In this document: in pieces, positions 1 to 55,501 of the stretch
Position numbering within the stretch: position 1 is the first letter of the stretch
Layout of the letters: each line of letters begins with the position of its first letter
Source of the DNA: Candidatus Yanofskybacteria bacterium RIFCSPHIGHO2_02_FULL_43_17
Lineage (GTDB): Bacteria > Patescibacteriota > Minisyncoccia > 2-02-FULL-40-12 > GWA2-44-9
DNA length: 55,501 bases
Direction of reading: 5' to 3'
Assembly: GCA_001794435.1 (NCBI GenBank)
Contig: MGJU01000013.1
Coordinates: forward strand, 157,196-212,696
Notes under the pieces: model-generated
What the model was told of the DNA's origin: nothing
What the model saw: the letters and a program-made list of their open reading frames with translations, nothing else
The model's database searches: none
Program-made: the position numbers and the translations under genes

Positions 1-13
1 ATCAAAATTTTCT

Positions 14-757
14 TCATTTTTTGGTAAATAGGTTGTATTTGATGATATGGAAAATTCCCGCCAATCCATCTTTCCAGTTAATTTTTTTACCCTCTTCATA
101 GGTACGGCCTCTATAAGATATCGGTACCTCTATTATTCTAAGATTCAATTTCCCCACCCAGGCAGTAAGTTCCGGATCAATTCCGAATCGCTTAGATGCA
201 AGATGGGGATATATTTGTCTCATCGCATTTCCCGAAAACACTTTATAACAAGTGTACATATCGGTCAGTCGAACACCGCTCAAAACGTTAGAGAACCAAT
301 TCAGCGCTTGGCTGAACAAATAACCGTGTTTATAAACAATCTGATTGTTCGATTTTGTTTCGAGAAAGCGCGACCCGTAAACAACGTCGACTTTCCCATC
401 AATGATCGGCGCAATGAGAATAGGGTATTCTTTAGGGTTATACTCCATATCAGCATCCTGGATAAGCACGATATCGCCAGTCGCTTCCTTGAATCCCCTC
501 TTTACGGCCACCCCCTTGCCTTGATTCTTCTCCAAAAAAATCACCCTGTGGATAATCGACTTCGCAAGTCGATTATCCACAGCTGTAGGTATGGATCTCA
601 GGATTTCCCGCGAACCGTCGGTTGAACAATCGTCAACGATAATTATTTCCTTTTCAAGCGACAACTCCACGCTTTCCACGGCAGAAATAAGCTGGGACAA
701 TGTCCTTTCTTCATTAAAAACAGGTATTATTATGCTTAACTTTCTAAATTGAGTCAT
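14..757 (-). CDS. Family 2 glycosyltransferase, Dpm1/Ppm1/GtrB-like polyprenyl-phosphate sugar synthase
   Basis: 247-aa ORF with GT-A motifs IIIPVFNEE, VDDCSTDGS, QDADMEYNP; carries an in-frame REP palindrome at 546-582 (read as VDNRLAKSIIHR). Confidence 0.8.
   Translation of the reverse strand: MTQFRKLSIIIPVFNEERTLSQLISAVESVELSLEKEIIIVDDCSTDGSREILRSIPTAVDNRLAKSIIHRVIFLEKNQGKGVAVKRGFKEATGDIVLIQDADMEYNPKEYPILIAPIIDGKVDVVYGSRFLETKSNNQIVYKHGYLFSQALNWFSNVLSGVRLTDMYTCYKVFSGNAMRQIYPHLASKRFGIDPELTAWVGKLNLRIIEVPISYRGRTYEEGKKINWKDGLAGIFHIIKYNLFTKK
546..582. repeat. REP palindrome copy 1 (17-bp arms, 3-nt loop), inside GT2 CDS
   Basis: ctgtggataatcgactt-cgc-aagtcgattatccacag, perfect inverted arms; identical to copies at 18514, 20279, 30223, 30500, 31217. 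Confidence 0.95.
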
Positions 758-1892
758 AAAGATTTTTAAATTGGTCGGCTATTTTATCCCAAGTATATTT
801 TTCTTCAACCAGCTTGCGTCCGTTCAGTATCAACCTGTTCCGCAGGTCGTCGTCGGTTAAAATTCTGTTGATCTTTTCCGCTATATCCTCGGGGTCATTA
901 ACCTTGCAAAAAAGACCCGTAGCTTGCCCTGAGTGAGTCGAAGGGTCTTTAAGAAAGTCGGGAATACCGCCGACGGGTGTGGCCACTATCGGCAAACCGG
1001 CCGCCATAGCTTCAAGGAACGCGATCCCAAGCCCCTCCGACAGGGATGGACGGACAAAGATCGACGCCGATGATAAATATTCCTGAAGTTCGACGTTAGG
1101 CACGCTCCCCGCGAATTCGACTCTATCTTTCAGTCCTAGCCCACTCGCTAAATTAAATAGCTCTTCTCTCTGTTTGCCGTCGCCAATGATCAACAACTTC
1201 GTATCTTGTATTTTGTATTTGGTGTTTAGTATGCGGAATGCCTTTATTAGGTCGCCTAGGCCGTTTTTTGGTACTAGCCGCGAGACAGTAATAATCGTCT
1301 TCCTTTTTTCTGTAATTGGAAATTGGTCCGCCGGCTGGCGGATAGAAATTGGAAAATTTTTGAGATCCACGCCGTTCGGTATCAAAAAAATGCTCTTATT
1401 TTTCGATACTTTCTGCACATATTCTTTAAGATAGTTGCTTATTACCGTAACCATATCGGCTTTTTTTATTATCAATCCCCTCAGCCAATTCAACAAAAAC
1501 AACTGCCCGTCCAGCTTCTTGCCCTCCTGCATAGTAAGTATGAATGGCAAGCGCGGAGAGAATAATTTGACTAGCCACGCCGCTCCGCCACCCTGACTGG
1601 CTTGATATGCGTGCACTGCGTCGTATTTATTGCTTTTCATCAATTGTCTGGCCTTGATAAAACCCAGAACGGGAAAAAATATTTTGGCCGACTCAAATCC
1701 CGGCCCGACCCGGTGAATACAGAAATTACCACCCACTTCAAGCGGCTTATATTCCTTACTGTGCCTCGGGGTAACGATATCAAAAAAAATGTCCGGCAAC
1801 CGGCGGATCATTTCTTCCAGCGCTATTTCCGAGCCGCCTATCATCGGCCGATAGGCAGTGGTGAATACTAAAATTCTTGATTTTTCCTGCAT
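744..1892 (-). CDS. Family 4 (GT-B) glycosyltransferase
   Basis: 382-aa ORF; C-terminal Glycos_transf_1-type signature EGLGIAFLEAMAAGLPIVATPVGGIPDF; 14-nt overlap with downstream GT2 gene. Confidence 0.8.
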   Translation of the reverse strand: MQEKSRILVFTTAYRPMIGGSEIALEEMIRRLPDIFFDIVTPRHSKEYKPLEVGGNFCIHRVGPGFESAKIFFPVLGFIKARQLMKSNKYDAVHAYQASQGGGAAWLVKLFSPRLPFILTMQEGKKLDGQLFLLNWLRGLIIKKADMVTVISNYLKEYVQKVSKNKSIFLIPNGVDLKNFPISIRQPADQFPITEKRKTIITVSRLVPKNGLGDLIKAFRILNTKYKIQDTKLLIIGDGKQREELFNLASGLGLKDRVEFAGSVPNVELQEYLSSASIFVRPSLSEGLGIAFLEAMAAGLPIVATPVGGIPDFLKDPSTHSGQATGLFCKVNDPEDIAEKINRILTDDDLRNRLILNGRKLVEEKYTWDKIADQFKNLYDSI

Positions 1893-1914
1893 TTATGTTA
1901 TCATTTTACTCTAA

Positions 1915-3120
1915 ATGCCCCACAAAATCAATCATTCGGAATCCACACAAGAAAGCCTCAAAAAAAGGATTTTATTCGTAATCACGCAGTCAGAGTTCGG
2001 AGGCGCCCAAAGATTTTTGCACACACTAGTTACCCGCTTAGACAGAACCAAATATGAAATACTTGTCGCTGCTGGTCCAAGCTTCGGTAGCAAGTATGAT
2101 CTTCTGGATCTGCTTGAAAAAGAAGAAATAAAAACACTAAGATTAAAATACCTGAAAAGAGAGATAAGTCCCCTTTCTGATATCCGAGCATCTTTTGAGC
2201 TTAGGAAAGCGTCTAAAAAATTCAAACCGGATACGCTGTTCCTCTTAAGTTCCAAGGCGGGATTTATTGGTTCTTTTGTCTCAAAATGCTTAATACGAAA
2301 TACTGAGTACAAAATACTGTATAGAATCGGCGGCTGGACTTTTAACGACCCCTGGCCGAAATGGAAAAAACTGCTTTGGATAATTATTGAACGAATTAGC
2401 GCAAAATGGAAAGATCTCATAATAGTCAACAACAAACATGATTTTGAACAAGCAAACAAATTTAAGATAAGGCCGAAAGAAAAAACGGTAATCATTTATA
2501 ACGGCCTGGATGTTTATAAAACAGGAATTCTTCCCAAAGAAGATGCGCAATTAAAACTATATGAAAAAGCAATCCAGCAATCAGGCAGGGTCTTTCAAGA
2601 CAGAATAATCATAGGCACGATAGCAAACTTCTATCCAACTAAGGGGCTTGGGTATTTAATTGAGACCGCTGAATATTTTAAAAACAAGGATAATATTGTT
2701 TTTATGGTTATTGGAGACGGCCCCGAAAGAGCGAGTCTTGAAAATTTAATAAAACAAAAAGGTCTGCAGAAAAAAATTATCTTTTTGGGTCAAATTCCGG
2801 ATGCACATAAACTGCTTAGCGCATTTGACATATTCGTTCTGCCATCGATTAAAGAAGGCTTTCCGTGGGTTGTAATCGAAGCCATGGCGGCAAAACTTCC
2901 AGTTGTGGCGACAAGGGTTGGCGCCGTGCCGGAAATAATAGAAGATGGCAAAAATGGTTTTATCGTAGAACCGGCTCGCCCCGAACAAATAGCCTCCAAA
3001 ATTCAAGACCTCTTGAATGATGAGCGCCTCCGACAGGAACTTGGTATCCAGGCTCATCAAACGGTTCTGTTCAAGTTTTCACTAGATAAAATGGTTAGAG
3101 AAATTGAAGATTTGTTATAA
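1915..3120 (+). CDS. Family 4 (GT-B) glycosyltransferase
   Basis: 401-aa ORF; signature EGFPWVVIEAMAAKLPVVATRVGAVPEII; divergent from 744-1892 with 22 bp between the start codons. Confidence 0.8.
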   Translation: MPHKINHSESTQESLKKRILFVITQSEFGGAQRFLHTLVTRLDRTKYEILVAAGPSFGSKYDLLDLLEKEEIKTLRLKYLKREISPLSDIRASFELRKASKKFKPDTLFLLSSKAGFIGSFVSKCLIRNTEYKILYRIGGWTFNDPWPKWKKLLWIIIERISAKWKDLIIVNNKHDFEQANKFKIRPKEKTVIIYNGLDVYKTGILPKEDAQLKLYEKAIQQSGRVFQDRIIIGTIANFYPTKGLGYLIETAEYFKNKDNIVFMVIGDGPERASLENLIKQKGLQKKIIFLGQIPDAHKLLSAFDIFVLPSIKEGFPWVVIEAMAAKLPVVATRVGAVPEIIEDGKNGFIVEPARPEQIASKIQDLLNDERLRQELGIQAHQTVLFKFSLDKMVREIEDLL

Positions 3121-3200
3121 TAACATTGTTACATTGTTCAGCCGCTACGCGGCTCATTACTATATTGCTAACAATCCAACAACTTAACAATATAACAGTT
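3121..3200. repeat. 8-nt-period ATTGTTNN / NNAACAAT inverted array element with central GC hairpin
   Basis: attgttac attgttca, then gccgc-tac-gcggc hairpin (3141-3153), then reverse-oriented aacaat/caacaa/taacaat units; same unit family as 17931-18045 and 47347-47380. Confidence 0.6.
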
Positions 3201-3240
3201 AAAACACAAAACTCTCCGCAAGCGGAGAGTTTTGTGTTTT
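3201..3240. terminator. Bidirectional intrinsic terminator between convergent genes
   Basis: aaaacacaaaactctccgc-aa-gcggagagttttgtgtttt, a perfect palindrome (19-nt arms, central aa) with A/T runs on both sides; lies between the stops of 1915-3120 (+) and 3243-6836 (-). Confidence 0.85.
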
Positions 3241-3242
3241 AA

Positions 3243-6200
3243 CTACGGGATTATGTAGAAGAGGCGCAAGGCGTTAGCCATACCGCTGCCTTCAAAGAAT
3301 CTGGCGAACAACCCGTTGGCTTCGCAAATTTTACCGTTCCATGTCCTGCCTAACTGCTGACAGTGCATTGCCATATAGTGAGGATATAAACCCGATGTGG
3401 GTGGCGGAGGCGAAGAATTTAAGTCTGCTGGAGGTGGTGAATAAGGAGGCGGAGTAGCTTCATAAGTAGGCGGGGGTGTATATTCTGTTGTTGGATAAGG
3501 GGTGTAAGTTGTCGCAGTTGCGTTATCTACGCAAGATGTGCCATTCCAGTATTGAGTTGACGAACATGTTGGCGATGGAGTGTAGGTAGAGGTTGGATAT
3601 GGTGTATAGGAAGTTGAAGTAGAAGATTTACAACTGCTGGTTGTATAATCCCACCACTGATCGGAAGGACAGGATGGGGGCGGGATATAAGAAGTGGTGG
3701 GATTGGGTTTACAGATATTACCCGCCGAATCCCAGTAGTAGCCCGAACCGCAAGAAGTGGCAGTCGAAGTACATGATTGCCTTGCTGTATCCCACCACTG
3801 ACCAGACGGACAAGAGGGAGAGGGAGTATAAGTTGTTGAGGTCGGATAAGGTGAGTAGGTACTTCCCTGATAAGTGCTGCAGGATCCAAAACCGCTTACA
3901 CTTGTAGAGTTCAATGGTCCGCATTTGGTCCCATCGGAGTCGGACATACAGTAACCGCCGGCATTATTCACATACATCGTATGCGAACCGCTCGGACAAG
4001 AACCACTGCTGGTTGGCGTACCAGACGGATATGGATATGGAGAAGATGTCGGCTGAACGGGACAGTTTATTTTGCTTGTACCAGCAGAGTTATAACAAGT
4101 GCCGCCGTAATTCTCCTGATCGTTCAGACAGAACCCCCCTGATTCACTATGGTAGTGATGGCCGGATGGACAACCTCCGACACCAGGCGATGGATATGGT
4201 GAATAAGTGACTCCGCCACAGTCGTTAGGACACGAAGCAGATGTCTCGTTTGAATCGCAAAATTTATTATTGTTACAGCTTTGACCCTGATATCCGCTTT
4301 CACAACTGCTTGGTGCCCCCAAACTAACACCATCCAAACTTATAGAGGGTCCCGTGTTACTCCCTTCGTGGCAATTAAAGTAGCCCTTCTCGCACCAAAC
4401 TGTATAGCCGGGAGAAGTTCCGTTTTTGGTTGCATTCGGGTAAAAACAACTATATATTTCGCCAGTGCCGCCGGTAGTAGTCGGGTATGGGGAATAGGTC
4501 GGAGATGTCCCCGGAGAACCAGTCGGATATGGCGAAGGAGAAGTTGAAACTGTGTCGGAACAAATAGGAATACCGAATTCTTGCCATTTGCTCTGATCGC
4601 CACCGCCTGGCTTCCATCCGGCAAAGTATTTAGTTGAACAACTATTATAGACATTATTAATGTGGCCGGTATATTCACTATCAGTTCTATTGAGAATTGA
4701 TGAGGATTGTGTAGAGCCGTCTTTAAACTTCCATGTCTTATTTATCCAACCCCTATCCGGACCGGGCAAGTATGTCGGGGATGGAGAATAGAGCGGGTCC
4801 GGAAACCGGCAGTCATTGACGTATGGATCCCAAACACCGCCGCGTTTCTGGCATTCAAGTACCGGATTGCCTGACGGCGAGTAGATCGGATATGGCCCCG
4901 GCGAGTAAGTCGGCGGGGATTGGCACTGTCTACCGTCCCAATACTGGCCTTGAGGACAAGTCGGAATCGTAATTGGCGGACCGATAGGCGTAAATGATGG
5001 CAAAGGAACAACTGTCTTTGATTCACAAAGCGTTTTTGCTCTTACAAAATCCCCCGATTGGATCGCCGCAAAACATTCCGGTGACGGACCGACCGGCCTC
5101 GGTCCGGGATAATATGGCTGTCCGGGCGGAGGACTGAATCCGGGACCGGGTTGAGTGAATCCCGGAAATTGCCCCGGCGGAACATCGCCCGGTTGAAAAC
5201 CGGGGTACGGGCCTTGACCTGGAAATTGAGGGTATCCTCCGTCAGAAGGATATGCCCTGTATTCATTTGAAGTAACGTCCGAGGATTTCTGTACATTTTG
5301 ATTGTACTCCTGAAATTTCTGAATTGCCTCTTGCCCCCTGAAACCGGAAACATCATGTTTTGATCCAAAAGAAATACATTCTGGACCATTGATCGGATTA
5401 GAACAATATGAAAAACACTCTGCCTCAGAACGACATCCTCCCGGACCTCCTTGTTGGCTAAATACTTGTCTAAATTCATCCTTTCTTTGATTCATATTCT
5501 CGCCATCGGCTAGATGTCCCTTAATTTCTTCTATAATAAATCTAGCTTCCTGGGATTTGTTTGCTAAACCCAAACTTTCAATTTTTACCAATGCTCTCTT
5601 TGATCCTTCAAAACACCTCTGGCTAATGGATTCATCCGCTGCACCTCGTTCGCACTGTTGCGGATCAAATCCTATTTCACTTCTCATGATCTCAAAGATC
5701 TGGCTTCCGGCATCAAACCTGTTTCTTTCTTCATCCGGTATAAAGTCCCTGCACGTTTCCGGATTAGTTACACATTGCTCAAATTTGACGCCTGGAGCTT
5801 TCTGAGTGAAGAACTCCACCAACTTTAATCCCCTATCTACATCGGATTGAGTAGCAAAACCATTCTTTACGGCAAAACTGCCACAGGCCTTAGCAATTTC
5901 TATATCACGGTTTGAAAATGCCAGATCACAAGCATTTCTTATCTGACCTTCACCAACTAGTTCCCGCCCGTCAGGAAGAGTTAAAATGAACTTCTTAGAA
6001 TAATAATCCTTGACTTGCCCGACTTGCTGATGAGCCGCTTCAAGTTGTTTTACCCCGTCTTGTCCAAAAATTTCAGATGCAATTTGAGCGCAAACCGGAG
6101 GAATGCCCATTCCTTGGGTTGGATTCAAACAAAAGTTGCCGCAACCTTCCAAAGTACCGTCACCACACTGATATTTGCCGGCAGACAAGGCCTCTCTTAG

Positions 6201-6836
6201 TTTAATGGTAGCAGAGTCCTCGAATTGTTCAGCAAGCACTCTTTTTTCTTCGGGAATATATTTCTGAACTCGAGAGTCTTTAGCTAATTTTGCACATTTT
6301 CTTAACAGATCAATCGAAGCCGTATCCGGATCCATCGCTTCGCAATCGCGGAAATTTAATCCAACTTCTTTTGCCGCTTGAACTACGGAGTTTTTCTCCT
6401 CAATTATTTTTGCGGTTAAATTAAAATCAGTAGCTAATTTCGGATTTTTGGTTTTAAGTTTTTGGGCTAATTCGTTGGCTACTTTAACCAAACACTCCTC
6501 ATCTAAACACGTCTTTATATCGTTAAGAATCTTGCCTTTAATTTCGCTTAAAAAATCGTCAACGTGCTTAATTTCTTCCGCCGTATAAAGATCGTGCTTC
6601 TTCCCGATATCAGCGCAGACATCAATATATTGCTCCTGATTACATAATTCTAATGCCTGGTCCTTCGATGTTATGTCCTGACCAGTAGCAGAGCTTAAAT
6701 CATTAATAGCGGCTTGAATTTGGGCTTCTTCGGCGGCATTAGCAATAGATAAAAATAAAACAGCCGATGCCAAAAAGACGCCGGCCACAACAAACAATAC
6801 GACCCAGTGGTTTTTACAACAATATATTAAGTTCAT
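3243..6836 (-). CDS. Giant secreted/anchored Cys-rich, Pro/Ser/Thr/Tyr-rich surface protein (function unknown)
   Basis: 1197-aa ORF; N-terminal hydrophobic anchor; Pro/Gly/Tyr-rich centre; C-terminal third has repeated C-x3-[QY]-[WY]-W-[DN]-x-C mini-modules separated by TYSPYPT-type linkers. Confidence 0.7.
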   Translation of the reverse strand: MNLIYCCKNHWVVLFVVAGVFLASAVLFLSIANAAEEAQIQAAINDLSSATGQDITSKDQALELCNQEQYIDVCADIGKKHDLYTAEEIKHVDDFLSEIKGKILNDIKTCLDEECLVKVANELAQKLKTKNPKLATDFNLTAKIIEEKNSVVQAAKEVGLNFRDCEAMDPDTASIDLLRKCAKLAKDSRVQKYIPEEKRVLAEQFEDSATIKLREALSAGKYQCGDGTLEGCGNFCLNPTQGMGIPPVCAQIASEIFGQDGVKQLEAAHQQVGQVKDYYSKKFILTLPDGRELVGEGQIRNACDLAFSNRDIEIAKACGSFAVKNGFATQSDVDRGLKLVEFFTQKAPGVKFEQCVTNPETCRDFIPDEERNRFDAGSQIFEIMRSEIGFDPQQCERGAADESISQRCFEGSKRALVKIESLGLANKSQEARFIIEEIKGHLADGENMNQRKDEFRQVFSQQGGPGGCRSEAECFSYCSNPINGPECISFGSKHDVSGFRGQEAIQKFQEYNQNVQKSSDVTSNEYRAYPSDGGYPQFPGQGPYPGFQPGDVPPGQFPGFTQPGPGFSPPPGQPYYPGPRPVGPSPECFAAIQSGDFVRAKTLCESKTVVPLPSFTPIGPPITIPTCPQGQYWDGRQCQSPPTYSPGPYPIYSPSGNPVLECQKRGGVWDPYVNDCRFPDPLYSPSPTYLPGPDRGWINKTWKFKDGSTQSSSILNRTDSEYTGHINNVYNSCSTKYFAGWKPGGGDQSKWQEFGIPICSDTVSTSPSPYPTGSPGTSPTYSPYPTTTGGTGEIYSCFYPNATKNGTSPGYTVWCEKGYFNCHEGSNTGPSISLDGVSLGAPSSCESGYQGQSCNNNKFCDSNETSASCPNDCGGVTYSPYPSPGVGGCPSGHHYHSESGGFCLNDQENYGGTCYNSAGTSKINCPVQPTSSPYPYPSGTPTSSGSCPSGSHTMYVNNAGGYCMSDSDGTKCGPLNSTSVSGFGSCSTYQGSTYSPYPTSTTYTPSPSCPSGQWWDTARQSCTSTATSCGSGYYWDSAGNICKPNPTTSYIPPPSCPSDQWWDYTTSSCKSSTSTSYTPYPTSTYTPSPTCSSTQYWNGTSCVDNATATTYTPYPTTEYTPPPTYEATPPPYSPPPADLNSSPPPPTSGLYPHYMAMHCQQLGRTWNGKICEANGLFARFFEGSGMANALRLFYIIP

Positions 6837-7081
6837 TAATTAAACGGGTTAAGCACCTTCTTGGCTTCTTCAAAAGGATTGGATTCGACGCCTTCAAGCG
6901 GATTAGTCGCCTTGAAAGGATTAGCCGCTTTCGCCGCATCTTCTGCCGCTTTTTGCGCCGCTACTTCCTGAGCTTTTTTGACATCATTCTGCGACCTAGA
7001 ATATCCCTGCCAGTCGCCCACCCAATAACCTAAAACACCAACTGCGACAACAATCGCCCACCACAATTTGTTGTTAACCAA
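6836..7081 (-). CDS. Small membrane-anchored protein with NPF repeats (hypothetical)
   Basis: 81-aa ORF; TTG start; one N-terminal TM helix; NPF x3 in the tail; its TAA stop overlaps the ATG of the 1197-aa gene by 1 nt (TAATG). Confidence 0.45.
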   Translation of the reverse strand: MVNNKLWWAIVVAVGVLGYWVGDWQGYSRSQNDVKKAQEVAAQKAAEDAAKAANPFKATNPLEGVESNPFEEAKKVLNPFN

Positions 7082-7177
7082 ATTAGTGACTGCAAAAAAA
7101 CTACCGGCTAAGAAGTTATCTTAACGGGATTAATTTTTATTGCATGTTAAAAAATTACAGATAGAGTTTGTAGTTTA

Positions 7178-7206
7178 ATTATAGTTTAATTTGAAAACTT
7201 GTACAA
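7178..7206 (-). promoter_or_regulatory. Candidate sigma70-type promoter for the 7081-3243 operon
   Basis: On the minus strand TTGTAC (7206-7201), 17-nt spacer, TATAAT (7183-7178), about 95 nt upstream of the TTG start. Confidence 0.35.
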
Positions 7207-7231
7207 AAGAGCAATTGTCCACAAACCATTA

Positions 7232-9481
7232 TCAGAGTTCTCTACCTAAGCTTTTCACAAACACTTCGGCATCACCCCTAAAAGACGGGTCAACTTGAAC
7301 CGCTTTGCGAGCCGTTTCTACGGCATCGTCAATCCTGCCCAAGTTTGCATACGCAGTCGCCAGTGACGCATAGTATTGAGGTTCGTTTGGATTTATTATT
7401 ATAAGCTGTTCATATATCCAAGCAATGCGGCCAAAATCATTTGTTTTTAGATATGCGCTAATCAGCCTCTGAAAGTCAACTTCGCGCGGATAATATGGAT
7501 ATTCGGCATTAAGAGCTCTCTCCAAATCCTCTGCCCCGCCCAAATCACCGCTTTCTATCTTAGCCGCCCCCAAATAAGCATGGGATATCCCCGCTTTGGG
7601 ATTTAAATCGGTAGCTTCTTGAAAATATTTAATTGCGTTGGAATAATCTTTTTTATTCAAATATGCTTGAGCTATTTCATAATATGTCCTGACGAAAGCA
7701 GGCGAGAGCTCAAGTGCTTTCATTGAATATCCCAAAGCCGCGTCATTATACGGCGACTCAGTATCGTCTTTGCCAAGTAAAATATTTAATCGGGATATAT
7801 ATAAGTATGGCAGATAGTCAATTGGATTCTCTTTAATATTTTTTTCTACCTCCGCCATTGTAAATTTATAGACCTCTCTAACTTTTTCTTCTTTAACGCT
7901 TGGCCCGCCGACACCAACCAAATATTGCGCGAGACGATGTCTGTATTCATACTTTCCGGGAACATCATAAGACAACGCTTCTCTATATTTTTCAACGGAG
8001 CCGTTAAAATCACCGGCCCAACTTCTGACAATGGCCCTGGTCGTCGCGTAGTTCGCTTTGGCTGGCAATATATTTGTCTTATATATTAAGACCGGGACAA
8101 AAAACGCAAAAAGCACTCCTAGTACGCCGATCGTGGAAATATTTTTTATTATCGGCTTAGCCACGCGCGGCTCCTCTTTATCTTTTGTGCCCAAATAGGA
8201 CACAAACCCCAAAATAGTAAAGAAAACTACAAAATTCGCCGACGTATCAAATATAAAGGAGTTGTGAATCATATAAGCAACTGTTGCGGAGATAAAACCG
8301 ATACCGTACACCGCAAGGTCGTGCTCTTTAAGAAATTTGCGCAAAGAACCAAATAAGGCAATAAAAACATTAAGATAAGCCAGAAGGCCAATTATACCCA
8401 TTGTCACCATAACTTCTATAAACATATTATGAGCTCTGTCAAAAAGCGTCTCCGCTCCGGGGCCCCTAAAAAACTTCGGGTTAAAGTGCCTGGAAAAAGG
8501 AATATTAAAATTCTCCGGACCCCACCCGACAAGAATTGTTTTGGGGCTTTCAATCCATCCCTTAAACCCTGCCTGCCAAGCCCAAAAACGGGTTTGTACG
8601 GTAGTGGCTGTTAGAGATAAATTGGTGACCCTGCTTAAATACCCGGATTTTTTAACAAAAGACGAGTCGTTAAAAATAATAGAAAAAACGCTCCAAAAAA
8701 TAACCGAGCCAATTAAAATTTTTAAGATTAGGTTGCCAAAATGAGATTTATTCTGCCTTGCCCATAAAAACGTAAAGATAATTATCCCCACAGCATAGCC
8801 CAAAAGCGAACCTCTTACGGCAGTCATCAATATTGCAATAGAATTTAAAATAAAAGCGCTTAGATACCATGTCTTGTGTTTGTGGTTGATTTTGGAACTG
8901 AAATACATTGTTAAAGCTAAAAATGCAATTAATATCTGATAACCAGCAAATAACGCTGCGTTTCCAAGAGTTCCAAAAATTCTAGCCCTGTCCCCCGAAC
9001 CGACAAAAAATTCTATGGATGTTTTTTGGCCAAAACCATAAAAAGCCGACAAGACGCCGGCAAATATGGTCAAATTTAATAATTTTTGCCAGTGTTCTCC
9101 CTTGGTTAAAATAGAAGTTAAAATTATATAAAACAAAAAGTAGTGCCAAAATGTCCAAAGCCCGCCCATTCTTTCCAAAGTTCCCCAAAAACTCTGATAG
9201 GGAATAACACTGGTTATGGTGGCTACCGTAAAAGCAAGAACAAACAAAAGAAAAGACCAAAATATCTTGTCGAGACGAGGCAGATAAGATTTGTTTTGTA
9301 AAATTAGTAATAAATAAATAACGCCCAGAACCTCAATAATGGATCTAAAAACAAGAACCTTTCCAAAGTGAAAAGGAGAAATAAAATCCTTAAAAATAAT
9401 AAGCGGCACAAATACAGTTAAATAAATCCCGAAACGGAGGAATTTGGCTAAGTTGAGTTCTGCCATATTTTGTCTAGTCAT
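7232..9481 (-). CDS. O-antigen ligase/polymerase-like (Wzy_C-type) polytopic membrane protein with C-terminal TPR repeats
   Basis: 749-aa ORF; about 12 predicted TM helices in the first 470 aa, then TPR-like repeats (AQAYLNKKDYSNAIKYFQEA, ATAYANLGRIDDAVETARKA). Confidence 0.55.
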   Translation of the reverse strand: MTRQNMAELNLAKFLRFGIYLTVFVPLIIFKDFISPFHFGKVLVFRSIIEVLGVIYLLLILQNKSYLPRLDKIFWSFLLFVLAFTVATITSVIPYQSFWGTLERMGGLWTFWHYFLFYIILTSILTKGEHWQKLLNLTIFAGVLSAFYGFGQKTSIEFFVGSGDRARIFGTLGNAALFAGYQILIAFLALTMYFSSKINHKHKTWYLSAFILNSIAILMTAVRGSLLGYAVGIIIFTFLWARQNKSHFGNLILKILIGSVIFWSVFSIIFNDSSFVKKSGYLSRVTNLSLTATTVQTRFWAWQAGFKGWIESPKTILVGWGPENFNIPFSRHFNPKFFRGPGAETLFDRAHNMFIEVMVTMGIIGLLAYLNVFIALFGSLRKFLKEHDLAVYGIGFISATVAYMIHNSFIFDTSANFVVFFTILGFVSYLGTKDKEEPRVAKPIIKNISTIGVLGVLFAFFVPVLIYKTNILPAKANYATTRAIVRSWAGDFNGSVEKYREALSYDVPGKYEYRHRLAQYLVGVGGPSVKEEKVREVYKFTMAEVEKNIKENPIDYLPYLYISRLNILLGKDDTESPYNDAALGYSMKALELSPAFVRTYYEIAQAYLNKKDYSNAIKYFQEATDLNPKAGISHAYLGAAKIESGDLGGAEDLERALNAEYPYYPREVDFQRLISAYLKTNDFGRIAWIYEQLIIINPNEPQYYASLATAYANLGRIDDAVETARKAVQVDPSFRGDAEVFVKSLGREL

Positions 9482-9520
9482 AATTGATATAATACCACAA
9501 ATTCATTGCCATTGTTACAA

Positions 9521-10921
9521 TTAATTTATTGGTCTGACCCGATAAATTACTCCTGTCACATCGTCGGAAATATATAGATTTCCGCCATTATCAAACTTAA
9601 GATCGACCGGCCGGCCGTAAACTTCTTTTTTGTTATCGCTTATCCATCCTGAAATAAAATCAACCGGCGCTTGTGATATTACATTTCCGTTTTTATCCAA
9701 ATCATATCTGACAACTTTATACCCCGTCAGTTCGCTTCTGTTCCATGAACCGTGAAAAGCCACCAACAAATCCCCTCCCCACTCCTTGGGCCATATCTTG
9801 ACATCGGATGTCCCTCGGCCATCCGATGTCGTTAATGAATTGCTGGGAACAAAAGCAAGCCCTAACGGCGCCGAATGAGCCGGAATTTCGATAACCGGCG
9901 GCTCCGTCTGACTACAGTCGTCGGTAATATCAATTCGTTCCCATTTTTTCGGGTTAAATTTTTTATCCTTAACTTTATCGCCATAGCAGAACGGCCAGCC
10001 GTAACGACGAGCGCCGAATTTATGTTCCGGACCGGCAACCTTGATAATATTTATTTCGTCCGGCGGCAAGTCATCGCCTAAATTGTCTCGCCCCATTTCT
10101 GTCGCCCATATTTCTTTTGTCACCGGATGAAAGACAAAGAAAACAGAGTTCCTCAAACCGCCGGCAAACTCCGCCGTATAACTGCCTTCAGAATCCGATT
10201 CTAATATCGCCGCTCTCTTCCATGTGCTTTCTTCGCAAACATCACAAGACGAACCGATGCTAATATAAAGTTTTGTGTCCACTTGAGTATTAACGCTTGT
10301 CCCTTCTAATATCTGCTTGGTTCGAAAGTTCGGCCCGAACGCGATAGTTCTAGTAAAATGCCCGCCTGCCGGCGAGGCAGGTCCTCCGTCGGCCGGAAGG
10401 TTGACAATGTTTTCGCCTGTTGTGCTGATAAGCTTACCGACACCTGCATCATAAGAGTATCTATTCACTCGATGCGTTTCGGCGACATATAAATAAACAG
10501 TCCCCGTCTTAGTGTCTTTATAAAAATCCAGTCCGTGAGGCGATTTCAATCCGTCAATCAAAACACGCTTGTTTTCAAAACCGCCACTTGCCCCGAGCAC
10601 TGTCGAGAAATCTAAAATACTGACCCTGCCCGCCTTTGTCTCGCTAATCAGCATTCTGCCTTTTGAGTCAAATACTATAACTCGAGGATTTTCCAAGCCC
10701 CTAGCAACAACAGAAATTTCAAAACCCTCCGGAATATCTAAAAATGGCAGTTCTCCGCCATCCACCGAAACCGTCTCCGGCTCCTTAAATTCCGGGGCGT
10801 TATCGCCAATAAATTTTTTAACAAAATTAAAGTCAGTAAAAAAAAGATGGGCAAAAATTACTACCGTTATCAGCGATACGGCCCATAATTTAAAGTTGGA
10901 AATTAAAAATTTAAAACTCAT
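9521..10921 (-). CDS. PQQ-dependent sugar (glucose/sorbosone) dehydrogenase-like beta-propeller, membrane anchored
   Basis: 466-aa ORF; N-terminal TM; motifs GLENPRVIVFDSKGRMLISE, LKSPHGLDF, YGWPFCYG, PAHSAPLGLAF, GRPVDLKFDNGGNLYISDD; in-frame hairpin element at 9797-9835. Confidence 0.7.
   Translation of the reverse strand: MSFKFLISNFKLWAVSLITVVIFAHLFFTDFNFVKKFIGDNAPEFKEPETVSVDGGELPFLDIPEGFEISVVARGLENPRVIVFDSKGRMLISETKAGRVSILDFSTVLGASGGFENKRVLIDGLKSPHGLDFYKDTKTGTVYLYVAETHRVNRYSYDAGVGKLISTTGENIVNLPADGGPASPAGGHFTRTIAFGPNFRTKQILEGTSVNTQVDTKLYISIGSSCDVCEESTWKRAAILESDSEGSYTAEFAGGLRNSVFFVFHPVTKEIWATEMGRDNLGDDLPPDEINIIKVAGPEHKFGARRYGWPFCYGDKVKDKKFNPKKWERIDITDDCSQTEPPVIEIPAHSAPLGLAFVPSNSLTTSDGRGTSDVKIWPKEWGGDLLVAFHGSWNRSELTGYKVVRYDLDKNGNVISQAPVDFISGWISDNKKEVYGRPVDLKFDNGGNLYISDDVTGVIYRVRPIN
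9797..9835. repeat. T-hairpin element copy T1 (39 nt, short form), inside CDS
   Basis: cttgacatcggatgtcc-ctc-ggccatccgatgtcgttaa; 14-bp arms with 1 mismatch; read in frame as LTTSDGRGTSDVK. Confidence 0.8.
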
Positions 10922-12497
10922 AGATGAAAAATGATTGCCCTATCTTATCAACCGGTTTATACAACGCCAGCCAATTCAAACCAGGATCTTTTCTTTGGTT
11001 GCTTAATAGTTGCATACGGATTAACAAGAAAGTATTAACGGCATACCTGCCTTTCGGCTCCCGCCACCAGCCGGAATCATCGGCCATCATAAAATTCTTC
11101 ACTCCATAGTATTCGGGGCTTGAATTTTTCCACGAATAAACAACTTTAGTATCCGGATTTTCCGCTTGATATTTCCCCAGCCGCTTCAAATCCTGCCCCC
11201 ACTCAACATTGGAATCATCCAAATATTTATACCCGTTTTCCGGCCCCCCGACAAGTTCATTAAAATAGGACATGTGGTCAGGATAAGCGCGGACCGCCGA
11301 AGATATTTGCCAAAGGCCTAAAATCATAATCGCAATCATTCCCGCCCTTATGCTTGTTTTATAATTTCGATATTTCGATATTTCGATATTTCGAAATGTT
11401 TCAGTTATCCCGCCGGCATAAAGAATTAAAAACGGATAAATCGGCAAAATATATCTGATGCTGATATCGTGGGCCTTTATGCTTGTGACAAAAGTAAAGG
11501 AGATCACCGGCAGAAACACGAACACCTTGCCCCAACCGTCCATCTTTATTTTTTTATAAAATAAAATTGAGGTCACAAACACGATAAGGGCGGGGATTGG
11601 TGTTTTTATTACAAACGCTTCCAAAAAGTAGTACCACCAACCGTCAGGCGAGAAATTGCCATTCAGATAAAAATTATAGCCGGGCTTCCAGTCGGCGTAA
11701 ATTGTTCTTAATCCTTTTATATAAAATCCGAGATCAGAAGGCATTAAATAAATGAAATAAAGAATGATAAAAGCCGGGACAATGGCAATCAAAGAAAAGT
11801 TGGCCAACCGACGTATCTTTGTATTGATCTCCCCTCCGCACCGCCATGCGTAAACAAGGATAAACAAAGAGATCACGGGCAGAAACACGATAGCAGAAAA
11901 TTTTGAACCTAGCGTCAAGCCGAGAAAAATACCAGAAAAAACCAGTTGTTTCTTATCGTTGAGCTTGATGAAGCGCCATAAATAGTAAAATGTTATAAAT
12001 GAAAAAGCAGCAAGAGCTAGATCGGTTGTAACAAACTGGGCATTAGCGATAATGACGGGCATAAAGGCATACAGAAATAAGGATAAAAATCCCGCCTTGC
12101 GACTAAATATTTCTGAAGCCCATTTATAAACATAAAAACCAAGCAAAACAGAGATAAGCATCACCGACAGCCGACCCCACAACAGCAACTTGTCCATATT
12201 GTTGGAAGATAGGAAATTTTGGCCAAAGGCCCACTCGTTTCTGATCGGTCCGATTAAATTGGGGTCTTTATCGTTAAATTTAAAATCCATAAAAAGTAAA
12301 GGAAAAGAGGCCAACAATTTTACTAGCGGAGGATGTTGGGGGTTTAGAACAACCTGGCCTGTTTTCCAGTAAGAATATCCGCTTGGAAGATGGGTTATTT
12401 CATCAGTTGCCGGACTGAAATTCTGCGCGCTGAAAAACGGTAGCAGAAAAACGACACTCAATAAAACGATAACGACCGCCTTGTAATACTTAAACAT
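10911..12497 (-). CDS. GT39/GT83 family (PMT/ArnT-like) lipid-carrier-dependent glycosyltransferase
   Basis: 528-aa polytopic ORF; N-terminal loop DEITHLPSGYSYW...NPQHPPLVKLL typical of PMT_2/ArnT enzymes; 11-nt overlap with downstream gene. Confidence 0.7.
   Translation of the reverse strand: MFKYYKAVVIVLLSVVFLLPFFSAQNFSPATDEITHLPSGYSYWKTGQVVLNPQHPPLVKLLASFPLLFMDFKFNDKDPNLIGPIRNEWAFGQNFLSSNNMDKLLLWGRLSVMLISVLLGFYVYKWASEIFSRKAGFLSLFLYAFMPVIIANAQFVTTDLALAAFSFITFYYLWRFIKLNDKKQLVFSGIFLGLTLGSKFSAIVFLPVISLFILVYAWRCGGEINTKIRRLANFSLIAIVPAFIILYFIYLMPSDLGFYIKGLRTIYADWKPGYNFYLNGNFSPDGWWYYFLEAFVIKTPIPALIVFVTSILFYKKIKMDGWGKVFVFLPVISFTFVTSIKAHDISIRYILPIYPFLILYAGGITETFRNIEISKYRNYKTSIRAGMIAIMILGLWQISSAVRAYPDHMSYFNELVGGPENGYKYLDDSNVEWGQDLKRLGKYQAENPDTKVVYSWKNSSPEYYGVKNFMMADDSGWWREPKGRYAVNTFLLIRMQLLSNQRKDPGLNWLALYKPVDKIGQSFFIYEF
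11363..11396. repeat. Octamer tandem array (ATTTCGAT)x4 ending in palindrome atttcgaaat, inside CDS
   Basis: atttcgat atttcgat atttcgat atttcgaa at; translated FRNIEISKYRNYK within the GT39 gene. Confidence 0.85.
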
Positions 12498-12514
12498 TCT
12501 TACGTCATTTTAAT

Positions 12515-12544
12515 CAAAAAACCTTGTTTTTACAAGGTTTTTTG
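12515..12544 (-). terminator. Intrinsic terminator after 12583-13788
   Basis: caaaaaaccttgt-tttt-acaaggttttttg, 13-bp stem with flanking T/A runs. Confidence 0.8.
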
Positions 12545-12582
12545 TCAATTACTTATTTACTAAATTACTCAATTACGGCTAT

Positions 12583-13788
12583 TTATATTGCTTCCAAATA
12601 ATTCCCGTGCACCCAAGCGTCTTGACCTTCAAACGTTATCTTGTGCCATACACCGTCTTGAGCCAAACTTGTCACCACGTCGCCAGCGGTAAGCTGTCCT
12701 AAAACCGCACTTGCAGTACTGGCTGACACTCTGACATTGAGATAACCGGCGCTTGATACAACCTTATATTGATTGGGTGTCGGAACAGAAGAACTGGCTG
12801 AAAAAACACCTCTTGTATAATCCGGTATTTGATTTACTGAAGCATAATCAGTCCCCTTTGGATACCAATTAAATTCGTTGGTGTTGATGCAGAATACTTT
12901 CTTGAAAAATTCCGGATCATCGGCAACGGCCTGCTCGCCGGTCGTATTGACCCAATGGAGCATGCCGGTATCTTCTCCAGTCGTTTCCACGCCATAAACC
13001 TTGGGATCTTCCGTTTCGCAGTTTCTAAAAAGACCCGAAGTTACAAATACGTCTCTTGTTGCAGAAGTAGTGCCCTTAACCTTATCAAATCCCAGATGTC
13101 CGTAAAATCCGAATATAACAGGATTCAAGAATAATCTTTTATAACCGTGGGGATTAACGATATAAACATCCGGATCATCGGAACCGGCGGCGCTAACCAC
13201 GTCACCGTCATTTAAACTCACTGACTCCAAATTTACGAAACCTCTTGAAGCCGGGGTTGCCTGCCCTGAGCTTGTCGAAGGAGCTGGCGTAGGAGTTGCT
13301 GAAACGGCAGGACTTGTTGTGGGAGTAGTAGTTGGTGTTGGTGTTGGAGTACTTGTGATCCCGCCTCCACCGCCTCCTCCTCCGCCGCCGCTGGTACCGG
13401 CAGTACCGCCGCTACTACCACAAGTCGAAGAACTAGGGGTTACTATAACGGTTTGGGTAGCTGCGGCAGTAATGGACAACCGCGATTGGGTTGGTTCACA
13501 AGTAAAGCCGTAACCGCCGCTGTTGGATAAAAGCAGTTGATCCGACGACAAGAGAACTATCGTCTGGTCGGCAGACATTGAAATGGTAATATTTGTGTTA
13601 GTAGATGTAACCTCGTCCACCTCGGAAGAACCGCCCTCTATGGTAATGTTGCCAACACCCAAAGCAAGCGTGGTATTTTGAGCGAAAGTAACAACCGCTT
13701 TTGCCTGATTGACTCCGACCAATAACAGCCCCGCCATTAAAGCGACAACAAGTAACGGCAGAGAAAAGTTAATTTTTAATGTTTTCAT
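12583..13788 (-). CDS. Secreted protein: signal peptide, poly-Gly/Thr-Pro linker, shared 135-aa module, C-terminal bacterial SH3 domain
   Basis: 401-aa ORF; G10 run plus TPTPTPTTTPTT linker; residues 192-327 paralogous to residues 49-183 of 21594-25280; C-terminus YLNVRVSASTASAVLGQLTAGDVV...WHKITFEGQDAWVHGNYL is SH3_3-like. Confidence 0.65.
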   Translation of the reverse strand: MKTLKINFSLPLLVVALMAGLLLVGVNQAKAVVTFAQNTTLALGVGNITIEGGSSEVDEVTSTNTNITISMSADQTIVLLSSDQLLLSNSGGYGFTCEPTQSRLSITAAATQTVIVTPSSSTCGSSGGTAGTSGGGGGGGGGGITSTPTPTPTTTPTTSPAVSATPTPAPSTSSGQATPASRGFVNLESVSLNDGDVVSAAGSDDPDVYIVNPHGYKRLFLNPVIFGFYGHLGFDKVKGTTSATRDVFVTSGLFRNCETEDPKVYGVETTGEDTGMLHWVNTTGEQAVADDPEFFKKVFCINTNEFNWYPKGTDYASVNQIPDYTRGVFSASSSVPTPNQYKVVSSAGYLNVRVSASTASAVLGQLTAGDVVTSLAQDGVWHKITFEGQDAWVHGNYLEAI

Positions 13789-13805
13789 TAGGTTTAGATA
13801 TTTGT

Positions 13806-14213
13806 TTATTTTTGCTGCATATTCTGAATTGTTTTGACGACTTGAGAGTCAAACTTCAGATTCTCCCAAAACAGAACTTGGTCTTGGTTTATTATCATTT
13901 TGTCTTGAGGGCCATGTGGTTCGCCCGCGCCAAGCTTAACGAGCTGACCGGTGCCGCTCTGATCTATCTTGACATAATAAACATCGGATAGGATCAAATA
14001 ATCAGAATTGATATTTTTTAAGTGGCCAAAGTATATCTGGTCGTTCGTCAAAAATATGGCTTGATACGCATCAGAGTTGATAAATTCTTGTTTATCGTAA
14101 CGATCATATTTAAGAGAACTTATCGCTGGAAAAATACTTATAACCCCTACTGCCACAGCCAGAACCGCAACGCTTATCGCCAAAATAATTGGAACGTGTT
14201 TACTGCTAATCAT
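13806..14213 (-). CDS. Hypothetical membrane-anchored protein
   Basis: 135-aa ORF with a single N-terminal TM helix; tightly packed in the same-strand gene array. Confidence 0.45.
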   Translation of the reverse strand: MISSKHVPIILAISVAVLAVAVGVISIFPAISSLKYDRYDKQEFINSDAYQAIFLTNDQIYFGHLKNINSDYLILSDVYYVKIDQSGTGQLVKLGAGEPHGPQDKMIINQDQVLFWENLKFDSQVVKTIQNMQQK

Positions 14214-14230
14214 AACTGTAATTACTCACT

Positions 14231-15073
14231 CTAGTTGCATTCAGTGGTGCTTAATGTTGGTGTCGTAGCACCAGTGAAAAATCTCATATATATCCAAGTT
14301 CCATCAGTACTCTTAAGCTGGAAACATGTACCCGTTGATGAAGAATTACCGCCGAATAACAAACTGACGGTACCAGTATCAAGTGTGCCGAATTCAGCAA
14401 CGTAAGTCGTGCTTGAACTGGCCGTACGTCCGGAGTTCGCCAAAACATTAGTCTTGGCAACGAAGGTGGCCGCGGATGCCACGCCTCCCACTTCAAAGTC
14501 GGTTGAAACGGAAGCGCTTCCGGATACTTCAAATTTAGTCGTCGGGGCATTAGTTCCAACACCGACATTGCCAGTTTTGCCGTTAGTACCGATCCAAAAA
14601 GCTTGGGACATAGAAGCTACTCCGGCAAAAGATACAGTTGCTCTAACCTCTAAGTCACCGGAAATAAATACATCATTTGAGCTTGCAATATAGTGACCGT
14701 GGGTAGTGGCGGTAGTGCCAAATCTGTTGTATGCCACTGACGCAAAACCGCCTACTTGGATCGTGTTGCCGGTTAAGAAGTATGACGCCGATGCCGTACC
14801 CTGAACTTCAAATGATGTCTGGGGAGTGGCAGTATTAACACCAACCCTATTATTTGTGGTATCCACGGTAAGGGTGTTTACGTCGCCAGCCGCATTTTGG
14901 AATTGAGCCGCCGTAGCTGAACCGACGGTTTGAGTAAATGTCCCCGTAGTACTCATATTAGTCCCTATCGTGCTGGCCGCGTACACGCCGCTAGCCAAAA
15001 AGACAAAAGAAAAGACCACAAACACTGCAGTCATAGAAACGATCGACCTCAAGAAACATTGAGATTTGTTCAT
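14231..15073 (-). CDS. Secreted Thr/Ser/Gly/Ala-rich repeat protein (hypothetical)
   Basis: 280-aa ORF; signal peptide; internal duplication NRVGVNTATPQTSFEVQGTASAS / GNVGVGTNAPTTKFEVSGSASVS. Confidence 0.5.
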   Translation of the reverse strand: MNKSQCFLRSIVSMTAVFVVFSFVFLASGVYAASTIGTNMSTTGTFTQTVGSATAAQFQNAAGDVNTLTVDTTNNRVGVNTATPQTSFEVQGTASASYFLTGNTIQVGGFASVAYNRFGTTATTHGHYIASSNDVFISGDLEVRATVSFAGVASMSQAFWIGTNGKTGNVGVGTNAPTTKFEVSGSASVSTDFEVGGVASAATFVAKTNVLANSGRTASSSTTYVAEFGTLDTGTVSLLFGGNSSSTGTCFQLKSTDGTWIYMRFFTGATTPTLSTTECN

Positions 15074-15209
15074 TTTTACTTTTTTATTTTCTAAGATACT
15101 AACCCTTTTACGCTAAAAGCGGCAGAGAAATTAGTATGTTAGATATCAACAATTATTTACAATTATAAAACAGATTCGAGACAATACAACAGCAAAACTG
15201 TGGATAACG

Positions 15210-17072
15210 CTACAAATTTCCTTTAGAGATCTGCATCATTTCCTCTATTTCCTTGGCCATATTGCCTAATTCTTGAGCCAATTTGAGATAAAATAAGGCC
15301 TGCTTGTAATCGCCTTTGACAAAATACGCCGTACCGGCCAAAGCGCTAATATCAGGATGGTTCAGGTCATCACCAAGATAGTATTCTATCGTTTTGATGG
15401 CTTCATCCGGATTATTCAAAGCTATCTGCGTATAAGCATATCTGATGACATATTCGGTAACCGGATAAAAATCTATTACTTGCTTGAAATAAACTCCCGC
15501 CTCCTTAAGCCGGCCCTGTTTTGCGTATAATTCCGCCAGATTTATTTGGGCGTTGACCGCATCGGGATTAAGCTCCAGCGATCTTAACCATTTCTCTTCG
15601 GCCAGATCCTGGTCATTTTTATGATCGGCAATTATCCCCCACAAATTCTGAACCCGAGAATTATCTTCATATATATTCAGAGCGATGTTCAACTGCTCTT
15701 CGGCGCTGTCCCATTTGTTTTCTGTAACGTCAACCGCCGCTAGAGCCATTCTCGCTATCAAACTATTCGGCGATTCTTCAAGCGTCGCCGTAAAAAGAGT
15801 TCTGGCGTCGTGCCAATCATTGTTTCTGATCATTGTCCGGATGCTGAAAAATATGATTATGGCGGTTAGACCGGCATAGACAAATTTTTTGTTTATCTTT
15901 TCGAACAACTTATACAAGGCGTAAGAAACGAGCAGTAGAAAACCAAAAGAAGGAAAATACATCAGCCGCTCGCCCATTATCGTTCCGACCGGTTGTATTA
16001 AATTTGAGACCATCAGATAAGGCGCCAGAAAGACCAAAGCGCCGAATGCGCCAATCAGATGGCGCATTCGGCCAAAAAACAAAAGCCACACCAAAAAGAC
16101 AAAAAATATTGCGCCGACCAAAAAAGTCGGATCTAAAAAACTCTGAACTGGCAAAATAGTGTTGTACGAGTAATCAGCCGAAAGATGAATCGGCCAGACA
16201 AGCCGTTCCAGATACATATATAACACCTTGAATGCGGTCGCTATCCTTTCGGACCAATCCATAAATTTCAATGGATTCTCAACAATGGTGGTAGTCGCAT
16301 CGCCTAAAAAATAAGCGCCTAAGGCCTTATAGCGGAGTATGACATAGACCAAGACCGGCAGCGCAAAAACAAGAGTTCTTCTGGTCGTTGCCAAAAAACT
16401 GTTTTTAAAATGAATCCAGCTAATATAGAAAAGGATCGGCAAAACCATTAAAGCAACCTCCTTGCTAAGCAGAGCAAAAAGAAGAGAAACGGAACTCAAC
16501 AAAATATCCTTTTTGACGAAAAAGTAGATAGCAACAAGAGACCAGAAAAACGCCAGCAATTCCGCTCGGCCGACGATGGATGTCACCGCTTCGGTGTGAA
16601 TGGGATGGGTTAAGAACAGCAAGAATGTCGCATACGATAAAAATTTGTTCTTATCCGCCAGAGGCGGATCCGCCTTTGGCGGAAATAAGTATCTTACTAA
16701 CCAAAAAACAAGGAAGGAGTTTAGCGCGTGAATAATTATATTTACCGCGCGAAAACCCGCTGCCTGCTGGAAACTAGAAGAAGAAGCAGGAAGGACGGCG
16801 TCATTTATATAGTGATTGATGGCGTAAGTAGCCATCGTGAGAGGTCGAAAAAGACCGATCTTCTCCAGATGATGATAGGGTGAAATAAACAAATTAAAGA
16901 AGTTGGAAGGATCTTTCAGGTCTCCCCTATTCTGCACGACCGATACGTCGTCAAAAGTAAAGTCGTTAAAGATACCGTTTCCGAAAATAGCAAAAGACAA
17001 AACAACCGCTAATACGAGAACAAATGCGAATTCATTGTTTTTAATAAAATGTCTAACCGTGCTGTTTCCCAT
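15210..17072 (-). CDS. TMTC-like (DUF1736-type) polytopic membrane protein with C-terminal TPR repeats, putative protein O-glycosyltransferase
   Basis: 620-aa ORF; N-terminal FNDFTFDDVSVVQN motif, about 10 TM helices, then TPR repeats; in-frame 30-nt palindrome at 16654-16683. Confidence 0.6.
   Translation of the reverse strand: MGNSTVRHFIKNNEFAFVLVLAVVLSFAIFGNGIFNDFTFDDVSVVQNRGDLKDPSNFFNLFISPYHHLEKIGLFRPLTMATYAINHYINDAVLPASSSSFQQAAGFRAVNIIIHALNSFLVFWLVRYLFPPKADPPLADKNKFLSYATFLLFLTHPIHTEAVTSIVGRAELLAFFWSLVAIYFFVKKDILLSSVSLLFALLSKEVALMVLPILFYISWIHFKNSFLATTRRTLVFALPVLVYVILRYKALGAYFLGDATTTIVENPLKFMDWSERIATAFKVLYMYLERLVWPIHLSADYSYNTILPVQSFLDPTFLVGAIFFVFLVWLLFFGRMRHLIGAFGALVFLAPYLMVSNLIQPVGTIMGERLMYFPSFGFLLLVSYALYKLFEKINKKFVYAGLTAIIIFFSIRTMIRNNDWHDARTLFTATLEESPNSLIARMALAAVDVTENKWDSAEEQLNIALNIYEDNSRVQNLWGIIADHKNDQDLAEEKWLRSLELNPDAVNAQINLAELYAKQGRLKEAGVYFKQVIDFYPVTEYVIRYAYTQIALNNPDEAIKTIEYYLGDDLNHPDISALAGTAYFVKGDYKQALFYLKLAQELGNMAKEIEEMMQISKGNL
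16654..16683. repeat. 30-nt GC-rich near-perfect palindrome inside CDS
   Basis: tccgccagaggcggatccgcctttggcgga; translated PPKADPPLADK. Confidence 0.7.
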
Positions 17073-17146
17073 TTAACATTTACCGTTTTTGTCCTTTATT
17101 TAATCGTCTCGCCATTTAACAATTAAAAATGGAAAGGAGTAAATAC

Positions 17147-19066
17147 CTATTTGATAGTTAGTTGTCGAATAAGTTCCGCTATCAACTTCCCCGTCTCCGG
17201 GTCAACGCTGGAATACTTCAGTCCTTCGTTAAGATCAATGAGCGCTTTCTCTTTGTTGTTAAGGGCGACATAAACAAGCGCGGAATTGTAGTAGACGCGA
17301 GGATTACCGGGGAGAAGTAGTTTTAATTTTTCTATATTTATTACCGTTTGAATAAAATCCCCCCGCTGTGCATAGATAACCGCCAAGTTTTGGTACGGGT
17401 AAAAAAAGCCGGGGTCAATCTCTATGGCCTTATTGAACTCTGCAATCGCGCCCTCAATGTCGCCCCTCGACTGCAATATGCTCCCGATATTAAAATGCGG
17501 CTGGGCAAAATCGTTCCCCGACCCGACGGCTTTTCTGTAATAAAACTCGGCCCGATCCATATCTCCTTGATTAAAATATCGGTTGCCAAGATTATTATTT
17601 ATCTTGATGCTGTCCGGCTCGTATTTGAGAATGTCTTTATAAAATTCGACGGGATTGCCCCATAAGACATTTCGCTGGACAGATTGATAACCAAAGAAAA
17701 GCAGGTAAGCTAGCAAGCCCGTAAGCAATAAGCCACGAAAAATTAGGTTTTTGGATTTTAAGAAATCAAACAGTTTAATCAAATAAAAAGAAGCTATGAG
17801 CCAAAAGCCGACCATCGGCAGATAAAGCCAGTGTTCGTATATTAAGGCGTTGATTGGCGTAATCCCGGAGACCATCGCCAGACCGATGAAAAACCAACCC
17901 GTTCCGAATAGCCAAATTCGGAATGGGAAAATTGTTACATTGTTAAATTGTCGAATTGTTGCACCTTCAGATTGTTGAATTGTTACATTGTTAAACCTCT
18001 CCTTCTTATACATAACAATTAAACAATATAGCAATATAGCAATGATTGTAGCACCAAGCCAGACCGGCCACTGGAACAGCGATGTATGCACCACCATACT
18101 TCGTTCCATATGAAGACCTGTGGGCACGAACAGTAAGCGGAAGTAATCAATCAGAACGTGCATAAAGGTAAAGAGGCGATAAATTATATTTTCCGAATAT
18201 GGGTTGGCTTTACTGTAGAAATTCAGAGTATTTTGAAAATTCAAAACCGTTAAGCGTAATATTCCGTAAACAGCAACAACCCCGAAATAAGGCAATGCTT
18301 CTTTAAACGCGTTCTTGACATCGAACACCTTAACGCCTGATGTCCCGCGGCCATCCAATGCCCGCCCGTCCTCTGGCGCGGTCGTTAATTTATTCTTATC
18401 GGAAAACGCGATATAAAACACCATCAAGAGAAAAGGAAATATAACTCCCGTTTCCCGGCTCAAAATCGCCAAAACAAAAGCCGCCAAAGACAAGGTTTTA
18501 AGCCACCGAAACCCTGTGGATAATCGACTTCGCAAGTCGATTATCCACAGGTAGAGGGCGAGGAGAATAAAGAACACCGACAACGGATCGCCACGGCCGG
18601 AGATATATGCAACAGCTTCGGTGTTGAGAGGATGAATAGCAAAAAAAAGCGCGGTTAAGAAGGCCACAATCTGGCCGGCATATCTTCGCAATAAAACAAA
18701 TACCAGCACTGCGTTGGCAATATGTATTGAGTTGCTTACTAAATGCCAAAGGAACGGTTTCGTTTCGGATACAACCCAATTAAGAGCAAAAGTGAAAAAG
18801 AGGAACGGTCTGTAATAGTTGCTCTGAAGTCCGATTCCAGCTAACGCATTGTTGGAAAACCAAAACTTTATACTTTCCCAATTTATTGAGTGGACGTAAA
18901 CATTGTTGATTATCCAATCATCGTCATCCCAAAAAAGCTCGTTGTTCAAGTTAAAAGAATAGACAAAACCGCCTATTACCACCAGGAATATAATCGGCAA
19001 CCATGCTTCTTTTTTATTCAGCAAGTTCATATTTATACTTTGAAAAAACCGGCCTATTCTTATCAT
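17147..19066 (-). CDS. TMTC-like polytopic membrane protein with C-terminal TPR repeats (paralog of 15210-17072)
   Basis: 639-aa ORF (alternative ATG at 19030); LFWDDDDWIINN motif, multiple TM helices, TPR repeats; contains three different mini-elements in frame. Confidence 0.6.
   Translation of the reverse strand: MIRIGRFFQSINMNLLNKKEAWLPIIFLVVIGGFVYSFNLNNELFWDDDDWIINNVYVHSINWESIKFWFSNNALAGIGLQSNYYRPFLFFTFALNWVVSETKPFLWHLVSNSIHIANAVLVFVLLRRYAGQIVAFLTALFFAIHPLNTEAVAYISGRGDPLSVFFILLALYLWIIDLRSRLSTGFRWLKTLSLAAFVLAILSRETGVIFPFLLMVFYIAFSDKNKLTTAPEDGRALDGRGTSGVKVFDVKNAFKEALPYFGVVAVYGILRLTVLNFQNTLNFYSKANPYSENIIYRLFTFMHVLIDYFRLLFVPTGLHMERSMVVHTSLFQWPVWLGATIIAILLYCLIVMYKKERFNNVTIQQSEGATIRQFNNVTIFPFRIWLFGTGWFFIGLAMVSGITPINALIYEHWLYLPMVGFWLIASFYLIKLFDFLKSKNLIFRGLLLTGLLAYLLFFGYQSVQRNVLWGNPVEFYKDILKYEPDSIKINNNLGNRYFNQGDMDRAEFYYRKAVGSGNDFAQPHFNIGSILQSRGDIEGAIAEFNKAIEIDPGFFYPYQNLAVIYAQRGDFIQTVINIEKLKLLLPGNPRVYYNSALVYVALNNKEKALIDLNEGLKYSSVDPETGKLIAELIRQLTIK
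17931..18045. repeat. 8-nt-period inverted array (ATTGTTNN)n ... (AACAATNN/AGCAATNN)n inside CDS
   Basis: eight 8-nt units at 17931-17994, seven starting ATTGT (17-nt direct duplication attgttacattgttaaa); reverse-oriented units aacaatta aacaatat agcaatat agcaatga at 18014-18045. Confidence 0.75.
18314..18388. repeat. T-hairpin element copy T2 (long, composite form), inside CDS
   Basis: cttgacatcg...ttaacgcctgatgtcccgcggccatccaatg-cccgcccgtcctctggcgcg-gtcgttaa; shares about 55 nt with T4 in opposite orientation; read as LTTAPEDGRALDGRGTSGVKVFDVK. Confidence 0.7.
18514..18550. repeat. REP palindrome copy 2, inside CDS
   Basis: Identical 37-mer; read in frame as LWIIDLRSRLSTG. Confidence 0.95.
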
Positions 19067-20624
19067 TGTTTTTAACCAAGATTATAGCATTTTCGTTAAT
19101 AAACACCACTTTCCAGTCAGAATTCCTAATTATACTTTTTAAGAACGCTTGCCCCCACGGCGTCGCGTCAGTGTGGCCGAAAAATATGAAGTTAATACCA
19201 TATTTGTTGGAAAACTCCTCCCACTTCTCTCTGTTTTCCTGCATCGGCTTGTATATCTCGCTGAAAAATTCTACTGAATATGCCTCCGGGCGGTTATCAA
19301 CGAATACTTTTTCCTCCGGCAATTTCCATATCAGATAGCCGCCAATGTCAAAATTATTGAACATAGGCCCCTCTATATTATTCTTCTTAACAAAACTAGC
19401 CGCACGTTCCAGTCCGTCTGGAACTGAAAAACCGAAAGTTTTTGATAATCTCGCCCATTTATAATAACCTCCGCTCGCCACAAAAAAAATCATAAAAACC
19501 AGAAAAACGACCAGCAACATCTTGGCCGCCCACTGAAGCCTGGCTTCTGCCTGCCTCCAGAAGCCTGGCTTCTGGAAAGCTGAAAACACATCGGTTAGCA
19601 AGATTACCATCACCGGAAAAGATGCCAGCGCGTATAAGGGCAAATTGCGAAGCATCCTGAATCCGGCATAAATAAAGAAGGTGGAAATTAAAATTTCGAA
19701 AATCCTTTCTTTTGTCTTCTTGACGGTCAGCAAAAAAGAAACAACCAGAACCGCCGTTGAGATCTTAAAAATAAAAATCGACAAATTAAAACCGAATAAA
19801 TCAGCCAAAAAAGCAAGCGTTTGGTTTTCAACAATGCTGTAACCATATTCTTTCAGGATATTAAAAGGCAGTAGCGCTCCCTGAATTCCGGCGGGATTTA
19901 TAAGAGTAGCCAATCCGATCAATCCGCCGACCAGTAACAATTTTTGTATTACGTATTTCGTATTTCGTATTATGGGATCAAATAAGCGGTCAATAAAAAA
20001 GGCCAAAAACAAGATTGGGCCGATGAAGAAATAGATGTGGAGGTTAACCCACAACAACTGCGCCAACGGCAAAAACCATAACCAAGACGGAGTTTTAACA
20101 TCGGGAGTCCCGCGGACTTCCGATGTTGTTAATTCGTATTTCGCCTTAAACAACGCGGATAAGAAAAACGCTAGTATCAAAAAACTGAAAATCTCCGGCC
20201 TCACCTCCGTCCGGGAAATAAATATAAATATTGAGAGAACGAAAGAAACAATTATTGGCCAAAAACCTACTCTAACCCCTGTGGATAATCGACTTCGCAA
20301 GTCGATTATCCACAGGGGTTTAATGGTTAAAAGCAAGAGTATAAACGTCGCCAGAACTACAAAAATCTTAAGCAAGATAAGGCCGGTGAATCCGCCCAAA
20401 TTATAGACGCCGTAAAATATTACTTCGCTTAGCCAATGATGATTTGTAAACGGAAAGTCCGGCTCGGTGAAAGAGAATAGGTTGGTTGTCGGAACACTTT
20501 TTGTCTCCCAAATTATCTCCCCTGTCTTCAAATGCCGCCCGATATCCTGGCCGATAGAATCAAAATTGTGAACCAGAAAAACGGCCAGAAGACCGAAAAG
20601 AAGAATAAAAGTCAGGAGTTTCAT
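19014..20624 (-). CDS. Polytopic membrane protein, possibly GT-C-type glycosyltransferase (function uncertain)
   Basis: 536-aa ORF with more than 10 TM helices and a soluble C-terminal domain; contains four different mini-elements in frame; overlaps the start of 17147-19066. Confidence 0.5.
   Translation of the reverse strand: MKLLTFILLFGLLAVFLVHNFDSIGQDIGRHLKTGEIIWETKSVPTTNLFSFTEPDFPFTNHHWLSEVIFYGVYNLGGFTGLILLKIFVVLATFILLLLTIKPLWIIDLRSRLSTGVRVGFWPIIVSFVLSIFIFISRTEVRPEIFSFLILAFFLSALFKAKYELTTSEVRGTPDVKTPSWLWFLPLAQLLWVNLHIYFFIGPILFLAFFIDRLFDPIIRNTKYVIQKLLLVGGLIGLATLINPAGIQGALLPFNILKEYGYSIVENQTLAFLADLFGFNLSIFIFKISTAVLVVSFLLTVKKTKERIFEILISTFFIYAGFRMLRNLPLYALASFPVMVILLTDVFSAFQKPGFWRQAEARLQWAAKMLLVVFLVFMIFFVASGGYYKWARLSKTFGFSVPDGLERAASFVKKNNIEGPMFNNFDIGGYLIWKLPEEKVFVDNRPEAYSVEFFSEIYKPMQENREKWEEFSNKYGINFIFFGHTDATPWGQAFLKSIIRNSDWKVVFINENAIILVKNNDKNRPVFSKYKYELAE
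19534..19575. repeat. 17-nt direct repeat of a palindromic unit (gaagcctggcttc) inside CDS
   Basis: ctgaagcctggcttctg at 19533-19549 and cagaagcctggcttctg at 19558-19574 (16/17 identical); translated QKPGFWRQAEARLQW. Confidence 0.7.
19944..19971. repeat. Heptamer array (NCGTATT)x4, inside CDS
   Basis: ttgtatt acgtatt tcgtatt tcgtatt; translated IRNTKYVIQ. Confidence 0.75.
20095..20132. repeat. T-hairpin element copy T3 (short form), inside CDS
   Basis: ttaacatcgggagtcc-cgc-ggacttccgatgttgttaa; read as LTTSEVRGTPDVK. Confidence 0.8.
20279..20315. repeat. REP palindrome copy 3, inside CDS
   Basis: Identical 37-mer; arms extend to 20 bp (cccctgtgg...ccacagggg, 20276-20318); read as LWIIDLRSRLSTG. 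Confidence 0.95.
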
Positions 20625-20632
20625 TTATTAAT

Positions 20633-20663
20633 AACTTCGCAAGTCCAATGGACTTGCGAAGTT
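20633..20663. repeat. REP-core variant hairpin (no DnaA-box arms), intergenic
   Basis: aacttcgcaagtcca-a-tggacttgcgaagtt; shares the cttcgcaagtc / gacttgcgaag core with the REP; sits between the stop of 20684-21355 and the start of 19014-20624. Confidence 0.6.
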
Positions 20664-20683
20664 GATAATCACCGGCATTGCGT

Positions 20684-21355
20684 TTACGGCAGAACTACTG
20701 TTATTTTCCCGTCGCACTGTTTCTCAAACACTTTCACATTGCCTCCGACTGTTACGAAATTGCCTTTATCGTCCACAAGCCGGCCATACTGCATCTTGGC
20801 GGTTAATTCGTATTGTTCATATTTAGGATTTTCCGGCAAAGTGATGCTTAGTAAATTTTCTCCGTTCGGCAGAACCAATCTACCGAAAATATTCGGCCCA
20901 ACCGATAAATCGTCTTGGGGAATTACCGTCCAGAAAATATTCCTTGCCGGATGGTCAACACCGCTGTAAATGAATTTCGCGTCTTGGTTGTCGTAAGTAT
21001 TGTGATTAAGAAATTTGATTTCGCCTTGCAAACGGCACGATGCCTGGCCCAAAAGCAAACTCCACGGCACCGGCTCGTCTGTAAAGGAGGTCCTACCATC
21101 TCCGGTAGGCAAAGGCACGCTTGACGCGATCGGTCTGGGAGTTGGCATTGGAGAAAGATTGTCTGTTGCTTGCGGTGAGCCAGTCGAATCCGCTGACGGT
21201 TCCGGAGAATTAATGGCCGCGCCAGAGGACGGGCGGGCATCGGATGGCTGTTGGACATCCGATGTCCAACGCCAAAATCCCCCGAAATAAACAGCGGACA
21301 AAACTGCTCCGATGATCACAATTAATAAAAATAATTTGTTTTTTAATATAGTCAT
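20684..21355 (-). CDS. Membrane-anchored hypothetical protein
   Basis: Start moved to the ATG at 21355 (MTILKNKLFLLIVIIGAV, TM helix); the longer 21487 start would read through a structured palindrome; T4 element sits in frame near the N-terminus. Confidence 0.5.
   Translation of the reverse strand: MTILKNKLFLLIVIIGAVLSAVYFGGFWRWTSDVQQPSDARPSSGAAINSPEPSADSTGSPQATDNLSPMPTPRPIASSVPLPTGDGRTSFTDEPVPWSLLLGQASCRLQGEIKFLNHNTYDNQDAKFIYSGVDHPARNIFWTVIPQDDLSVGPNIFGRLVLPNGENLLSITLPENPKYEQYELTAKMQYGRLVDDKGNFVTVGGNVKVFEKQCDGKITVVLP
21210..21273. repeat. T-hairpin element copy T4 (long form), inside CDS
   Basis: ttaatggccgcgccagaggacgggcgggcatcggatggctgttggacatccgatgtccaacgcc; the first 34 nt match the reverse complement of T2 at 31/34. 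Confidence 0.7.
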
Positions 21356-21398
21356 AATCTTAAAATAGTAACTAAATAATCTTCTAAAATCAAGTAAA

Positions 21399-21469
21399 CC
21401 AGGTAGTAGATTTTTGAGATGCGGCTTTGGCCGCAAGTGGCAGAGCCAACTCAAAAATTCACTACCTGG
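21399..21469. other. 71-nt structured palindromic element (possible sRNA, leader structure or MITE)
   Basis: 20-nt arms ccaggtagtagatttttgag / ctcaaaaattcactacctgg (18/20 complementary) enclosing the gcggc-tttg-gccgc hairpin. Confidence 0.5.
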
Positions 21470-21477
21470 CAAACCAA

Positions 21478-21506
21478 AACCCCACACATAAATTATGTGT
21501 GGGGTT
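21478..21506 (-). terminator. Intrinsic terminator after the 1228-aa gene
   Basis: aaccccacacat-aaatt-atgtgtggggtt, 12-bp stem; followed on the minus strand by TTTGGTTTG. Confidence 0.75.
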
Positions 21507-21593
21507 GGTTATCATAACCGATCTCATCGCAGATCAGTCAGATATTTACCAGATTACCTCTGGAGAGTCTAACTCCCCTTCAGATAGCTACTA

Positions 21594-24500
21594 CTATCTT
21601 TGGAAGGTAGGACCGTACAAGGGCAAACTCTTTAGAGTACCGGTTACTGAAGCGGTATCCGCGGCAGTTGTTCCGTTGTTGTAGTCAGCAACCCAGTTGA
21701 TCAATCCGGCTTCGTTATCAAGCAGCCGTACTTGGAAGTAGTCAGCCGCTCGTCCTGTGTCGGTTGTCTTAGCATAGTTCGTGTTCGGGTTGGTGATCTG
21801 GATGTAGAAGGTCTTTGTCAAACCTCCGCCGATCTCCACATCTTTGCTTGAGAAGTCAAAGGTTAGAGATGCGACATTCGGCGAGGATGTCTTAGCATCC
21901 TGCGTCAAGGTATTGTTGTCAATCAACACATTGCCTTCATCATATACAGAGAAAGCAGTGCTTGCGCCTTCTCCAACAATATACTGACCGGATGATACCA
22001 CGCCAAACTTGAAGGAACCTGAACCAGCGGCTTCGTTGTCAAATCGCAGCGTTGAGTCGGAAAGACCTCTCGCCGTGATCGAGAACTTGAACACCGTTGG
22101 TGTGCCTGTAAAGCTGTAAGGCGCCGCCAAGGCAACCTGTGCGATTTCCGGATACACCCTATAGACATACTGGTCGTTTGAACCAAGCACATCATTGATG
22201 TTTGAGGATGTACCGTCAAGAACCGTGCCTGAACCGTCTCCAACCGCTCTGAATCCGTTAGCGTGACTTCCGTTGTACTTGTCAACTAAGTCCAACGAGA
22301 AGTACACGGATGCCGGCGAAGCGTTAGTCGGTGTCGCACCTTCTGTCTTGGTCTTCATATCGGCATTAACCGCTATATCCAACGAAGAATCCTGCGGTAC
22401 ATAAGGCCTGTTGGCGTCTCCGGTTGACCACGCAAAGTTCACAGAAGCCGCATTACCAATCGATTGACTGGTCGTTAATGTGCTTCCCGCTTTGTTCTTA
22501 TAGGTCAAGTGAACTGTCTTGACATTGTTCTTGGCATGAGTGTTTTCCGTGGAATCAGACGCAGTGAATGTCAATTTCTCGATGTATTGGCCTTCATCCG
22601 TAGAGCTCAACCTGAACTTGGATACCGGAGCGTTGGCCTGTCCCCAGTAGATAGCACCTTTCTGCGGACTGTCTGCCGAGGTCGCCAAGGTCATCGAACC
22701 GTTGTTCTTTACGGTCAAGACCTGCGTCGGAGCGGCAGCAGTGCCGTTCACTTTTTGGTTGCCCGGGTTGACCGTGTTGGAATCAACATCCAACGCGGTT
22801 ACATCTGCCGTTCCGGCGATATCAAAGGCGTAATCGTCTCCGGCTGTACCGGACGCGGTGTTGTTGGACAAGTCAACCCTGACCAACATCGTCTTTGAAG
22901 TACCGGCTGGAATGTTCCAGTTCAAATTGCTGAAGGTCATCGTACCGGTTCCGGAAGTACCCAGAATGTTGCTGGTTACCTTGTCGGTACCGGCAATCAA
23001 AGTGCCTGTCTCTGACTCATACAACTGAACTTTGGCCATAGCGTTGGCAACCGTTACAGCAGTGTCTTCGTCAGGCGATACACCTTCGTCAAATGTCGTT
23101 TCAGACGAACCGTTATCGTTCGCGTAACCGGTGATCTTGATGGTGGTTACCTTAAGCGCGGAGGCTTGGCCTGCGGCAAAAGTAACACCTACGACATTAG
23201 TATCTTTCGTGCCTCTGATCTTTGTTTGATCGGCAGGACTGCCGGCCAAGCTCAAAGTCAATGCGGAAGAAGAAAGCGTGATGTTGTTACCGGCGATATC
23301 CGCTCGCGGAACTATGTCGGCAGCGGCAACCGAGGTATTCGTGCCGGCGTATTTCAACACCGTCACATCTCCAGCATCATCCGAGTAGTCGTCAAGAACG
23401 GCTCTCAAGACATCTCCTGAAGCAAGCAAAACACCACTACCAGTATCGTCAGCGGTTATATCAGCCGTAACTTTGTAGTTGTATGTCTTACCGGCCATCC
23501 AATCAACAGTATCAGTAAACGATTTCTCAGCTCCTGTTACTGCATCAGGGCATGCGCCAGAATTAGATGCGGTGAATGCAGAACCATCCTGCGGACCGAT
23601 AACAACAGCGTTGAGATCTTCATCCCAAACCTTGAAATCGGTCAGGTCACCCCAGCCGTTTGTCGTGTCGGCAGCAGCATCGTATGTGCCATTGCCGGTG
23701 TCGTCCTTACAGAGAACGAATTCGTGCTTCTTGGCTTCAATGTTTGAAGCGGCGGTTACGGTGTATCGGAGCAGAGTAACATCAGTTACCGTGGTTCCAA
23801 CCGTAGTAGCCGAAGGACCGACGAATGTAAGCGTCAATGCGCCTCCCTGAAGAGTCAAGGTGGTAGCATCTGATGCGCTGTCTAAGGCCGTATCAGTTAC
23901 CGCCATCGGCTGACCAAACTGGTCGCCGATAACATAGGTGTCGGTGTCATACTCAAAGTAAAGGTCAACGGTTTCATCTTTCTTTCCACCCACATCACCT
24001 AATACTTTGAAGACCGCATTACCGCCTTTGGCGATAAAGTGGCCGGAACCGAGGTCAAAGACCACATAACCGTTGGAAGTTGAAGTGCCTGCCCACTCCT
24101 GACCAGTTAAGGTTTGTAACTTAACATTGGTCAAGTCGGATGGTTTCAAAGTTCCGCCATTGATCATGGTAATTCTCTTTACGGTTCCGCCTTCGGTCGC
24201 GGTTGTGTACTTGAATTCAGACAACAACGCCTGCCTCTGACCGACAGTTGGGTCAGACAATGAACCGGATTTCGCGACTGTTACTGTGCCGGATGAAGCT
24301 CCTGATACAGTGAAACTGTTGCCGCTCACGGGCAAACCGGATACTGAAGCTCCTCCGGTTAAGGTTACTCCTGTCAACTGAACGTAGTTGACATTGCCAA
24401 CCGTAGCCGTCGCCATATCACCGACTACTGAGAGGTCTTGAGTACCGCTAACAGCTTTGTTCAGCAAGAATGTGAGAGTACCGTCCGCGGATGAAAATGA

Positions 24501-25280
24501 TTTACCCGAAGTCAGACGAGTAGCTCCCTCATAGACATAAACATTGCCAAAGTCGGCCGCAACGCCAGGACCAGATCTTTTGACGGTTAAAGTGTTAACC
24601 GTACCGGAACCGCTTAGTCGGAATCTCAAGTATTCAACTCCGACTGCGTTTCTGGTGATAGTCGCACCAGCTGGGTTGCCGGGAGCCAAGCTCGCGGACA
24701 ACGGACCAGATGGAGCCGGTGTAACTGAACCGCCTCTTGTGTATGCGGGAACCTGATTTACCGAAGTATAGTCGGCACCCATACCATAGAGAGCTTTTTC
24801 AGCTGCGTTGATAACGAAGACTTTCTTGAAGAAGTTCGGGTCATCAGCGACTGCCTGCGCTCCGGAGGTATTAACCCATCGGAGATTGGCTACGTCTTCT
24901 CCTGTTGTTTCCAATCCATAGACCTTCTCATCTCCGTCAACTCGGAATAATCCGGAGGTTGGGAATGCATCTCTCGTTGCCGGAGAAACATTCTTCACCG
25001 CGGCGAATCCGCCAAGATGACCATAGAGTCCGAAGATCGCGGGATTCAAGAACAATCTCTTGTATCCCTGTTCATTGACGATATATACATCCGGATCGTC
25101 AGAACCGGCTGCGCTGACAGTGTCGCCCTCTTTGAGGCCATAGTCAGCTGGAGTCGCGCCCCATGCTGTTGGAGCAAGATACGCGACACCCGATAGCACC
25201 AATACGGTCGCTACCGCAGTAAGCACCGTGAAGGTTTTCAAAAACCTTTCTTGGGCCTTTTGTTTGAATAAAATATCCAT
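21594..25280 (-). CDS. Giant surface (S-layer-like?) protein with many Thr/Ser/Gly/Ala/Val-rich beta-type repeats
   Basis: 1228-aa ORF; signal peptide ending AWG/ATP; residues 49-183 paralogous to the 12583-13788 module; remainder low in Cys and charge. Confidence 0.7.
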   Translation of the reverse strand: MDILFKQKAQERFLKTFTVLTAVATVLVLSGVAYLAPTAWGATPADYGLKEGDTVSAAGSDDPDVYIVNEQGYKRLFLNPAIFGLYGHLGGFAAVKNVSPATRDAFPTSGLFRVDGDEKVYGLETTGEDVANLRWVNTSGAQAVADDPNFFKKVFVINAAEKALYGMGADYTSVNQVPAYTRGGSVTPAPSGPLSASLAPGNPAGATITRNAVGVEYLRFRLSGSGTVNTLTVKRSGPGVAADFGNVYVYEGATRLTSGKSFSSADGTLTFLLNKAVSGTQDLSVVGDMATATVGNVNYVQLTGVTLTGGASVSGLPVSGNSFTVSGASSGTVTVAKSGSLSDPTVGQRQALLSEFKYTTATEGGTVKRITMINGGTLKPSDLTNVKLQTLTGQEWAGTSTSNGYVVFDLGSGHFIAKGGNAVFKVLGDVGGKKDETVDLYFEYDTDTYVIGDQFGQPMAVTDTALDSASDATTLTLQGGALTLTFVGPSATTVGTTVTDVTLLRYTVTAASNIEAKKHEFVLCKDDTGNGTYDAAADTTNGWGDLTDFKVWDEDLNAVVIGPQDGSAFTASNSGACPDAVTGAEKSFTDTVDWMAGKTYNYKVTADITADDTGSGVLLASGDVLRAVLDDYSDDAGDVTVLKYAGTNTSVAAADIVPRADIAGNNITLSSSALTLSLAGSPADQTKIRGTKDTNVVGVTFAAGQASALKVTTIKITGYANDNGSSETTFDEGVSPDEDTAVTVANAMAKVQLYESETGTLIAGTDKVTSNILGTSGTGTMTFSNLNWNIPAGTSKTMLVRVDLSNNTASGTAGDDYAFDIAGTADVTALDVDSNTVNPGNQKVNGTAAAPTQVLTVKNNGSMTLATSADSPQKGAIYWGQANAPVSKFRLSSTDEGQYIEKLTFTASDSTENTHAKNNVKTVHLTYKNKAGSTLTTSQSIGNAASVNFAWSTGDANRPYVPQDSSLDIAVNADMKTKTEGATPTNASPASVYFSLDLVDKYNGSHANGFRAVGDGSGTVLDGTSSNINDVLGSNDQYVYRVYPEIAQVALAAPYSFTGTPTVFKFSITARGLSDSTLRFDNEAAGSGSFKFGVVSSGQYIVGEGASTAFSVYDEGNVLIDNNTLTQDAKTSSPNVASLTFDFSSKDVEIGGGLTKTFYIQITNPNTNYAKTTDTGRAADYFQVRLLDNEAGLINWVADYNNGTTAADTASVTGTLKSLPLYGPTFQR

Positions 25281-25748
25281 TTTAATTTATTTATTTGCCC
25301 TGAACCGTAACTGTTCTATCGCTCTTACTATGAGGATAGATCGACCAGTTCCGGAACAGAGTTTGATTACTGTTTTATTTTACTATCTTTAATTCCCTCA
25401 CTGTTTTAAGGTCTTATTTCATCGTCGCCGAATTTACTTTTAATTCGACCGGTAAATTATTGGAGACGACTTTTTTCGACTCAAGACCTTTGTTCGCAAA
25501 TTTAATATACTTTTCTGATTTCGCTACATTATTGTCTTTCTCCTGATTTTCAACGTTCGTTCGTTAGCTATCCGCTTCTGATAACGACCTGGGTCATCTC
25601 CAGAAGCGGCCAGCCCATATGATTCGACACTACTCACCACAAGAAACACAAAGCAGCCAAAACGTGGCTACACCTTAGTCGAGTTAACTATTGCATTTGT
25701 CATAATTTACGCTGTTTTGCTGGATATATGCGAATTTTTGACTTTCTT

Positions 25749-25776
25749 ATGCTAGCAAACTAGTTGAGAAAGTCAA
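25749..25776 (-). promoter_or_regulatory. Weak candidate promoter within an inverted repeat of TTGACT boxes
   Basis: Minus strand TTGACT (25776-25771), 16 nt, TAGCAT (25754-25749); 10-bp inverted repeat ttgactttct / agaaagtcaa at 25738-25747 and 25767-25776. Confidence 0.2.
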
Positions 25777-25870
25777 CGTCCTATTTAGTAATTATATATT
25801 GCCTGTATAGGGCCGCAAGGCCGTCAATTGTGGATAATTAAGTGTTTGTCCAAGAGCGTAGCAATTGGCT

Positions 25871-25978
25871 ACAAACACTTACCCCGCACCAATCCCGCCC
25901 AATTTCTGAATGGCGGTCATCCATTCGACTACGCTCAGGATGACCCTGAGTATAATCGAACGGGTCAGCGGTAAGATT
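25871..25978. other. 108-nt nested-hairpin element directly 3' of the 1231-aa gene
   Basis: Perfect 14-bp closing stem accccgcaccaatc / gattggtgcggggt; inner hairpins ccgcc-N12-ggcgg and ctcagg-atgac-cctgag. Confidence 0.6.
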
Positions 25979-25995
25979 GGTGCGGGGTCACTACA

Positions 25996-28900
25996 TTACT
26001 TTGCGAGGACTACCCTGCCCCCATAACCCCACACCAATCCATGTTCGGTAAGGGCCGGAGAAATCGTTGAGTTTGAGCCGGAATTGATAGCCCAGCGCTG
26101 ATTTCCTGTGTTATCTACACTAAATAACTTGCCGTTTTGAGTGGAGAAATAGACATTACCGGCGCCGTCTACGGCCAATTGTGCATTGAGGAGACCGTCG
26201 GCCTGGAATGGGGCTGGCCATTTCGCCGCGAGGTCTGATTTATTCAAGGCAAAAACCTGCGAACCGGAAGCGAAACTGGGGCTGTTGAAACCGACATAGA
26301 GCGTGTCTGACGATATGGCAACCATCGTGGCGGCGGAATAGTCCCACGGGGCAATACTGCTGGAATTTAAAATTGAACCGTCGGATGGAATATTGAATAA
26401 TTTGGGACCGGCGGCGGAGTAGGTTATACCTGTTGCCTTATCGTATGAGGGATTGGCGGGAGTGCTACCATTGGCGCCGGCATAGGATACCTGCCAAAGT
26501 TGAGCGCTGTCGGATGAATAAGTAGTGAAAAATTGATTCCCGCTTACTTTTCCGGCCACGATCATTATACCGTCATCCAACACAACTGGCGCAAATCCGC
26601 TCAAACCGGAAGCGCTTATCGGAAAGGGTGTTTTTATTGAACCGTCGGCGTTTAAAACAGCCAGCTTATCGGTGCCGCTTGTGTAAGTAAGGTGCGGTTC
26701 GCCTTTTGATGATACAGTAAACGTCAAAACCGTACTTGTATCGACGTAATCCCACTTGTCAGAACCATCCGAGGCCAGAGCGGTAAATGCCAGCACTCCG
26801 CCCGCGCCAATGCGGCCGAAGTATACGGTTCCGTCGGAAAGAACCGCCGGCGTGCCGATGCTTACATAAGTCTCATATTCCCATTGTTTGACGCCATTTT
26901 TATTCAGTTTAATCAATTTGTGGGACGAGCCGTCCGTAGCGCCGAAATAGATATTGCCGTCAGCGTCAGCCACCGGCTGGCTTACAATGTATCCTGATTC
27001 CAGTTCGTTAAATTCCCAGCTTACGGTTGCCGTCAGGCCTGGACCGACTACATCAGCAAAAGAAGTATGAAACTGGTCCTTGCCGAACATCGCCCAAGCG
27101 CCATGATCTAAAGCGGTCGGAAAACTAACCGTAGCCACATTCGAAATCCCCGAACACTTATCTGCATGACCGACATCGCAAGTCGGACTGTGGATAACTT
27201 TGGTCCTCAAAGCGAGGTAAAGCGTCAATCCGTATTCAGGAACAACATTAAAAGAAATACCTTGTTGCGCCCCCTTTATACCAACGCTCGGCAAACTGGA
27301 ACTGGCAACTTGTATAGCGACAGACCACCAGCTTTCACTTGCGGCATCGCTAAAACTGGTAGACGAGTAGCGCAGATCATAGCTTAAACTTGCCGTATTA
27401 TAATCGCCCGGATCGGGTGCAGTCCAGGTTGCGGTAATAGTGGGGGAACCGTGGGCGGCGATGAGATTGGTAACGACAGACGGTTTTGATGCTACGTCAC
27501 CGACCGTTATCAAGTCTTTTATGTTGTTAAATGTAACCGGGCCGATACCGCTGACATTCTGAATATCCTCTATTTGCGCGAAGGGGCCGTTGGTTGTGCG
27601 ATAATCAATAATTGCTTGCGATTTTACTTCACCAATACCGGGAAGAGACATCAACTCTTCTTTGTTTGCGGTGTTAATATTGATTTTCTCGGTTGATGAT
27701 TCTTCTTCCGGTTCTGGTGACGGCGATGGTGTCACCGACGGAGATGGTATCGGGGTTGGTGTCGAAGACGAACTTCCGCCACCGCTTCCGCTTCCGCCAC
27801 CTCCGCCAGTCGACGTAACAACCTGAATTGCCGTGCTATTACTGGTTTTGGGCGTTCCGTTGATACTATTTCCACTAGCATCTTTGTTTGTTGGCGTCCC
27901 GGAAAAATTTTTCCAATTTGAAGCATTGTTTCCAGCTTTCATCGGATCTATTCTCTCCATCGAATTTTTTGATATTGAGTCGCCGAAATACCAGGCCTCA
28001 CCAGCACCGCCAACTACATCTACAACGGCCCCGGCGCTATCAAATAGTCTTACTATTTCGCCCGTGTTGCTCAAACCTCCCTGACCGAAACTTACAGCCA
28101 AATCAGCTGTTGTGTCGCTTATTGTGTTGTCATCTGTTCTTTCGATGAGAAAGTAGGAATTAGCTTGGATAATCGTCCCTTCTGGAAAAATAATATCCGG
28201 AGAATCATCGGTTGAAACAAGTTGCCAGCTAGATATGTCTACTGGTGTGTTTTCAGTATTATACAGCTCGACCCACTCGTCGGTCGCGGAAGCCGAGGTT
28301 CCCGCCCAAGCAATTTCATTGACCACTACTCTGCCCAATGTCTTGGCTGCGGATAACTTTGGAGTAGGTGACGGAGTTGGTGTTTTTGGTGGTGTCGGTG
28401 TGGGAGATGGTGACAACTTTGGTGACATTGATGGTTTTGGTGATACCAATGGTGACAGAGATGGTGACATTTTGTTGTCACCTTTAGCGTCACCGCTGTC
28501 ACCATTATTTGTCACCACTGGTAAGGGTTTAATGTCGGGTGTCGCTAATTCGTCGTTAGCATCTGATGTCGAACTTGTGCCTAACTCTGCTAATTCATCG
28601 CTGTTATTACCGCCAAACCCAAACAAACTGGCAATCTGTGCCCAAAAGCTTGGCTTTTTTTGCTCTTGTTTCGCTAGATATTCTTTCTTTGCTATCTCTG
28701 CTTCTTCTAAAAATAATTTTAGGGCGCCGGCGCCGCTAATAACAACTTCTTTAGACAACCTCTCCCAGTACCCGTCAAGGATGTAGGAGCCAATTTCTGA
28801 CGAATAAACATAAAAATTAATATTGCCGTCTTTTTCTTCCTGCACAAATGCTATCGGAAAGTCGGCTCCATTTTTATCCTGGTTAGTAACAAATAATCTT

Positions 28901-29691
28901 TCTGTACCATTGACTCTTATTCTTTTTAGATTGTTTATACTTGGTTTTATGTATTCTCTGTTGCTAATGGTGTCTCTGCTAAAGAAATTGTTATTAGAAT
29001 AATTCGCAACTCTATCCAAGTAACTGCCAATATCAGATAACACGACTGGTTTTTCTCTGTTTCTAACCAATCTTGAAACAACTTGAAAATTATCCGGATT
29101 CCATTTAGCCATTTCGTGTTCGTAAGGACTGCCTAAATCAAGAACAGGTGGGTGTGGGTCATTTCTAGTGTGGTCTGGCACTCCGGCGTCTTCCAATAAG
29201 TGCAATACATGGCCGAAAGCGATGAAAGCCCTTTGTTTATCGCCTTTTGCGTAATCCTGAATCGCCCTATCGTATGAGAAATCGTGTATTGAATCAGCGC
29301 CCGATATGGCCGCGTATCCGGTCATTTGGCTGTTATAGAAGTCCTTCTGCGTACCACCAAAAGCCCACTTTTTTGAGGAAAAGGTAGGTACGCCTGCGGT
29401 GAATACCGACTGAAGCCCTCGGTCATAAACCGGGTCATAAAAATGGCTGAAAAACCTGCCCCCGTCGTCCTCATCAATTGAGCCCTTTATAAGCCACTGT
29501 TTCTCCTCTTGAGTTATCGTCTTGTCTGTAAAACTTAAATTATAGAAATTAGCTATCTCGTCAGTCAGCGCCGGATGAGTGGTGTTTTGAGAATAAGCAA
29601 AAATCGGGCTCGCGTTTACGAGTACCAAAAGGACGCTTAATAGCGCCCCTCCTAAAATAAATTTATGGTTTATAAACCTTCTATTTTCCAT
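25996..29691 (-). CDS. Secreted multidomain protein: Zn-PLC/P1-nuclease-like N-domain, lamin-tail domain, ComEA-type HhH DNA-binding domain, beta-propeller repeats
   Basis: 1231-aa ORF; HVLHLLEDAGVPDHTRND (PLC/P1-like); VVVNEIAWAGTSASATDEWVELYN...SNTGEIVRLFD (LTD); ININTANKEELMSLPGIGEVKSQAIIDYR...VSGIGPVTFNNIKDLI (ComEA HhH, about 27505-27692); DGNIYFG / DGTVYFG repeats. Confidence 0.7.
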   Translation of the reverse strand: MENRRFINHKFILGGALLSVLLVLVNASPIFAYSQNTTHPALTDEIANFYNLSFTDKTITQEEKQWLIKGSIDEDDGGRFFSHFYDPVYDRGLQSVFTAGVPTFSSKKWAFGGTQKDFYNSQMTGYAAISGADSIHDFSYDRAIQDYAKGDKQRAFIAFGHVLHLLEDAGVPDHTRNDPHPPVLDLGSPYEHEMAKWNPDNFQVVSRLVRNREKPVVLSDIGSYLDRVANYSNNNFFSRDTISNREYIKPSINNLKRIRVNGTERLFVTNQDKNGADFPIAFVQEEKDGNINFYVYSSEIGSYILDGYWERLSKEVVISGAGALKLFLEEAEIAKKEYLAKQEQKKPSFWAQIASLFGFGGNNSDELAELGTSSTSDANDELATPDIKPLPVVTNNGDSGDAKGDNKMSPSLSPLVSPKPSMSPKLSPSPTPTPPKTPTPSPTPKLSAAKTLGRVVVNEIAWAGTSASATDEWVELYNTENTPVDISSWQLVSTDDSPDIIFPEGTIIQANSYFLIERTDDNTISDTTADLAVSFGQGGLSNTGEIVRLFDSAGAVVDVVGGAGEAWYFGDSISKNSMERIDPMKAGNNASNWKNFSGTPTNKDASGNSINGTPKTSNSTAIQVVTSTGGGGGSGSGGGSSSSTPTPIPSPSVTPSPSPEPEEESSTEKININTANKEELMSLPGIGEVKSQAIIDYRTTNGPFAQIEDIQNVSGIGPVTFNNIKDLITVGDVASKPSVVTNLIAAHGSPTITATWTAPDPGDYNTASLSYDLRYSSTSFSDAASESWWSVAIQVASSSLPSVGIKGAQQGISFNVVPEYGLTLYLALRTKVIHSPTCDVGHADKCSGISNVATVSFPTALDHGAWAMFGKDQFHTSFADVVGPGLTATVSWEFNELESGYIVSQPVADADGNIYFGATDGSSHKLIKLNKNGVKQWEYETYVSIGTPAVLSDGTVYFGRIGAGGVLAFTALASDGSDKWDYVDTSTVLTFTVSSKGEPHLTYTSGTDKLAVLNADGSIKTPFPISASGLSGFAPVVLDDGIMIVAGKVSGNQFFTTYSSDSAQLWQVSYAGANGSTPANPSYDKATGITYSAAGPKLFNIPSDGSILNSSSIAPWDYSAATMVAISSDTLYVGFNSPSFASGSQVFALNKSDLAAKWPAPFQADGLLNAQLAVDGAGNVYFSTQNGKLFSVDNTGNQRWAINSGSNSTISPALTEHGLVWGYGGRVVLAK
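27171..27197. repeat. Degenerate/rearranged REP remnant inside CDS
   Basis: cgacatcgcaagtcg (14/15 to the REP centre) followed by ctgtggataa (10/10 to the REP arm start); translated VIHSPTCDVG. Confidence 0.4.
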
Positions 29692-30191
29692 ACTTCGCTT
29701 GGATACTTTATAAACATTACTTCATTTGTATAGTTTCCTGCGGGAATTGTTAATTTTTGTCCTTCAAATTCTACAATTTTATCTTCTTCAACCACGTTAG
29801 GATAAGTAAACGATGCTGCTGTATCATCGCTTTTTTCAGATTTCTTCCATATTTTTTTGGTATTTTCTAGTTCAAAAATAAATTCTTCCAGACTATCGGA
29901 GCTTTGAAATTTTTCAAATGTTTCCTGCCAATTATCCTGTTTTTCCAATATAAAATACTTACTTGCCAACTCAACATCGCCGTCCTTAAGAGCCTCAATG
30001 AACATATCGTAGGTTTCTTCGGGAGTAGCGCCGCCGTAGGTGTCGGCGTAATAGGGCTTCTCTATTTTGTCGTAAGCACGTTTTAACTGCCAGCTTTTGT
30101 AGCCTGGAAGAAACCAAACAACAGCCAACACAACCAAAATTAAAACCGGCACCCCGGTCCAGCTCTTAAAAATATTTTTCCAATTCAACAT
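29670..30191 (-). CDS. Membrane-anchored hypothetical protein
   Basis: 173-aa ORF; N-terminal TM; 22-nt overlap with the start of the 1231-aa gene. Confidence 0.45.
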   Translation of the reverse strand: MLNWKNIFKSWTGVPVLILVVLAVVWFLPGYKSWQLKRAYDKIEKPYYADTYGGATPEETYDMFIEALKDGDVELASKYFILEKQDNWQETFEKFQSSDSLEEFIFELENTKKIWKKSEKSDDTAASFTYPNVVEEDKIVEFEGQKLTIPAGNYTNEVMFIKYPSEVWKIEGL

Positions 30192-30222
30192 GAAATAAGG
30201 TGGCTAAAGCAAAATCACACAC

Positions 30223-30259
30223 CTGTGGATAATCGACTTCGCAAGTCGATTATCCACAG
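30223..30259. repeat. REP palindrome copy 4, intergenic
   Basis: Identical 37-mer, loop cgc; 39-nt with flanking c/g. Confidence 0.95.
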
Positions 30260-30499
30260 GTTACTATCGCCAACAACACACGAAAAAGGCGAAGCGTTAA
30301 ACTTTTGTAACCTGCCACAATCTATTATACAAAAGTTAGACCAGCAAGTTAAGGAGGGACATGACTTACCGTTCTAACAAGTACAATTAAAATCGCGGCA
30401 GATTATAAAAATTCAAAAAAATAAAAACAGAAGCTAGCGTCTGTATAGATAATTCTTTATCAAATCATCCTTTCCTAGTCAATACTGTAAGCTCACAAC

Positions 30500-30536
30500 C
30501 TGTGGATAATCGACTTGCGAAGTCGATTATCCACAG
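30500..30536. repeat. REP palindrome copy 5, immediately 5' of the RAYT gene
   Basis: Identical arms, loop gcg (opposite orientation to copy 4); ends 13 nt before the ATG at 30550. Confidence 0.95.
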
Positions 30537-30549
30537 GTATACTGCTGGA

Positions 30550-31215
30550 ATGGAAAATGTTTATCACACATTAAATCGTGGAGTAGAGAAACGAGAAATC
30601 TTTATGGATAAACAAGATTATCTTAGATTTATCCACAATCTTTATGAGTTCAATGACGAGGATAGGATTGAGAATTCTATCAAGATTTTTCTAACTGATC
30701 CTAAGCTAGCCGATACTACTACTAGAAAGAGAAGAAAAACCCTCGTTGATATTCTTGCTTTTTGTTTGATGCCCAACCATTATCACCTGATGCTTTCACC
30801 GCAAGTCAAAAACGGAATTCCCAAGTTTATGGCTAAAGTTAATATCGGTTACGCCAAATATTTCAACCAAAAATACGAAAGAGTTGGCGCATTGTTTCAG
30901 GGAAGATACAAACAAGTACCAATCACTGACAATACTCATTTTCTCCATTTGCCGTTCTATATTCACTTTAACCCCCTCGACTTAAAATTTCCGGAATGGA
31001 GAGAAAACAAAATAGCAAGTCCGCAAAAGACGCTCGAGTTTCTCGAGTCCTACAAATGGAGTAGCCACTTAGAATATCTCGGCGTAAAAAATTATGGCTC
31101 GGTTTTAAATAAAAAAGTTTTAAACGAAGTTTTCGATGGAAGCGCCGGTTATAAAAAACTTGTTGAGACATATCTAAAAGACATCCAGGTAGATAGCGAA
31201 GTTTCTCTTGAATAA
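30550..31215 (+). CDS. REP-associated tyrosine transposase (RAYT; IS200/IS605-like HUH Y1 transposase family)
   Basis: 221 aa from the ATG at 30550; HUH motif in LMPNHYHLML, catalytic Tyr context FQGRYKQVPI, N-terminal YHTLNRGVEKREIF; flanked on both sides by REP copies. Confidence 0.8.
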   Translation: MENVYHTLNRGVEKREIFMDKQDYLRFIHNLYEFNDEDRIENSIKIFLTDPKLADTTTRKRRKTLVDILAFCLMPNHYHLMLSPQVKNGIPKFMAKVNIGYAKYFNQKYERVGALFQGRYKQVPITDNTHFLHLPFYIHFNPLDLKFPEWRENKIASPQKTLEFLESYKWSSHLEYLGVKNYGSVLNKKVLNEVFDGSAGYKKLVETYLKDIQVDSEVSLE

Positions 31216-31216
31216 T

Positions 31217-31253
31217 CTGTGGATAATCGACTTGCGAAGTCGATTATCCACAG
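31217..31253. repeat. REP palindrome copy 6, immediately 3' of the RAYT gene
   Basis: Identical arms, loop gcg; starts 2 nt after the RAYT stop; lies between convergent genes so may also terminate both. Confidence 0.95.
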
Positions 31254-31269
31254 GTGGGACTATGCGGAG

Positions 31270-31995
31270 TTATCTAAGGTTTCGGTTTTTGCGGACGAGA
31301 AGATTGGCTTGGTGGAGTGACTCAAATGTACCGGCATCTATCCAGAACTTCTTAGTTTTGATGAAGTCCATTGTGCCTTCATTAATATAGCGGTTGTTCA
31401 CATCAGTTATCTCATACTCACCTCGAGCAGACGGCTTGAGCGATTTGATAACATCAAAGACACGGTTGTCGTACAAATACAATCCGGTTACCGCCCAGCT
31501 GGAAGGTGGCCTTTTTGGTTTTTCGATGATCCGTTCAACCTTATGACCTTTGAACTTGGCTACGCCAAATCTCTTCGGATCCGGAACCCGCTTCAAGACA
31601 ACGGCCGCACCTTGGTCTCTTTTATCAAAACTGGCGAAGGCCTTACTGAACTCATCGCCGAAAATATTGTCTCCCAGGATAAGAGCAATTTTCTGGCCGT
31701 CAGAAAATGATCTGGCGAGGCCGAGGCCGTGGGCAATCCCAACTGGCTCCACCTGAATCGTGTAGTAGAGGTTCACACCAAATTCTTCGCCTGAACCAAG
31801 CAATCTGACATACTGCTCCGTATGTTCAGGGCCACAGACGATAAGTATATCTTTAACCCCGGCCTTTTTCAGGGTTAAGATGGGGTAGTATATTATCGGC
31901 TTATCGCCTACGGGAAGAAAATGCTTACCCGCTACTTTTGTGACCGGCCAGAGACGAGTACCTTTGCCCCCAGCCAAAACAACTCCCTTGATCAT
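31270..31995 (-). CDS. Sugar-phosphate nucleotidyltransferase (glucose-1-phosphate thymidylyl/uridylyltransferase-like)
   Basis: 241-aa ORF; N-terminal LAGGKGTRLWPVT signature of the NTP_transferase family. Confidence 0.8.
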   Translation of the reverse strand: MIKGVVLAGGKGTRLWPVTKVAGKHFLPVGDKPIIYYPILTLKKAGVKDILIVCGPEHTEQYVRLLGSGEEFGVNLYYTIQVEPVGIAHGLGLARSFSDGQKIALILGDNIFGDEFSKAFASFDKRDQGAAVVLKRVPDPKRFGVAKFKGHKVERIIEKPKRPPSSWAVTGLYLYDNRVFDVIKSLKPSARGEYEITDVNNRYINEGTMDFIKTKKFWIDAGTFESLHQANLLVRKNRNLR

Positions 31996-32013
31996 ATTAG
32001 TCTATTACTAGAT

Positions 32014-32089
32014 AATCGCAGTTCATATTTACTTCTCTCGCTCGGAAAAACAGATTTAATCTGCTTTTCCCTCGCTCGCTTGAAAATAG
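32014..32089. repeat. About 75-nt repeat (copy A) forming the 3' end, stop codon and hairpin of 32056-32790
   Basis: About 80% identical to 32810-32881; hairpin aaaaacagat-tta-atctgctttt with the stop codon at the apex; supplies C-terminus YFQASEGKAD. Confidence 0.8.
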
Positions 32090-32790
32090 TACACGGCTAT
32101 GCCGTCGGATCTTTTTTTCAGGAAACCTTCGTCAGTCAGTTCCTTTAAACTTCTTTTGACCGTCCTGCCGGATAATGCATTAAACTCGTTCATAACATCT
32201 TTGGCGCGCACATCGGATGTCTTTTTTATGTAATTGAATATCCGCTCCTTGTTGGAATTTGACTTCAAAGCCAAACGAGGAGTTTTAGTTTTGGTCGATG
32301 GTTTTGATATCACGATACCTGCCGTTACCGGAACATCAGACGAATGTGAAATATCCAATACTCCGGTAGTTTCTGATACCCCTTTGGTAAACCCGGCGTC
32401 TCTGTTTCTTTTTAAAATATGTAGTTTGAATTTTAACAAATTTCTCTGAGCCAAGAGTGGGGGAGTAGTATCATTTTTTGATATGTGCGCTAAATATTCC
32501 AAATAATCAAGAAGATTATCTACGGAATTTAGCAAATTTACTTGCCGATATTGTGCGACATAGTTGGGGTCTCTCCTGGCATCATCTGATTTTATCGGAT
32601 TGTTGGCGTTGCGAGGTTCTGAATTATGCGACAAAACAATTCGATCTGTTCTATGTTCCACAAACGCAGAAACCATATTCGCCATTTTCCCATACAACTT
32701 CTCCCTCAAAAACTTATCCTCTACCCCAGTAAGCAGTTTGGAAAGCAAGACAATGGAATTCGTAAATTTTAATATATCTTGTTTTTCCAT
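32056..32790 (-). CDS. Hypothetical protein with C-terminal winged-helix-like DNA-binding region
   Basis: 244-aa ORF; C-terminal SGRTVKRSLKELTDEGFLKKRSDGIAVYY resembles a wHTH. Confidence 0.4.
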   Translation of the reverse strand: MEKQDILKFTNSIVLLSKLLTGVEDKFLREKLYGKMANMVSAFVEHRTDRIVLSHNSEPRNANNPIKSDDARRDPNYVAQYRQVNLLNSVDNLLDYLEYLAHISKNDTTPPLLAQRNLLKFKLHILKRNRDAGFTKGVSETTGVLDISHSSDVPVTAGIVISKPSTKTKTPRLALKSNSNKERIFNYIKKTSDVRAKDVMNEFNALSGRTVKRSLKELTDEGFLKKRSDGIAVYYFQASEGKAD

Positions 32791-32809
32791 TTTTAGAGTG
32801 ATTCAAAAT

Positions 32810-32881
32810 AACTGCAACTCATATTTTCCTCGCTCGCTCGTAAAAGCAGATTAAATCTGCTTTTCGCTCGCTTGAAAATAG
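32810..32881. repeat. About 75-nt repeat (copy B) forming the 3' end, stop codon and hairpin of 32851-33555
   Basis: Perfect hairpin aaaagcagat-taa-atctgctttt; supplies C-terminus YFQASEKQI. Confidence 0.8.
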
Positions 32882-33555
32882 CTTTTTACGAAATCGTCCA
32901 TTGTTTCTGCTGTTATCAGATGAACTGATCCATTCCTCAAATAAGACATCCCCACGACTATGCCGGAATTACTTATAACTTTCGAACCGCTCAAAAAATA
33001 GTTCGGTTCAGTATCCATAACCGTATCCTTAGAAAGGATATAGCTTATCATTCCTCTTTGAGCAAAAACTGCCGAATTAGACAGTTCAACCATCTTGCCG
33101 GAAACAACCATATCCTGGCCCGGCTGAAACTGATAATTACGGTCAAAACGAGTGACATCCATATCGGCAGAATTGACTTTAAGCAGGGCTAAATTTTTGA
33201 AGCCGTCATATCTCATTACTTTGGCGCGCAGTATCTTGTCTTTGTGGAAAACTTGCAGCACATCGGCGCCTGAGATAACGTCGAAGGTTGTAATAATTAT
33301 ACCGTCAGAAGAAACTACGATCCCGCTTCCTTCCCGAATTATGTTTCCGCCTTTAAATGATTGAACGGCCACGGTACTTAAAATGTGGTCGGATACTATC
33401 TTCTGCCAAAAGTCAGAAGAAACAACGATTGGTATTGGTGTCAGAGCCAAAACCGGTTCTTTTGGAGTATTTCCGGACAAAGACAAAAATAGAAACCAGG
33501 CCGCAGTTCCGCCTAAAAAACCAAGAAGAATTGTTTTTATATGGTTCATTCTCAC
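32851..33555 (-). CDS. Trypsin-like (HtrA/S1C-like) fold protein without PDZ domain, probably catalytically degenerate
   Basis: 234-aa ORF; GSGIVVSSDGIIITTFDVISGA aligns by eye to GSG..dG.i.TN.HVv (His replaced); NLALLKV versus DlAllKv (Asp replaced by Asn). Confidence 0.5.
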   Translation of the reverse strand: MRMNHIKTILLGFLGGTAAWFLFLSLSGNTPKEPVLALTPIPIVVSSDFWQKIVSDHILSTVAVQSFKGGNIIREGSGIVVSSDGIIITTFDVISGADVLQVFHKDKILRAKVMRYDGFKNLALLKVNSADMDVTRFDRNYQFQPGQDMVVSGKMVELSNSAVFAQRGMISYILSKDTVMDTEPNYFLSGSKVISNSGIVVGMSYLRNGSVHLITAETMDDFVKSYFQASEKQI

Positions 33556-33611
33556 AACTCTATATCACTAATAACCTTTTTAACATGTTCGATGGGAATA
33601 GCAAGATATGG

Positions 33612-34619
33612 TCAATCGAATAGTTCCTTGGCTCGCTCCCAATGTTCGGGGTATCCATTTAGCTTTAACCAATACCACCACTCCGCACCCCACAGATAAA
33701 AACCATCAAAGCCGGACTTGGCTGAAAAATCAATCATCTCGTTAAATTTGTCTATACCCATCCTGTCCAGTTGAACTTCAATAGGTGTTTCAATTATCGG
33801 CTGGAGCAGCCACGGCTCTGCCGATAATTCAATGACAAGGGTTGGTTTGGCGCCAAGAATAAGGCGAGTAATATTGTATTTAAGTCGGAAAAATCCTGGT
33901 GTGATGGGATATCGGATAGGAAAATCTATCGATTTTGGCCAAACATATAAATACAAGCTGGTGCCGAAAACATCGGCTCGCGAATAAGCACGGAACCAGT
34001 CGCCAAATTCTCCGCTGTCTGTGATTATAATCGGATGTTGCGAATCCAGTTGTCGAACCAAGTCTATCTCTTTTTTTAAAATTTCGTTGACTTTTTCATT
34101 GTGTATCCCGCAGTAAGCCCTGCTGAAAGATATGAGAAACGGTTCATTTTCAATCTGCCAATATTTCAATGATGGGGAGTCCTTATATCTCTTGACGACG
34201 GTTTCGACGTATTTTAAAAGTTCTTGCTGGTGTTGTTCTTGAGACAATCCTTCAACCCACTTCGGGGTATGGCATTCCGGCCAACCGGGAAGACGGTGGC
34301 CTACGGCTAAAACAATCGAGGCATTCATCCTTTCAGCTTCTTCAAATTGAAAATCAAGCTCTGAAAAATTAAATTTATCCTTTTCCGGCTCCGTTGTGGG
34401 CCAGTGTGCAGAAAACCTGAAATTCCTAATACCCAGATCATTCAGGAGAGCAAGATATGTTTCTTTCCAATTCAACCCAAGTTCATCGACATGAAAACGA
34501 CTGAAAGAAGCGCCGTAAATCGGCTCGCTGATATTTTCCGAAAAATCCAAAGAAAACACCCAAAGGACAGCGACAATGATCAATAAAATTTGAATGATTA
34601 TTTTATTTCTCTTTTTCAT
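33612..34619 (-). CDS. Membrane-anchored clan GH-A (TIM-barrel) glycoside hydrolase-like protein
   Basis: 335-aa ORF; N-terminal TM; WQIENEPF motif (NEP catalytic acid context), RFSAHWPTTEP. Confidence 0.5.
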   Translation of the reverse strand: MKKRNKIIIQILLIIVAVLWVFSLDFSENISEPIYGASFSRFHVDELGLNWKETYLALLNDLGIRNFRFSAHWPTTEPEKDKFNFSELDFQFEEAERMNASIVLAVGHRLPGWPECHTPKWVEGLSQEQHQQELLKYVETVVKRYKDSPSLKYWQIENEPFLISFSRAYCGIHNEKVNEILKKEIDLVRQLDSQHPIIITDSGEFGDWFRAYSRADVFGTSLYLYVWPKSIDFPIRYPITPGFFRLKYNITRLILGAKPTLVIELSAEPWLLQPIIETPIEVQLDRMGIDKFNEMIDFSAKSGFDGFYLWGAEWWYWLKLNGYPEHWERAKELFD

Positions 34620-34643
34620 TAGTAAAGTTATCTGCAGTTTTCA

Positions 34644-34670
34644 CATGATCGACATCACAAGTCGATCATG
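34644..34670. repeat. REP-core variant hairpin, intergenic (likely terminator of 34694-35572)
   Basis: catgatcgac-atcacaa-gtcgatcatg, perfect 10-bp stem; core atgatcgacatcacaagtcgatcat matches REP core ataatcgacttcgcaagtcgattat at 21/25. Confidence 0.6.
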
Positions 34671-34693
34671 TCGACATACTGACTGATTTAAAT

Positions 34694-35572
34694 CTATACA
34701 TTCTGCACAAAAAGAATTAGAAACCCCACCAGCACCACTAAAATACCAGAGAGCTTGTGCGCAATTGTTGCCCTATCGGTTTTTTCTTGAACTCCAGAAA
34801 CTTTTCCCCCCAAAAACAGAACCAGCACAAATGTGAGTAAAAATTGTATTCCCAAAAGACCGTTCACCAAAGAAACATTGCCAAGGTTAATTGCAAAATA
34901 AAGAATTATAAAACCGGCGGCGGCAAGCAACTTATTAAAAACAAATAAAGTCTTTGACTTTAATGGAGAGTAATCATACGTAAACTTAACCTCTTTCCGG
35001 ACATGCGGGAAAATAAGAGAAACAAACGCACCGCCGACAAAACCGACTCTTGTCCAGAACAAGCCGTTGACGAAACCGGCCGTATTAAATGAAAGTTTCA
35101 GCAAAACGTAATACATTCCGAACAATACCCCGGCAAATATCGCCCAAACCAGAACACGTTTTTCTATCCTGCCTAAAAGAAATATCCCCGAAACCAAAAA
35201 CAGGAAAGCGACAGAATTAAGCGGAGAAAGAACTTCTTTAAGAATAATAACCGAGAATAAATATGTAAAAATAGCTCCTACGGTTCCTACTTGAGTTGCC
35301 GCTATCGAGACGTCGCTTTCTTTGATCGATTTGTAAAGAAGCAATAGCCCTGCGAAAAAAACAACTCCCGCTCCAACCATTAATAAAAAGCTGCCGAAAC
35401 CCGGCAGGTTAACCCCAAAAGGAATAAGAAAAACGGCTCCCAAACTTAAAATAGCCACACCGAAAGCATAGGCATGATATTTGGGTATGTGGCCGGCAAG
35501 AAGATATTTGTCAATTACAAAAACAACGGCGTTGATGAAGTAGGCGAGTAGTGCGAGATAAAGCCAGATCAA
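34694..35572 (-). CDS. DMT/EamA-family transporter
   Basis: 292-aa ORF; about 10 TM helices in two similar halves. Confidence 0.6.
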   Translation of the reverse strand: MIWLYLALLAYFINAVVFVIDKYLLAGHIPKYHAYAFGVAILSLGAVFLIPFGVNLPGFGSFLLMVGAGVVFFAGLLLLYKSIKESDVSIAATQVGTVGAIFTYLFSVIILKEVLSPLNSVAFLFLVSGIFLLGRIEKRVLVWAIFAGVLFGMYYVLLKLSFNTAGFVNGLFWTRVGFVGGAFVSLIFPHVRKEVKFTYDYSPLKSKTLFVFNKLLAAAGFIILYFAINLGNVSLVNGLLGIQFLLTFVLVLFLGGKVSGVQEKTDRATIAHKLSGILVVLVGFLILFVQNV

Positions 35573-35579
35573 ATTAATT

Positions 35580-35625
35580 ATAAAGTTAAAAAGTTATAAA
35601 GTTTATAATAATCAGTATAAACTTT
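35580..35625 (-). terminator. Octamer array (ANAAAGTT x3) plus 10-bp hairpin overlapping the stop of the GH1 gene
   Basis: ataaagtt aaaaagtt ataaagtt; hairpin aaagtttata-N8-tataaacttt (35598-35625) includes the last codons SLY and the stop. Confidence 0.6.
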
Positions 35626-36880
35626 CGACTTTTAACTCGTTCTCTCTACATATTTTAGCATATTCATAAGCTGAAGGACGAATTTTTCTTTCTAGCGTCG
35701 CATAATCAATTTCAACTAACCCGAACCGGGGTTTAAATCCAAGATGCCATTCAAAATTATCCAAAAGAGACCAATATAAGTACCCGCGCACATCAACACC
35801 GTCCTGGATGGCCTGCCAGATCCATCGCAGATGATCTTTGATAAATTTTTCTCTTTGCAGATCGGCTCCGTCAGCAATCCCGTTTTCGGTTATGAAAATA
35901 GGTTTTTTAAACTTACTTAAATCCTTCAATACATGATAAATTCCTTCCGGATAAATTTCCCAGTTCATTTCTTTCATAAATTCCTGTTTTGAAACAAGCT
36001 TCTTATTTTCACCAAAAAACGGTTTTCTACTTATGTGATAGTAGTTAAGACCTATAAAGTCGTAGTGGGGGGTATTTTCTTTAAAAAAATAAAAATTTCT
36101 GAAACGCTTATACATTCTCCTCACCAGTATCGTCCAAAAATTTTTTGTATCTGGAACATAAACGTTATTCTCTGTTATTCCCACCATTACATTGTGCGAC
36201 GTTAGGAAAGATTGACTTGAATTAGACGAAACATCGTATATTTTCTTTACCTCTCGATAGGCGAGTACGTGTGCCTTAGATATATTTCTTCTCATTCTTA
36301 AGAAATTTAAAATACCTCGACCTCTCGAAGGCCAAATAGCTGTTAAGTTGGTATATCCGGCATATACCGTAAGAGCTTCATTAAAAGTTATCCACAGCCC
36401 CACCTCGTCCTTTAAGTTATCCACAACATACTTTGCATACCTTGTAAAGTACTCGGGCGATTTTTTATTTAAGAACCCCCCCTTTTCCGCAAACCAGATT
36501 GGATTAGTAAAATGCCAAAGCGTTACCATCGGCTCCATTCCCCTGTCCCGCAAAACCTTGACTAAACGTTGATAATGTTTGATAGCTTCAAAATCGAACT
36601 TCCCCTCTTCCGGTTCTATACGCGACCACTCGATAGAAAAACGGTGAATGTTTTGATTCAGTTTTTTAGCAATATCGAAGTCTTCTTCATAGCGGTTGTA
36701 GCTGTCGCAAGCACGACCGGAAATAAAATCAGAGGGTGTTTTCCCCTCTTTCTTTAGTTGAGCAATTCTTTCAGGCGAACTTTCCCATTCGGACCAATCA
36801 TTGTGGTTGTTGCCTTCAATCTGATGAGCCGACGTAGCGCTCCCCCACTTAAATCCGTCGGGGAATTTATAAATAGACAT
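35612..36880 (-). CDS. GH1 family beta-glucosidase
   Basis: 422-aa ORF; FKWGSATSAHQIEG, WITFNE (acid/base), ITENG (nucleophile), WSLLDNFEW. Confidence 0.9.
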   Translation of the reverse strand: MSIYKFPDGFKWGSATSAHQIEGNNHNDWSEWESSPERIAQLKKEGKTPSDFISGRACDSYNRYEEDFDIAKKLNQNIHRFSIEWSRIEPEEGKFDFEAIKHYQRLVKVLRDRGMEPMVTLWHFTNPIWFAEKGGFLNKKSPEYFTRYAKYVVDNLKDEVGLWITFNEALTVYAGYTNLTAIWPSRGRGILNFLRMRRNISKAHVLAYREVKKIYDVSSNSSQSFLTSHNVMVGITENNVYVPDTKNFWTILVRRMYKRFRNFYFFKENTPHYDFIGLNYYHISRKPFFGENKKLVSKQEFMKEMNWEIYPEGIYHVLKDLSKFKKPIFITENGIADGADLQREKFIKDHLRWIWQAIQDGVDVRGYLYWSLLDNFEWHLGFKPRFGLVEIDYATLERKIRPSAYEYAKICRENELKVESLY

Positions 36881-36884
36881 GCGG

Positions 36885-37379
36885 CTATTTTTTAGTCACA
36901 CTGACCAGTTCTATCTCAAAAAGAAGAGTTGAGTTTGGAGGAATGATGTCGCCTGCTCCTCTTGCGCCATAACCAAGTTCGGGTGGAATTATTAACTTCC
37001 TCTTCCCGCCTTCTTTCATTCCAATTAAGCCAAGCTCCCAGCCCTGAATCAACTGACCCGAACCAAGCACGAACTGAATCGGCTGTCCCCTACCGTAAGA
37101 TTCGTCAAAAACGGTTCCGCTCTCAAGAGTACCGACATAATGAGCGTTTAAGGTGTCGCCATTCTCTGCAATCTTTCCAGTACCAACAACCACATCCTGG
37201 ATTACTAAACCGTTATCCTGTCTGGTTGGCTCACCGGCTTTGGGTGTTGGTATCGGAGTAGCAGTAGGAACCGGGACTTCCGCCGCTTTATTTACTTCTC
37301 TGGTTTTCTGAATGACAAACCAGGCTGTAATAGCGACAAACAATATTAAAATTGTGGAGATTAAAACGGTTTTGGTCAT
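36885..37379 (-). CDS. FKBP-type peptidyl-prolyl cis-trans isomerase, membrane anchored
   Basis: 164-aa ORF; N-terminal TM; HYVGTLESGTVFDESYGRGQPIQFVLGSGQLIQGWELGLIGMKEGGKRKLIIPPELGYG. Confidence 0.9.
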   Translation of the reverse strand: MTKTVLISTILILFVAITAWFVIQKTREVNKAAEVPVPTATPIPTPKAGEPTRQDNGLVIQDVVVGTGKIAENGDTLNAHYVGTLESGTVFDESYGRGQPIQFVLGSGQLIQGWELGLIGMKEGGKRKLIIPPELGYGARGAGDIIPPNSTLLFEIELVSVTKK

Positions 37380-37410
37380 GTTTATATGATTATATATAAT
37401 CGGTTCTCTC

Positions 37411-37440
37411 GGATGGACAAAAATTTATTTTTGTCCATCC
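37411..37440 (-). terminator. Intrinsic terminator after 37451-38386
   Basis: ggatggacaaaaat-tt-atttttgtccatcc, perfect 14-bp stem. Confidence 0.75.
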
Positions 37441-37450
37441 TCGCTGCCGA

Positions 37451-38386
37451 TTATAGAGGTCTTGGCTTGGTTAGTTGAAAAAAGTCCGGATCGATCGTCC
37501 TTTCAAAGCAAGTACGCCCTAAATCGTGCTGCCAGCCATAATCCTGGCCTCTCGGCGGATATATCATCGGGACGGCGCGCTGGTCATCTTCTCCTTTTGT
37601 TGTAAATGTCGCGCATAGTTCAAAAGTTAAATTTGAAACAACCCGATATTCATACGGCTCACCCGTTTCGGGATCAACCGGAACAACGGTTCCCAAAAGC
37701 GGGTCCTCTAGGTCGCGCAAACTAGTCGGCAATTTTTCTTTGTTCTGCCAATAGTTAGTTATGTAATTCTGGACCATAGATAAGTCTTGTATTCTCCTTT
37801 CATCAAATCTTTTGTCCCTTTGTTGGAAAGGCGAACCGATAACGGCAAATCCCCACCCTACCGCTAAAATAACTGCCGCTACGATGACCCACGAAAACAG
37901 GTCCAGCCACTTGACAGTCTTTTCTCTTAGTTGGGCCAGATAGTAATAAAATACCGAACCAGATATAAAGAATATCGTCAGCGCTTTAAGTGTAAATCTA
38001 GTCGTCAGTTCGCCTCTTAGAAAATTATTAACAACTGTCACAAAATCCCCTATTATGACGAGCGCAGCGGCAAACAGGGTGAGATACAAAAGCCATTTCC
38101 TTATTCTTAATTCTTTTTTCTCTGGATGAAGGGCAACGTCTTTCCTTAAAAATCTTGATACCCACAGAAACACCGGAAACACAACGATAAGCATCGCCAT
38201 CGCCTGTCTTATCGGCGATTCGTAGGATGAGGCGCTTTTATAATAGTCAGTTGCCAGATCCGGGAAATAAAAATCAATATAATTAAAAACAGCCATTCCA
38301 AAGCCCACTGCCACTACGACCAAGGTTATGATAGCCAAAAGATAGAGAAACGTATCTCGAGGCAAATTTTTAGAAACTTCTGACAT
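37451..38386 (-). CDS. Polytopic membrane protein (DUF5671-like) with soluble C-terminal domain
   Basis: 311-aa ORF; about 6 TM helices. Confidence 0.45.
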   Translation of the reverse strand: MSEVSKNLPRDTFLYLLAIITLVVVAVGFGMAVFNYIDFYFPDLATDYYKSASSYESPIRQAMAMLIVVFPVFLWVSRFLRKDVALHPEKKELRIRKWLLYLTLFAAALVIIGDFVTVVNNFLRGELTTRFTLKALTIFFISGSVFYYYLAQLREKTVKWLDLFSWVIVAAVILAVGWGFAVIGSPFQQRDKRFDERRIQDLSMVQNYITNYWQNKEKLPTSLRDLEDPLLGTVVPVDPETGEPYEYRVVSNLTFELCATFTTKGEDDQRAVPMIYPPRGQDYGWQHDLGRTCFERTIDPDFFQLTKPRPL

Positions 38387-38404
38387 GTATCCATACTACC
38401 GTAA

Positions 38405-38437
38405 AAGCAAAATCCCCGCAATGCGGGGTTTGTTTTT
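38405..38437 (-). terminator. Intrinsic terminator after 38465-39004
   Basis: ccccgc-aat-gcgggg stem (38414-38428) with T/A runs on both sides. Confidence 0.7.
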
Positions 38438-38464
38438 AATAAAAATGGGGCAAGAGGCCACGCC

Positions 38465-39004
38465 TTAATGAATGGCGTTGCTTGAAGGAGGAAAAATAAG
38501 CAAAGAGTTGTTAATGGAAATATTCCTTATTGCCCTGAAAACCGCACTGCCTGTCAAACGAACATCCGCGCCCACACCTATCCAGCCCAATTCCTGAGAT
38601 TTTCCATCATGCCTGTCGCTCCTCACCACAAAAAAGCCAGAAACGCCGTGACCAAAACTCTCTTTCTTGACTTCCAAGTTCAGACCTCCCAAGAACCTGA
38701 CGACCTGAATAATTTTGACCCCGCTTTGCTTGGGATGAGTCACTTCCAAGGTAACCCGAGAAGCATATCCACTGTTGTCTCTTGATGTCTCAAACCCGAT
38801 GATGGTCCCCTTTTTGAGCATCGGAATGCGGACGCCCTCATTCATTTGATCAACCGGCGGTCTATCGGCTTTCGCCAAAGAATACCACAGGTTATGCATG
38901 GCCGCAGTTGTCTTGCTTGTCGTTCTCATTCCCGCCTCTCTTGTCTTGTCGAAGAACCGGCTACACAATACCCTGATTATAAACCTTGGCATCGTTGTTG
39001 TCAA
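38465..39004 (-). CDS. Hypothetical protein
   Basis: 179-aa ORF bounded by terminator hairpins on both sides; start uncertain (internal Met at residues 5 and 26). Confidence 0.4.
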   Translation of the reverse strand: MTTTMPRFIIRVLCSRFFDKTREAGMRTTSKTTAAMHNLWYSLAKADRPPVDQMNEGVRIPMLKKGTIIGFETSRDNSGYASRVTLEVTHPKQSGVKIIQVVRFLGGLNLEVKKESFGHGVSGFFVVRSDRHDGKSQELGWIGVGADVRLTGSAVFRAIRNISINNSLLIFPPSSNAIH

Positions 39005-39032
39005 TTACAAACCATGAGTCGAACTGTCTATT

Positions 39033-39060
39033 AAAATGCCCCGTTACAACGGGGCATTTT
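39033..39060 (-). terminator. Intrinsic terminator after 39063-39254
   Basis: aaaatgccccg-ttacaa-cggggcatttt. Confidence 0.75.
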
Positions 39061-39062
39061 AA

Positions 39063-39254
39063 TTATAGTGTCTCAACCTCTTTATTTATTTCTTTAAATT
39101 CGTCGTCCAAGTTATTTACATCCAGACCCTCCAGTTCTTGATTGATGTCGTTTGTCTCCAAAGGCGTTTCGACGTTTGCTTGTCTTGACCACCACCAAAA
39201 CACCACAACAACGATTAATACGGCGGCAGCAATTATATATGATTTTTTATTCAC
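39063..39254 (-). CDS. Small membrane protein with acidic tail (hypothetical)
   Basis: 63-aa ORF; one TM helix followed by a D/E-rich tail. Confidence 0.4.
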   Translation of the reverse strand: MNKKSYIIAAAVLIVVVVFWWWSRQANVETPLETNDINQELEGLDVNNLDDEFKEINKEVETL

Positions 39255-39281
39255 TTGGTTTAATTGATTATTTTTTAATAA

Positions 39282-40106
39282 CTATTCGTCCTCGGTCGGC
39301 TCCGGACTTTCTGTGGCTTCAGGGGTAGGCGTCGGTCTGGGAAGTTGCGCGAGGGTTTTAGCTGCCTGCCTTACGGCTTCATGAGCCGCTTTGACCACCA
39401 ACCTCACCGCAGTCAGGTCTTTGTGTAAAGCTTGCCTGGCTTTGCCCACATCATTCTTCAAGCCCTCTTCGGTGCTTATTTGAATGGTGTATGTTTTACC
39501 TGATTGTGTCTCAATAGCTGATCGGGCGGCAACAATCGCGCTGTTGGCCGCATCTACCGCCGTTCTTACGGCCGCAACATCAACACCCCTTTCTTCGGCC
39601 TTATCCGTTCTTGTTGATATTTTTACCAAAACATCGCTAAGTTTGTCCAGAACATTAAGATAATGTTTCAATAATCTGTCGTTAAGCGCGTCCATCTGCC
39701 CGTCTATCCTCTCGACGACCTGCTTCTTTCTCTCGTCTTTGATCTTGTCTAAACGCTGTTTCAATTCTTCTCTCTTTGTTTCAACCTTGGTCTTAAGCTC
39801 TTCTCTTTTTTGCTCAACTCTTGTTTTGAGCTCTTCTTTTCTTTGTTCTGTCTCTTTTTTAAACGCCTCGGTTGCTTCCCTGGTTCTTGTCTTTATTTCT
39901 TCTCTTGTCTCGTGGACAGTAGCCCGGACTTCTTGCCTCTTTTCCTGAACATTAGTCTTTATCTCTTGCCTTTTCTCGCGGATATTTTCTCTAACTCCTC
40001 TACTGCCGGTATTGGATTCTTCAGCCAACACCCAGCCGCCGAACAAAACGGCTCCGACCACCAAAATTGATAAGATGTGTGATTTTTTGATATGTTTATA
40101 CTTCAT
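39282..40106 (-). CDS. Secreted coiled-coil repeat protein (hypothetical)
   Basis: 274-aa ORF; signal/anchor; tandem 11-residue-type repeats EKRQEIKTNVQ, EKRQEVRATVH, EQKREELKTKVE, TKREELKQRLD. Confidence 0.5.
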   Translation of the reverse strand: MKYKHIKKSHILSILVVGAVLFGGWVLAEESNTGSRGVRENIREKRQEIKTNVQEKRQEVRATVHETREEIKTRTREATEAFKKETEQRKEELKTRVEQKREELKTKVETKREELKQRLDKIKDERKKQVVERIDGQMDALNDRLLKHYLNVLDKLSDVLVKISTRTDKAEERGVDVAAVRTAVDAANSAIVAARSAIETQSGKTYTIQISTEEGLKNDVGKARQALHKDLTAVRLVVKAAHEAVRQAAKTLAQLPRPTPTPEATESPEPTEDE

Positions 40107-40115
40107 ATTTTAATT

Positions 40116-40385
40116 TTACAAACCATTGATCTCAGAGTCAATCTCTTCAAATCCCTTCTCAAAAGCATCCAGATCGATCTCTTCTATGCTACGACCTATC
40201 TCGGCGGACAACCTTACGTCGCCGTTCCTGACGACACTATAAAATGAGCCCTCTATTAAAGCAAGGCTCGTTATTGTGTCCGCTACTTCAAGCATAACAA
40301 AACCACCCATTGCTGTTATGGCAACTAAGGCGATGGCAAAATAAAAGTGTTGCCTATTTCCATCCATATAATTTATATTATACAC
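40116..40385 (-). CDS. Small membrane protein (hypothetical)
   Basis: 89-aa ORF; one TM helix. Confidence 0.35.
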   Translation of the reverse strand: MYNINYMDGNRQHFYFAIALVAITAMGGFVMLEVADTITSLALIEGSFYSVVRNGDVRLSAEIGRSIEEIDLDAFEKGFEEIDSEINGL

Positions 40386-40445
40386 GATTTAATTATTATA
40401 GGGGTGTGGATATTATAATAAATAGCTAGCAGACGAGATGAGTGG

Positions 40446-41033
40446 TTAATTTATCAACTTGATTACATTTGCCACTCCTATCGCATAAATAGAGTTGAAT
40501 ACCATATTCCCGAAAAACACCGGCAACAATATATAAACAGATCTGTAGCCAAGAAAAGCCATGGGTATAACCATGATTTCATTGGGAAACGGAACGAGAG
40601 ATGCGAATAAGAATAATATCAAAACTGGAGACCAATGCAGCTTTTCCTTGATAATCTCAAATTTATTAATAACCTTTTTTTCAAACGCAGACAAAACCAT
40701 GTGTCTACCCGTCTTGCCAAGTAGATACGCCACAAAATCGGCAAGCGTCATACCGGCCGCTATTATTATTACCACCGCAAAAGCATTCAAGCCAGATGCA
40801 AGGAAAACCGGTAAAAAAGAAATGGCTGGAATGGGTATAACCAGATTAAATCCACTCACGACCGCCATAAGAAATATTCCGCCATACCCAAACTTTCTTA
40901 TTAAATTGCTTATAAAATCACCGTCCTTAAGCGTATCGCTTGCCCAAAAAGCGAAAACTCCCACTAATACGAGAAGGATTATCCTTATTAAATACTGGTG
41001 ATTATTAATAAGTTTTCTAAACATTATTATCAA
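40446..41033 (-). CDS. DedA/TVP38 (VTT-domain) family membrane protein
   Basis: 195-aa ORF; YGGIFLMAVVSGFNLVIPIPAISFLPVF and AAGMTLADFVAYLLGKTG resemble the VTT domain. Confidence 0.55.
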   Translation of the reverse strand: MIIMFRKLINNHQYLIRIILLVLVGVFAFWASDTLKDGDFISNLIRKFGYGGIFLMAVVSGFNLVIPIPAISFLPVFLASGLNAFAVVIIIAAGMTLADFVAYLLGKTGRHMVLSAFEKKVINKFEIIKEKLHWSPVLILFLFASLVPFPNEIMVIPMAFLGYRSVYILLPVFFGNMVFNSIYAIGVANVIKLIN

Positions 41034-41059
41034 TGTTTATAAAAGATTATGTATTAAGT

Positions 41060-41725
41060 TTAATTAAGATTATTAAGATTTTTAATCCCATCTATCCAAC
41101 CGGCTATTTGCCGGGCAAGTATAGAGCTCTGCGCCACCTTGATCCTTAAAAATCCCGATTTCTGAAGATATATATTAGAAAAATCTTTCTTTAAAAACCC
41201 GGTAACTTGCGACCAGTAATTAGTGGTCTCATCAATAATCTTACCGATATTTTTACTCTTTCTATTTCCTTTCATAAAAATATCAAACCTTATTTCTTCG
41301 TCTCGAATACCTCCAATATCTCGAAGCCATTTCAAAAATAATTTTATCATATCGGGATCAGAACTTGAAAAATGAACTCCCTTTTTCAAGTTGGTTTTAT
41401 TGCCATTCTTCCAATAAAGAACAATGCCCATTAGCCATAATTCTTTTTTTGAAATTTTTTTCACATCCTGCGAAGAAGATATCTTTACCTCTTCTATCAT
41501 CCGCAGAGTCCTGGAAATTTTCTTCAGCGCATTGGCTTTGGCAGTCTTTGTTCTTTTCTCATTCAATTTTTTAACTTGTTCTGGGGTCAGTTTTATGTTT
41601 TTTAACCAATACGACAGCGTCGACTTGGGAATATGGAGTCGATTTTCTATTTCAGAATATGAACACCCGCGCTTGCGCATCTCAATGGCAATGTTTTGTT
41701 TATACTTTTCCAGATATTGAATCAT
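41060..41725 (-). CDS. HTH-domain protein, possibly a LAGLIDADG-like homing endonuclease
   Basis: 221-aa ORF; N-terminal HTH (GCSYSEIENRLHIPKSTLSYWLKNI); LWLMGIVLYWKNGNK resembles the G.LYWGEG.K variant of LAGLIDADG motifs. Confidence 0.35.
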   Translation of the reverse strand: MIQYLEKYKQNIAIEMRKRGCSYSEIENRLHIPKSTLSYWLKNIKLTPEQVKKLNEKRTKTAKANALKKISRTLRMIEEVKISSSQDVKKISKKELWLMGIVLYWKNGNKTNLKKGVHFSSSDPDMIKLFLKWLRDIGGIRDEEIRFDIFMKGNRKSKNIGKIIDETTNYWSQVTGFLKKDFSNIYLQKSGFLRIKVAQSSILARQIAGWIDGIKNLNNLN

Positions 41726-41898
41726 CGTAATAGTCGTTAGACTACGCTAGTTATAACTACTTACATATTATCAATGTTCGAATATGTGTGCAAATAGTAC
41801 TTATAAACAGCAGGCTTTTAATAGCTTCTCGACACTACGTTGACTGGTGGCTGCGAGCCGTAATAGGTCTTAGAATCTGGATTATGAGTAATCATAAC

Positions 41899-42411
41899 TT
41901 ATTTCATCTCAATAATCTTTCTAAAAACATCGGCAGTAATTCTGCAATCTTCTAACGCATTATGTAGTCCTCTTGGCTTTGCTCCAAATTGTCGGAATAT
42001 CTCTTCGGAACGAATACTGCCTTCATAACCTTGCTTAAGAAGATAGATATAGGCAACAGGCCAGATATCCAAGATATGATAATCATACTGCTTTATATCT
42101 AATCCCGCAGCAGTAATAATTTTTTCAAAATTTTTCATATCTGCATTTGCAACCCAAGAACCAATAAGAATATCTACGCCGAACTTTTCAAAAATCATCT
42201 TGCCAACTTCAGACTGCAAAGGCGCGCCCTTCAAGGTTTCTTGAGATATACCCGAAGCAACTTTAACTTCTCCTTTCAAGTCAGTCCAAATATAACTTAA
42301 AAAACTATCTTTTTCTTTCAACGTTTCTTTGTCTAAAAGCACACCTCCTATTTGAACTGGTTCAGCAAGACCTTCAAAGTCAATTATCAAAATGTCTTTA
42401 AAAAATTTCAT
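41899..42411 (-). CDS. DEDDh-type 3'-5' exonuclease domain protein
   Basis: 170-aa ORF; ExoI LIIDFEG and ExoIII HNALEDCRITADVF motifs. Confidence 0.65.
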   Translation of the reverse strand: MKFFKDILIIDFEGLAEPVQIGGVLLDKETLKEKDSFLSYIWTDLKGEVKVASGISQETLKGAPLQSEVGKMIFEKFGVDILIGSWVANADMKNFEKIITAAGLDIKQYDYHILDIWPVAYIYLLKQGYEGSIRSEEIFRQFGAKPRGLHNALEDCRITADVFRKIIEMK

Positions 42412-42458
42412 TTTGGTTTAGGTTCTAACTTATAATTTATCCGGAGTCCGTCGAAGGA

Positions 42459-42722
42459 CTAACCCACTACATTACTTGGTTTACCAAATTTAATTAAATT
42501 TAACTTCTTTTCGCGTCGCCAACCCTTGACTTGCCTCTCTCGTTTTAATGCTTCGGGTTTTGTTTTAAATTCTTCAGTTCTTAAGATTTTAATTGCGGGA
42601 TAAAGTTTAGTGTGCCAACCACCAGATTTGGTTTTGTGTTCGGCAAACCTACGTTCTAAATTATCCGTAACTCCAGTATAGATACTATCATTTTCACAAA
42701 GTATTAAATATAAATAATACAT
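42459..42722 (-). CDS. GIY-YIG nuclease family protein
   Basis: Start taken at the ATG at 42722 (MYYLYLILCENDSIYTGVTDNLERRFAEH...RERQVKGW); the longer 42764 start reads through a 9-bp hairpin (42729-42759). Confidence 0.8.
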   Translation of the reverse strand: MYYLYLILCENDSIYTGVTDNLERRFAEHKTKSGGWHTKLYPAIKILRTEEFKTKPEALKRERQVKGWRREKKLNLIKFGKPSNVVG

Positions 42723-42793
42723 AAATTTGAAGTGCCCTTCGATAAACTCAGGGCACTTCTCCAATCTCAGCTTGCGCTGAGCTTGTCGAAGTG

Positions 42794-42864
42794 CTGCGGG
42801 ACAGGGATTCGAACCCCAATTTTTTGGTTCAGAGCCAAACGTCCTACCTTTAGACGATCCCGCA
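42794..42864 (-). tRNA. tRNA-Gln (anticodon CUG)
   Basis: Hand-folded cloverleaf: acceptor TGCGGGA/TCCCGCA, D GTCT/GGAC, anticodon stem TTTGG/CCAAA with loop CTCTGAA, T arm TGGGG-TTCGAAT-CCCTG; U1-A72 and G73 as in bacterial tRNA-Gln; CCA not encoded. Confidence 0.85.
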
Positions 42865-42867
42865 ATA

Positions 42868-43398
42868 TTATTCTCTTGTAAAATCAGGTATTTCTTCTTT
42901 CTTTACATCAACCATTGCAACGTACAAATCTAGATCTAATTTTTTGCCTTCTTTTGCCGCTTTGGTTATTGCGGCGCATCGATGCATACCTTCGGCGATA
43001 ATTATGCCGATGTCGGTATTCAAAACAATGATAGTCGTTGTTGACGGAAAGTTCTTTAGGAACTCCCCTGCCGCTGGATGTTCTTTCATCTCACTGAATG
43101 TCGGAAGTTCTTGGCCTTTGTAAAAATTTTCTTTCCAACCCTTGTAATTCCCTCCGCGGAAATTAGGTACCGACGCAAGCGGATCTTTCACCTTGACCAA
43201 GTACCAGTCCTTATTGAGTGCGGCATAAGCATCGATATATTTCTTGCGCCACTCTTCCCAGGACTTGTGGCCCTTTGATTCGTAGTACTTCTTCCAATGC
43301 TCTTCATTTATCTCGTTACTACGCCAAATTTCGGCGACATCTTCCCATGTCAATGATTTTACAAATTCAAACTGTGCCTTATCTAACTTCATAAGCAC
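42868..43398 (-). CDS. Hypothetical protein
   Basis: 176-aa ORF ending 3 nt from tRNA-Gln; no motif I can assign with confidence. Confidence 0.4.
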   Translation of the reverse strand: MLMKLDKAQFEFVKSLTWEDVAEIWRSNEINEEHWKKYYESKGHKSWEEWRKKYIDAYAALNKDWYLVKVKDPLASVPNFRGGNYKGWKENFYKGQELPTFSEMKEHPAAGEFLKNFPSTTTIIVLNTDIGIIIAEGMHRCAAITKAAKEGKKLDLDLYVAMVDVKKEEIPDFTRE

Positions 43399-43613
43399 CC
43401 AAATTTTACAACAAAAAACAGCGTTCTACAACGCTACGCTTGCTTGAATTTAGAACGCGGCTGGCTTGGCCAAGATTGAGGCAAAAGCGAGTATTGCGAC
43501 GAGCCATATTATAATATGGTGAGGAGCAAACGGAGCTTTTAACGAAAATATTGGTCAAGAGCGTACTGCCGTAGCGACGTAAGTCGCTGGCAGAGCGGCC
43601 AGCAAGTTATAAA

Positions 43614-44522
43614 CTAAACCTTGAGAAACCGGCGAATCGCCACAAAACTCGAGACGACACCAAGAAGAACGCCGACGGAAAATACAAGAAATAAGAATTG
43701 GAACATGTTGGACAAAAAATATGACATCAAACTGACTCCCGGCATCAGCAGTTCTATTTTGGAAGAAACAAGAAATATTGCCGGATAGAATATCACAACC
43801 GTAACTGCGGCGGCGAATGCTCCATATAATCCTCCCTCTACAAGATATGGGGCTTTGATGTGCCAATTGGAACCGCCGACAAGTTTCATTATCTCTATCT
43901 CCTGCCTTTGGTTATATATCGTAAGACGGATAGTATTAAAAGTAACCAACACAGCAATGACTGCTAGCAACATTGTGATAATGAAACCCCAGTTCTGGAT
44001 ACCGCCGGAAATGCTTTGAAGACGGCCGATAACTTTTTCGTTTTCGTAAAAATTAATCTTGTCTATGACGCTTCTGAACTTGTTGGCTTCAAGAAATTGG
44101 ACTATTGATGCAAACTGGGATGAATCGTCCGCTTTGATGTTCAAAGATGCCTGAAGAGGGTTGAAATCAAGTTCGGCCAGAGAATCCTGTATGACAGCGT
44201 CGCCGGCATGCCTTTCCTTGAATTCGTCCAAGGCTTGGCCAGCTGAAACATACTCAACCTTCTTCACGTTATTCAGCGACTCCAGCTCCGACTTGACGCT
44301 TAGTATCTCCTCTTCGGATATGTCCGTCTTGAAATAAGCGCTCACATCAACCTTTTCCTGAAGATTGGCTACTAACTGAGATGACAAAAAATTGACCGCC
44401 ATCAGGCCGGAGAATAATACAAGCACCAAAACCATAACCCCCGTCGTACCGACGCTGATATATCGGTTGCGCTTGAAGTTGGTCCATCCCACCTTAACAA
44501 TTCTTTGAAAAGATTTCTTCAT
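43614..44522 (-). CDS. ftsX: Cell-division permease-like protein FtsX
   Basis: 302-aa ORF; N-terminal TM, periplasmic domain, three C-terminal TM helices; directly downstream of ftsE. Confidence 0.85.
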   Translation of the reverse strand: MKKSFQRIVKVGWTNFKRNRYISVGTTGVMVLVLVLFSGLMAVNFLSSQLVANLQEKVDVSAYFKTDISEEEILSVKSELESLNNVKKVEYVSAGQALDEFKERHAGDAVIQDSLAELDFNPLQASLNIKADDSSQFASIVQFLEANKFRSVIDKINFYENEKVIGRLQSISGGIQNWGFIITMLLAVIAVLVTFNTIRLTIYNQRQEIEIMKLVGGSNWHIKAPYLVEGGLYGAFAAAVTVVIFYPAIFLVSSKIELLMPGVSLMSYFLSNMFQFLFLVFSVGVLLGVVSSFVAIRRFLKV

Positions 44523-44524
44523 GG

Positions 44525-45208
44525 TTATATTACGTATTTACCATTATCTCCTTGGTCGCGAACAATCTTGCCTTTTTCCATCGTCACCACACGCTTGCCT
44601 ATCGCATTCACAACTTCTCTGTTGTGGGTCGCAAGAATAACTGTCGTACCTAATTTGTTTATCTTCATTAGCAATTCTACCACATCATGAGCATTTACCA
44701 TGTCTAAATTGCCTGTTGGCTCATCCGCCAGAATTATCCTTGGGCGATGAATAAGAGCCCTTGCGATCGCAAGGCGTTGTTTCTCTCCGCCGGACAGCTG
44801 ATGAGGAAAGCTGTTTACCTTGTCGGATAGACCGACGATATTAAGCACCTTTGGCACATCATCTTTGACCTGGTCCTCGTCAACTCCGCAAACCTCAAGA
44901 GCAAAAGCAACATTCTCAAAAGCATTCTTATTAGAAAGAAGTTTGAAGTCCTGGTATACAGTCCCTATCTTCCTTCTTAAAACAGGAACCTCGCCGCTGG
45001 AGAGCGTGGCCAAATCGACGCTGTCCAAGACCACTTCGCCTTCTTGGGGACTGATCTCTCTTGTCAGAAGACGAAGGAGGGTTGATTTGCCAGCACCGGA
45101 GGGTCCAACAAGAGAAACAAATTCTCCCTGTCCAATCTTTAAATTAATGCCCCTAAGGGCCATTAAACTATCGTCGTATATTGTGGAAACGTTCTTGAGT
45201 TCTATCAT
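44525..45208 (-). CDS. ftsE: Cell-division ATP-binding protein FtsE
   Basis: 227-aa ORF; Walker A GPSGAGKST, ABC signature LSGGEKQR, Walker B ILADEPTGNLD. Confidence 0.9.
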   Translation of the reverse strand: MIELKNVSTIYDDSLMALRGINLKIGQGEFVSLVGPSGAGKSTLLRLLTREISPQEGEVVLDSVDLATLSSGEVPVLRRKIGTVYQDFKLLSNKNAFENVAFALEVCGVDEDQVKDDVPKVLNIVGLSDKVNSFPHQLSGGEKQRLAIARALIHRPRIILADEPTGNLDMVNAHDVVELLMKINKLGTTVILATHNREVVNAIGKRVVTMEKGKIVRDQGDNGKYVI

Positions 45209-45223
45209 CTCGATATATTAAAT

Positions 45224-45946
45224 TTACTTCGAATTGATGAATTTGTCCAACTCACCGTCAAGAATCTTATCCGGCTGAGATGATTTGACTCCAGTCCTAT
45301 GATCTTTGACCATCTGATAGGGGTGCAGAACATATGAGCGGATCTGACTTCCCCACTCTATAGAAACCCCAGGCTTAAGTTCGCTAATTTGGCTCGCTTT
45401 CTCTGCCTCCATCCGTTGGACCAGTTTTGAATAAAGCATTTGAAGAGCCCTCTCTTTGTTCTGAGCTTGCGACCGCTCGGACTGAACAGCAACGGAAGTA
45501 CCGGTCGGCAAATGAGTCACGCGTACGGCAGTTTCAAGTTTATTCACATTCTGCCCTCCCGGCCCGGAGGAACGGAATACATCAAACTTTAGGTCGTTTG
45601 GGTCCAGCTTAACTTCAGCGGCAACTATCTCTGGCAGAAATTCCACCATAGCAAACGATGTGTGACGAAGTTTCTTGGCCGAGAAAGGAGAAATCCTAAC
45701 CAAGCGATGCACGCCTGATTCACCTTTCAACAGCTCATAGACCCTTTCGCCCCTTATCTCCACTGACGCACTCTTCGTCCCGCCCTGCTCTCCAAGAGAA
45801 TGGTGAAGTACGACAAAAGACCAGCCCTTCTTATGGACATATCTCTGGTACATCCTGAAAAGCATTGAAGCCCAATCCTGAGCATCAACTCCTCCGGCTC
45901 CGGCATATATATTCAGCAGGGCCTTGTTTTTCTCATAATTTAACAT
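45224..45946 (-). CDS. prfB: Peptide chain release factor 2 lacking N-terminal domain 1
   Basis: 240-aa ORF; SPF anticodon-mimic motif (RISPFSA), GGQ motif ([10 protein letters not shown]); starts at the region equivalent to about residue 118 of E. coli RF2; in-frame TAA 4 codons upstream of the ATG. Confidence 0.85.
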   Translation of the reverse strand: [240 protein letters not shown]

Positions 45947-46063
45947 CTGGAGTTTTTACGATTTCACTCGAACCTACTTTATCAAAAATCCCCGACTACA
46001 GGAAATCGCCCTATCGTCATTCACTATTGCCTAAAAATTTTTGAGTCTTCGATAAAAATTAAT

Positions 46064-46555
46064 TCAATAACCAGAAAGCGCCTCGGACAAATCAAGGATA
46101 TTACCGATTTCAACGCTATTTTTTTCGACAAAGCCGGCGTTGACTTCCAACACATATTGAGCAGGTTTTTGCGATTGAAATATTTGAGGAAATGACCCCG
46201 GCAAAACATCTTTTGTAATATCAATGATTATATAATTCTCGTCTATCCAGATGATGTCGATTGGAAATTGCATATCTTTCATCCAGAAAGAATAAAAGCC
46301 TGGTTCATCGTATAAAAAAAGCATGCCTTGATTTTCTGGAAGCACCGTCCTCCCAGAAAGTCCGCGCATCTGTTCTTCCGACGTTCTTGCAAGCAGAATC
46401 TCAACAGGCCAGCCATTGATTTGAATCGTTGGCGGTTGTTGAGCAGACTCTTTTGATATTGAGGTAATTCTGTCCCGCAAAACAAATAAACCTCCAAAAA
46501 CGAGGAGGCCTGTGAGAAAAACGAAAACCAAAACGCTTGTTTTTTTTATTTTCAT
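46064..46555 (-). CDS. DUF192 domain protein
   Basis: 163-aa ORF; N-terminal TM; MRGLSGRTVLPENQGMLFLYDEPGFYSFWMKDMQFPIDIIWID. Confidence 0.8.
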   Translation of the reverse strand: MKIKKTSVLVFVFLTGLLVFGGLFVLRDRITSISKESAQQPPTIQINGWPVEILLARTSEEQMRGLSGRTVLPENQGMLFLYDEPGFYSFWMKDMQFPIDIIWIDENYIIIDITKDVLPGSFPQIFQSQKPAQYVLEVNAGFVEKNSVEIGNILDLSEALSGY

Positions 46556-46573
46556 GTTTATTTTCTACAAAAC

Positions 46574-46647
46574 TGGAGCCGAAGGAGGGAATCGAACCCA
46601 CGTTTCTGCTTTACGAAAGCAATGTTCTGCCATTGAACTACTTCGGC
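46574..46647 (-). tRNA. tRNA-Thr (anticodon CGU)
   Basis: Hand-folded cloverleaf: acceptor GCCGAAG/CTTCGGC, anticodon loop TTCGTAA, T loop TTCGATT (one U-U mismatch in the T stem), CCA encoded. Confidence 0.85.
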
Positions 46648-47093
46648 ATAACTAACAAACGACCTTCTTGAGCCCTTCTACTTAGGGCCCGATGTGTTCG
46701 TCCGTTTCCCTTGTTTAGCGCAGCAAATGTGGGACTTAGCGAATCACAATTTGGACAAATTAGGCGTAAATTCTCTTCTATATTATTTTTCCAATTGCCA
46801 TCAATATGATCAGCGACTAAAGGAATTTTTCCGGTTTTAATGTTAACCTTAGACCATCCGCATAAACAGCATTTATCCTTAAACTTTCTACGCAAATATT
46901 TTTTTATATATGGTGATACCAGACCTATACTATTTAAACCTTTCTTTTCGCCATTTTTCCATTTTTCAATGTAAGATCGGTACTGATATTCAAGCTGACA
47001 CGCATTGCTACAATACCTTCCTTTTACCTCTCGTGCCTCTTTGTTGCAAATAGGACATTTATTTCTAGGTTTTTTGGGATTTGGCATAAACAA
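46638..47093 (-). CDS. HNH endonuclease
   Basis: 151-aa ORF; Cys-rich N-terminus (CPICNK...CSNAC) and HNH core ADHIDGNWKNNIEENLRLICPNCD; last 10 nt overlap the 5' end of tRNA-Thr. Confidence 0.75.
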   Translation of the reverse strand: MFMPNPKKPRNKCPICNKEAREVKGRYCSNACQLEYQYRSYIEKWKNGEKKGLNSIGLVSPYIKKYLRRKFKDKCCLCGWSKVNIKTGKIPLVADHIDGNWKNNIEENLRLICPNCDSLSPTFAALNKGNGRTHRALSRRAQEGRLLVMPK

Positions 47094-47186
47094 AGTATAT
47101 CAAATCTAAAACCAAAGTAAAGTTTATAAGTGGTTGTGAGTTGGAAAAATAACAGTTATTGATAAGATGTATTTAAAATCGTAAAT

Positions 47187-47260
47187 GCGGGTGTAGTACA
47201 GTGGCAGTACGATTGCTTCCCAAGCAATAGACGAGGGTCCGATTCCCTTCACCCGCTCCA
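47187..47260 (+). tRNA. tRNA-Gly (anticodon CCC)
   Basis: Hand-folded cloverleaf: acceptor GCGGGTG/CACCCGC, anticodon stem ATTGC/GCAAT with loop TTCCCAA, CCA encoded. Confidence 0.9.
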
Positions 47261-47262
47261 AG

Positions 47263-47294
47263 AAAAATAACCAAGAAAAATCGAGGTTATTTTT
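47263..47294 (+). terminator. Intrinsic terminator after tRNA-Gly
   Basis: aaaaataacc-N12-ggttattttt. Confidence 0.6.
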
Positions 47295-47344
47295 GGTTAC
47301 AGGACAGGGGAAATAGAACTGACGACTATTTTCTAATCAATAGC

Positions 47345-47373
47345 TTGACAATATAGCAATGTGGTGCTATTGT
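47345..47373 (+). promoter_or_regulatory. Candidate promoter for 47406-47807, overlapping an octamer-family hairpin
   Basis: TTGACA (47345-47350), 17 nt, TATTGT (47368-47373); AGGGGGA RBS at 47394-47400; the region acaatata gcaatgtg gtgctatt gttgattt also has the 8-nt period of the ATTGTT family. Confidence 0.3.
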
Positions 47374-47405
47374 TGATTTAACCTTGAAAAACTAGGGGGA
47401 AATCA

Positions 47406-47807
47406 ATGAAAAACTTGCTTCAAATGTTTAATAAGTTCACAAGAACCCAGAATATTAAACTTCGAACAAGAGAGGCAACTTACGCCTATGATGAAGTTTC
47501 TACTTATCTTTTTACTGGCGGAATAACCCGTTTTTGCTTAATGGGCAGAGATGTGGCCTATGTCTATAGGTTTGAAGAAGGTATTTACTTCAGATTTTAT
47601 GGTTCGGAACAAGACCTTGAGTTGTTGAATGCCACTATTTCTAATTTCAGTAAGGTAGCTGGGGTACGGACTTTTGTCGAGATTGATAAGAGTAAGCGAC
47701 CTCTCTACCGAACAACCCTTGATGGAAGATGGGACTCCGCTGGCAACGATGAGGCAGAAAAAAGGATTAAAGAAAAGCTTAGAGCTTGTCCTGTGTTAGC
47801 CACTTAA
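47406..47807 (+). CDS. Hypothetical protein
   Basis: 133-aa ORF with a good RBS and a downstream terminator (gaccg-agaa-cggtc plus T6 at 47853-47872). Confidence 0.5.
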   Translation: MKNLLQMFNKFTRTQNIKLRTREATYAYDEVSTYLFTGGITRFCLMGRDVAYVYRFEEGIYFRFYGSEQDLELLNATISNFSKVAGVRTFVEIDKSKRPLYRTTLDGRWDSAGNDEAEKRIKEKLRACPVLAT

Positions 47808-47852
47808 GTCTGCCAAGCTTCATTGTATTTAATTGCTCTATAAGAGCTCGCT

Positions 47853-47872
47853 GACCGAGAACGGTCTTTTTT
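47853..47872 (+). terminator. Intrinsic terminator after 47406-47807
   Basis: gaccgagaacggtc followed by tttttt. Confidence 0.6.
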
Positions 47873-47962
47873 AATTGATTTTAACCGCTTTCTGATGATA
47901 AACTAGATATCTAAAATAAGTCAGTGAATGACTGGAAATTTGAACGTCATCCACTAACCCGC

Positions 47963-48328
47963 TCAAAATCCCAAGAGCCAATTCCACCATTTCTTGTAGT
48001 TCGGTGGCTCATCAGTAGAAAATTCTTGGGCTAAAGATGCCTTTTGCGGATTGAGGTCTCTATGGACGAATACCACTTCTTCGCCGGGCGCTTTATAATT
48101 CAGGCGAAGACGGGCTTCTTTTTCAAGAAATTCTGAATTTTCAATGTTTTTAATATACGCCTCAAGAGACGCATTATCCCTCTCAATATTAGTTATCTTG
48201 GCTTCTATGTCCTCTTCTTCTTTTTTTACCTCGTTCTTTTCGATCTCGACAAAAATCACCGAGAACAATATCCAAACCAGGGCAAGGGAAATAAAAACTG
48301 TAAAAAATTTAGAATTGAGGAGGTTCAT
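47963..48328 (-). CDS. Septum formation initiator (FtsB/DivIC-like)
   Basis: 121-aa ORF; N-terminal TM, coiled coil, then EKEARLRLNYKAPGEEVVF typical of FtsB/DivIC. Confidence 0.55.
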   Translation of the reverse strand: MNLLNSKFFTVFISLALVWILFSVIFVEIEKNEVKKEEEDIEAKITNIERDNASLEAYIKNIENSEFLEKEARLRLNYKAPGEEVVFVHRDLNPQKASLAQEFSTDEPPNYKKWWNWLLGF

Positions 48329-48809
48329 TTTGGATCTGTGTACCGGCCCTTATTTTATTTATGGCCTCAACTACTCCGGCCGGTGACGGAACCTTGTCAA
48401 AAGTTATCTCATTTCCCGACGGCGTCTTTATTATCAATTTTCCGTATCGGTTCATAAGCGCAGAAAAGCCGACTTGCTTAAAACTGATCTCATATATGTC
48501 GCGATAAAGAAGCTCTGTTACTGTCTGTGAAAGTGCTCCTTGTCTGATATTCAGTATCATTCTTTGGTTGGTTATGATTATGGCGTTTTTGCGCCAAAGA
48601 TATATCTTGTATAGAATGGTTAAGGTGGCTATAAGCATAACTCCGATGACGATTTCCCGGGAGTAGCCGAAAGCGTCGATTTTAAATTTAAAAAAGGTCC
48701 AGAAAACAAAACCCGTAAGCAAGGCGGACCGGATAATCGTCCCAGCTATAACAGAGCGGTGCTGCCTGATCATCTTGATTAACTTCTCATTTTCTCGCAA
48801 TGTAAGCAT
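48309..48809 (-). CDS. Membrane protein with bacterial PH (YdbS/YdbT-like) domain
   Basis: 166-aa ORF; two TM helices followed by a small beta-rich domain. Confidence 0.4.
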   Translation of the reverse strand: MLTLRENEKLIKMIRQHRSVIAGTIIRSALLTGFVFWTFFKFKIDAFGYSREIVIGVMLIATLTILYKIYLWRKNAIIITNQRMILNIRQGALSQTVTELLYRDIYEISFKQVGFSALMNRYGKLIIKTPSGNEITFDKVPSPAGVVEAINKIRAGTQIQNEPPQF

Positions 48810-48815
48810 TGGGCC

Positions 48816-48875
48816 ATTACGTATTACGTATTACGTATTTATTCGTAAATAATCCGTAATTTGTAATTCGTAATA
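48816..48875. repeat. Heptamer inverted array hairpin (ATTACGT x3 ... CGTAATN units)
   Basis: attacgt attacgt attacgt att / cgtaaat, cgtaatt, tgtaatt, cgtaata; starts 7 nt upstream of the start of 48309-48809. Confidence 0.8.
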
Positions 48876-48993
48876 AAATAATGTGATTAATAAAAAGTTA
48901 TTAAGAATTATAACAATTATCGTTGCGGTTCTGACCGCTCTAAGCATGGTGGGGTTTCTGCTCTTGCCTTTAGTATATTAAATTTATTGCCCT

Positions 48994-49017
48994 ATTACGA
49001 ATTACGGATTACGTATT
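48994..49017. repeat. Heptamer array, left boundary of the four-helix-bundle cassette
   Basis: attacga attacgg attacgt att; contains the stop codon of 49009-49386. Confidence 0.8.
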
Positions 49018-49386
49018 GTTTTTTCGGTATTTATCAAGATAAACAATAAACCCTCCGATTCTAGCACCCAATTCCTCAAGTTTTTCATTAACAAAATTAA
49101 ATTCTTCGATAGAAATGTAGCCAACAGCCAGTGCTATATGCAACTGATTCCGAGTTTCGCCAACCGAACCTTTAGACATTCTAAGAAATCTTATGAATTC
49201 GTTATTGTTACTCTTTTCAAAACCTTCCACGATGTTAGAACTAACAGAAACTACCGCCCTTCTTATTTGATCCCGCAGACCAAAATCTTTACTCCACTTT
49301 GAGTTAGAAGTTAAGTCGTATATAAATTTAGTAATTTTTAGAGCTAATTTCCAAATTGGTAACTCTTCAAATTTTTTGTATTTCAT
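49009..49386 (-). CDS. Four-helix-bundle protein (23S rRNA intervening-sequence protein family)
   Basis: 125-aa ORF; IWKLALKITKFIY, RDQIRRAVVSVSSNIVEGFE, FIRFLRMSKGSVGETRNQLHIA typical of this family. Confidence 0.85.
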   Translation of the reverse strand: MKYKKFEELPIWKLALKITKFIYDLTSNSKWSKDFGLRDQIRRAVVSVSSNIVEGFEKSNNNEFIRFLRMSKGSVGETRNQLHIALAVGYISIEEFNFVNEKLEELGARIGGFIVYLDKYRKNNT

Positions 49387-49410
49387 AATCCGTAATGCGT
49401 AATTCGTAAT
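49387..49410. repeat. Heptamer array, right boundary of the four-helix-bundle cassette (inverted relative to 48994-49017)
   Basis: aat ccgtaat gcgtaat tcgtaat; begins 1 nt after the start codon. Confidence 0.8.
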
Positions 49411-49419
49411 ATAATAATT

Positions 49420-51276
49420 CTATCTTTTTAACATTTTGAGAAAAACCTCCTGCGGCAAGTTCACCCTTCCCGCCTCTTTCATTTTCTTTTTCCCTTTTTT
49501 CTGCTTTTCCAGAAGTTTCATTTTTCTGGTTACGTCGCCGCCATATAGATAGCCGGTCACATCTTTGCGCTTTGCTTTGATGGATTCACGAGCAATTATC
49601 TTGCCTCCTATCGCCGCTTGTATCGCCACCTCGAACCATTGAGGCGGAATGACCTCTTTAAGTTTCGCCGCCATTGTCCTTCCTTCGTAGTACGCCTTAT
49701 CCTTGGGGACTATCCTTGAAAATGGTTCGACGAGCTCACCGGCAATCAAAATATCCAACCGCACCAAGTCATTGACCGCCATTCCCTTCAACTCATAGCT
49801 CATCGAAGCATAGCCAGACGATACGCTTTTCAATTTATCATAAAAATCGGTTATGACTTCCGATAAAGGCATCTCATATCTCAGAAACGCGGTCTCTTTG
49901 CCAAAATAATCAGTCGCCTGGTATGTATTCCTGAATGAAGATATGAGCTCCATAACGCTACCCAAATAAGAACTTGGGGTTATTATTTCGATATCGACCA
50001 CTGGTTCGGCTATGCTTTCGATTTTAGACGGATCGGGAAGTGAAGATGCCGACTTTATTCTTACTTCTTCTCTGTCAGCAAGTTTGATCAAATATTCAAC
50101 CGAGGGTGTTGAGATTATCAGAGGCAAATCGAACTCACGCTTTAGCCGTTCCGAGATTATCTCAACGTGTAGCATACCGAGAAAACCAAGCCGGAATCCC
50201 CTGCCCAAGCCGACAGAAGATTCGGGCTCATAGATCAGAGAGGCATCCGTCAGTTTGAGTTTCCCCAAAGCATCCTTGAGTAAATCGTAATCTTCAGCGT
50301 TTTCGGGAAAAAAGCTGGCAAAGACCATCGGCTTGGGTTCCTTGTATCCTGATAAGGGCTTGAATTGCGTATTGCGTATTGCGTATTGCGTATTATTTTT
50401 AATGCGTAATTCGTAATCCGTAATGCTTAATTGAGACGTAATAGTATCGCCGACACGGATAAGTCCGGGGTCCTTGAGTCCGGTGGCTATGTAGCCGATA
50501 TTTCCGGCAGACAGTTCAGAATTTAACGTAAGTTTGGGAGCAAAGAACCCGACCTCAAGAACATCAAATTTTGCTTTCGTTGCCCAAGACGCAACCTTAT
50601 CTCCTCTTTTGAAAGCACCGTCGAACATCCTGACATAAGCAATAATACCTTTATAAGCGTCGAAGGTTGAATCAAATATAAGCGCTCCCGATTCAACCGT
50701 ATCTAATTCTTGGTACTTAATATTTGCGCTTGGCGAAGGTACTTTTTCTATCACCGCTTGAAGCAATTTTTCCACATTTGCCCCGGTCTTGCCGGACACC
50801 TCCAATATCTCATCCTGTTCTATTTCCAAAAGATACGACAGTTCCTCCTTAACTTGTGCGGTTCTGGCGTTTGGCAAATCAATTTTATTCACCGCCGGTA
50901 TTATTTTCAGTCCTTGTGTCTTGGCAAGATGAAGATTGGCAAGCGTCTGGGCCTGTATACCCTTGGAAGCGTCGACGAGAAGTATCGCCCCCTCAACCGC
51001 AGCTAGAGACCGTGACACTTCGTATGAGAAATCAACGTGTCCGGGGGTATCAATCAGATTTAAGACATAGGCCTTAGAACCTAAAACATAGTTCATCCTC
51101 ACCGGCTGCAGTTTAATGGTAATACCTCTTTCTCTCTCCAACTCCATTTGATCCAGATACTGCTCTTGCATCTTTCTTTTCTCAACCGTCCCGGTCAATT
51201 CTAAAAATCGGTCCGCTAATGTGGACTTGCCGTGATCAATATGCGCAATTATACAAAAATTTCGTACGTTATTCAT
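49420..51276 (-). CDS. lepA: Translation elongation factor 4 (LepA)
   Basis: NFCIIAHIDHGKSTLADR, DTPGHVDF, NKID G-motifs and a conserved C-terminal LepA domain; ATG at 51276 preferred over GTG at 51294; in-frame heptamer-array insert at 50364-50424. Confidence 0.95.
   Translation of the reverse strand: MNNVRNFCIIAHIDHGKSTLADRFLELTGTVEKRKMQEQYLDQMELERERGITIKLQPVRMNYVLGSKAYVLNLIDTPGHVDFSYEVSRSLAAVEGAILLVDASKGIQAQTLANLHLAKTQGLKIIPAVNKIDLPNARTAQVKEELSYLLEIEQDEILEVSGKTGANVEKLLQAVIEKVPSPSANIKYQELDTVESGALIFDSTFDAYKGIIAYVRMFDGAFKRGDKVASWATKAKFDVLEVGFFAPKLTLNSELSAGNIGYIATGLKDPGLIRVGDTITSQLSITDYELRIKNNTQYAIRNTQFKPLSGYKEPKPMVFASFFPENAEDYDLLKDALGKLKLTDASLIYEPESSVGLGRGFRLGFLGMLHVEIISERLKREFDLPLIISTPSVEYLIKLADREEVRIKSASSLPDPSKIESIAEPVVDIEIITPSSYLGSVMELISSFRNTYQATDYFGKETAFLRYEMPLSEVITDFYDKLKSVSSGYASMSYELKGMAVNDLVRLDILIAGELVEPFSRIVPKDKAYYEGRTMAAKLKEVIPPQWFEVAIQAAIGGKIIARESIKAKRKDVTGYLYGGDVTRKMKLLEKQKKGKKKMKEAGRVNLPQEVFLKMLKR
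50364..50424. repeat. Heptamer inverted array inside lepA
   Basis: (attgcgt)x4 att - atttttaat region - gcgtaat tcgtaat ccgtaat; translated ITDYELRIKNNTQYAIRNTQ. Confidence 0.85.
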
Positions 51277-51314
51277 AAGATAAAGAGGTCCCACGAGGAG
51301 CGGGACCTGACTAC

Positions 51315-51572
51315 CTACTCTTCAAAAGGAAGAGAATCTGGGGAAAGTTCGCCTTTTGCCTTTCTGATAGCGTCGCGACATTGGGCGCAGCCGGAGTTAT
51401 GCTCTAATACTTTCATTCTTTGTCCAACAGGAAGACGCTCCTTCTCCTTATCATCGGTCAACTTCTCTATAAATGAAGGTTTGATATGACCATCTTTTCC
51501 CAAAACCGCCTCCGGCTTAGGTGGGAGGTCTGAAAATTCAGTAATGTGCATCGGTTTTTCTCTACTCCTCAT
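51315..51572 (-). CDS. Hypothetical small protein
   Basis: 85-aa ORF between DUF4012 and lepA; a hairpin ggtccc-N9-gggacc lies between it and lepA. Confidence 0.35.
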   Translation of the reverse strand: MRSREKPMHITEFSDLPPKPEAVLGKDGHIKPSFIEKLTDDKEKERLPVGQRMKVLEHNSGCAQCRDAIRKAKGELSPDSLPFEE

Positions 51573-51587
51573 TGCTATATATTCTAC

Positions 51588-54143
51588 TTATTCCAGCTTA
51601 AATTTCAACTCCAGGTCTTTGTTAAATTCCCCATAATATAGGAGGGAGTCGCCTACTTGGAACTCGAAATTGTCAACCTCAAGACCCGGCTGTTTTTGTA
51701 CATAAATATTATTGCTTTGCACGGATACGACATATTCCAGCTCAACCGTCTTTTGCTTTCCAGGGTCAGTGATAAGCCAAAAAGCAAAACCTGTTTTGCC
51801 TGATTCGCTATAGGTGCTAACTCCGTTTTCATTGTCAATCCCGTTAGAGGTCCGACCCGCCTGGAAGGCGTGGTCGGCAGACGACCCCGACTCAAGTCGG
51901 GGCGTCTTACCTCTAACGGGATGAAAGCCGGATTCCAGTTTTAATAAATCGCCGTCCTGCTTAAAGTCGCTGCCGGAATAATTTATGAGTGGTTTGTACC
52001 CCGGATCTGAATTGCCGGAGATGCTGACCAATTCCGAACCTTCTGGAACAAGCACGCGGACATAAGCCGGATTTTGCTTGTTATAAAATCCGTATCTTGT
52101 CGAACCGCCGTTGTGCTGGCGCGTAAGCTCAATCTTGTGTACCATCCTGCCTTCCTCAAACCGAACCGACACTTTAATGGAGTTATCGGTCACTATGTCG
52201 GTCTTTGAACCCTTTACGTTTGTAAATGTAATCATCAAGTAGTCCTCGTCAGTATTCTTGATAAGTCCGCCGAATCCCTTATCGGCCACGAATTGTTCTA
52301 AGTTCAGGTCTTTGAAGTACATCAACACGTCTTTTTTGTCCAACCCCGATATGAATACACTAAATATGTCCAGCCACTTACCAGGGTCCGATGAGTTTAT
52401 TCTTTCTAAAAGTTTAGGCGCCATATCTAAAACGACTTTCTTGGGTTGTTCCCGGTTGTCTCCGTATTCCACTTCCGCCTGAATGGTAGACAAGAAGTTC
52501 TCATCATTTATCGAAAAGCCGTACTCCGGCATTTCTATCGGCCCGACCACTTTCAATATGTCTGATATCATTCTCGGGCTCATTGTTATAACACCGTCAA
52601 TATCGTAGCCGGCTTCTTTATTAAAAAATTCCATGGTTTTCTGCGCAGAGACAGAAAAATCAATAAACCAATTGGCGTCTCTCATCCCCCAATTCGGAGT
52701 TATGTGCTGCAGAGGTTTGGGCGGGATGATATTTTCTTTAAGCTGTCCGTCCAGATTATAAACGTCGTCAACCAAAAAGCCGGCAAGACGCCCGTCCTTG
52801 AAGGTTACAACGGCATAAGTTCCGGGAAACCCGCCAGTCGGCCTCAATTCGCTGTTGTTTTGGAACAGGATTAGATATTTCTTTGTACCGTTTGAGCCGA
52901 GTAAGTTCTCCAAAAAACTGGTGTATTCCACGGCATCGGAGACAATGCTTCTAAATTCGGGGAGTTTGGATTGAAATTCCAAGAATGATTCCCTTTTATC
53001 CTCCGGCAAGGCTTCAGCGTTTACATCGGATAGAAGAGCGCTGGCTTTTGATAAGTTCTTGCTTGATGAGGCAAATGATTTTTTGAGGTCGCTGAAAATG
53101 TTCTGATGTCGAACATCATTATCTGTGACAACGTCCGACATCATTAAAATTAAACTCGTTTTCGACAACGCCGTAACCGCCTCCGACATTGACTTTCCCG
53201 CTTCAGCAAGCAGTTTTCCCGCCTCAACAAGGTTTTTTGCCGATTTCAATTTACCGGCGCCCGGCAGTTCGGCAAACAAAGAAGTAATGCTGGCCCCCAT
53301 AAAGTTCAGGCTTTCACCTGCTTTTGAAAATTCTCCATACGCTTCGGCGAAATCGTTTGATGCCGCTTCAAAATCAAACACTCTCAAGCTCTCGTTGGCT
53401 TGTTCGAGATTAGCCACCGCCAAATTGCTTTCTCTCAATACTTCGTTTTTTACGCTTATTCCGTACTGACCAAACGAAGTAAATATCAGAGCAGAAAAAC
53501 CAACGACGCCAAAGGTCAAAAAATTATTCCGTCTGAACAAATAATTTTTTGACCGGATTAAAAATTCTGGATTAAAAATTCCCGTAATTCGTAACTCATA
53601 ATTTTTGTTCCAACCTTGCCGAGAATTCTCGGTAGCTTTGTTGTCGGAATTTCTCGCGTACTTCGCCCAGCTTTCTATTTCCGATGACGCCGCTCCTGGT
53701 ATTTTTTCCGTCATCATCCCCAAAGAAATGGGATCTATCTTTCTCGGCTCCCCGATTATTCCCTCGCCGTGAACCGGCGCAACCCGTTGATTTATTTGAG
53801 AAAGTATCGCTTGGTAGGGATCGGCAACTTCCGATTTTTGCTTCGCAAAAATCGGGCGGTATCTCGGCCTTCCGGCCTTTTTCTTCATAACCGTTTCCCC
53901 GCCGATACTTTTTATTTCTTTTGCCACATCGAGGGTCTGGCTTAAAACCGCCTCGAATTCTTCTCGCGGAGAGAAGAATTTTTCATCCGCCCGACTCGAT
54001 AGTTCAGAAGGTTTGGTTTTAACTGAAGCAAGATTTACCACTGGCGCCACCTTCGCAATTTTCCGTACATCAACCAAGCCCGAATCATCTACGGGTTTAA
54101 TATCGAATAGCGCTTTCAGAATATTCGGTTTTTTATCAGACAC
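51588..54143 (-). CDS. DUF4012 domain protein
   Basis: 851-aa ORF; central TM; FQNNSELRPTGGFPGTYAVVTFKDG motif characteristic of DUF4012; heptamer units at 53582-53602 in frame (NYELRIT). Confidence 0.7.
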   Translation of the reverse strand: MSDKKPNILKALFDIKPVDDSGLVDVRKIAKVAPVVNLASVKTKPSELSSRADEKFFSPREEFEAVLSQTLDVAKEIKSIGGETVMKKKAGRPRYRPIFAKQKSEVADPYQAILSQINQRVAPVHGEGIIGEPRKIDPISLGMMTEKIPGAASSEIESWAKYARNSDNKATENSRQGWNKNYELRITGIFNPEFLIRSKNYLFRRNNFLTFGVVGFSALIFTSFGQYGISVKNEVLRESNLAVANLEQANESLRVFDFEAASNDFAEAYGEFSKAGESLNFMGASITSLFAELPGAGKLKSAKNLVEAGKLLAEAGKSMSEAVTALSKTSLILMMSDVVTDNDVRHQNIFSDLKKSFASSSKNLSKASALLSDVNAEALPEDKRESFLEFQSKLPEFRSIVSDAVEYTSFLENLLGSNGTKKYLILFQNNSELRPTGGFPGTYAVVTFKDGRLAGFLVDDVYNLDGQLKENIIPPKPLQHITPNWGMRDANWFIDFSVSAQKTMEFFNKEAGYDIDGVITMSPRMISDILKVVGPIEMPEYGFSINDENFLSTIQAEVEYGDNREQPKKVVLDMAPKLLERINSSDPGKWLDIFSVFISGLDKKDVLMYFKDLNLEQFVADKGFGGLIKNTDEDYLMITFTNVKGSKTDIVTDNSIKVSVRFEEGRMVHKIELTRQHNGGSTRYGFYNKQNPAYVRVLVPEGSELVSISGNSDPGYKPLINYSGSDFKQDGDLLKLESGFHPVRGKTPRLESGSSADHAFQAGRTSNGIDNENGVSTYSESGKTGFAFWLITDPGKQKTVELEYVVSVQSNNIYVQKQPGLEVDNFEFQVGDSLLYYGEFNKDLELKFKLE
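53582..53602. repeat. Solo heptamer units inside DUF4012 gene
   Basis: ccgtaat tcgtaac tcataat. Confidence 0.6.
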
Positions 54144-54144
54144 G

Positions 54145-55501
54145 TTATTTGGATTTGACTCCGCCTTTTATTTTGACTCCGCCTTTTATTTTTATGAGAG
54201 GGGTGGCTGCGGCTGCTCCCCCGCCTCGGTCCGTAATTGCTCTAATTTTCCAAAAATCATTTCTTGTGTCGTAGTCACCGGCAGCAGTACCGCGGCCAGC
54301 GATTCCGCCGTCAATATCGTCTGCGTCATCGTGCCGAGTGGTAGTAGCAGCCGTGTCATCAGCTGGTTCCCAATCAGGCGTTTCGTCAACTCCGATCCAG
54401 CCGGGATCAGATGGTTTGGTGGCGCCGTGGTCTAAAACCCACACATCAAAAGTAACCGCGCTCCCGGCCGTTCCGGTGCAAGCTAAACGAACAGTATGGA
54501 AATCTCCGACAGTATACGTGCCAATAACGTTATTTGCCAAAGTAGTGCGCGTGCCGGTATTCCACCGAGTCAAATTGTGATCAGCGCCACCCCCCCCATC
54601 ATCCTGAATAAAAACGGCGTAAACATCATCCGCGCCGGCATTATTGGCCCGGCAAGCCGCTGTCGGCAAGCGAATACTGGAACCGAGAATACCGGTAACC
54701 TGAACTTCCTGCTCGATACTGCCCGGGTCGGCAGAATCATATCTGACAAACATACTATCAGCAGCATCTGTTACAAAGTCCAATTCTCCATTTGCAGAAT
54801 CCCAGGCCACTTCCCCAAGCTCTACAACCCATGTTCCGGGAAAACCGGGATCGCTGGTAAAGTCGTCGAGATATTCCGTATTATGCGTTTCGGCAACCAA
54901 CTTTTCCGGGGGGCGATAAGCATTATGATTAAGATATGCGTAAATATCCTGAACTATTTTCCTTAAAGTGGTGTTATTATCATAACTGGCTATGTCTGCG
55001 CTAAAGCCTGATTTGTTTTGAATCTGACCGCCATAGTCGGTAAAACTATAAGCTCCTAGAAAAGTTCCCAGGGTATTTTGTAAAGTTGTTTTTTGCGAAA
55101 CTGTCAAATCTCCCAGTCGGGTGTCTAAAATTTTTCCTGGAAATAGAATCGTATTGGCATCGGGAGCGCCGATATTGCCTCTTAAACGAACAAGGGCATA
55201 AGGAACAGAGTACAAACCGGCAACAGAATCAAATGGCGGATAAGAAGCGTCTGTGCTTTCCGCCAATCTTGGGGTTTGAACCATTGCCGCAACCGTAAAA
55301 CCGCCGTCACTTTCCCGTACTATTCTTGATAATCCATATTGGCCGTCTAGTACGGTTACCGGGGCTGAAGATTCATCGGAGCCAAGACTGATGTAGCTTT
55401 GGTTGGTCTGATTGTTATTTTCCGTCGTAATCCAATCGGCTGATTTGATAACATCCGAAAAACGAACCTTATTAACCTCGGCGGGATTCTGATTGGTGGG
55501 T
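54145..55501 (-). CDS. Hypothetical protein, 5'-partial (runs off the window end)
   Basis: The reading frame stays open upstream of the listed Met at 55284 all the way to position 55501 (hand translation ...PTNQNPAEVNKVRFSDVIKSADWITTENNNQ...); stop lies 1 nt from the DUF4012 start; C-terminal IKGGVK x2 from an 18-nt tandem repeat at 54155-54190. Confidence 0.55.
   Translation of the reverse strand, partial: PTNQNPAEVNKVRFSDVIKSADWITTENNNQTNQSYISLGSDESSAPVTVLDGQYGLSRIVRESDGGFTVAAMVQTPRLAESTDASYPPFDSVAGLYSVPYALVRLRGNIGAPDANTILFPGKILDTRLGDLTVSQKTTLQNTLGTFLGAYSFTDYGGQIQNKSGFSADIASYDNNTTLRKIVQDIYAYLNHNAYRPPEKLVAETHNTEYLDDFTSDPGFPGTWVVELGEVAWDSANGELDFVTDAADSMFVRYDSADPGSIEQEVQVTGILGSSIRLPTAACRANNAGADDVYAVFIQDDGGGGADHNLTRWNTGTRTTLANNVIGTYTVGDFHTVRLACTGTAGSAVTFDVWVLDHGATKPSDPGWIGVDETPDWEPADDTAATTTRHDDADDIDGGIAGRGTAAGDYDTRNDFWKIRAITDRGGGAAAATPLIKIKGGVKIKGGVKSK

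Follow-up and report, generated by a model that had tools for sequence, protein, structure and literature searches.

An in-frame palindrome of a probable REP/RAYT system in an intact GT2 glycosyltransferase gene of Candidatus Yanofskybacteria

The palindromic elements of Rickettsia (RPEs) encode 35-50 residues and are not known to have an associated transposase. RPEs are about 105-146 bp in length (PMC3184786) and, as far as the work of Ogata et al. (2000) is represented in PMC3733652 and PMC3184786, they lie in frame in many genes of small genomes, essential genes included, with proteins that are apparently functional. REPs are short hairpins (about 20-40 nt) found in many near-identical, mainly extragenic copies that flank a Y1 (HUH) transposase gene, and their hallmark is a GTAG or GTGG tetranucleotide at the hairpin foot (PMC6006769, PMC3733652). 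In a survey of RAYT-linked GTAG families of REPs, Di Nocera, De Gregorio & Rocco (2013, BMC Genomics 14:522; PMC3733652) reported elements "entirely located within ORFs", with examples in tRNA synthetase genes and REPs at the same site of Xanthomonas recB, and proposed that the intragenic inserts occupy flexible loops.

The present work concerns a 55.5-kb stretch of DNA of a tiny groundwater bacterium (Candidatus Yanofskybacteria), the whole of which we call the window, and it extends a phenomenon already known from RPEs and from the 2013 survey to the Candidate Phyla Radiation (CPR), where it is unusually frequent. As in the survey (PMC3733652), the palindromes are short and tied to a RAYT-like gene, and some are wholly inside ORFs and coding; host genes include those of a tRNA synthetase and of tRNA modification, some genes have two inserts, and orthologous genes can hold different REPs at roughly one position, as in Xanthomonas recB. 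Unlike the surveyed REPs, which are mostly intergenic, GC-rich and provided with an asymmetric GTAG/CGTC tag beside the stem, ours are intragenic in 16 of 35 copies, AT-rich and symmetric over 39-41 nt, with GTGG in the stem base, and the host is a CPR bacterium, outside that survey. The likeness to RPEs lies in palindromes that sit in frame in many genes of a small genome, essential genes among them, the genes staying intact and the proteins apparently functional; the differences are the size of the element (39 nt or 13 residues, and 39-41 nt in the family) and a Y1 transposase gene that is flanked by copies. The initial annotation, which knew of in-frame palindromes in Rickettsia, was aware of no description of them for REP/RAYT systems; this claim to novelty fails because Di Nocera et al. 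had described intragenic in-frame REPs of RAYT systems.

The palindrome at 546-582 (CTGTGGATAATCGACTTCGCAAGTCGATTATCCACAG) consists of two perfectly complementary 17-nt arms and a CGC loop (17+3+17). Exact copies of the 37-mer are found six times in the window (Table 1) and were absent from 100 dinucleotide-preserving shuffles of it. The related Yanofskybacteria MAGs JACPNL01 and MGKI01 contain 28 further copies (11 exact pattern matches in one and 17 in the other), numbers that, like the six in 55.5 kb, are low compared with the hundreds of REPIN/RAYT systems. Folding predictions give the hairpin a free energy of -27.7 kcal/mol in RNA form (z = -7.3) and of -17.9 kcal/mol in DNA form (z = -8.6). 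Across the family the consensus spans 39-41 nt, (A)C-37mer-G(T), the C being present in 32 and the G in 33 of the 35 copies. The annotated 39-nt palindrome with flanking c/g describes the family consensus but not the GT2 copy itself, the flanks of which are c...c on the + strand, leaving a 37-nt palindrome in an in-frame block that is 13 codons all the same.

Table 1 Features of the window discussed in the text.
Feature	Position	Strand	Description
GT2 glycosyltransferase gene, 247 aa, intact	14..757	-	Pfam PF00535 Glycos_transf_2, E = 1.3e-31
REP copy 1	546..582	+	Perfect 37-nt palindrome, CGC loop on + strand; in frame in the GT2 gene, A59-R71 = AVDNRLAKSIIHR
REP copy 2	18514..18550	+	In frame as LWIIDLRSRLSTG in the TPR-containing membrane protein gene 17147..19066 (-)
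REP copy 3	20279..20315	+	In frame as LWIIDLRSRLSTG in the membrane protein gene 19014..20624 (-)
REP copy 4	30223..30259	+	Intergenic; inverted relative to copy 5, which begins 240 nt downstream of the end of copy 4
REP copy 5	30500..30536	-	Ends 13 nt upstream of the transposase ATG; likewise arranged in L028
RAYT-like Y1/HUH transposase gene, 221 aa	30550..31215	+	H77-Y-H79; invariant Y137 in YIHxNP
REP copy 6	31217..31253	-	Begins 1 nt after the transposase stop codon

The GTGG tetranucleotide is nucleotides 3-6 of the 37-mer, with CCAC on the other arm, and is thus inside the paired base of the stem rather than 0-2 nt outside it; in the copy beside the transposase gene of another Yanofskybacteria locus (L028), GTGG/CCAC is replaced by GTAG/CTAC. 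Flank logos of the 35 loop-oriented copies gave nothing beyond the palindrome extension (A)C...G(T). At the two empty sites that were read, those of the GT2 gene in L009 (...AAATACAAGGT...) and of the membrane protein gene in L066 (...GCTACATTTTGG...), YACA stands where the REP 3' end CCACAG falls, and two sites are too few for YACA to be proposed as a target-site motif. As a REP the element is atypical, being AT-rich and fully symmetric with GTGG within the stem instead of beside it.

The data support identification of the 37-mer as the REP of a REP/RAYT system in Candidatus Yanofskybacteria (CPR/Patescibacteria): it is a short hairpin present in many near-identical copies, it has a GTGG at the hairpin foot, although paired within the stem base, and its copies flank a Y1 (HUH) transposase gene. 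The location is not mainly extragenic. As in the REPIN/RAYT systems of Bertels & Rainey (2011, PMC3116915) and Nunvar et al. (2010, PMC2817692), one Y1 gene, flanked by the repeat, was found per genome in the DNA fetched, and each genome has its own predominant repeat variant; unlike those systems, the repeats are mostly singlets rather than inverted doublets and many are coding.

The transposase matched Pfam Y1_Tnp (PF01797) with 37.2 bits against a cutoff of 23 bits and NCBIfam REP_Tyr_transpos (NF047646) with E = 2e-10 and 40.7 bits, under the 80-bit cutoff of that family. Both H77-Y-H79 and Y137 were invariant in two alignments of transposase homologs, and the position of Y137 makes it the putative catalytic residue. 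Sequence and profile searches of the PDB matched only ISDra2 TnpA. Confidence in the structural model of the protein is low (pLDDT 59), the C-terminal half being disordered, and a Foldseek search with this model returned the ISDra2 and IS608 TnpA proteins, the E. coli RAYT (4er8) being found at rank 26; these model-based matches argue for a general Y1/HUH fold only. The TnpA proteins of the IS200/IS605 family (IS608 and ISDra2; PDB 2vjv and 2xm3) are the best structural and sequence match of the transposase core, HUH motif included, and supply a mechanistic model in which a hairpin is recognized on single-stranded DNA and inserted without target duplication. Unlike IS200/IS605 elements, the hairpins move without carrying the gene, and the protein continues at its C terminus for about 80 additional residues without an assigned fold. 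Some Y1 transposases have DnaA-like C-terminal domains (PMC6006769). A Pfam scan of 22 homologs gave no Bac_DnaA_C similarity at E <= 10 and the PDB profile search gave no DnaA chains, and the idea of a DnaA-like domain in this transposase was dropped as unsupported. REPs lie on both sides of the orthologous transposase genes in two other Yanofskybacteria genomes (L028 and L016), as they do in the window, and within the DNA fetched a single Y1 transposase gene was found in each of three places, namely the window, the REP-bearing loci of JACPNL01 and those of MGKI01. Because the REP-flanked gene is present in three related genomes, these sequences suggest that the transposase gene of the system was inherited vertically.

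The AF2 model of the GT2 protein (pLDDT 83, pTM 0.85) gave ArnC (9asc), DPMS (5mlz) and GtrB as top Foldseek matches, and the GT-A fold together with the conserved DD (D42-D43) and DXD (D101-A-D103) motifs fits an ArnC/DPMS/GtrB-like GT2. By its model, therefore, the protein resembles the catalytic domain of these enzymes; at 247 aa it has a single C-terminal helix (residues 228-244), and the solved relatives have 300-355 aa. The REP reads A59-VDNRLAKSIIHR-R71, 13 codons in all, and is located between the D42-D43 motif (IVDDCSTDGS) and N78-QGKG. The annotated position ahead of KNQGKG was thus correct, but the motif upstream is D42-D43, the DXD motif being downstream of the insert. In the model, residues 62-65 have pLDDT < 50 and beta3 comprises residues 68-74, which supports placement of the insert in a low-confidence alpha2-beta3 loop of an otherwise confident GT-A model, as predicted when a surface loop was proposed. 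In Rossmann-like folds the alpha2-beta3 connection lies across the sheet from the nucleotide-binding edge. The gene order GT4-GT2-GT4 is conserved. Judged from its codons (dN/dS of 0.08-0.12 versus three orthologs), the GT2 gene is under purifying selection and not a pseudogene, so that the annotated reading of a REP palindrome in frame in an intact gene was borne out.

The GT2 gene is one of many hosts. Sixteen of the 35 REP copies (~46%) lie deep in ORFs of 175-639 aa, and the genes include those of MnmA, Tgt, AlaRS and cysteine desulfurase; the coding fraction is about 0.91. On each strand two of the three reading frames of the REP are open and the third contains TAA. As annotated, both open frames are used, by the GT2 gene (VDNRLAKSIIHR) and by the two membrane protein genes (LWIIDLRSRLSTG). 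All 16 intragenic copies are read outside the TAA frame (P = 0.0015) and keep the downstream frame. At the site of copy 3 most orthologs of the membrane protein have a short loop. Decayed REP copies in orthologs, such as SADNRLAKSVIRR and PVDNRHRESVIYR, evolve like ordinary protein sequence.

At the insert site the loop has its short basal form, 15-17 residues, in 76 of 114 GT2 orthologs, in agreement with the proposed insertion into a loop. The expanded loops are of type A in 9 orthologs, of type B in 13 and of type C in 14, and the DNA that encodes them is palindromic; about one-third of the orthologs hold in this loop either the REP of the window or one of two other palindrome families. Because of this proportion, we conclude from the sequences compared that the alpha2-beta3 loop of GT2 is a recurrent permissive or target site. 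In two independent assemblies (L005 and L001) the REP is at the identical GT2 junction. The expectation of exactly 13 extra residues did not hold: the net gain is +10 in the window GT2 and +8 to +16 in other REP-bearing orthologs. In every case the 13 REP codons run directly into V-I-F, with the surrounding native residues remodelled, and neither the GT2 nor the membrane protein gave a clean empty/filled pair differing by 39 nt.

The type-B palindrome (TGTGGAGGGCSGCCCTCCACA) is a dispersed repeat in its own right: a metagenome scan found it at 34 loci, in frame in long ORFs and adjoining its own Y1 transposase genes, and no repeats of it were found within L002, L007 or L008. Hence, a Y1 transposase gene lies beside copies of two of the at least three palindrome families that occupy the GT2 loop. 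On a neighbour-joining tree built with the loop masked, the loop types are scattered, and the nearest relatives of the window protein (P0002-4) are of type B; this tree, which underlies the inference of recurrent insertion, is based on about 240 residues and on unbinned metagenome proteins, and recombination or lateral transfer of the gene could mimic such polyphyly. Types A and B share TGTGGA/TCCACA ends, but an exchange of B for A in place by way of these ends was rejected because the 3' junctions differ, type B retaining E-I-K before I/V-L-F and type A directly abutting V-I-F.

The REPs at orthologous sites are far more alike than the genomes that carry them. Synonymous sites are saturated (dS from 0.8 to >2.6 between REP-bearing genomes), yet a compensatory arm pair is the sole difference between orthologously placed REPs of the Tgt, MnmA, membrane protein and GT2 genes (35 of 37 nt identical outside the loop), and the two cysteine desulfurase copies are identical. 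At such sites each genome has its own variant and the loop orientation can differ: the loop is flipped between orthologous sites in the GT2 and TPR genes, the TPR copy in L027 being flipped with mixed arms. The compensatory arm changes and flipped loops speak for active upkeep. We therefore put forward, as a tentative and rather doubtful proposal, that REPs residing in essential genes are actively held at the current master sequence of the genome, either by in-place renewal through the transposase or recombination ("homing") or by selection at the DNA level on paired DnaA boxes. Two features call for an explanation, the near identity of REPs despite saturated synonymous sites and the presence of a perfect DnaA box in each arm.

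The second of these raises the alternative that REP copies are retained for a cellular function of the DNA itself, as inverted pairs of DnaA boxes that, dispersed and partly intragenic, could bind or titrate the initiator, the transposase link being secondary. The high-affinity box is TT[AT]TNCACA (Schaper & Messer 1995, as cited in PMC6006769), and TTATCCACA, an exact match to this 9-mer, occurs in both arms of all 35 copies; because each arm has a perfect box, each REP is an inverted pair of candidate sites. Conservation at the nucleotide level with saturated dS is the outcome expected of selection on DNA, and the reported DnaA-like C-terminal domains (PMC6006769) mean that a link between the transposase superfamily and DnaA boxes has been considered before. 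Unlike established high-affinity boxes, however, the REP sites are candidates known from sequence, and no origin context was seen for them; REP variants next to transposase genes break the box (TTATCTACA in L028), and CCCTCCACA replaces it in the type-B family found at this GT2 site. The C-terminal extension of the transposase gave no DnaA similarity in the searches described above, and the box match was spotted post hoc. Elsewhere in the window TTATCCACA occurs as ordinary codons, the pair at 36388/36417 encoding VVDN and LWIT in a GH1 gene, and the window contains neither a dnaA gene nor an origin, so that these extra sites were discarded as REP relics or an origin. Altogether, we consider a primary role as initiator-binding DNA distinctly unlikely.

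The remaining alternatives deny insertion, gene integrity or translation. A native, lineage-specific GT2 loop, from which the other copies derived or which they resemble by chance, would fit the nine orthologs whose loops are VD[NK]RL..S.IHR-like and share the 3' junction, and the incorporation of IIHR into strand beta3, but identical 37-mers at five other loci of the window and 28 loci of two other genomes, in unrelated genes, two frames, both orientations and intergenic DNA adjoining the transposase gene, render it extremely improbable, as do the two-thirds of orthologs that lack the expansion and the different palindrome found at the site in the closest relatives. We give equally little credence to a pseudogene or an assembly chimera with an accidentally open frame. 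Palindromic repeats can cause misassembly, and with two of three frames open in either orientation an open frame alone is unsurprising; however, the ORF is full length and holds every residue invariant in a 30-sequence ortholog alignment, its dN/dS is low, the identical protein is found on 10 contigs, the longest of 218 kb, independent assemblies share the REP junction, and the ORF overlaps the upstream GT4 gene by 14 nt, an arrangement that is conserved, for instance in L002. Ribosome skipping has precedents in the mobile "byp" elements of yeast mitochondria and in the gap of T4 gene 60, and a stem of about -28 kcal/mol in a coding region is a strong obstacle to ribosomes. The REP-bearing GT2 is gene-level evidence, the 13 residues of the mature protein being predicted from the gene sequence, a point that we count against our own explanation and that would suit a hairpin cut from the mRNA or bypassed by the ribosome. 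If the hairpin were removed or skipped, frame and stop content would be irrelevant, yet the stop frame is avoided and the downstream frame kept in all intragenic copies, and the decayed copies evolve as ordinary protein; hence we consider an untranslated hairpin very improbable.

The explanation that we favor, and consider probable as a whole, is that a hairpin of a REP/RAYT system inserted into a spare loop of GT2, where it is translated in a functional enzyme, and that copies are renewed. If it works as IS200/IS605 and RAYT enzymes do, the transposase would bind the hairpin on single-stranded DNA and cut and join at the hairpin foot. Because about 91% of the genome is coding, most landing places would be genes, and an intragenic copy would survive only if it added whole codons in one of the two stop-free frames and fell in an expendable protein loop. 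The GT2 copy would be translated as AVDNRLAKSIIHR, the last residues of which (IIHR) would stand in for the native Y/H-K at the beginning of beta3, and the enzyme would remain functional. Resident copies would be kept young by target-specific re-insertion or by gene conversion with other REPs, for which the palindromic arms would permit either orientation. Against this explanation we count the transposase score below the NCBIfam RAYT cutoff (40.7 versus 80 bits), its low-confidence model (pLDDT 59) with 4er8 only the 26th Foldseek match, the atypical features of the REP (AT-rich, symmetric, GTGG inside the stem), and gains of +8 to +16 residues in place of a clean 39-nt empty/filled pair.

The REP-bearing genes form a natural catalogue of the loops in which CPR proteins tolerate insertions, among them one small GT2 loop colonised by at least three palindrome families, and they are a warning for annotation, as mobile DNA can be the source of a short "lineage-specific insert" in a CPR protein. 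With copies in coding DNA of measurable neutral divergence, they are also a tractable case for the homogeneity of REP populations. If resident copies are indeed actively kept identical, protein loops would be parking places for a functional DNA element, and if this occurs through selection on the DNA, the paired perfect DnaA boxes would make each REP a dispersed initiator-binding site.

The sequence at window 546-582, CTGTGGATAATCGACTTCGCAAGTCGATTATCCACAG, consists of two perfectly complementary 17-nt arms and a CGC loop. It has six mismatch-free copies in the window and none in 100 dinucleotide-preserving shuffles. A single hairpin is predicted (-27.7 kcal/mol as RNA, -17.9 kcal/mol as DNA), a stability matched by 0 of 200 shuffles. 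The initial annotation gave the palindrome as 39 nt by including a flanking c and g; this holds for the family consensus, (A)C-37mer-G(T), which is 39-41 nt, but not for the 546 copy, which is flanked by c on both sides and is thus a 37-nt palindrome. Two frames are open on each strand and the third holds TAA. As had been claimed, the palindrome is in frame within the GT2 glycosyltransferase gene, where it is read as A59-VDNRLAKSIIHR-R71, and both open frames are used by host genes, the copies at 18514 and 20279 using the second one, which gives LWIIDLRSRLSTG. With two open frames on each strand, the palindrome likewise leaves spurious antisense ORFs unbroken. A degenerate 37-mer pattern run against the species-representative genome collection gave 28 further copies, all in two Yanofskybacteria MAGs (17 in JACPNL01 and 11 in MGKI01).

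The 37-mer appears to be a REP belonging to a REP/RAYT system. Its three intergenic window copies surround a transposase ORF that matches Pfam Y1_Tnp (37 bits, cutoff 23) and matches the NCBIfam REP-associated tyrosine transposase model at E = 2e-10, but with 40.7 bits, under the 80-bit cutoff. One REP ends 13 nt upstream of the transposase ATG and the next begins 1 nt after its stop. The orthologs in JACPNL01 and MGKI01 (82-86% identity) also have REPs on either side. The protein has the H-Y-H motif plus an invariant tyrosine in YIHxNP, and its modeled core (a poor model, pLDDT 59) resembles the TnpA proteins of ISDra2 and IS608, with a weaker likeness to the E. coli RAYT 4er8. The family comprises 4367 homologs, chiefly from Yanofskybacteria and other Patescibacteria, annotated only as "transposase". 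GTGG is found at the REP stem base, and GTAG in one variant adjoining the L028 transposase gene; either tetranucleotide at the foot of the hairpin is given as the hallmark of RAYT-type REPs (PMC6006769). The inverted pair 5' of the transposase gene might represent a REPIN-like doublet whose spacer is unusually long. A short hairpin in an LTD/HHH protein gene (TTATCCACAG then tccgacttgcgatgtcgg) is similar to the inner stem-loop of the REP and may be a copy that has decayed or been rearranged.

Location of REPs, host genes and neighboring features (window coordinates unless a locus is named; hosts outside the window carry provisional names, read from recognizable motifs in their translations)
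Feature	Location	Strand	Observation
GT2	14..757	minus	247 aa; Pfam Glycos_transf_2, E = 1.3e-31; REP at 546-582; same site in L005
ORF antisense to GT2	47..625	plus	192 aa; runs through REP
Membrane protein (TPR)	17147..19066		REP at 18514; ortholog (L027) has REP at same site
Membrane protein	19014..20624		536 aa; no Pfam match; REP at 20279; ortholog (L021) has REP at same site
ORFs without Pfam match	3243..6836; 21594..25280		~1200 aa each
LTD/HHH protein	25996..29691	minus	1231 aa; REP-like hairpin at 27189
Intergenic REPs	30223; 30500; 31217		30223-30536: inverted pair, 240 nt apart
Transposase	30550-31215	plus	between intergenic REPs
GH1	35612..36880	minus	TTATCCACA at 36388 and 36417, 29 nt apart
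MnmA	L010 4203-5360	minus	two in-frame REPs, residues 45-57 and 318-330; one site common to L025
MnmA	L025 ~4520-4560		in-frame tandem repeat in MGKI where JACPNL has a REP between KPW and CLW
Cysteine desulfurase	L011; L022		same site in both
Tgt	L026; L031		same site in both
AlaRS	L030
O-antigen-ligase-like protein	L014
PlsY-like protein	L018
TPR ortholog	L027 ~7640-7712		in-frame REP at 7676, then partial second copy
Type-B repeats	L032-L065; L002 2910; L007 10183		ATATTATACCACA-N10-TGTGGAGGGCSGCCCTCCACA

That the GT2 gene is intact, as first annotated, was borne out. The best 120 homologs belong to Yanofskybacteria and related Patescibacteria and share 62-85% identity with the window protein. 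It is very unlikely that the gene is a pseudogene or an assembly artefact, since all residues invariant across a 30-sequence ortholog alignment are kept, dN/dS against three orthologs is 0.08-0.12, the gene order GT4-GT2-GT4 is conserved with a 14-nt overlap onto the upstream gene, and gene calls on 10 contigs, the longest of 218 kb, give the identical protein. The insert had been placed between a DXD-containing core and the NQGKG region. It does lie upstream of NQGKG, but the motif preceding it is D42-D43, and the DXD proper (D101-A-D103) is downstream. Mapping on a predicted structure had been proposed as a check, and in the confident AlphaFold model (pLDDT 83, pTM 0.85; best structural matches ArnC, DPMS and GtrB) the insert maps to the alpha2-to-beta3 connection. 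REP-coded residues 59-61 form a short helical turn, residues 62-65 (pLDDT < 50) have the lowest confidence in the N-terminal half, and the block supplies the first residues of strand beta3 (68-74). In Rossmann-like GT-A folds this connection is opposite the nucleotide-binding edge of the sheet.

Among 114 GT2 orthologs with a parsable loop, 76 have a basal loop (e.g., ILTEYQDKYKVIF) and 38 an expanded one, which indicates that the REP-coded stretch is an insertion. All except two of the expanded loops belong to three types. Type A, the REP family described here, is found in nine orthologs including the window protein. The L005 37-mer is perfect, with its loop flipped and T/A changed to A/T in the arms in a compensatory way, the L001 copy has two mismatches, and other type-A loops are decayed at the protein level (e.g., SADNRLAKSVIRR, PVDNRHRESVIYR). 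Type B is found in 13 orthologs, among them the closest relatives of the window protein (P0002-4, 84-85% identity), with the loop ILYHISKSVEGGPPQ coded by ATATTATACCACA-N10-TGTGGAGGGCGGCCCTCCACA. Type C (14 orthologs) has TAACGACATTCAGTGTCGTTA between two TCCACAG motifs and resembles a REP variant 3' of the L016 transposase. A GT2 tree in which the loop was masked shows the types intermingled, and the loop thus looks like a recurrent landing place for palindromes. In 9/9 type-A orthologs the block lies directly against V-[IV]-[FL] with variable residues upstream, and therefore the native Y/H-K is replaced by REP-coded H/Y/R-R. The expectation of exactly 13 extra residues failed: the window protein has a net gain of +10 and the others gain +8 to +16, never a clean +13. 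The palindrome of type B is dispersed too: a metagenome scan located it at 34 loci of varied context, frequently within long ORFs (up to 902 aa), where it is in frame and read [SVYDNI]VEG[GRS]PP[QH], e.g., ..SVEGGPPQ... It adjoins its own Y1 transposase genes (L035, L050 and L056; 28-33% identity to that of the window).

A census of 35 copies (six from the window, 28 from the two MAGs and one from L005) placed 16 deep within ORFs of 175-639 aa. Eleven of these are read in the PVD... frame, five in the LWI... frame and none in the stop frame, for which P = (2/3)^16 = 0.0015 if frame were irrelevant; this argues that intragenic REPs undergo translation and are neither spliced out nor bypassed. 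With ~91% of the window coding, genes are still depleted in copies relative to random insertion, although far more mildly than the name "extragenic" implies. The membrane protein encoded by 19014..20624 behaves like GT2, in that most orthologs read ...AKKHATFWP... at the REP site and scattered ones carry LWI[INT]D..SRLSTG, variously decayed. This ORF and the two other Pfam-less ORFs sit in a cell-envelope glycosylation neighborhood (GT4, GT2, Wzy_C/TPR, PMT-like and TMTC-like genes). Where the MnmA-like gene of JACPNL has a REP between KPW and CLW, MGKI has an in-frame tandem, (GAAATATC)x4, read EISKYRNIEIS, and hence the same loop tolerates a different kind of insert.

REPs at orthologous sites are nearly identical. 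In Tgt, MnmA, the membrane protein and GT2 only a compensatory arm pair differs (35/37 identical outside the loop), and the two copies in cysteine desulfurase show no difference at all. The GT2 pair and the TPR pair each have the loop in opposite orientations. Synonymous divergence between the REP-bearing genomes is saturated (dS 0.8 to > 2.6), and vertical neutral inheritance cannot give such near-identity. Copies usually match their own genome's variant (ATAAACGAC in 17/17 JACPNL copies, ATAATCGAC in 6/6 window copies); MGKI01 is mixed, with both ATAAACGAC and ATAATCGAC. In L027 the TPR copy combines an arm of either variant, giving a stem mismatch, and may represent a step on the way to the compensatory change; it is directly followed by a decayed partial second copy (TGTTGATAAACGACTTGCGAAGTCGTTAT) in the other frame, read VDKRLAKSL, that is absent from the window ortholog. 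There remain renewal by exchange with other REP copies, possible in either orientation as the arms are palindromic, re-insertion at a specific target, and selection on the REP DNA sequence itself. We favor renewal or homogenization of resident copies, which would be combined with recurrent insertion into a permissive loop, with the caveat that the data do not separate the alternatives.

Selection on the DNA could reflect DnaA, as each arm of all 35 REP copies contains TTATCCACA, the consensus high-affinity DnaA box, and every REP therefore holds two boxes in inverted orientation. DnaA-like C-terminal domains have been reported for some Y1 transposases (PMC6006769), but the C-terminal regions of the window transposase and 21 homologs gave no DnaA-like similarity. 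The intact box is also missing from REP variants adjoining transposase genes and from the type-B family, and other TTATCCACA sites in the window are ordinary codons. Those in the GH1 gene, considered as boxes or REP relics, are native codons (VVDN and the conserved LWITFNE). A DnaA-related function thus seems improbable.

The classic in-frame palindromic repeats in genes are the RPEs of Rickettsia. In-frame REPs had been thought undescribed for REP/RAYT systems, a claim that is not supported: RAYT-linked REPs entirely within ORFs were already reported, together with double insertions, tRNA synthetase hosts and REPs sharing a site among recB orthologs, and flexible loops were suggested as the place of the inserts (Di Nocera et al. 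2013, PMC3733652). Our literature search found no description of in-gene, in-frame REPs in CPR/Patescibacteria. What is new here is this lineage, the high coding fraction of REP copies (~46%), an AT-rich, symmetric element that spans a whole number of codons, the colonization of one loop by three palindrome families, and maintenance at the nucleotide level despite saturated divergence.

What the first reader, a model, noticed from the sequence alone, without database searches (positions are those of the whole stretch)
9797..9835. Second in-frame hairpin family (TTAAC...GTTAA, 39 nt = 13 codons) read as LTTSDGRGTSDVK
There are short copies in three unrelated genes: 9797-9835 in a PQQ-dehydrogenase-like gene, 20095-20132 in a polytopic membrane protein, and one embedded in 18314-18388 in a TPR membrane protein. 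All are translated in the same frame as L-T-T-S-(D/E)-(G/V)-R-G-T-(S/P)-D-V-K. Each is a 14-bp-arm hairpin with a 3-nt loop, the same geometry as the REP but an unrelated sequence. The long form (18314-18388 and 21210-21273) equals the short form plus a 21-nt block, cgcgccagaggacgggcgggc. So both forms preserve the reading frame.
Basis: seen in the sequence. Interest (0 to 1): 0.65.

Follow-up and report, generated by a model that had tools for sequence, protein, structure and literature searches.

The report
Translated REP-like hairpins inside CPR genes
A 39-base DNA hairpin repeat, related to the repeats that flank this tiny bacterium's single-strand transposase gene, sits inside working genes and is read through as an extra 13-residue surface loop, so selfish palindromic DNA here lives in coding sequence rather than between genes.

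Summary
The window has five hairpins of this family plus one hybrid. Two are 39-nt short forms: 9797-9835 in a PQQ-type sugar dehydrogenase and 20094-20132 in a polytopic membrane protein. Two are 60-nt long forms: 18329-18388 in a TPR membrane protein and 21210-21269, read from the other strand in a fourth gene. An intergenic hybrid lies at 20628-20668, and a decayed copy lies on contig C7.

The family occurs in 16 of 105 genomes of the order, at 1-11 copies each; a reversed-pattern control gave 0. Across 40 copies the stem covaries strongly, and the compensating changes alter residues (S to F or C). Maintenance therefore acts on the nucleic acid, not the peptide.

The 13 residues are absent from 16 of 19 family orthologues. 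In 119 homologues the same loop shows at least 4 gains or losses. All 34 copies in long ORFs are read in the ACA-TCG-GAT (T-S-D) phase, on either strand.

The hairpin shares its foot and core with the 21-nt REPs that flank the RAYT transposase gene in sister species. It looks like an inverted REP doublet, a mini-REPIN. Mobilisation by the RAYT is inferred, not shown.

Verdict: a new variant of known kinds (REP/REPIN by origin, Rickettsia palindromic elements by behaviour).

The parts
9797..9835 (-). Short form (39 nt, 13 codons): TTAACGACATCGGATGGCC-GAG-GGACATCCGATGTCAAG, read as LTTSDGRGTSDVK in the GSDH/TrAA12-type dehydrogenase
   Evidence: Absent from 16 of 19 orthologues. Lies in a low-confidence surface coil of the AlphaFold model.
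9521..10921 (-). Host gene 1: PQQ-dependent sugar dehydrogenase-like beta-propeller (466 aa)
   Evidence: Pfam PF22807 and PF07995. Source names of homologues. Model with mean pLDDT 80.1.
20094..20132 (-). Short form (39 nt) with symmetric inner stem (GTCC/GGAC), read as LTTSEVRGTPDVK
   Evidence: Lies in the hydrophilic loop 162-192 between hydrophobic segments. The G002 orthologue has a different, unrelated insert at the same loop.
19014..20624 (-). Host gene 2: polytopic membrane protein (536 aa, no Pfam hit)
18329..18388 (-). Long form (60 nt, 20 codons) with decayed stem, read as LTTAPEDGRALDGRGTSGVK
   Evidence: The site is empty in the G002 orthologue.
17147..19066 (-). Host gene 3: multi-pass membrane protein with C-terminal TPR repeats (639 aa)
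   Evidence: Pfam TPR families. Hydropathy places the insert in loop 211-256.
21210..21269 (+). Long form (60 nt) in the opposite orientation, read from the minus strand as WTSDVQQPSDARPSSGAAIN just after the single membrane helix of ORF 20684-21487
   Evidence: The orthologous site holds the short form in G002 and G090.
20628..20668 (+). Intergenic hybrid: TTAATAACTTCGCAAGTCC-AAT-GGACTTGCGAAGTTGATAA. It has this family's foot, CC-NNN-GG centre and geometry, but its arms carry the tip of the window's RAYT-flanking REP.
   Evidence: Fold -15.8 kcal/mol, z = -9.8.
30502..31215 (+). RAYT-type Y1 (HUH) transposase gene, the candidate mobilising enzyme, flanked here by REP-1 hairpins (foot TAATCGAC)
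   Evidence: Pfam PF01797. Flanking hairpins. Orthologues in sister species are flanked by TAACGACAT-NNN-ATGTCGTTA.

Best explanation
The hairpin is a second, older family of REP-type selfish DNA in Candidatus Yanofskybacteria.

Each copy is an inverted doublet of the 21-nt REP singlet TAAC-GACAT-NNN-ATGTC-GTTA, written [TTAAC-GACAT-CGG-ATGKC]-C-NNN-G-[GACAT-CCG-ATGTC-(GTTAA)]. It folds as one 14-position stem, which makes it a miniature REPIN.

Inferred mechanism: the genome's vertically inherited RAYT (a Y1/HUH single-strand DNA transposase), or an earlier specificity of it, copied these units as single-stranded hairpins. Genes fill most of these genomes. The unit is 39 or 60 nt long and has no stop in the ACA-TCG-GAT phase on either strand, so insertions into surface or inter-helix loops survive and are translated as a hydrophilic T-S-D-rich loop. 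Insertions in the phases closed by TAA or TGA are lost.

In this genome the copies are mostly relics. They are diverged, decayed or shared with sister species, and the active REP now has a different outer stem.

Shown here: the repeat family, the hairpin covariation, the insertion polymorphism, the exclusive reading phase, and the sequence kinship with RAYT-flanking REPs.

Inferred: RAYT-dependent mobility, translation of the insert, and selective neutrality.
For: Family and spread
- Found in 16 of 105 genomes of the order; the reversed-pattern control gave 0 everywhere.
- Identical cores, variable loop included, lie in unrelated genes of one genome: G002:C6:2199 versus C3:44434 (28/29) and G099:C3:57873 versus 58957 (29/29). 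This is the signature of copying.

Hairpin maintained at the nucleic-acid level
- Over 40 copies, 94.5% of cells pair. Ten of 14 pairs have double changes. There are 40 compensated cells against 8.1 in shuffles (0 of 500 shuffles reach this), and register slides collapse pairing to 22-41%.
- The compensating changes alter residues non-conservatively: TSD/TSD becomes TSN/TFD or TSQ/TCD.

Insertion status
- The 13 aa are present only in G000 and G002 among 19 family orthologues.
- Among 119 homologues the loop is 30-33 aa in 89. Fourteen carry the hairpin peptide, 4 carry a nested variant and 8 carry a short remnant.
- On the tree the label needs 12 changes for 14 presences, and strongly supported branches force at least 4.
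- Filled versus empty sites between G000 and the syntenic G002:C3 are seen at sites B and E.
- G099 carries copies at other loops of the same two membrane genes.

Reading phase
- 34 of 40 copies lie in ORFs of 170 aa or more. All 34 are in the T-S-D phase, 22-23 on the top strand and 11-12 on the bottom strand.
- (2/3)^26 is about 3e-5 for roughly 26 independent sites if the other open phase were equally used.

Tolerated positions
- A coil with pLDDT below 50 between two propeller strands.
- Hydrophilic loops between hydrophobic segments.

Kinship with the RAYT's REPs
- Orthologous RAYT genes are flanked by TAACGACAT-TCA-ATGTCGTTA (G003, G022), TAACGACA-TCGAG-TGTCGTTAA (G040) and TTAACGACAC-GGG-GTGTCGTTAA (G042, G041).
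- Such singlets are abundant (G003 21, G022 17). Some carry the exact hairpin arm, for example CAACGACAT-CGG-ATGTCGTTA in G018.
- The window hybrid at 20628-20668 is the same doublet built from the REP-1 tip.
- The same REP-1-tip doublet sits in the dehydrogenase loop of other lineages; DNA was checked in L102.
- RAYT homologues occur in 15 of 16 hairpin-bearing genomes against 35 of 89 others (Fisher p = 5e-5, not corrected for phylogeny).
- The window RAYT matches Pfam Y1_Tnp.

Not an assembly artefact
- The identical 466-aa protein is on 11 contigs from several sources.
Against: - No RAYT in any genome examined is flanked by the doublet itself. In the window's own genome the RAYT flanks have the foot TAATCGAC inside a longer CCTGTGGA stem, so present-day recognition of this hairpin is unproven.
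- Copy numbers are very low, and most window copies are diverged or shared with relatives, so there is no sign of current activity in G000.
- No target-site duplication or consensus target could be defined. The insertion boundaries are ambiguous because the host loops vary.
- With a random-insertion-plus-filter model one would expect enrichment between genes. Instead 85% of copies are genic, about the coding fraction of at least 0.85. The model as stated does not explain this.
- Long and short forms swap at orthologous sites (A and D), which simple vertical decay does not explain.
Confidence: 0.62

Rival explanations
1. It is an autonomous-looking palindromic insert like the Rickettsia palindromic elements. 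On this reading it is selfish DNA that colonises coding sequence by an unknown mechanism unrelated to the RAYT, and the shared foot with the REPs is convergence or chance.
For: The behaviour is the same as RPEs as summarised in PMC10969869: in-frame inserts in unrelated genes at surface positions. No RAYT is flanked by this doublet. G090 keeps a copy without any RAYT homologue at E <= 1e-5.
Against: The foot (9-10 nt) and core match RAYT-flanking singlets in register in at least four genomes. Singlets with the exact arm exist. A hybrid built from the REP-1 tip has the same architecture. A chance match of a 9-nt foot in register against about 6 REP types is of the order of 1e-5.
Confidence: 0.15
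2. The copies spread mainly by homologous or microhomology-driven processes rather than by transposition. Candidates are gene conversion between copies, template switching at palindromes and recombination between strains. These would act at a few permissive loops that already hold a related remnant.
For: - Nested and tandem copies and half copies occur at the same sites: G002 site F has two tandem copies, site E one and a half, and site A an extra right end; L102 has a new doublet beside an old right half.
- Long and short forms are exchanged at orthologous sites A and D.
- The dehydrogenase loop changes state at least 4 and up to 12 times.
- The empty target has GGATGGCC, identical to 8 nt of the stem.
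- One database protein (P0122) is a chimera of two lineages.
Against: Sites B and E are filled in one genome and cleanly empty in the other, with no remnant. Copies sit at different loops of the same genes in distant genomes. Identical cores lie in unrelated genes with unrelated flanks. All of these need a non-homologous insertion step.
Confidence: 0.13
3. The hairpin is kept because it does something for the cell. It might be a DNA site for a host protein (each arm holds the near-palindrome ACATCSGATGT), an mRNA structure that paces translation at loop boundaries of membrane and secreted proteins, or a source of loop variation in envelope proteins.
For: The stem is conserved through compensation over order-level distances. 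There is an excess of genic copies relative to a pure filter model. Hosts are mostly membrane or large surface proteins.
Against: Most orthologues and most genomes lack it: 89 of 105 genomes, and 89 of 119 dehydrogenases. Copies decay in place, for example the G000 site F and C7 remnants and the 'SSGQV' stubs. No positional rule beyond 'a loop' was found. No Rfam family matches.
Confidence: 0.07
4. It is a conserved peptide motif or low-complexity linker rather than a DNA element, or it is an assembly artefact.
For: The peptide is similar in many proteins (TSD...TSDV) and lies in linker-like regions of surface proteins.
Against: Compensatory stem changes alter residues. The loop codons vary freely. 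The same DNA is read from both strands and also lies between genes. The identical sequence was assembled on 11 contigs from several sources.
Confidence: 0.03

Closest known systems
REP / REPIN elements with their RAYT (REP-associated tyrosine transposase): Nunvar 2010; Bertels & Rainey 2011 (PMC3116915, PMC3337134); Ton-Hoang 2012 (the last from my own knowledge)
   Same: - Short imperfect palindromes with a stem that is maintained.
- A doublet of inverted REPs folding as one hairpin, as in a REPIN.
- A single, vertically inherited Y1/HUH transposase gene that is itself flanked by REPs of matching foot and core.
- Several REP variants per lineage.
- Tandem or clustered copies.
   Different: - 85% of copies are inside genes and translated, whereas REPs are by name extragenic.
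- The unit is only 39-41 nt with a 3-5-nt spacer, whereas REPINs are about 100 nt.
- The conserved 5' flank is TTAAC, not GTAG.
- There are 1-11 copies per genome instead of hundreds.
- The host is an ultra-small CPR bacterium.
- The RAYT in this genome is flanked by a sister REP type, not by this hairpin.
Rickettsia palindromic elements (RPE; Ogata et al. 2000, 2002, as summarised in PMC10969869)
   Same: Palindromic repeats inserted in frame in unrelated, still functional genes. They are translated as extra peptide segments at positions compatible with the fold, and they occur in a reduced genome.
   Different: - RPEs are about 100-150 bp with no known transposase and no relation to REPs.
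- Here the unit is 39 or 60 nt.
- Both strands give the same kind of peptide.
- A candidate enzyme and parental singlet repeats are identifiable.
- There is no sequence similarity and the phylum is different.
IS200/IS605-family single-strand transposition and its non-autonomous derivatives (PATEs) (from my own knowledge)
   Same: Hairpin ends recognised as single-stranded DNA by a Y1 HUH enzyme. No target duplication. Precise excision is possible, which would fit repeated gain and loss at one site.
   Different: No left-end and right-end pair, no defined target tetranucleotide found, and no enzyme gene inside the element.
[quoted passage not shown] 2010, PMC2996958)
   Same: Coding DNA with dyad symmetry, dispersed among membrane-targeted proteins of small-genome bacteria.
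   Different: PARCELs are 25-residue amphipathic units in long tandem arrays that make up whole ORFs. Here there are single 13-20-residue hydrophilic inserts in otherwise conserved enzymes.

Membership tests
REP/REPIN-RAYT system | Short imperfect palindrome that folds into a stable hairpin, with the stem maintained across copies | tested here: met
   Folds at -10.8 to -19.5 kcal/mol with z from -4.4 to -9.8. 94.5% of cells paired, 10 of 14 pairs compensated, 0 of 500 shuffles as high.
REP/REPIN-RAYT system | Many dispersed copies within one genome | tested here: inconclusive
   Dispersed, but only 6 copies in G000, 5 in G001, about 11-14 in G002 and 1 in G003.
REP/REPIN-RAYT system | A single-copy RAYT (Y1 HUH transposase) gene flanked by REPs of the same family | tested here: inconclusive
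   A RAYT is present (PF01797). Its flanks in G000 are REP-1. In G003, G022, G040 and G042 the orthologue is flanked by singlets that share foot and core with this hairpin. No RAYT is flanked by the doublet itself.
REP/REPIN-RAYT system | REPIN architecture: two REPs in inverted orientation forming one long hairpin | tested here: met
   Each arm equals the singlet TTAAC-GACAT-CGG-ATGTC. Singlets with this exact sequence exist. The same doublet design built from the REP-1 tip lies at 20628-20668 and in L102.
REP/REPIN-RAYT system | Extragenic location | tested here: not met
   34 of 40 copies lie inside ORFs of at least 170 aa.
REP/REPIN-RAYT system | Conserved 5' GTAG next to the stem (proteobacterial REPs; from my own knowledge) | tested here: not met
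   The conserved 5' flank is (A)TTAAC (alignment A1).
REP/REPIN-RAYT system | RAYT binds and cleaves the repeat as single-stranded DNA | not testable with these tools
   Needs biochemistry.
Rickettsia palindromic elements | In-frame insertion into unrelated functional genes at positions compatible with the fold | tested here: met
Rickettsia palindromic elements | Element of about 100-150 bp belonging to one of the RPE sequence families of Rickettsia | tested here: not met
   39 or 60 nt, in a CPR host. The size and taxon differ (for the RPE description). Sequence similarity to RPEs was not searched.
MITE | Terminal inverted repeats plus a target-site duplication, derived from an IS by internal deletion | tested here: inconclusive
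   The whole element is one palindrome. No direct repeat was seen at filled sites A, B and E, but boundaries are ambiguous. No parent IS was found.
PARCEL | Tandem arrays of a 25-residue amphipathic repeat | tested here: not met
   Single hydrophilic 13-20-residue inserts, at most two in tandem. PARCEL description.

The most novel reading that the evidence does not exclude
In these gene-dense CPR genomes the REP/RAYT system has shifted its habitat into coding sequence. The repeats have been shaped so that both strands read as a harmless T-S-D-rich loop in one phase and hit stop codons in the others. RAYT-type precise excision and re-insertion keep turning the same protein loops over, seen as at least 4-12 state changes in one dehydrogenase loop, long/short swaps and nested copies. 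The element would then act as a built-in generator of loop variation in envelope proteins, not only as junk.
Probability: 0.2. Interest if true: 0.8.

Novelty: new variant of a known kind. Interest (0 to 1): 0.6.

Why it matters
REPs are defined as extragenic, and their RAYT partnership is known almost only from Proteobacteria. This family has a recognisable REP pedigree, runs from singlet to doublet, and lives mainly inside genes of ultra-small bacteria, where it is read through.

- It links two phenomena so far treated apart: REP/REPIN-RAYT systems and the 'protein-coding palindromes' of Rickettsia.
- It offers a candidate enzyme for in-frame palindromic inserts, which RPEs never had.
- It warns annotators that 13-20-residue 'TSD...TSDV' loops in CPR proteins are DNA-level inserts, not protein motifs.
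- The dehydrogenase loop, with many filled, empty, nested and decayed states in public data, is a ready natural experiment on insertion and excision rates.

Tried and rejected
- **Partner gene bracketed by the hairpin.** Two identical copies 1.08 kb apart in G099:C3 looked like a bracketed gene. They are separate in-frame inserts in the adjacent TPR and polytopic genes.
- **Proximity to the RAYT.** A hairpin copy lies about 1.85 kb from the RAYT in G018, G039, G042, G098, G099 and G002. Conserved synteny explains this: RAYT, a small gene, then a large surface protein with an old insert. It is not a terminal repeat.
- **Target motif.** TTAAC is not present at empty sites. The 8-nt GGATGGCC match between the empty target and the stem may be chance, since those are the conserved G-W-P codons.
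- **Arms as self-folding mini-hairpins.** This holds for the ACATCGGATGT type but not for the GGAAG/CTTCC variants, so only the long hairpin is a constant feature.
- **The 21-nt block as an independent element.** It occurs only inside this hairpin: G000 twice, G002 once, G039 twice. The other hits are chance.
- **Population polymorphism from 90% clusters.** The one shorter member (P0122) is a chimera of two lineages, not a precise excision.
- **Rfam.** Nothing near the gathering scores.
- **Literature.** Nothing was found on REPs or RAYTs or in-frame palindromes in CPR/Patescibacteria in the held library.
- **Orientation bias of the asymmetric (G.A mismatch) subfamily.** 8 sense to 3 antisense, not significant.
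Full report
**What is in the window**

- On the minus strand 9797-9835 reads TTAACGACATCGGATGGCC-GAG-GGACATCCGATGTCAAG.
- 20094-20132 reads TTAACAACATCGGAAGTCC-GCG-GGACTCCCGATGTTAAA.
- They are translated as LTTSDGRGTSDVK in ORF 9521-10921 and LTTSEVRGTPDVK in ORF 19014-20624.
- The third copy (18329-18388, 60 nt) reads LTTAPEDGRALDGRGTSGVK in ORF 17147-19066.
- The fourth (21210-21269, 60 nt) lies in the other orientation. It is read from the minus strand as WTSDVQQPSDARPSSGAAIN, just after the membrane helix of ORF 20684-21487.
- MAFFT shows that the long form is the short form with one 21-nt block after TTAACGA(C).
- As single-stranded DNA the short forms fold into a 14-position stem with a 3-nt loop. 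Free energies are -14.1 and -10.8 kcal/mol, z = -6.9 and -4.4. Copy 1 has an internal G.A mismatch.
- The host genes are a GSDH/TrAA12-type PQQ sugar dehydrogenase, a multi-pass membrane protein with TPR repeats, a polytopic membrane protein and a single-pass protein.
- Source names of close homologues place the genome in Candidatus Yanofskybacteria.

**Census**

In the window's own 0.86-Mb assembly there are only these four copies, one decayed copy on another contig, and one more hairpin found later.
- The decayed copy is at C7:4444-4472 and reads LAISEDQRTPDVN in a 547-aa ORF.
- The later find lies between genes at 20628-20668.

Outside this genome the family is real but sparse.
- All four genomes of the genus have it, with roughly 6, 5, 11-14 and 1 copies.
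- It occurs in 9 of 62 genomes of the family and 16 of 105 of the order, in seven genera.
- The reversed-pattern control gave 0 matches in every genome.

**The hairpin, not the peptide, is what is maintained**

Forty distinct copies were aligned without gaps (A1).
- For the 14-pair stem, 94.5% of cells pair and 10 of 14 pairs show changes on both sides.
- There are 40 compensated cells against 8.1 in shuffles, and 0 of 500 shuffles reach this.
- Sliding the partner by 1-3 columns drops pairing to 22-41%.
- Variants such as GGATG/CATCC, GGAAG/CTTCC, GAATG/CATTC and GCAAG/CTTGC change the encoded residues non-conservatively: TSD...TSD becomes TSN...TFD or TSQ...TCD.
- The three loop bases vary freely, giving GRG, GHR, GQR and GRW.
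- One stem position splits the family into a T-A subfamily (20 copies) and a G.A-mismatch subfamily (17 copies).

**It is an insertion**

Nineteen orthologues of the dehydrogenase from the taxonomic family were aligned.
- The 13 residues are present only in G000 (39 nt) and in G002 (84 nt: long form plus an extra right end).
- They are absent from the two other genomes of the genus and from 13 further genomes. One further genome (G005) has a 5-residue stub (SGQVS) at this site. The site lies between the invariant blocks AHSAPLGLAFxP and GWPKEWxGDLLVAFHGSWN.

Among 119 database homologues (57-100% identical), the stretch HSAPLG...HGSWN has these states:
- 30-33 residues long in 89;
- a hairpin peptide in 14, for example LATSDVRGTSDVK, LTTSNVSGTFDVK and LTTSDVHEASDVK;
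- INDFASPEDLRNQ followed by ISDVR in 4;
- a short 'SSGQV' stub in 8.

On a tree built without the loop columns, the hairpin label needs 12 changes for 14 presences (shuffled mean 13.5). Strongly supported branches force at least 4. Filled and empty proteins are well-supported sisters, for example P0003 with P0028. The loop is thus a hot spot of gain and loss.

An AlphaFold2 model (mean pLDDT 80.1, pTM 0.81) puts residues 363-375 in a coil between strands 352-357 and 385-390. The pLDDT is below 50 at residues 364-367.

G002:C3 is syntenic with the window. The comparison gives further filled and empty pairs:
- The TPR-gene site is filled in G000 and empty in G002.
- A site in the 1231-aa surface protein is filled in G002 and empty in G000.
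- A second site in that protein has two tandem copies in G002 and decayed remnants in G000.
- The polytopic-gene loop holds this hairpin in G000 and an unrelated 48-residue insert in G002.

In G099, a different family of the order, the orthologues of the same two membrane genes carry copies at other loops. Identical cores, including the variable loop, sit in unrelated genes of one genome: G002:C6:2199 and C3:44434, and G099:C3:57873 and 58957. The unit has therefore been copied as a unit.

**Reading phase**

Of the 40 copies, 34 lie in ORFs of at least 170 aa. All 34 are read in the phase ACA-TCG-GAT, with 22-23 from the strand that begins TTAAC and 11-12 from the other strand.
- Because the sequence is a palindrome with an 18-nt arm offset, this phase gives T-S-D-(V/G)...T-S-D-V on either strand.
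- The flanks close three of the six frames, with TAA in T|TAA|C and at the end of the reverse strand, and TGA in CT|TGA|C.
- The remaining open phase (N-D-I-G-W-P-R-D-I-R-C-Q) is not used in any long ORF of this set. (2/3)^26 is about 3e-5 for about 26 independent sites. It does occur in the four dehydrogenases with the REP-1-tip variant.
- Six copies are in short ORFs or between genes. The genic share (85%) is about the coding fraction of the genome, which is at least 0.85 by a crude ORF cover. Unlike classical REPs, the family is not depleted from genes.

**Relation to the REP and the RAYT**

Homologues occur in 50 of 105 genomes of the order. The orthologous gene is flanked on both sides by hairpins with a common foot and core:

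| Genome | RAYT-flanking hairpin |
|---|---|
| G000 | GGATAATCGACT-TGCG-AAGTCGATTATCC |
| G002 | TAACCGACAT-TGA-ATGTCGGTTA |
| G003, G022 | TAACGACAT-TCA-ATGTCGTTA |
| G040 | TAACGACA-TCGAG-TGTCGTTAA |
| G042, G041 | TTAACGACAC-GGG-GTGTCGTTAA |

- The hairpin under study is TTAACGACAT-CGG-ATGKC-C-NNN-G-GACAT-CCG-ATGTC(GTTAA). The G042 copy has both feet and folds at -19.5 kcal/mol.
- Its foot and each of its arms are therefore the singlet REP.
- Singlets of this type are abundant in sister genomes: G003 21, G022 17, G040 13, G041 10. Some carry the exact arm: CAACGACAT-CGG-ATGTCGTTA in G018 and TAACGACATCGGGTGTCGTTA in G003.
- The intergenic hairpin at 20628-20668, TTAATAACTTCGCAAGTCC-AAT-GGACTTGCGAAGTTGATAA (-15.8 kcal/mol, z = -9.8), has the same design built from the REP-1 tip.
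- The same REP-1-tip doublet sits in the dehydrogenase loop of other lineages, next to the right half of an older copy. The DNA of L102 was checked.
- RAYT homologues are present in 15 of 16 hairpin-bearing genomes against 35 of 89 others (p = 5e-5, uncorrected for phylogeny).

The statement 'unrelated sequence' is thus wrong. The family is best described as an inverted REP doublet, a very small REPIN in the sense of Bertels and Rainey (PMC3116915, PMC3337134).

**What remains inferred or unexplained**

- No RAYT is flanked by the doublet. In G000 the RAYT's own REPs have a slightly different foot, so recognition is inferred from kinship, not shown.
- No target motif or duplication could be defined.
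- At two orthologous sites the long and short forms are exchanged. Site A is short in G000 and most clusters but long in G002. Site D is short in G002 and G090 but long in G000.
- The 21-nt block occurs only inside this hairpin. This points to conversion between copies or excision and re-insertion at the same place.
- Nested and tandem copies point the same way.
The conserved, open host genes on both sides of every insert argue that it is.
- The identical protein on 11 contigs from several sources rules out an assembly artefact.
- Rfam has nothing here.

**Comparison and verdict**

In behaviour the closest known case is the Rickettsia palindromic elements, in-frame palindromes in unrelated genes (PMC10969869). 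In origin the closest is the REP/REPIN-RAYT system. It differs from RPEs in size, host and in having an identifiable parent repeat and candidate enzyme. It differs from REPs in living inside genes, in its tiny size, its TTAAC flank and its low copy number.

The held literature has nothing on this in CPR bacteria. Earlier notes of this scan on the same genome describe the RAYT/REP-1 system and the multi-element membrane genes. I re-checked the RAYT, its flanks and the 20633-20663 hairpin myself. The link between the two families is new here.

I rate it a new variant of known kinds, interest 0.6. Confidence is 0.95 that it is an inserted, translated-frame palindromic repeat family and about 0.6 that it is a RAYT-dependent REP doublet.

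Noticed in passing
window 20628-20668: An intergenic 41-nt perfect hairpin sits 4 nt upstream of the start codon of the polytopic gene (19014-20624). It has this family's architecture with the REP-1 tip, and it would overlie the ribosome-binding region of that gene.
   Followed up: partly
window 17147-19066, residues about 355-383 (RFNNVTIQQSEGATIRQFNNVTIFPF): Another palindrome-like in-frame insert occupies the loop before RIWLFGTGWFFIGL. In G073, G074, G104 and G099 that same loop holds a copy of the hairpin studied here (LTTSDAVATSDVRIW...).
   Followed up: no
G002:C3:32459-36603 (L021), orthologues of the two membrane genes: The G002 orthologues are 85-90 residues longer than those in the window. 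They carry several other lineage-specific in-frame inserts rich in N, S, K, R and Q (for example KRSNASNN and SNNSNKQSR) at the same loops.
   Followed up: no
dehydrogenase homologues P0007, P0012, P0018, P0035, P0044, P0056, P0061, P0088 and G005 (L033): A 5-7-residue stub 'S-S-G-Q-V' sits at the same loop (DNA in G005: AGCTCAGGGCAAGTC). It looks like the left half of a decayed TSQV-type copy, which suggests decay by partial deletion.
   Followed up: partly
P0122 (SRR3989344 assembly): This protein is identical to the window's dehydrogenase for about 298 residues and then switches to the sequence of another lineage (like G036). It is either an assembly chimera or a natural recombinant.
   Followed up: no
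G003 and G022 whole genomes: The 21-nt singlet REP TAACGACAT-TCA-ATGTCGTTA is present 17-21 times. In G003 many copies carry the outer CCTGTGGATAA extension seen in the window's REP-1, so the DnaA-box-like outer stem is an add-on to the same core.
   Followed up: partly
G101: L093 (RAYT flanks) and L068 (two hairpin copies): In G101 the hairpin copies have the foot TTCCTGAC and the RAYT-flanking REP has the foot TTTCTGAC, instead of TTAACGAC. This hints that the hairpin foot and the REP foot co-vary between genomes.
   Followed up: partly
window 25996-29691, residues about 370-400 (ELAELGTSSTSDANDELATPDIK): Decayed remnants of two hairpin copies lie at the place where the G002 orthologue has two intact tandem copies.
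   Followed up: partly

Follow-up and report, generated by a model that had tools for sequence, protein, structure and literature searches.

In-frame palindromic repeats in the predicted cytoplasmic loops of a Patescibacterial membrane glycosyltransferase

Repeats within bacterial genes

The closest analogues of the in-frame elements considered here are intragenic REPs and the Rickettsia palindromic elements (RPEs), the latter reportedly described by Ogata et al. in 2000 and 2002. RPEs are also mentioned in PMC3733652 and PMC1779305. The likeness is one of mode of action, not of family membership: short palindromic selfish repeats, of several unrelated families per genome, are in frame in functional genes of a small gene-dense genome and are translated (in the present case, presumably translated) as extra surface or loop peptides. 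However, the elements here are in another phylum, have no evident sequence relationship to RPEs and are shorter, about 40–115 nt. One of their families adjoins an identifiable RAYT transposase, and their insertions are concentrated in the predicted cytoplasmic loops of a polytopic membrane enzyme, with different elements recurring at the same loops.

REP/RAYT systems (REPtrons, REPINs) are the subject of PMC2817692, PMC3337134 and PMC5581495, and intragenic in-frame REPs are known from Opitutus terrae, Rickettsia conorii and other species (PMC3733652). As in those systems, there is here a Y1/HUH transposase gene flanked by a dispersed palindrome, the REP co-varies with the RAYT across genomes, and another of the elements, the T-hairpin, resembles a REP doublet, as in a REPIN. 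The differences are that the REP has no GTAG/CGTC tag, that half of its copies in the window (the whole 55.5 kb stretch of DNA that was analysed) are intragenic, and that its stems are much longer and perfect (18–22 bp), with an AT-rich outer stem containing a DnaA-box 9-mer.

Three other types of repeat are relevant to the arrays described below. In the 23S rRNA intervening sequences (IVSs) of Coxiella and Leptospira, an S23p/PF05635 ORF is between stem-forming terminal inverted repeats, and tandem heptamers whose unit number varies between strains adjoin the ORF start (PMC4990558). Inverted repeats around a PF05635 ORF and tandem heptamers have counterparts here, but the present cassettes are outside rRNA (there is none in the window), in or between protein genes. 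Their ends consist entirely of arrays of 7–8-nt units, gene-less versions and single arms occur in coding genes, and the RNase III excision that is the hallmark of an IVS would destroy an mRNA. The Coxiella IVS heptamers were the only literature association found of PF05635 with repeat arrays. The bacterial MITEs Correia/NEMIS, RUP, ERIC and Nezha (reviewed in PMC10969869) are similar in being small non-autonomous repeats with inverted-repeat ends and many dispersed copies, sometimes co-transcribed with genes. Here, by contrast, each arm is a tandem series of short units in place of a unique TIR, and neither a TIR plus target-site-duplication structure nor a parent IS was found. In cyanobacteria and Beggiatoaceae, the heptamer direct repeats (STRR, TAACTGA; PMC4679880) also have tandem 7-nt units in sets of 2–6 or more, are dispersed in genomes and are common to distant lineages. 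They are mostly intergenic, upstream of start codons, whereas many of those here are in frame within ORFs, often as inverted pairs, and are PF05635-associated.

A literature search found no report of REP, RAYT, MITE or palindromic elements in the Candidate Phyla Radiation (CPR, Patescibacteria). Most known cases of selfish DNA within coding genes come from Rickettsia and a small number of REP-rich species; the phenomenon is now extended to this group, whose high coding density leaves repeats almost no other place.

The host gene and its topology

The host gene (17147..19066, minus strand) is from a groundwater Candidatus Yanofskybacteria (Patescibacteria/CPR) with a coding density of about 92%. 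From its ORF, Pfam matches and dN/dS, its 639-aa product is taken to be a TMTC/PMT-like GT-C membrane glycosyltransferase with a C-terminal TPR domain and 11 predicted TM helices. Its own Pfam matches are to TPR families (E 1e-18); TMTC_DUF1736 is matched by the paralog at 15210-17072, and PMT or PMT_2 by some orthologs. The protein shows sequence features of the TMTC/PMT-like type, namely a multi-pass N-terminal domain, a DUF1736 loop, TPRs at the C-terminus and, behind TM1, an acidic stretch (DDDD at aa 47-50) in what would be the first external loop.

An AlphaFold model of the protein (mean pLDDT 66, and <50 over the inserts at 224-247 and 360-378) yielded only TPR matches with Foldseek against PDB, as did a PDB sequence profile search; topology was therefore deduced from TMTC homology and positive-inside statistics. 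With the 11-TM topology of TMTC proteins taken from PMC7801869, the N-terminus would be cytoplasmic, and the catalytic loops and TPR domain would be outside the cell. The N-terminus and loops CL1-5 have net charges of +1.4 to +3.2, and EL1-5 have −1.6 to 0, an alternation that agrees with 11 TM helices and the TMTC topology. A naive 13-TM hydropathy reading was rejected, as under it the loops rich in K/R would face outwards and the conserved catalytic loops would be cytoplasmic.

An earlier note on this DNA described three different mini-elements across which the ORF stays open. The translation does include the peptide that it quoted, ...IAILLYCLIVMYKKERFNNVTIQQSEGATIRQFNNVTI, and all three elements are in a single frame close to where it had placed them. 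That note held that its reading would fall if the gene were a decaying pseudogene. dN/dS is 0.071 and 0.056 against two orthologs (dS 1.3 and 2.1), and with ratios of 0.06–0.07 the gene is therefore not a pseudogene; to judge from these comparisons, it is under strong purifying selection and functional. We infer translation of the inserts only from the preservation of frame and the lack of stops.

Loops that accept insertion

All internal length variation of the host protein among 121 orthologs is in five short positively charged loops (the N-terminus and TM1 also vary slightly in length). The SD of length is 7–10 aa for CL1-CL5, and 0.0 for EL1, EL2, EL4 (DUF1736), EL5 and most TM segments. 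Any given loop is filled with an insert in 19%–30% of the orthologs, the inserts being different palindrome-derived peptides; the modal number per ortholog is one, and 36 of the 121 have no long insert. The three elements of the window gene are in loops assigned as cytoplasmic, CL2 (TM4-5), CL3 (TM6-7) and CL4 (TM8-9), as anticipated by one of the earlier note's two alternatives, that of permissive loops.

Alignment with the paralog 15210-17072 (BLASTP, 24% identity), which that note had proposed for delimiting the inserts, leaves gaps of 11, 21 and 25 aa that coincide exactly with the three elements. Its companion proposal, alignment with orthologs, delimits the REP and T-hairpin sites, but shows the octamer array to be an insert in one arm only. 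DNA alignment with orthologs L001 and L005 finds the same loops occupied by different elements, and an empty/filled pair at CL1. A further sequence, P0123, was considered as an allele in the population with one T-hairpin more; it probably joins, as a chimera or by recombination, two lineages that occur together, and was therefore set aside and not relied on.

What results is a natural insertion-tolerance map of a presumed GT-C glycosyltransferase, in which five predicted cytoplasmic loops accept 10–45 extra residues and other internal segments accept none, and which is useful for engineering and modelling TMTC/PMT enzymes. It also calls for caution in annotation and phylogenomics. The loop inserts of CPR proteins derive from repeats, are specific to lineages and may be homogenised at the DNA level, in which case alignments, estimates of dN/dS and predicted structures can all be led astray.

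The REP and its RAYT

The element in CL2 (TM4-TM5) at 18513..18551 is a perfect palindrome of 18+3+18 nt, CCTGTGGATAATCGACTT-CGC-AAGTCGATTATCCACAGG, which reads LWIIDLRSRLSTG and forms a hairpin with dG −32.5 kcal/mol (z = −8.2). The earlier note took it for a REP, and this is borne out by its perfect symmetry and by the six identical copies in the window, where 0 are expected. One of the others, at 546..582, is in frame in ORF 14-757, which encodes a GT2 glycosyltransferase, and reads there as AVDNRLAKSIIHR, in the other open frame. Another, at 20274..20320, has 22-nt arms and is in frame in the membrane ORF 19014-20624 (LWIIDLRSRLSTG). An intergenic copy at 30221..30261 is upstream of the REPtron, and two more adjoin the RAYT gene: 30498..30538 directly 5′, 11 nt from the ORF, and 31217..31253 directly 3′, 1 nt from it. 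With 3 of the 6 copies intragenic and in frame, these REPs depart from the extragenic location typical of REP systems, to which intragenic REPs are documented exceptions. The sequence is stop-free in two of three frames in either orientation. The related genome L001-L004 has copies as well.

The RAYT (30550..31215, plus strand; 221 aa) is a REP-associated tyrosine (Y1/HUH) transposase with the HUH motif PNHYHLM and the tyrosine of GRYKQV. It matches Pfam PF01797 (Y1_Tnp) with E 3.8e-9 and 37.2 bits, versus a gathering score of 23; its best NCBIfam match is REP_Tyr_transpos (E 1.7e-10), at 41 bits, which is below the curated cutoff of 80. The Y1 transposase, the palindrome copies flanking its gene and the dispersal of the palindrome together constitute a REPtron. 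Homologs of the RAYT were retained at 80 loci, mostly in Patescibacteria, and most of the 52 scanned are flanked by palindromes of their own. The same arrangement is found at the homologous loci L008-L010 and others, and the palindromes of RAYT loci L009, L010 and L012 have compensatory stem changes. The GTAG/CGTC tag is absent from the consensus CCTGTGGATAATCGACTT-NNN-AAGTCGATTATCCACAGG and its flanks, and by its sequence this REP is of a class different from the GTAG/CGTC superfamilies of PMC3733652. The CL2 element would be mobilised, in the form of a single-stranded hairpin, by the RAYT encoded 12 kb away.

In ortholog L001 the REP is at the same codon and is identical at 39/39 positions despite a dS of 1.3, and in a neighbouring gene it is at the same site with its loop flipped. 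Simple insertion once followed by drift explains neither. The maintenance of REP populations could be studied in such a RAYT/REP system, with long perfect stems and a REP that stays identical although divergence is saturated. Both arms of the REP include the DnaA-box consensus, the 9-mer TTATCCACA, which occurs 18 times in the window versus 0.6 expected and is the part retained in the REP variants of L008-L010 and L012. An oriC or DnaA-related context was considered for the REP and discarded; the window has no dnaA gene and no skew switch.

The T-hairpin

The element in CL3 (TM6-TM7; 18314..18390, minus strand) reads KLTTAPEDGRALDGRGTSGVKVFDVK. The earlier note had it as a long T-hairpin at 18314-18388. 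An element is there and in frame; it is not a simple hairpin but a degenerate composite, with a nested 21-nt GC-rich segment at 18361-18381, and it folds weakly (z −2.4 for the sense strand, −1.6 for the other). It would be a decayed member of the T-hairpin family that acquired the nested 21 nt by insertion. Orthologs L001 and L005 have the T-hairpin GACATCGGGTGGCCAACGGACACCCGATGTC at CL3 without the 21 nt. A canonical T-hairpin, GACATCGGATGTCC-CTC-GGCCATCCGATGTC, is at 9800..9830, in frame (LTTSDGRGTSDVK) in the TrAA12/GSDH-like ORF 9521-10921. The long variant, with the 21-nt segment, has a second copy at 21208..21270 (plus strand), in the opposite orientation and in frame in ORF 20684-21487 (WTSDVQQPSDARPSSGAAIN); 18314-18390 and the other strand of 21208-21248 share 31/31 nt, and 41 nt at 93%. 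No further copies of the 21-nt segment were found in 210 fetched loci.

The T-hairpin consists of the 15-nt palindrome GGACATCSGATGTCC in doublet, and the related RAYT of another Patescibacterium (L031) is flanked by ATGGACATCGGATGTCCAT, which is the T-hairpin half. The RAYT in the window is assigned to the REP; the T-hairpin (in this genome) and the arrays are without a known transposase.

Inverted arrays and PF05635 cassettes

The array of the host gene is in CL4 (TM8-TM9) and all its parts are on the minus strand. The inserted arm (17929..17995) has eight units of (NNAACAAT) in gene sense, 66 nt encoding 22 aa (FNNVTIQQSEGATIRQFNNVTI). The spacer (17996..18012) is native coding sequence with a Y-K-K-E motif conserved in array-less orthologs. 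The complementary arm (18013..18043), (ATTGYTNN) x4, encodes the C-terminal half of TM8 (IAILLYCLIVM) and is of the same length as in orthologs, TM8 being 20 aa with an SD of 0.2 in the 121. ATTGTTNN thus occurs about 8 times at 17929-17995, with inverted AACAATNN/CAATATAG units at 18013-18043, and the pattern ATTGTTNNATTGTTNNATTGT with <=3 mismatches has 9 matches versus 0.39 expected. The inverted units of the octamer array reported earlier at 17931-18045 are therefore present and in frame, but the array as a whole is not an insert: only the AACAATNN arm at 17929-17995 is extra. The array encloses just the 17 nt of native coding sequence and no PF05635 ORF.

A second ATTGTT/AACAAT inverted octamer array, intergenic at 3117..3199, has the same architecture and a central GC hairpin, and shares a 14-nt exact match with the first. 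The fold z-scores of arrays are −1.1 in the window gene, −0.3 in L088, −5.5 in L089, −4.7 in L005, −3.9 in L090 and −3.5 for the 3117 copy.

Arrays with a 7-nt period are found elsewhere in the window. A cassette at 48994..49410 (minus strand) contains a gene (49009-49386) for a PF05635 protein, the 23S rRNA-intervening-sequence protein (E 6e-32), between the inverted heptamer arrays (ATTACGN)3 ... (NCGTAAT)3. A gene-less inverted array with the unit of this adjacent cassette, (ATTACGT)3.4 / (NCGTAAT)4, is at 48816..48874 (z = −2.7), and (ATTACGN)3 + (ATACGCA)4 are in frame at 50364..50431 (minus strand) between domains II and III of LepA (ORF 49420-51294). Similar cassettes have ends (ATTGTTNN)n...(AACAATNN)n in L118, L150 and L161, and are bounded by other units in the window, L005, L020 and L090. 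Identity of unit between a cassette and the arrays of the adjacent gene is seen in the window (LepA) and L150, but fails in L005 and L090, and is therefore not a rule. To our knowledge, PF05635 proteins are not known enzymes.

The host-gene array belongs to this class of inverted arrays of 7–8-nt period, which bound PF05635 cassettes. Its inserted part is the AACAAT arm, and the complementary arm presumably came from extension of the palindrome, by template switching, into the tolerant coding sequence of TM8. A further reading, which we offer tentatively and regard as rather less probable than its negation, is that PF05635 (Avd-like four-helix-bundle) genes bounded by inverted 7–8-nt arrays form a so far overlooked family of mobile cassettes, in Patescibacteria and elsewhere among bacteria, whose array ends spread alone into genes as in-frame inserts and are there extended by template switching into neighbouring coding sequence that tolerates it, here the end of the TM8 helix. 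If so, hairpins with co-evolving arms are to be expected, with the unit sequence drifting between lineages, and in CPR genomes selfish DNA would have, through the cassettes together with RAYT-driven REPs, a standing reservoir in the cytoplasmic loops of membrane proteins. That periodic inverted arrays accompany PF05635 cassettes also bears on the long-unexplained biology of PF05635.

For this array only, formation in place is about as possible: slippage in a short unit, combined with inverted duplication or a template switch of the TM8 coding end, with no transposition. This would suit the presence of one arm in TM8 without change of length, the native Y-K-K-E spacer, and the occurrence at the same site of lineage-specific units with matching arms; moreover the complement of hydrophobic codons specifies hydrophilic residues, so that a TM end, when copied in inverted form, would be suited to a loop. 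Set against it are the 14-nt exact match at the unlinked intergenic site, the PF05635 cassettes bounded by the ATTGTT/AACAAT unit in three metagenome contigs, and the ATTACG/AATACG heptamer arrays dispersed over several genes and genomes. Since units are so dispersed, dispersal does occur, and the two processes may act together.

Why the elements are where they are

Besides permissive loops, the earlier note had suggested that the elements target something about this locus. That suggestion does not survive, as at least seven further genes of the window contain members of the same element families in frame: those for the GT2, a PMT_2 protein, the TrAA12/GSDH-like protein and LepA, together with ORF 19014-20624 (which has three elements), ORF 20684-21487 and ORF 25996-29691 (where the segment is degenerate and REP-like). 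Neighbouring genes, LepA included, carry the same elements in frame, and the cause is therefore sought in permissive loops and not in targeting of the locus. The probable explanation is that a functional GT-C gene in a repeat-ridden genome, 92% of it coding, tolerates selfish palindromes in its cytoplasmic loops. Several families of small palindromic repeats would have colonised the genome, the five short cytoplasmic loops would be the only internal places able to tolerate extra residues, and repeats landing there in an open frame would survive, to be translated as 13–25 extra residues, mostly hydrophilic or basic.

It is unlikely, though with several observations in its favour, that target choice rather than tolerance put the elements there, by recognition of loop sequence or of DNA structure such as a pre-existing palindrome. 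The same few codons are occupied by different elements in different lineages, the position of the REP is the same to the nucleotide in the window and L001, and the REP of the neighbouring gene, with its flipped loop, looks as if re-inserted. The 21-nt segment is nested inside a T-hairpin, and L005 has at the REP site of the host gene a palindrome, ATATGGAAGTT-CA-ACTTCCATAT, that is unrelated to the REP. However, it is just the five positively charged loops that are the hot spots, with zero length variance in each of the other internal segments, and protein topology is not something that a target purely at the DNA level would follow. The elements are also in many unrelated genes and in intergenic DNA, and no shared flanking target motif is evident at the empty/filled CL1 site in the DNA alignment with L001 and L005.

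Less likely again is that the elements have been domesticated, the hairpins being kept for a role in mRNA (pausing of ribosomes behind a TM segment, or decay under the control of RNase III), the DnaA-box pairs for one on DNA, or the peptides for the enzyme. Perfect conservation of the REP between lineages with saturated synonymous sites would fit, as would the overrepresented and retained DnaA-box 9-mer. So would the covariation across lineages of the CL4 array arms, whose unit sequences differ, and the approximately 87% identity of the octamer array between the window and L088, where the gene as a whole has 70%. But conservation of the REP is expected from RAYT recognition alone, any given insert is missing in many orthologs (and long inserts altogether in the 36), and the kinds of insert differ between close lineages. 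The insert peptides are mutually unrelated and are modelled as disordered, and the window array is no more stable than shuffled sequence. Intrinsic terminators and promoters were considered and rejected: there are none at the elements, and their counts equal the shuffled expectation. An Rfam search of the window gave three tRNAs only, with no rRNA and no match at the elements.

Tolerant loops in a functional gene being the preferred account, a decaying pseudogene, or inserts that are artefacts of assembly, can be practically dismissed: repeats can misassemble in metagenomes, and P0123 may be a case in point, but the dN/dS values are low, the exact host protein is recorded on 4 contigs and is present in several public sources, and orthologous inserts are present in the independent assemblies L001-L004, L088 and L089.

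The host gene and its three elements

The host gene, ORF 17147-19066 on the minus strand, encodes a 639-aa TMTC/PMT-like GT-C glycosyltransferase with 11 predicted transmembrane segments (TMs) and, as detected by Pfam, TPR repeats in its C-terminal third. The earlier note described three different mini-elements in this one open frame: an octamer array (element A), a long T-hairpin (element B) and a REP (element C). All are present, and the peptide quoted there is found in the translation. The pairwise alignment it proposed with the paralog at 15210-17072 (BLASTP, 24% identity) is interrupted precisely where the three elements lie, by gaps of 11, 21 and 25 residues. That paralog also matches TMTC_DUF1736 in Pfam, and PMT or PMT_2 is matched by some orthologs; PDB fold and sequence searches with the host protein matched only TPR proteins. 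Its closest relatives are proteins of Candidatus Yanofskybacteria and other Patescibacteria from groundwater metagenomes. Artefact as the origin of the inserts is dismissed because four contigs, and several public sources, contain the identical host protein.

Decay into a pseudogene does not survive comparison with orthologous DNA, which was fetched for the proteins P0126 (79% identity, loci L001-L004) and P0003 (70%, L005-L007). With the insert regions left out, the host gene has a dN/dS of 0.071 in comparison with L001 (dS 1.3) and of 0.056 in comparison with L005 (dS 2.1); synonymous sites are near saturation in both. The gene is thus under strong purifying selection, and the pseudogene alternative is refuted.

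Position of the inserts in the protein

Alignment of 121 orthologs (52-80% identity) confines internal length variation to five short loops, those after TM2, TM4, TM6, TM8 and TM10 (CL1-CL5; SD of each 7-10 aa), with slight variation besides only in the N-terminus and TM1. Length variance is zero in the first external loop (65 aa, with a DDDD motif), the HPLNTEAV..GRGD loop (15 aa), the DUF1736 loop (57 aa) and the ITPINALIYEHW loop (12 aa), as well as in TM2, 4, 7, 9, 10 and 11, and there is almost none in the TPR domain. In their insert-free form, the five variable loops and the N-terminus are positively charged (net +1.4 to +3.2), as opposed to -1.6 to 0 in the invariant loops. This alternation is that expected for the 11-TM topology of TMTC enzymes, in which the N-terminus is inside and the DUF1736 loop and TPRs are outside (PMC7801869). 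Homology together with the positive-inside rule would place the elements in three successive cytoplasmic loops: CL2 for the REP, CL3 for the T-hairpin, CL4 for the octamer array. The suggestion that loops of this protein are unusually permissive is supported, specifically for the cytoplasmic ones. The AlphaFold model of the host protein is mediocre (mean pLDDT 66), with values below 50 over the inserts at residues 224-247 and 360-378.

The same loops in other lineages

When the window gene is aligned at the DNA level with its L001 and L005 counterparts, occupancy of these loops is seen to differ between lineages. In CL1, L001 has a 42-nt T-hairpin, GACATCGGATGTCC-GCG-GGACATCCGATGTC, at a site that is empty in the window and in L005. 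The REP of CL2 is common to the window and L001, and L005 carries there the unrelated palindrome ATATGGAAGTT-CA-ACTTCCATAT. CL3 holds a T-hairpin plus a half copy in L001 and L005; in the window this arrangement is longer by 21 nt (18361-18381). CL4 is occupied by the octamer array in the window, whereas L001 has a T-hairpin and L005 an inverted heptamer array. Any given loop has a long insert in 19-30% of the 121 orthologs. Since, with median loop length plus 6 aa as the criterion for a long insert, 85 of the 121 have at least one and 16 have at least three, the window protein is at the high end and not unique. Palindrome-derived peptides recur in the ortholog loops (LTTSDVRGTSDVK, QGSTFLKIQGRTFL, LEVQPQKSPRLNLG and VDKRLAKS). 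In CL2 of ortholog P0117 the peptide LWIIDFASRLSTGVDKRLAKSLW looks like the product of a pair of adjacent REPs, each read in a different one of the open frames, which suggests a REP dimer inside this loop of another lineage.

The REP and its RAYT

The REP at 18513-18551 is a perfect 18+3+18 palindrome, CCTGTGGATAATCGACTT-CGC-AAGTCGATTATCCACAGG, with a folding energy of -32.5 kcal/mol (z = -8.2), and six copies are present in the window, against a chance expectation of zero. In either orientation it is stop-free in two of the three frames (the third reads GGA TAA), and both open frames are used within the window. The GTAG or CGTC tag of described REP superfamilies (PMC3733652) is absent from the window REP. 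On the plus strand the loop is CGC in the four dispersed copies and GCG in the two that flank the transposase gene described next.

That gene, at 30550-31215 on the plus strand, encodes a REP-associated Y1/HUH tyrosine transposase (RAYT): Pfam Y1_Tnp is matched above its gathering score, the HUH motif is PNHYHLM, and the best NCBIfam match, below its curated cutoff, is 'REP-associated tyrosine transposase'. It is the sole plus-strand gene in its stretch, almost all other window genes being on the opposite strand. REPs lie 11 and 1 nt from the ends of the ORF and a third is about 240 nt upstream of the 5′ REP, so that 30221-31253 has the architecture of a complete REPtron. A scan of species-representative genomes for RAYT relatives left 80 loci, mostly from Patescibacteria; most of the 52 scanned for palindromes are flanked by their own. 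The closest relative (L008, 86% identity) has the same REP as the window, and three others (L009, L010 and L012) keep the outer stem CCTGTGGATAA with compensatory changes in the inner stem.

The REP is at the same codon of the host gene in the window and in L001, and the two are identical at 39 of 39 positions, where flanking DNA is 70% identical. The REP in the neighboring membrane protein gene (ORF 19014-20624) is at the same site in the window and in L001/L003, with its 3-nt loop flipped between the two lineages. Either copies have been homogenized or re-copied, or the same sites have been re-used.

The long T-hairpin

The segment at 18314-18390 is by itself a weak hairpin (z = -2.4), with a 41-nt block (31 nt exact) in common with 21208-21248 on the opposite strand. 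The CL3 copy and the copy at 21208-21270 also have in common a GC-rich segment of 21 nt nested within them, of which no fetched locus has a copy. Perfect T-hairpins occur in the related genome L001, four in 22 kb. In the canonical T-hairpin each arm is itself a small palindrome, GGACATC-S-GATGTCC; the RAYT of L031 (51% identity) is flanked on both sides by ATGGACATCGGATGTCCAT, and L032 has a T-hairpin-like element near its RAYT. It is plausible from these features that the T-hairpin is a REPIN-like doublet of REPs and that a different RAYT serves it; no gene for such a RAYT was found within the window. Element B itself reads as a decayed REP-doublet-like palindrome.

The octamer array and PF05635 cassettes

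Element A consists of about eight ATTGTTNN units (17929-17995) facing AACAAT/CAATAT units (18013-18043); its periodic pattern has 9 matches versus 0.39 expected. A second array of the same architecture is intergenic (3117-3199), and orthologous octamer arrays are present in L088 (P0007) and L089 (P0019). One arm, (ATTGYTNN)x4, encodes the C-terminal half of TM8, which is 20 aa in all orthologs, and the spacer is the native Y-K/R-K/R-E motif in the window, L088 and L089. The only extra sequence is the (NNAACAAT)x7-8 arm, and element A is not a simple insert. The same layout at the same place, built of different units, is seen in L005 (heptamer GTATTAT/AATACTN) and L090 (octamer GTAT../ATACCAYA), and so the two arms covary between lineages. 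Template switching may have extended the quasi-palindrome into a tolerant hydrophobic segment, giving an array arm inside TM8. The array hairpin is significant in L089 (z = -5.5), L005 (-4.7) and L090 (-3.9), and not significant in the window (-1.1) or L088 (-0.3). The window array matches that of L088 at 87% identity, compared with 70% over the gene as a whole.

Arrays of this kind also bound genes for the '23S rRNA-intervening sequence protein' family, PF05635. The window gene at 49009-49386 (E 6e-32) is bounded by (ATTACGN)3 ... (NCGTAAT)3; together with a gene-less inverted ATTACGN/NCGTAAT array 120 nt away, this cassette occupies 48816-49410, and the same unit is in frame in the neighboring LepA gene. 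PF05635 genes of L005, L020 and L090 are also bounded by inverted heptamer arrays, of other units. A metagenome scan for (AACAATNN)x4, with 80 loci read, gave 68 with direct arrays only, 8 gene-less inverted pairs and 5 cassette-like entries; L150 accounts for two of these, one per strand, which leaves four distinct loci. In three of the cassette-like loci, L118, L150 and L161, a PF05635-like ORF is exactly between (ATTGTTNN)n and (AACAATNN)n. The octamer array is concluded to be one of the class of arrays by which PF05635 cassettes are bounded. The nearest published description is of the 23S rRNA IVS of Coxiella, which combines an S23p ORF with terminal inverted repeats and with heptamer repeats that vary in number (PMC4990558).

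In L150, the gene directly downstream of the cassette contains the cassette's own unit in frame, (AACAATNN)x4 at 3157-3186, translated VQNNNSTIQQFNNS; judged by eye, this gene resembles class-II aminoacyl-tRNA-synthetase/EpmA.

In-frame elements in other genes

Another possibility raised was that the elements target something about the TPR gene. This is not borne out, as the same families are in frame in several other genes of the window (about 92% coding). In the GT2 gene at 14-757 a REP is translated VDNRLAKSIIHR, from the other of its open frames; ORF 9521-10921 (TrAA12/GSDH-like) has a canonical T-hairpin; ORF 20684-21487 has the second long T-hairpin, in opposite orientation. ORF 10911-12497 (PMT_2) has an octamer array, (AATATCGA)x4, at 11364-11394 (about x3.9). 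LepA (ORF 49420-51294) has the heptamer arrays (ATTACGN)3 and (ATACGCA)4 at 50364-50431, about 20 extra residues between domains II and III. ORF 19014-20624, a membrane protein without a Pfam match, has three in-frame elements: a REP, the T-like ELTTSEVRGTPDVKT and (AATACGA)x4. It exhibits further presence/absence differences from L001 and L003, and these strain/population variants differ from each other by a 15-nt indel beside its REP. This speaks against the TPR gene as a target and for repeats that are spread genome-wide and survive where they are tolerated.

The most likely mechanism combines RAYT-type transposition of hairpin repeats with the spread of periodic arrays through a genome that has hardly any intergenic DNA; copies that are outside tolerant loops, out of frame or interrupted by stops would be lost to selection, and those that remain would be translated. 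In way of working this is like the Rickettsia RPEs and the intragenic REPs documented in other phyla (PMC3733652), though the elements here are not sequence members of those families. Searches of the accessible literature returned no account of either REP/RAYT systems or in-frame repeats for Patescibacteria. Follow-up is merited by the maintenance of REP identity despite saturated divergence, by the array arm that lies inside TM8 and covaries with its partner, and by the architecture of the PF05635 cassettes.

Two of these host genes call for comment. The unit AATATCGA is self-complementary, and its array is translated TFRNIEISKYRNYKT in a second GT-C family membrane protein. LepA, a highly conserved translation factor, adjoins the PF05635 cassette with which it has the unit ATTACGN in common.

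REP-related sequences elsewhere in the window

Each REP arm contains the 9-mer TTATCCACA, the consensus of the DnaA box. It falls in the part of the stem conserved among the REP variants of L008-L010 and L012, and occurs 18 times in the window versus about 0.6 expected, 12 times in REPs and six elsewhere (15199, 25829, 27189, 30629, 36388 and 36417). Neither a dnaA gene nor a GC-skew switch was found within the window. The 9-mer at 25829 follows a small GC hairpin in a stretch of about 715 nt without an ORF (25281-25995), unusually long for a window so densely coding and without an Rfam match. An intergenic perfect palindrome, AACTTCGCAAGTCCAATGGACTTGCGAAGTT at 20633-20663, has the REP centre ACTTCGCAAGT in its arms and may be a REP relative. 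The degenerate REP-like segment TTATCCACAGTCCGACTTGCGATGTCGG (27160-27200), in frame in ORF 25996-29691 for a 1231-aa LTD/HhH protein, may be a decayed REP.

Follow-up and report, generated by a model that had tools for sequence, protein, structure and literature searches.

A single-copy Y1 HUH enzyme gene between DnaA-box palindromes in a Candidatus Yanofskybacteria genome: a probable REPtron-like system

In a genome of the Candidate Phyla Radiation (CPR), a gene for a putative single-strand DNA nuclease/transposase lies between two identical perfect palindromes, and further copies of the same palindrome are found at a distance from it, three of them inside other genes. This arrangement raises the question of whether the gene and the repeats form a pair of enzyme and cognate hairpins of the REP/RAYT kind, whether they are the parts of an insertion sequence, or whether the palindromes are sites of another nature which the gene merely adjoins. 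To our knowledge, nearly all descriptions of REP/RAYT systems concern Proteobacteria, with a few other phyla besides, and treat the repeats as extragenic; a full-text literature search found no paper describing such a system in the CPR, which is not proof of its absence there.

The window, i.e. the whole stretch of 55,501 nucleotides that was analysed, comes from a groundwater MAG of Candidatus Yanofskybacteria, in agreement with the original prediction, made from the letters alone, that the segment looked like CPR. The exact protein encoded by the 221-aa ORF is also present on MGJG01000022.1 (GCA_001794145.1) and on JGI Rifle contigs, and among species-representative genomes the exact 37-mer core of the palindrome was found only in MGKI01, another Candidatus Yanofskybacteria MAG. 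An assembly artefact is ruled out, as the palindromes recur in independent NCBI, JGI and ENA assemblies of Rifle and Hainich groundwater. GC skew is negative throughout the window and the minus strand encodes nearly all of its genes, which places the window within one replichore and rules out an origin of replication inside it. A scan of the whole window with Rfam at gathering thresholds yielded three tRNAs and nothing else, and a permissive Rfam scan of 30150-31350 gave, on the hairpins, merely chance miRNA-like matches. The features on which the argument rests are the following:

30550..31215, plus strand: RAYT-type gene whose 221-aa product is a Y1 HUH nuclease/transposase for single-stranded DNA, assigned by PF01797, fold and motifs
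30498..30538, no strand: upstream flanking palindrome with a 37-nt core at 30500-30536, loop GCG on the plus strand, 41-nt pairing and two inverted DnaA boxes
31217..31253, no strand: downstream flanking palindrome, loop GCG on the plus strand, in the orientation of the upstream copy
30221..30261, no strand: third palindrome at the locus, loop CGC (inverted), 240 nt further upstream
546..582, no strand: dispersed copy, in frame within a family-2 glycosyltransferase gene at 14..757 (minus strand), read as AVDNRLAKSIIHR
18513..18551, no strand: dispersed copy, in frame within a TPR-containing membrane protein gene at 17147..19066 (minus strand), read as LWIIDLRSRLSTG
20274..20320, no strand: dispersed copy, in frame within a 536-aa membrane protein gene at 19014..20624 (minus strand), read as LWIIDLRSRLSTG

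The Y1 HUH enzyme and its chromosomal site

The 221-aa ORF had been assigned to the Y1 HUH family on the strength of its NHYHLML motif, and both profile and fold searches support this assignment. The Pfam model Y1_Tnp (PF01797) matches residues 53-138 with 37.3 bits, against a gathering score of 23, and 87 of 90 homologues match it as well. Given that a sequence search of the PDB returned marginal matches only (E 0.39), a fold search was needed. With an AF2 model of moderate confidence (pLDDT 69), built from 44 homologues, a Foldseek search of the PDB recovered 2a6m, 2vjv, 2xo6 and 4er8 at E-values of 5e-5 to 2e-4, the matched folds being those of IS608 TnpA, ISDra2 TnpA, the E. coli RAYT (4er8) and IS200 transposases, each with a probability of 1.0. 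In the model, H77-Y78-H79 lie on a strand (77-84) and Y137 on a helix (128-146), which is the order of strand and helix that is expected. The motifs comprise N76-H77-Y78-H79 (HUH), a 'W-motif' F116-Q117, the catalytic tyrosine Y137 within YIHFNP, and a C-terminal W170-S171-S172. The catalytic tyrosine had originally been sought in GRYK, and this part of the prediction is wrong: the tyrosine in question (Y120) is replaced by Phe in most of the 90 homologues (32-52% identity), whereas Y137, which lies 60 residues past the HUH motif (the superfamily criterion being about 58-67), is invariant, along with only H6, H77, H79, N106 and G113. The public gene call (203 aa, P0001) begins at M19, and the conserved first strand (Y5, H6, N9, R10, G11) is missing from it.

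Within the Y1 family, which is large (17,315 clusters at 50% identity for E <= 1e-3, and 248 for E <= 1e-30), the profile search that had been proposed as a check gave a divided answer. While the protein passes the Y1_Tnp threshold, it reaches only 41 bits against the cut-off of 80 of NCBIfam NF047646, the REP-associated tyrosine transposase equivalog, and it is not a member of that canonical group. Quentin et al. 2018 (PMC6006769), who classified the TnpAY1 proteins, define class 2 by a Y---NP motif and, within it, subclass 2.1 by NH[YF]H, by FQ or W[EQ] and by Y[IV]HLNP, together with a Ser-Ser motif in the tail and a length of 238 aa in the median. Judged by inspection of motifs only, without a phylogeny that includes reference members, the enzyme looks like one of subclass 2.1 and not like those of the proteobacterial REP-associated subclasses. 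With subclass 2.1 and the TIRYTs (Quentin et al. 2018, PMC6006769; Di Nocera 2013) it has in common NH[YF]H, FQ, Y[IV]H(L/F)NP, the Ser-Ser tail, a length of about 220-240 aa and a low copy number.

RAYT homologues down to 60% amino acid identity were retrieved with their surroundings. In each of the 33 related loci whose flanks suffice for a judgement (60-100% amino acid identity) the gene occupies one and the same chromosomal site, with the 173-aa gene on one side and the NTP-transferase/p244 genes on the other, and it is encoded on the strand opposite to these neighbours. There is a single copy of it in the window and in each contig. Since every locus that can be judged shows this same site, the enzyme gene behaves like a domesticated RAYT and not like an insertion sequence; the fixed-site pattern is that reported for RAYTs (Bertels et al. 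2017, PMC5581495).

The palindrome family

The palindrome, CTGTGGATAATCGACTT-NNN-AAGTCGATTATCCACAG, occurs six times in the window without a mismatch, the loop being CGC in the copies at 546, 18514, 20279 and 30223, and GCG in those at 30500 and 31217. The 37-mer pattern was not found in any of 100 dinucleotide-preserving shuffles, and no further, degenerate copies are present in the window at up to 3 mismatches. The bracketing of the ORF by identical palindromes is as it had been predicted, in coordinates and in sequence: the upstream copy ends 13 nt before the ATG, and the first base of the downstream copy is the second base past the stop codon. The third copy at the locus likewise has the position and the inverted loop ascribed to it; 31 nt separate it from the start of the 173-aa gene on the minus strand, upstream of which it is situated, and it is found at the equivalent position in relatives (L008 7706, L014 9799). 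Over-representation of the palindrome, which had been named beforehand as a further check, is seen in the window, with six copies against none expected; in relatives, too, the orthologous gene is flanked by palindromes of this family. In orthologues the upstream element recurs and has been taken by gene callers as an N-terminal extension of the protein, VDNRLAKSIIHR.

In most copies pairing continues beyond the 37 nt, to 39-41 nt (30221-30261, 30498-30538) and, at 20274-20320, to 47 nt. The usual extension by one or two bases gives A-C-[37-mer]-G-T, with a repeat unit of 39-41 nt and most commonly of 39 nt. Folded as single-stranded DNA, the element has an energy of -21.1 kcal/mol (z = -12.8 against shuffles). 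The tetranucleotide GTGG stands at positions 3-6 of the 37-mer and is base-paired within the stem; in classical REPs a GT[AG]G lies 0-2 nt 5' of the hairpin foot.

Wherever the RAYT is at least about 69% identical, the gene is flanked by the same palindrome, which differs in one co-varying stem pair: T.A at 86% identity and above (the lineage of the window), A.T at 71-74% (the L014 lineage) and C.G at 69-71% (the L017 lineage). A metagenome scan with both variable positions left free returned at least 116 stretches, from groundwater at two sites. Among the matches listed, 125 of 128 unique sites have a Watson-Crick pair at the variable position (71 A.T, 30 C.G and 24 T.A) and 3 are unpaired, although these counts are inflated by relatedness. 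The presence of three types of Watson-Crick pair with hardly any mismatches nonetheless indicates that the stem is under constraint. Furthermore, the downstream copy in the orthologous locus L003/L008 has a compensating G>A / C>T pair that leaves the stem intact; double compensating changes at other stem positions occur in two RAYT-adjacent copies (CTGTAGATAA...TTATCTACAG and CTGTTGATAA...TTATCAACAG). A single stem variant is present across all copies in 8 of 10 multi-locus contigs or bins, and wherever the RAYT is on the contig this variant is that of the gene-flanking copies. Such agreement between variant and lineage could instead result from shared ancestry together with gene conversion, and not from the specificity of the enzyme.

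Around orthologues of 60-65% identity the hairpins are different, e.g. TAACGACAC-GGG-GTGTCGTTA, and no dispersed copies of them were found within +/-10 kb, where they are seen only beside the gene; dispersal may be limited to one sub-clade. The density of copies is modest, with 6 per 55.5 kb in the window and about 1 per 10-50 kb of sampled contig, which is not a whole-genome count; for classical REPs, more than 100 copies per genome are typical. The MAG MGKI01 contains 5 perfect 37-mers of the T.A type and some variants. The two orientations of the loop are about equally frequent (66 GCG and 60 CGC unique sites among the matches listed), and no bias was detected with respect to gene or replication direction, the ratio of 23:14 relative to the sense strand of the host gene being not significant. 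The lack of such a bias argues against strand-specific transposition of the IS608 type, which predicts one.

That the three remaining copies in the window fall inside ORFs had also been predicted, and the host ORFs prove to be long, real genes in which the copies are read in frame; that of the copy at 546 is a family-2 glycosyltransferase (GT2; Pfam 1.3e-31). In-frame copies are also present in MGKI01, in tgt (Pfam TGT, 1e-100) and in mnmA, the one in tgt being situated in a 30-residue lineage-specific loop when compared with the T. maritima structure 2ash. The 39-nt unit amounts to 13 codons and is free of stops in two of the three frames in either orientation, the third frame having a TAA in the left arm. 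Among the matches listed, 37 of 105 unique sites with enough flank are at least 60 codons deep in open frames, as against 54% of random positions; genes are under-used by the repeat yet far from avoided. These 37 deep coding sites use only the two stop-free frames, 26 of them being read as VDNRL... and 11 as LWI.... The palindromes, to which the label of REP was originally given, are hairpins which flank the gene and are dispersed; they do not fulfil the extragenic criterion of classical REPs, with 3 of the 6 window copies deep in coding frames.

Comparison of orthologous sites reveals both filled and empty states. A nucleotide BLAST search for empty sites with joined flanks identified one recurrent intergenic site only, which lies where the NTP-transferase gene meets the gene upstream of it and is filled in five lineages, in both loop orientations, and empty in five; the window has an unrelated terminator-like hairpin there. 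For the coding sites, protein-level searches yielded few empty orthologues, and these of low identity, such that the exact insertion boundaries and the target sequence are not fixed. Most of 120 orthologues of the GT2 have no insert at the site, and some have a VD(N/K)RLAKS(I/V/F)IHR insert. The closest GT2 relatives contain a palindrome that is shorter and has identical termini (TGTGGAGGGC-g-GCCCTCCACA), and other orthologues a derivative, read in the third frame, in which two direct DnaA boxes surround an inner hairpin. In L107 and L025, the orthologues of the 536-aa membrane protein can be aligned through the site and lack the 13-14 residues. For tgt and the TPR membrane protein, many lineages have the site filled with the lineage's own variant, in either loop orientation and sometimes as nested or tandem copies. 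Two readings of such shared coding sites are not separable, namely recurrent use of hot spots and homogenisation of old copies; given that many coding sites are common to several lineages, most copies may be old.

DnaA boxes and competing explanations

We consider it probable that these elements constitute a REPtron-like system in the CPR, in which a single-copy, vertically inherited Y1 HUH enzyme is encoded between its cognate hairpins and the hairpin family is non-autonomous and mobile. The observations cover the fold of the enzyme and its catalytic residues, its fixed locus and flanking layout, the covariation of the stem, the lineage variants, the filled and empty sites and the in-frame copies. 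That the palindromes are mobilised by this enzyme is an inference from arrangement and co-variation only, and the chemistry of the reaction, the binding and cleavage of the single-stranded repeat by the enzyme and the binding of DnaA are at this stage likewise inferred. By analogy with IS608 TnpA and the E. coli TnpA-REP system, the 39-41-nt palindrome would fold into a 17-19-bp hairpin when the DNA is single-stranded, e.g. at replication forks. The enzyme would bind this hairpin and cut at its foot, the HUH-bound metal and Y137 producing a 5'-phosphotyrosine link, and would then rejoin the strand elsewhere without target duplication. Since the 13-codon unit is stop-free in two of three frames, insertions in the surface loops of proteins would be tolerated, which could allow the element to persist in a gene-dense genome of about 1 Mb. 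Against the REPtron-like reading stand the lack of biochemical evidence and of any insertion caught in progress, the description of subclass 2.1 as being without REPs, the NCBIfam RAYT score below its cut-off, the modest copy number, the dispersal that may be confined to one sub-clade, the absence of a bias in loop orientation, the alternative origin of the agreement between variant and lineage, and the possibility that most copies are old. As far as the sampled sequences bear on them, none of the outcomes that the original prediction had listed as refuting it (an ORF outside the HUH Y1 family, a palindrome not over-represented genome-wide, or one equally abundant in relatives without the gene) was encountered. 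Three other explanations can be put forward, each of them less well supported.

The first of these arises from the sequence of the stem. Each arm contains TTATCCACA, a high-affinity DnaA box (consensus TT[AT]TNCACA), and 12 of the 18 perfect boxes in the window, where 0.65 would be expected, are within the palindromes. Furthermore, at 60-65% identity the orthologues still have, to within one mismatch, TGTGGATAA on the upstream side of the gene and TTATCCACA on the downstream side. Within the REPtron-like reading the 9-mer, as the sole flank feature kept throughout the clade of the gene, probably serves recognition, whether by the enzyme or by the host DnaA, whose binding is inferred and has not been demonstrated. 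In the competing explanation, the palindromes might primarily be host DnaA sites, serving initiator titration or transcriptional control and homogenised by recombination or gene conversion, with the Y1 gene merely adjoining them or regulated by them. An exact high-affinity box in both arms, with a chance of about 7e-5 per 17-nt arm, is what such sites would have; isolated perfect boxes (intergenic at 25829, and a pair at 36388/36417) are conserved across six lineages, and around the divergent orthologues it is the box that is kept and not the hairpin sequence. However, double compensating changes at L003 6030 (TTATCTACA) and L014 9800 (TTATCAACA) have abolished the box and preserved the stem, which indicates that pairing, and not the box, is the tighter constraint. 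A regulatory site would also not be expected in frame in loops of tgt, mnmA and the GT2 gene, or to be filled and empty between orthologues, and the uniformly negative GC skew leaves no origin in the window. We therefore regard this explanation as unlikely.

A distinct proposal, namely that the palindromes are true DnaA-binding elements which couple the domesticated single-strand nuclease to the replication initiator, has no binding data behind it and remains doubtful. One option would be that DnaA, bound to the two inverted boxes, opens the duplex and drives the extrusion of the hairpin for the enzyme. Encoded in the DNA, this would correspond to the DnaA-C domain which sister enzymes of subclass 2.1 carry as a fusion; some members of that subclass (subgroup 2.1.2, defined by a distal C-terminal HTH or Bac_DnaA_C-like domain) bear a DnaA-C-like tail together with terminal repeats that are unlike DnaA boxes (PMC6006769). 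In the present family the situation is reversed: no DnaA-C or HTH domain was detected, there being no Pfam match besides Y1_Tnp either for the query, at E up to 1, or for any of the 90 homologues, but the DNA has true boxes. Alternatively, the enzyme might maintain high-affinity DnaA boxes across the genome and thereby set the titration of the initiator in a genome of about 1 Mb; if true, this would provide a concrete host function for RAYT/REP systems.

The second explanation is that the palindromes spread without a dedicated enzyme, by template switching or hairpin-primed repair, or through an unlinked transposase, and that their adjacency to the Y1 gene is a hot-spot effect. The repeated use of the same sites, the nested and tandem copies, the occurrence of both loop orientations and the accumulation of lineage-specific genes between the palindromes at the RAYT locus would all be in keeping with this. 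It is nevertheless rather improbable, as the gene-flanking layout is conserved across the clade despite differing hairpins, a hallmark of cognate pairs of Y1 enzyme and hairpin, and there is no second transposase gene in the ORF list of the window. Lastly, it is very improbable that the 754-bp unit at 30500-31253 represents an insertion sequence, autonomous and IS200-like, whose two terminal hairpins are identical and of which the solo palindromes are footprints or solo ends: the succession of hairpin, gene and hairpin, with both hairpins in the same orientation, is indeed that of IS200/IS605, and IS608 and IS200 transposases are among the best structural matches, but, in every one of the 33 informative loci and as far down as 60% identity, the gene keeps to one site, with one copy per contig, it has the class 2 motif Y---NP and not the Y---Q of IS200, and the solo elements are full palindromes and not half ends.

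Relation to known systems

Under the REPtron-like reading, the closest parallels are the proteobacterial REP/RAYT REPtrons (Nunvar 2010; Ton-Hoang 2012; Bertels & Rainey 2011), which likewise have a single-copy, vertically inherited Y1 HUH gene flanked by cognate hairpins, with dispersed copies and with lineage-specific repeats that co-vary with the gene. The present system differs from them in its CPR host, in a protein that falls under the NCBIfam equivalog cut-off and has subclass-2.1-like motifs, and in its perfect palindromes of 39-41 nt, whereas REPs are imperfect GC-rich hairpins with an unpaired 5' GTAG. It also differs in that about one third of the copies are intragenic and in that each arm has a DnaA box; no doublet organisation of the REPIN/BIME kind was seen among the palindromes. 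What is new in comparison with REP/RAYT is thus the host phylum, the subclass of the enzyme, the perfect DnaA-box palindrome and the in-frame insertions in coding sequence.

In addition to its motifs, a further likeness to the TIRYTs lies in the divergent orthologues, whose gene is bracketed by inverted 9-mers in the manner of TIRs. However, subclass 2.1 has been reported to be devoid of REP-like hairpins, and the TIRs of its members follow GGGG[AT][CG]A[CG], which does not resemble a DnaA box (PMC6006769). The TnpA proteins of the IS200/IS605 family (IS608, ISDra2) agree in fold, in catalytic layout, in the hairpin-gene-hairpin arrangement and, presumably, in cutting and pasting single-stranded DNA without target duplication. 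They are distinguished by multiple copies in place of a fixed locus, by Y---Q in place of Y---NP, by end hairpins that are distinct and not identical, and by the absence of the extra C-terminal tail of about 80 aa found here, which is modelled with low confidence. The Rickettsia palindromic elements (RPE) and in-frame MITEs are comparable in another respect, as palindromes that lie in frame in a small gene-dense genome and add short peptides in loops; yet RPEs measure 100-150 bp and have no known cognate enzyme, whereas the present repeat is of 39-41 nt and is linked to a Y1 gene.

If the REPtron-like reading is correct, the locus would represent a clean REP/RAYT case in the CPR, and in a Y1 subclass that has been believed to be without hairpin repeats. 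It would also illustrate how a repeat can persist where intergenic space is nearly absent, i.e. as a 13-codon unit, stop-free in two frames, within enzymes, Tgt and MnmA among them. Through the exact DnaA box of each arm, the repeats are linked to the DnaA-like domains of the sister enzymes, and the box offers a testable idea on the finding of single-stranded DNA or the control of replication. On a practical level, the peptide signatures VDNRLAKSIIHR and LWIIDLRSRLSTG call for caution in the annotation of CPR genomes and in the building of protein families from them.

Non-coding element and gene calls at the RAYT locus

The interval between the main palindromes at 30223 and 30500 contains a non-coding element, roughly 100 nt long, which is conserved and recurs in related loci (here and below, coordinates after an L handle are positions in that locus):

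Window 30300-30425, minus strand: the element
L008 7795-7915: same element
L014 9858-9985: same element
L017 9757-9865: same element
L018 and L021: same element

Comparison of these copies reveals an invariant, anti-Shine-Dalgarno-like stretch (UCCCUCCUUAA) and a closing stem with compensating changes among lineages, while the inner stems vary in sequence from lineage to lineage. The minus strand folds better than the plus strand (-15.4 versus -9.0 kcal/mol), and Rfam contained no match for the window element (30300-30425). Given that in L008 it accompanies the 173-aa minus-strand gene and not the RAYT gene, the element probably belongs to the operon of the 173-aa gene, as its leader or as a small RNA.

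The deposited call for the adjacent Y1 protein (203 aa, from M19) lacks a conserved N-terminal strand (window 30550-30603). Other gene callers return 237-238 aa, with the start placed at a GTG within the palindrome; the resulting N-terminal extension, MDNRLAKSIIHR, is spurious.

Palindromes, gene gain and coding insertions

In two relatives the RAYT locus carries lineage-specific genes, flanked both times by two palindrome copies and without Pfam matches:

L008 7706-9991: 623-aa gene (8017..9888)
L014 10824-14376: 665-aa and 161-aa genes (10961..13519)

The palindromes may mark or mediate cassette gain. Palindrome-derived inserts are also found in orthologues of two window genes, the GT2 glycosyltransferase gene (14..757) and the TPR-containing membrane protein gene (17147..19066):

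L141 2734-3471, L142 3001-3768 and L143 146-862: GT2 orthologues
L025 ~285-360, L064 ~2100-2190 and L125 ~570-650: nested or tandem copies at the same coding site of 17147..19066 orthologues

In the GT2 enzyme a single loop is a hot spot: most orthologues have no insert there, and the others include three different palindrome-derived types, all ending in TCCACA. Peptides encoded by the nested or tandem copies include LWIIDFASRLSTGVDKRLAKS and LWAKPVDKRLAKSFIHR.

Other palindromes and DnaA boxes

Two further palindrome families were identified:

Window 20633-20663; L014 524-560, 4407-4437: AACTTCGCAAGTC-CAA-TGGACTTGCGAAGTT, rarer than the main palindrome
L014 7886-7916, 8057-8087, 19463-19493; L008 5605-6091; L017 8102; L018 8076: 31-nt GACATCGGATGTC-n5-GnCATCCGATGTC and relatives

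The former comprises two inverted copies of the main element's inner core (GACTT-CGC-AAGTC); in relatives, the latter lies mostly within the gene for a giant LTD-domain protein, and a single copy, L014 19463, is located outside it.

Outside the main palindromes the window contains six further perfect DnaA boxes, among them:

25829-25837: intergenic
36388-36396 and 36417-36425: pair, 29 nt apart, within the GH1 gene (35612..36880)
15199; 27189: further boxes

In the protein the pair reads as VVDNL and LWITFNE, the region of the GH1 catalytic motif. Both the pair and the intergenic box are identical across six lineages, with variable adjacent synonymous or intergenic positions, a pattern that may reflect constraint acting on the DNA itself.
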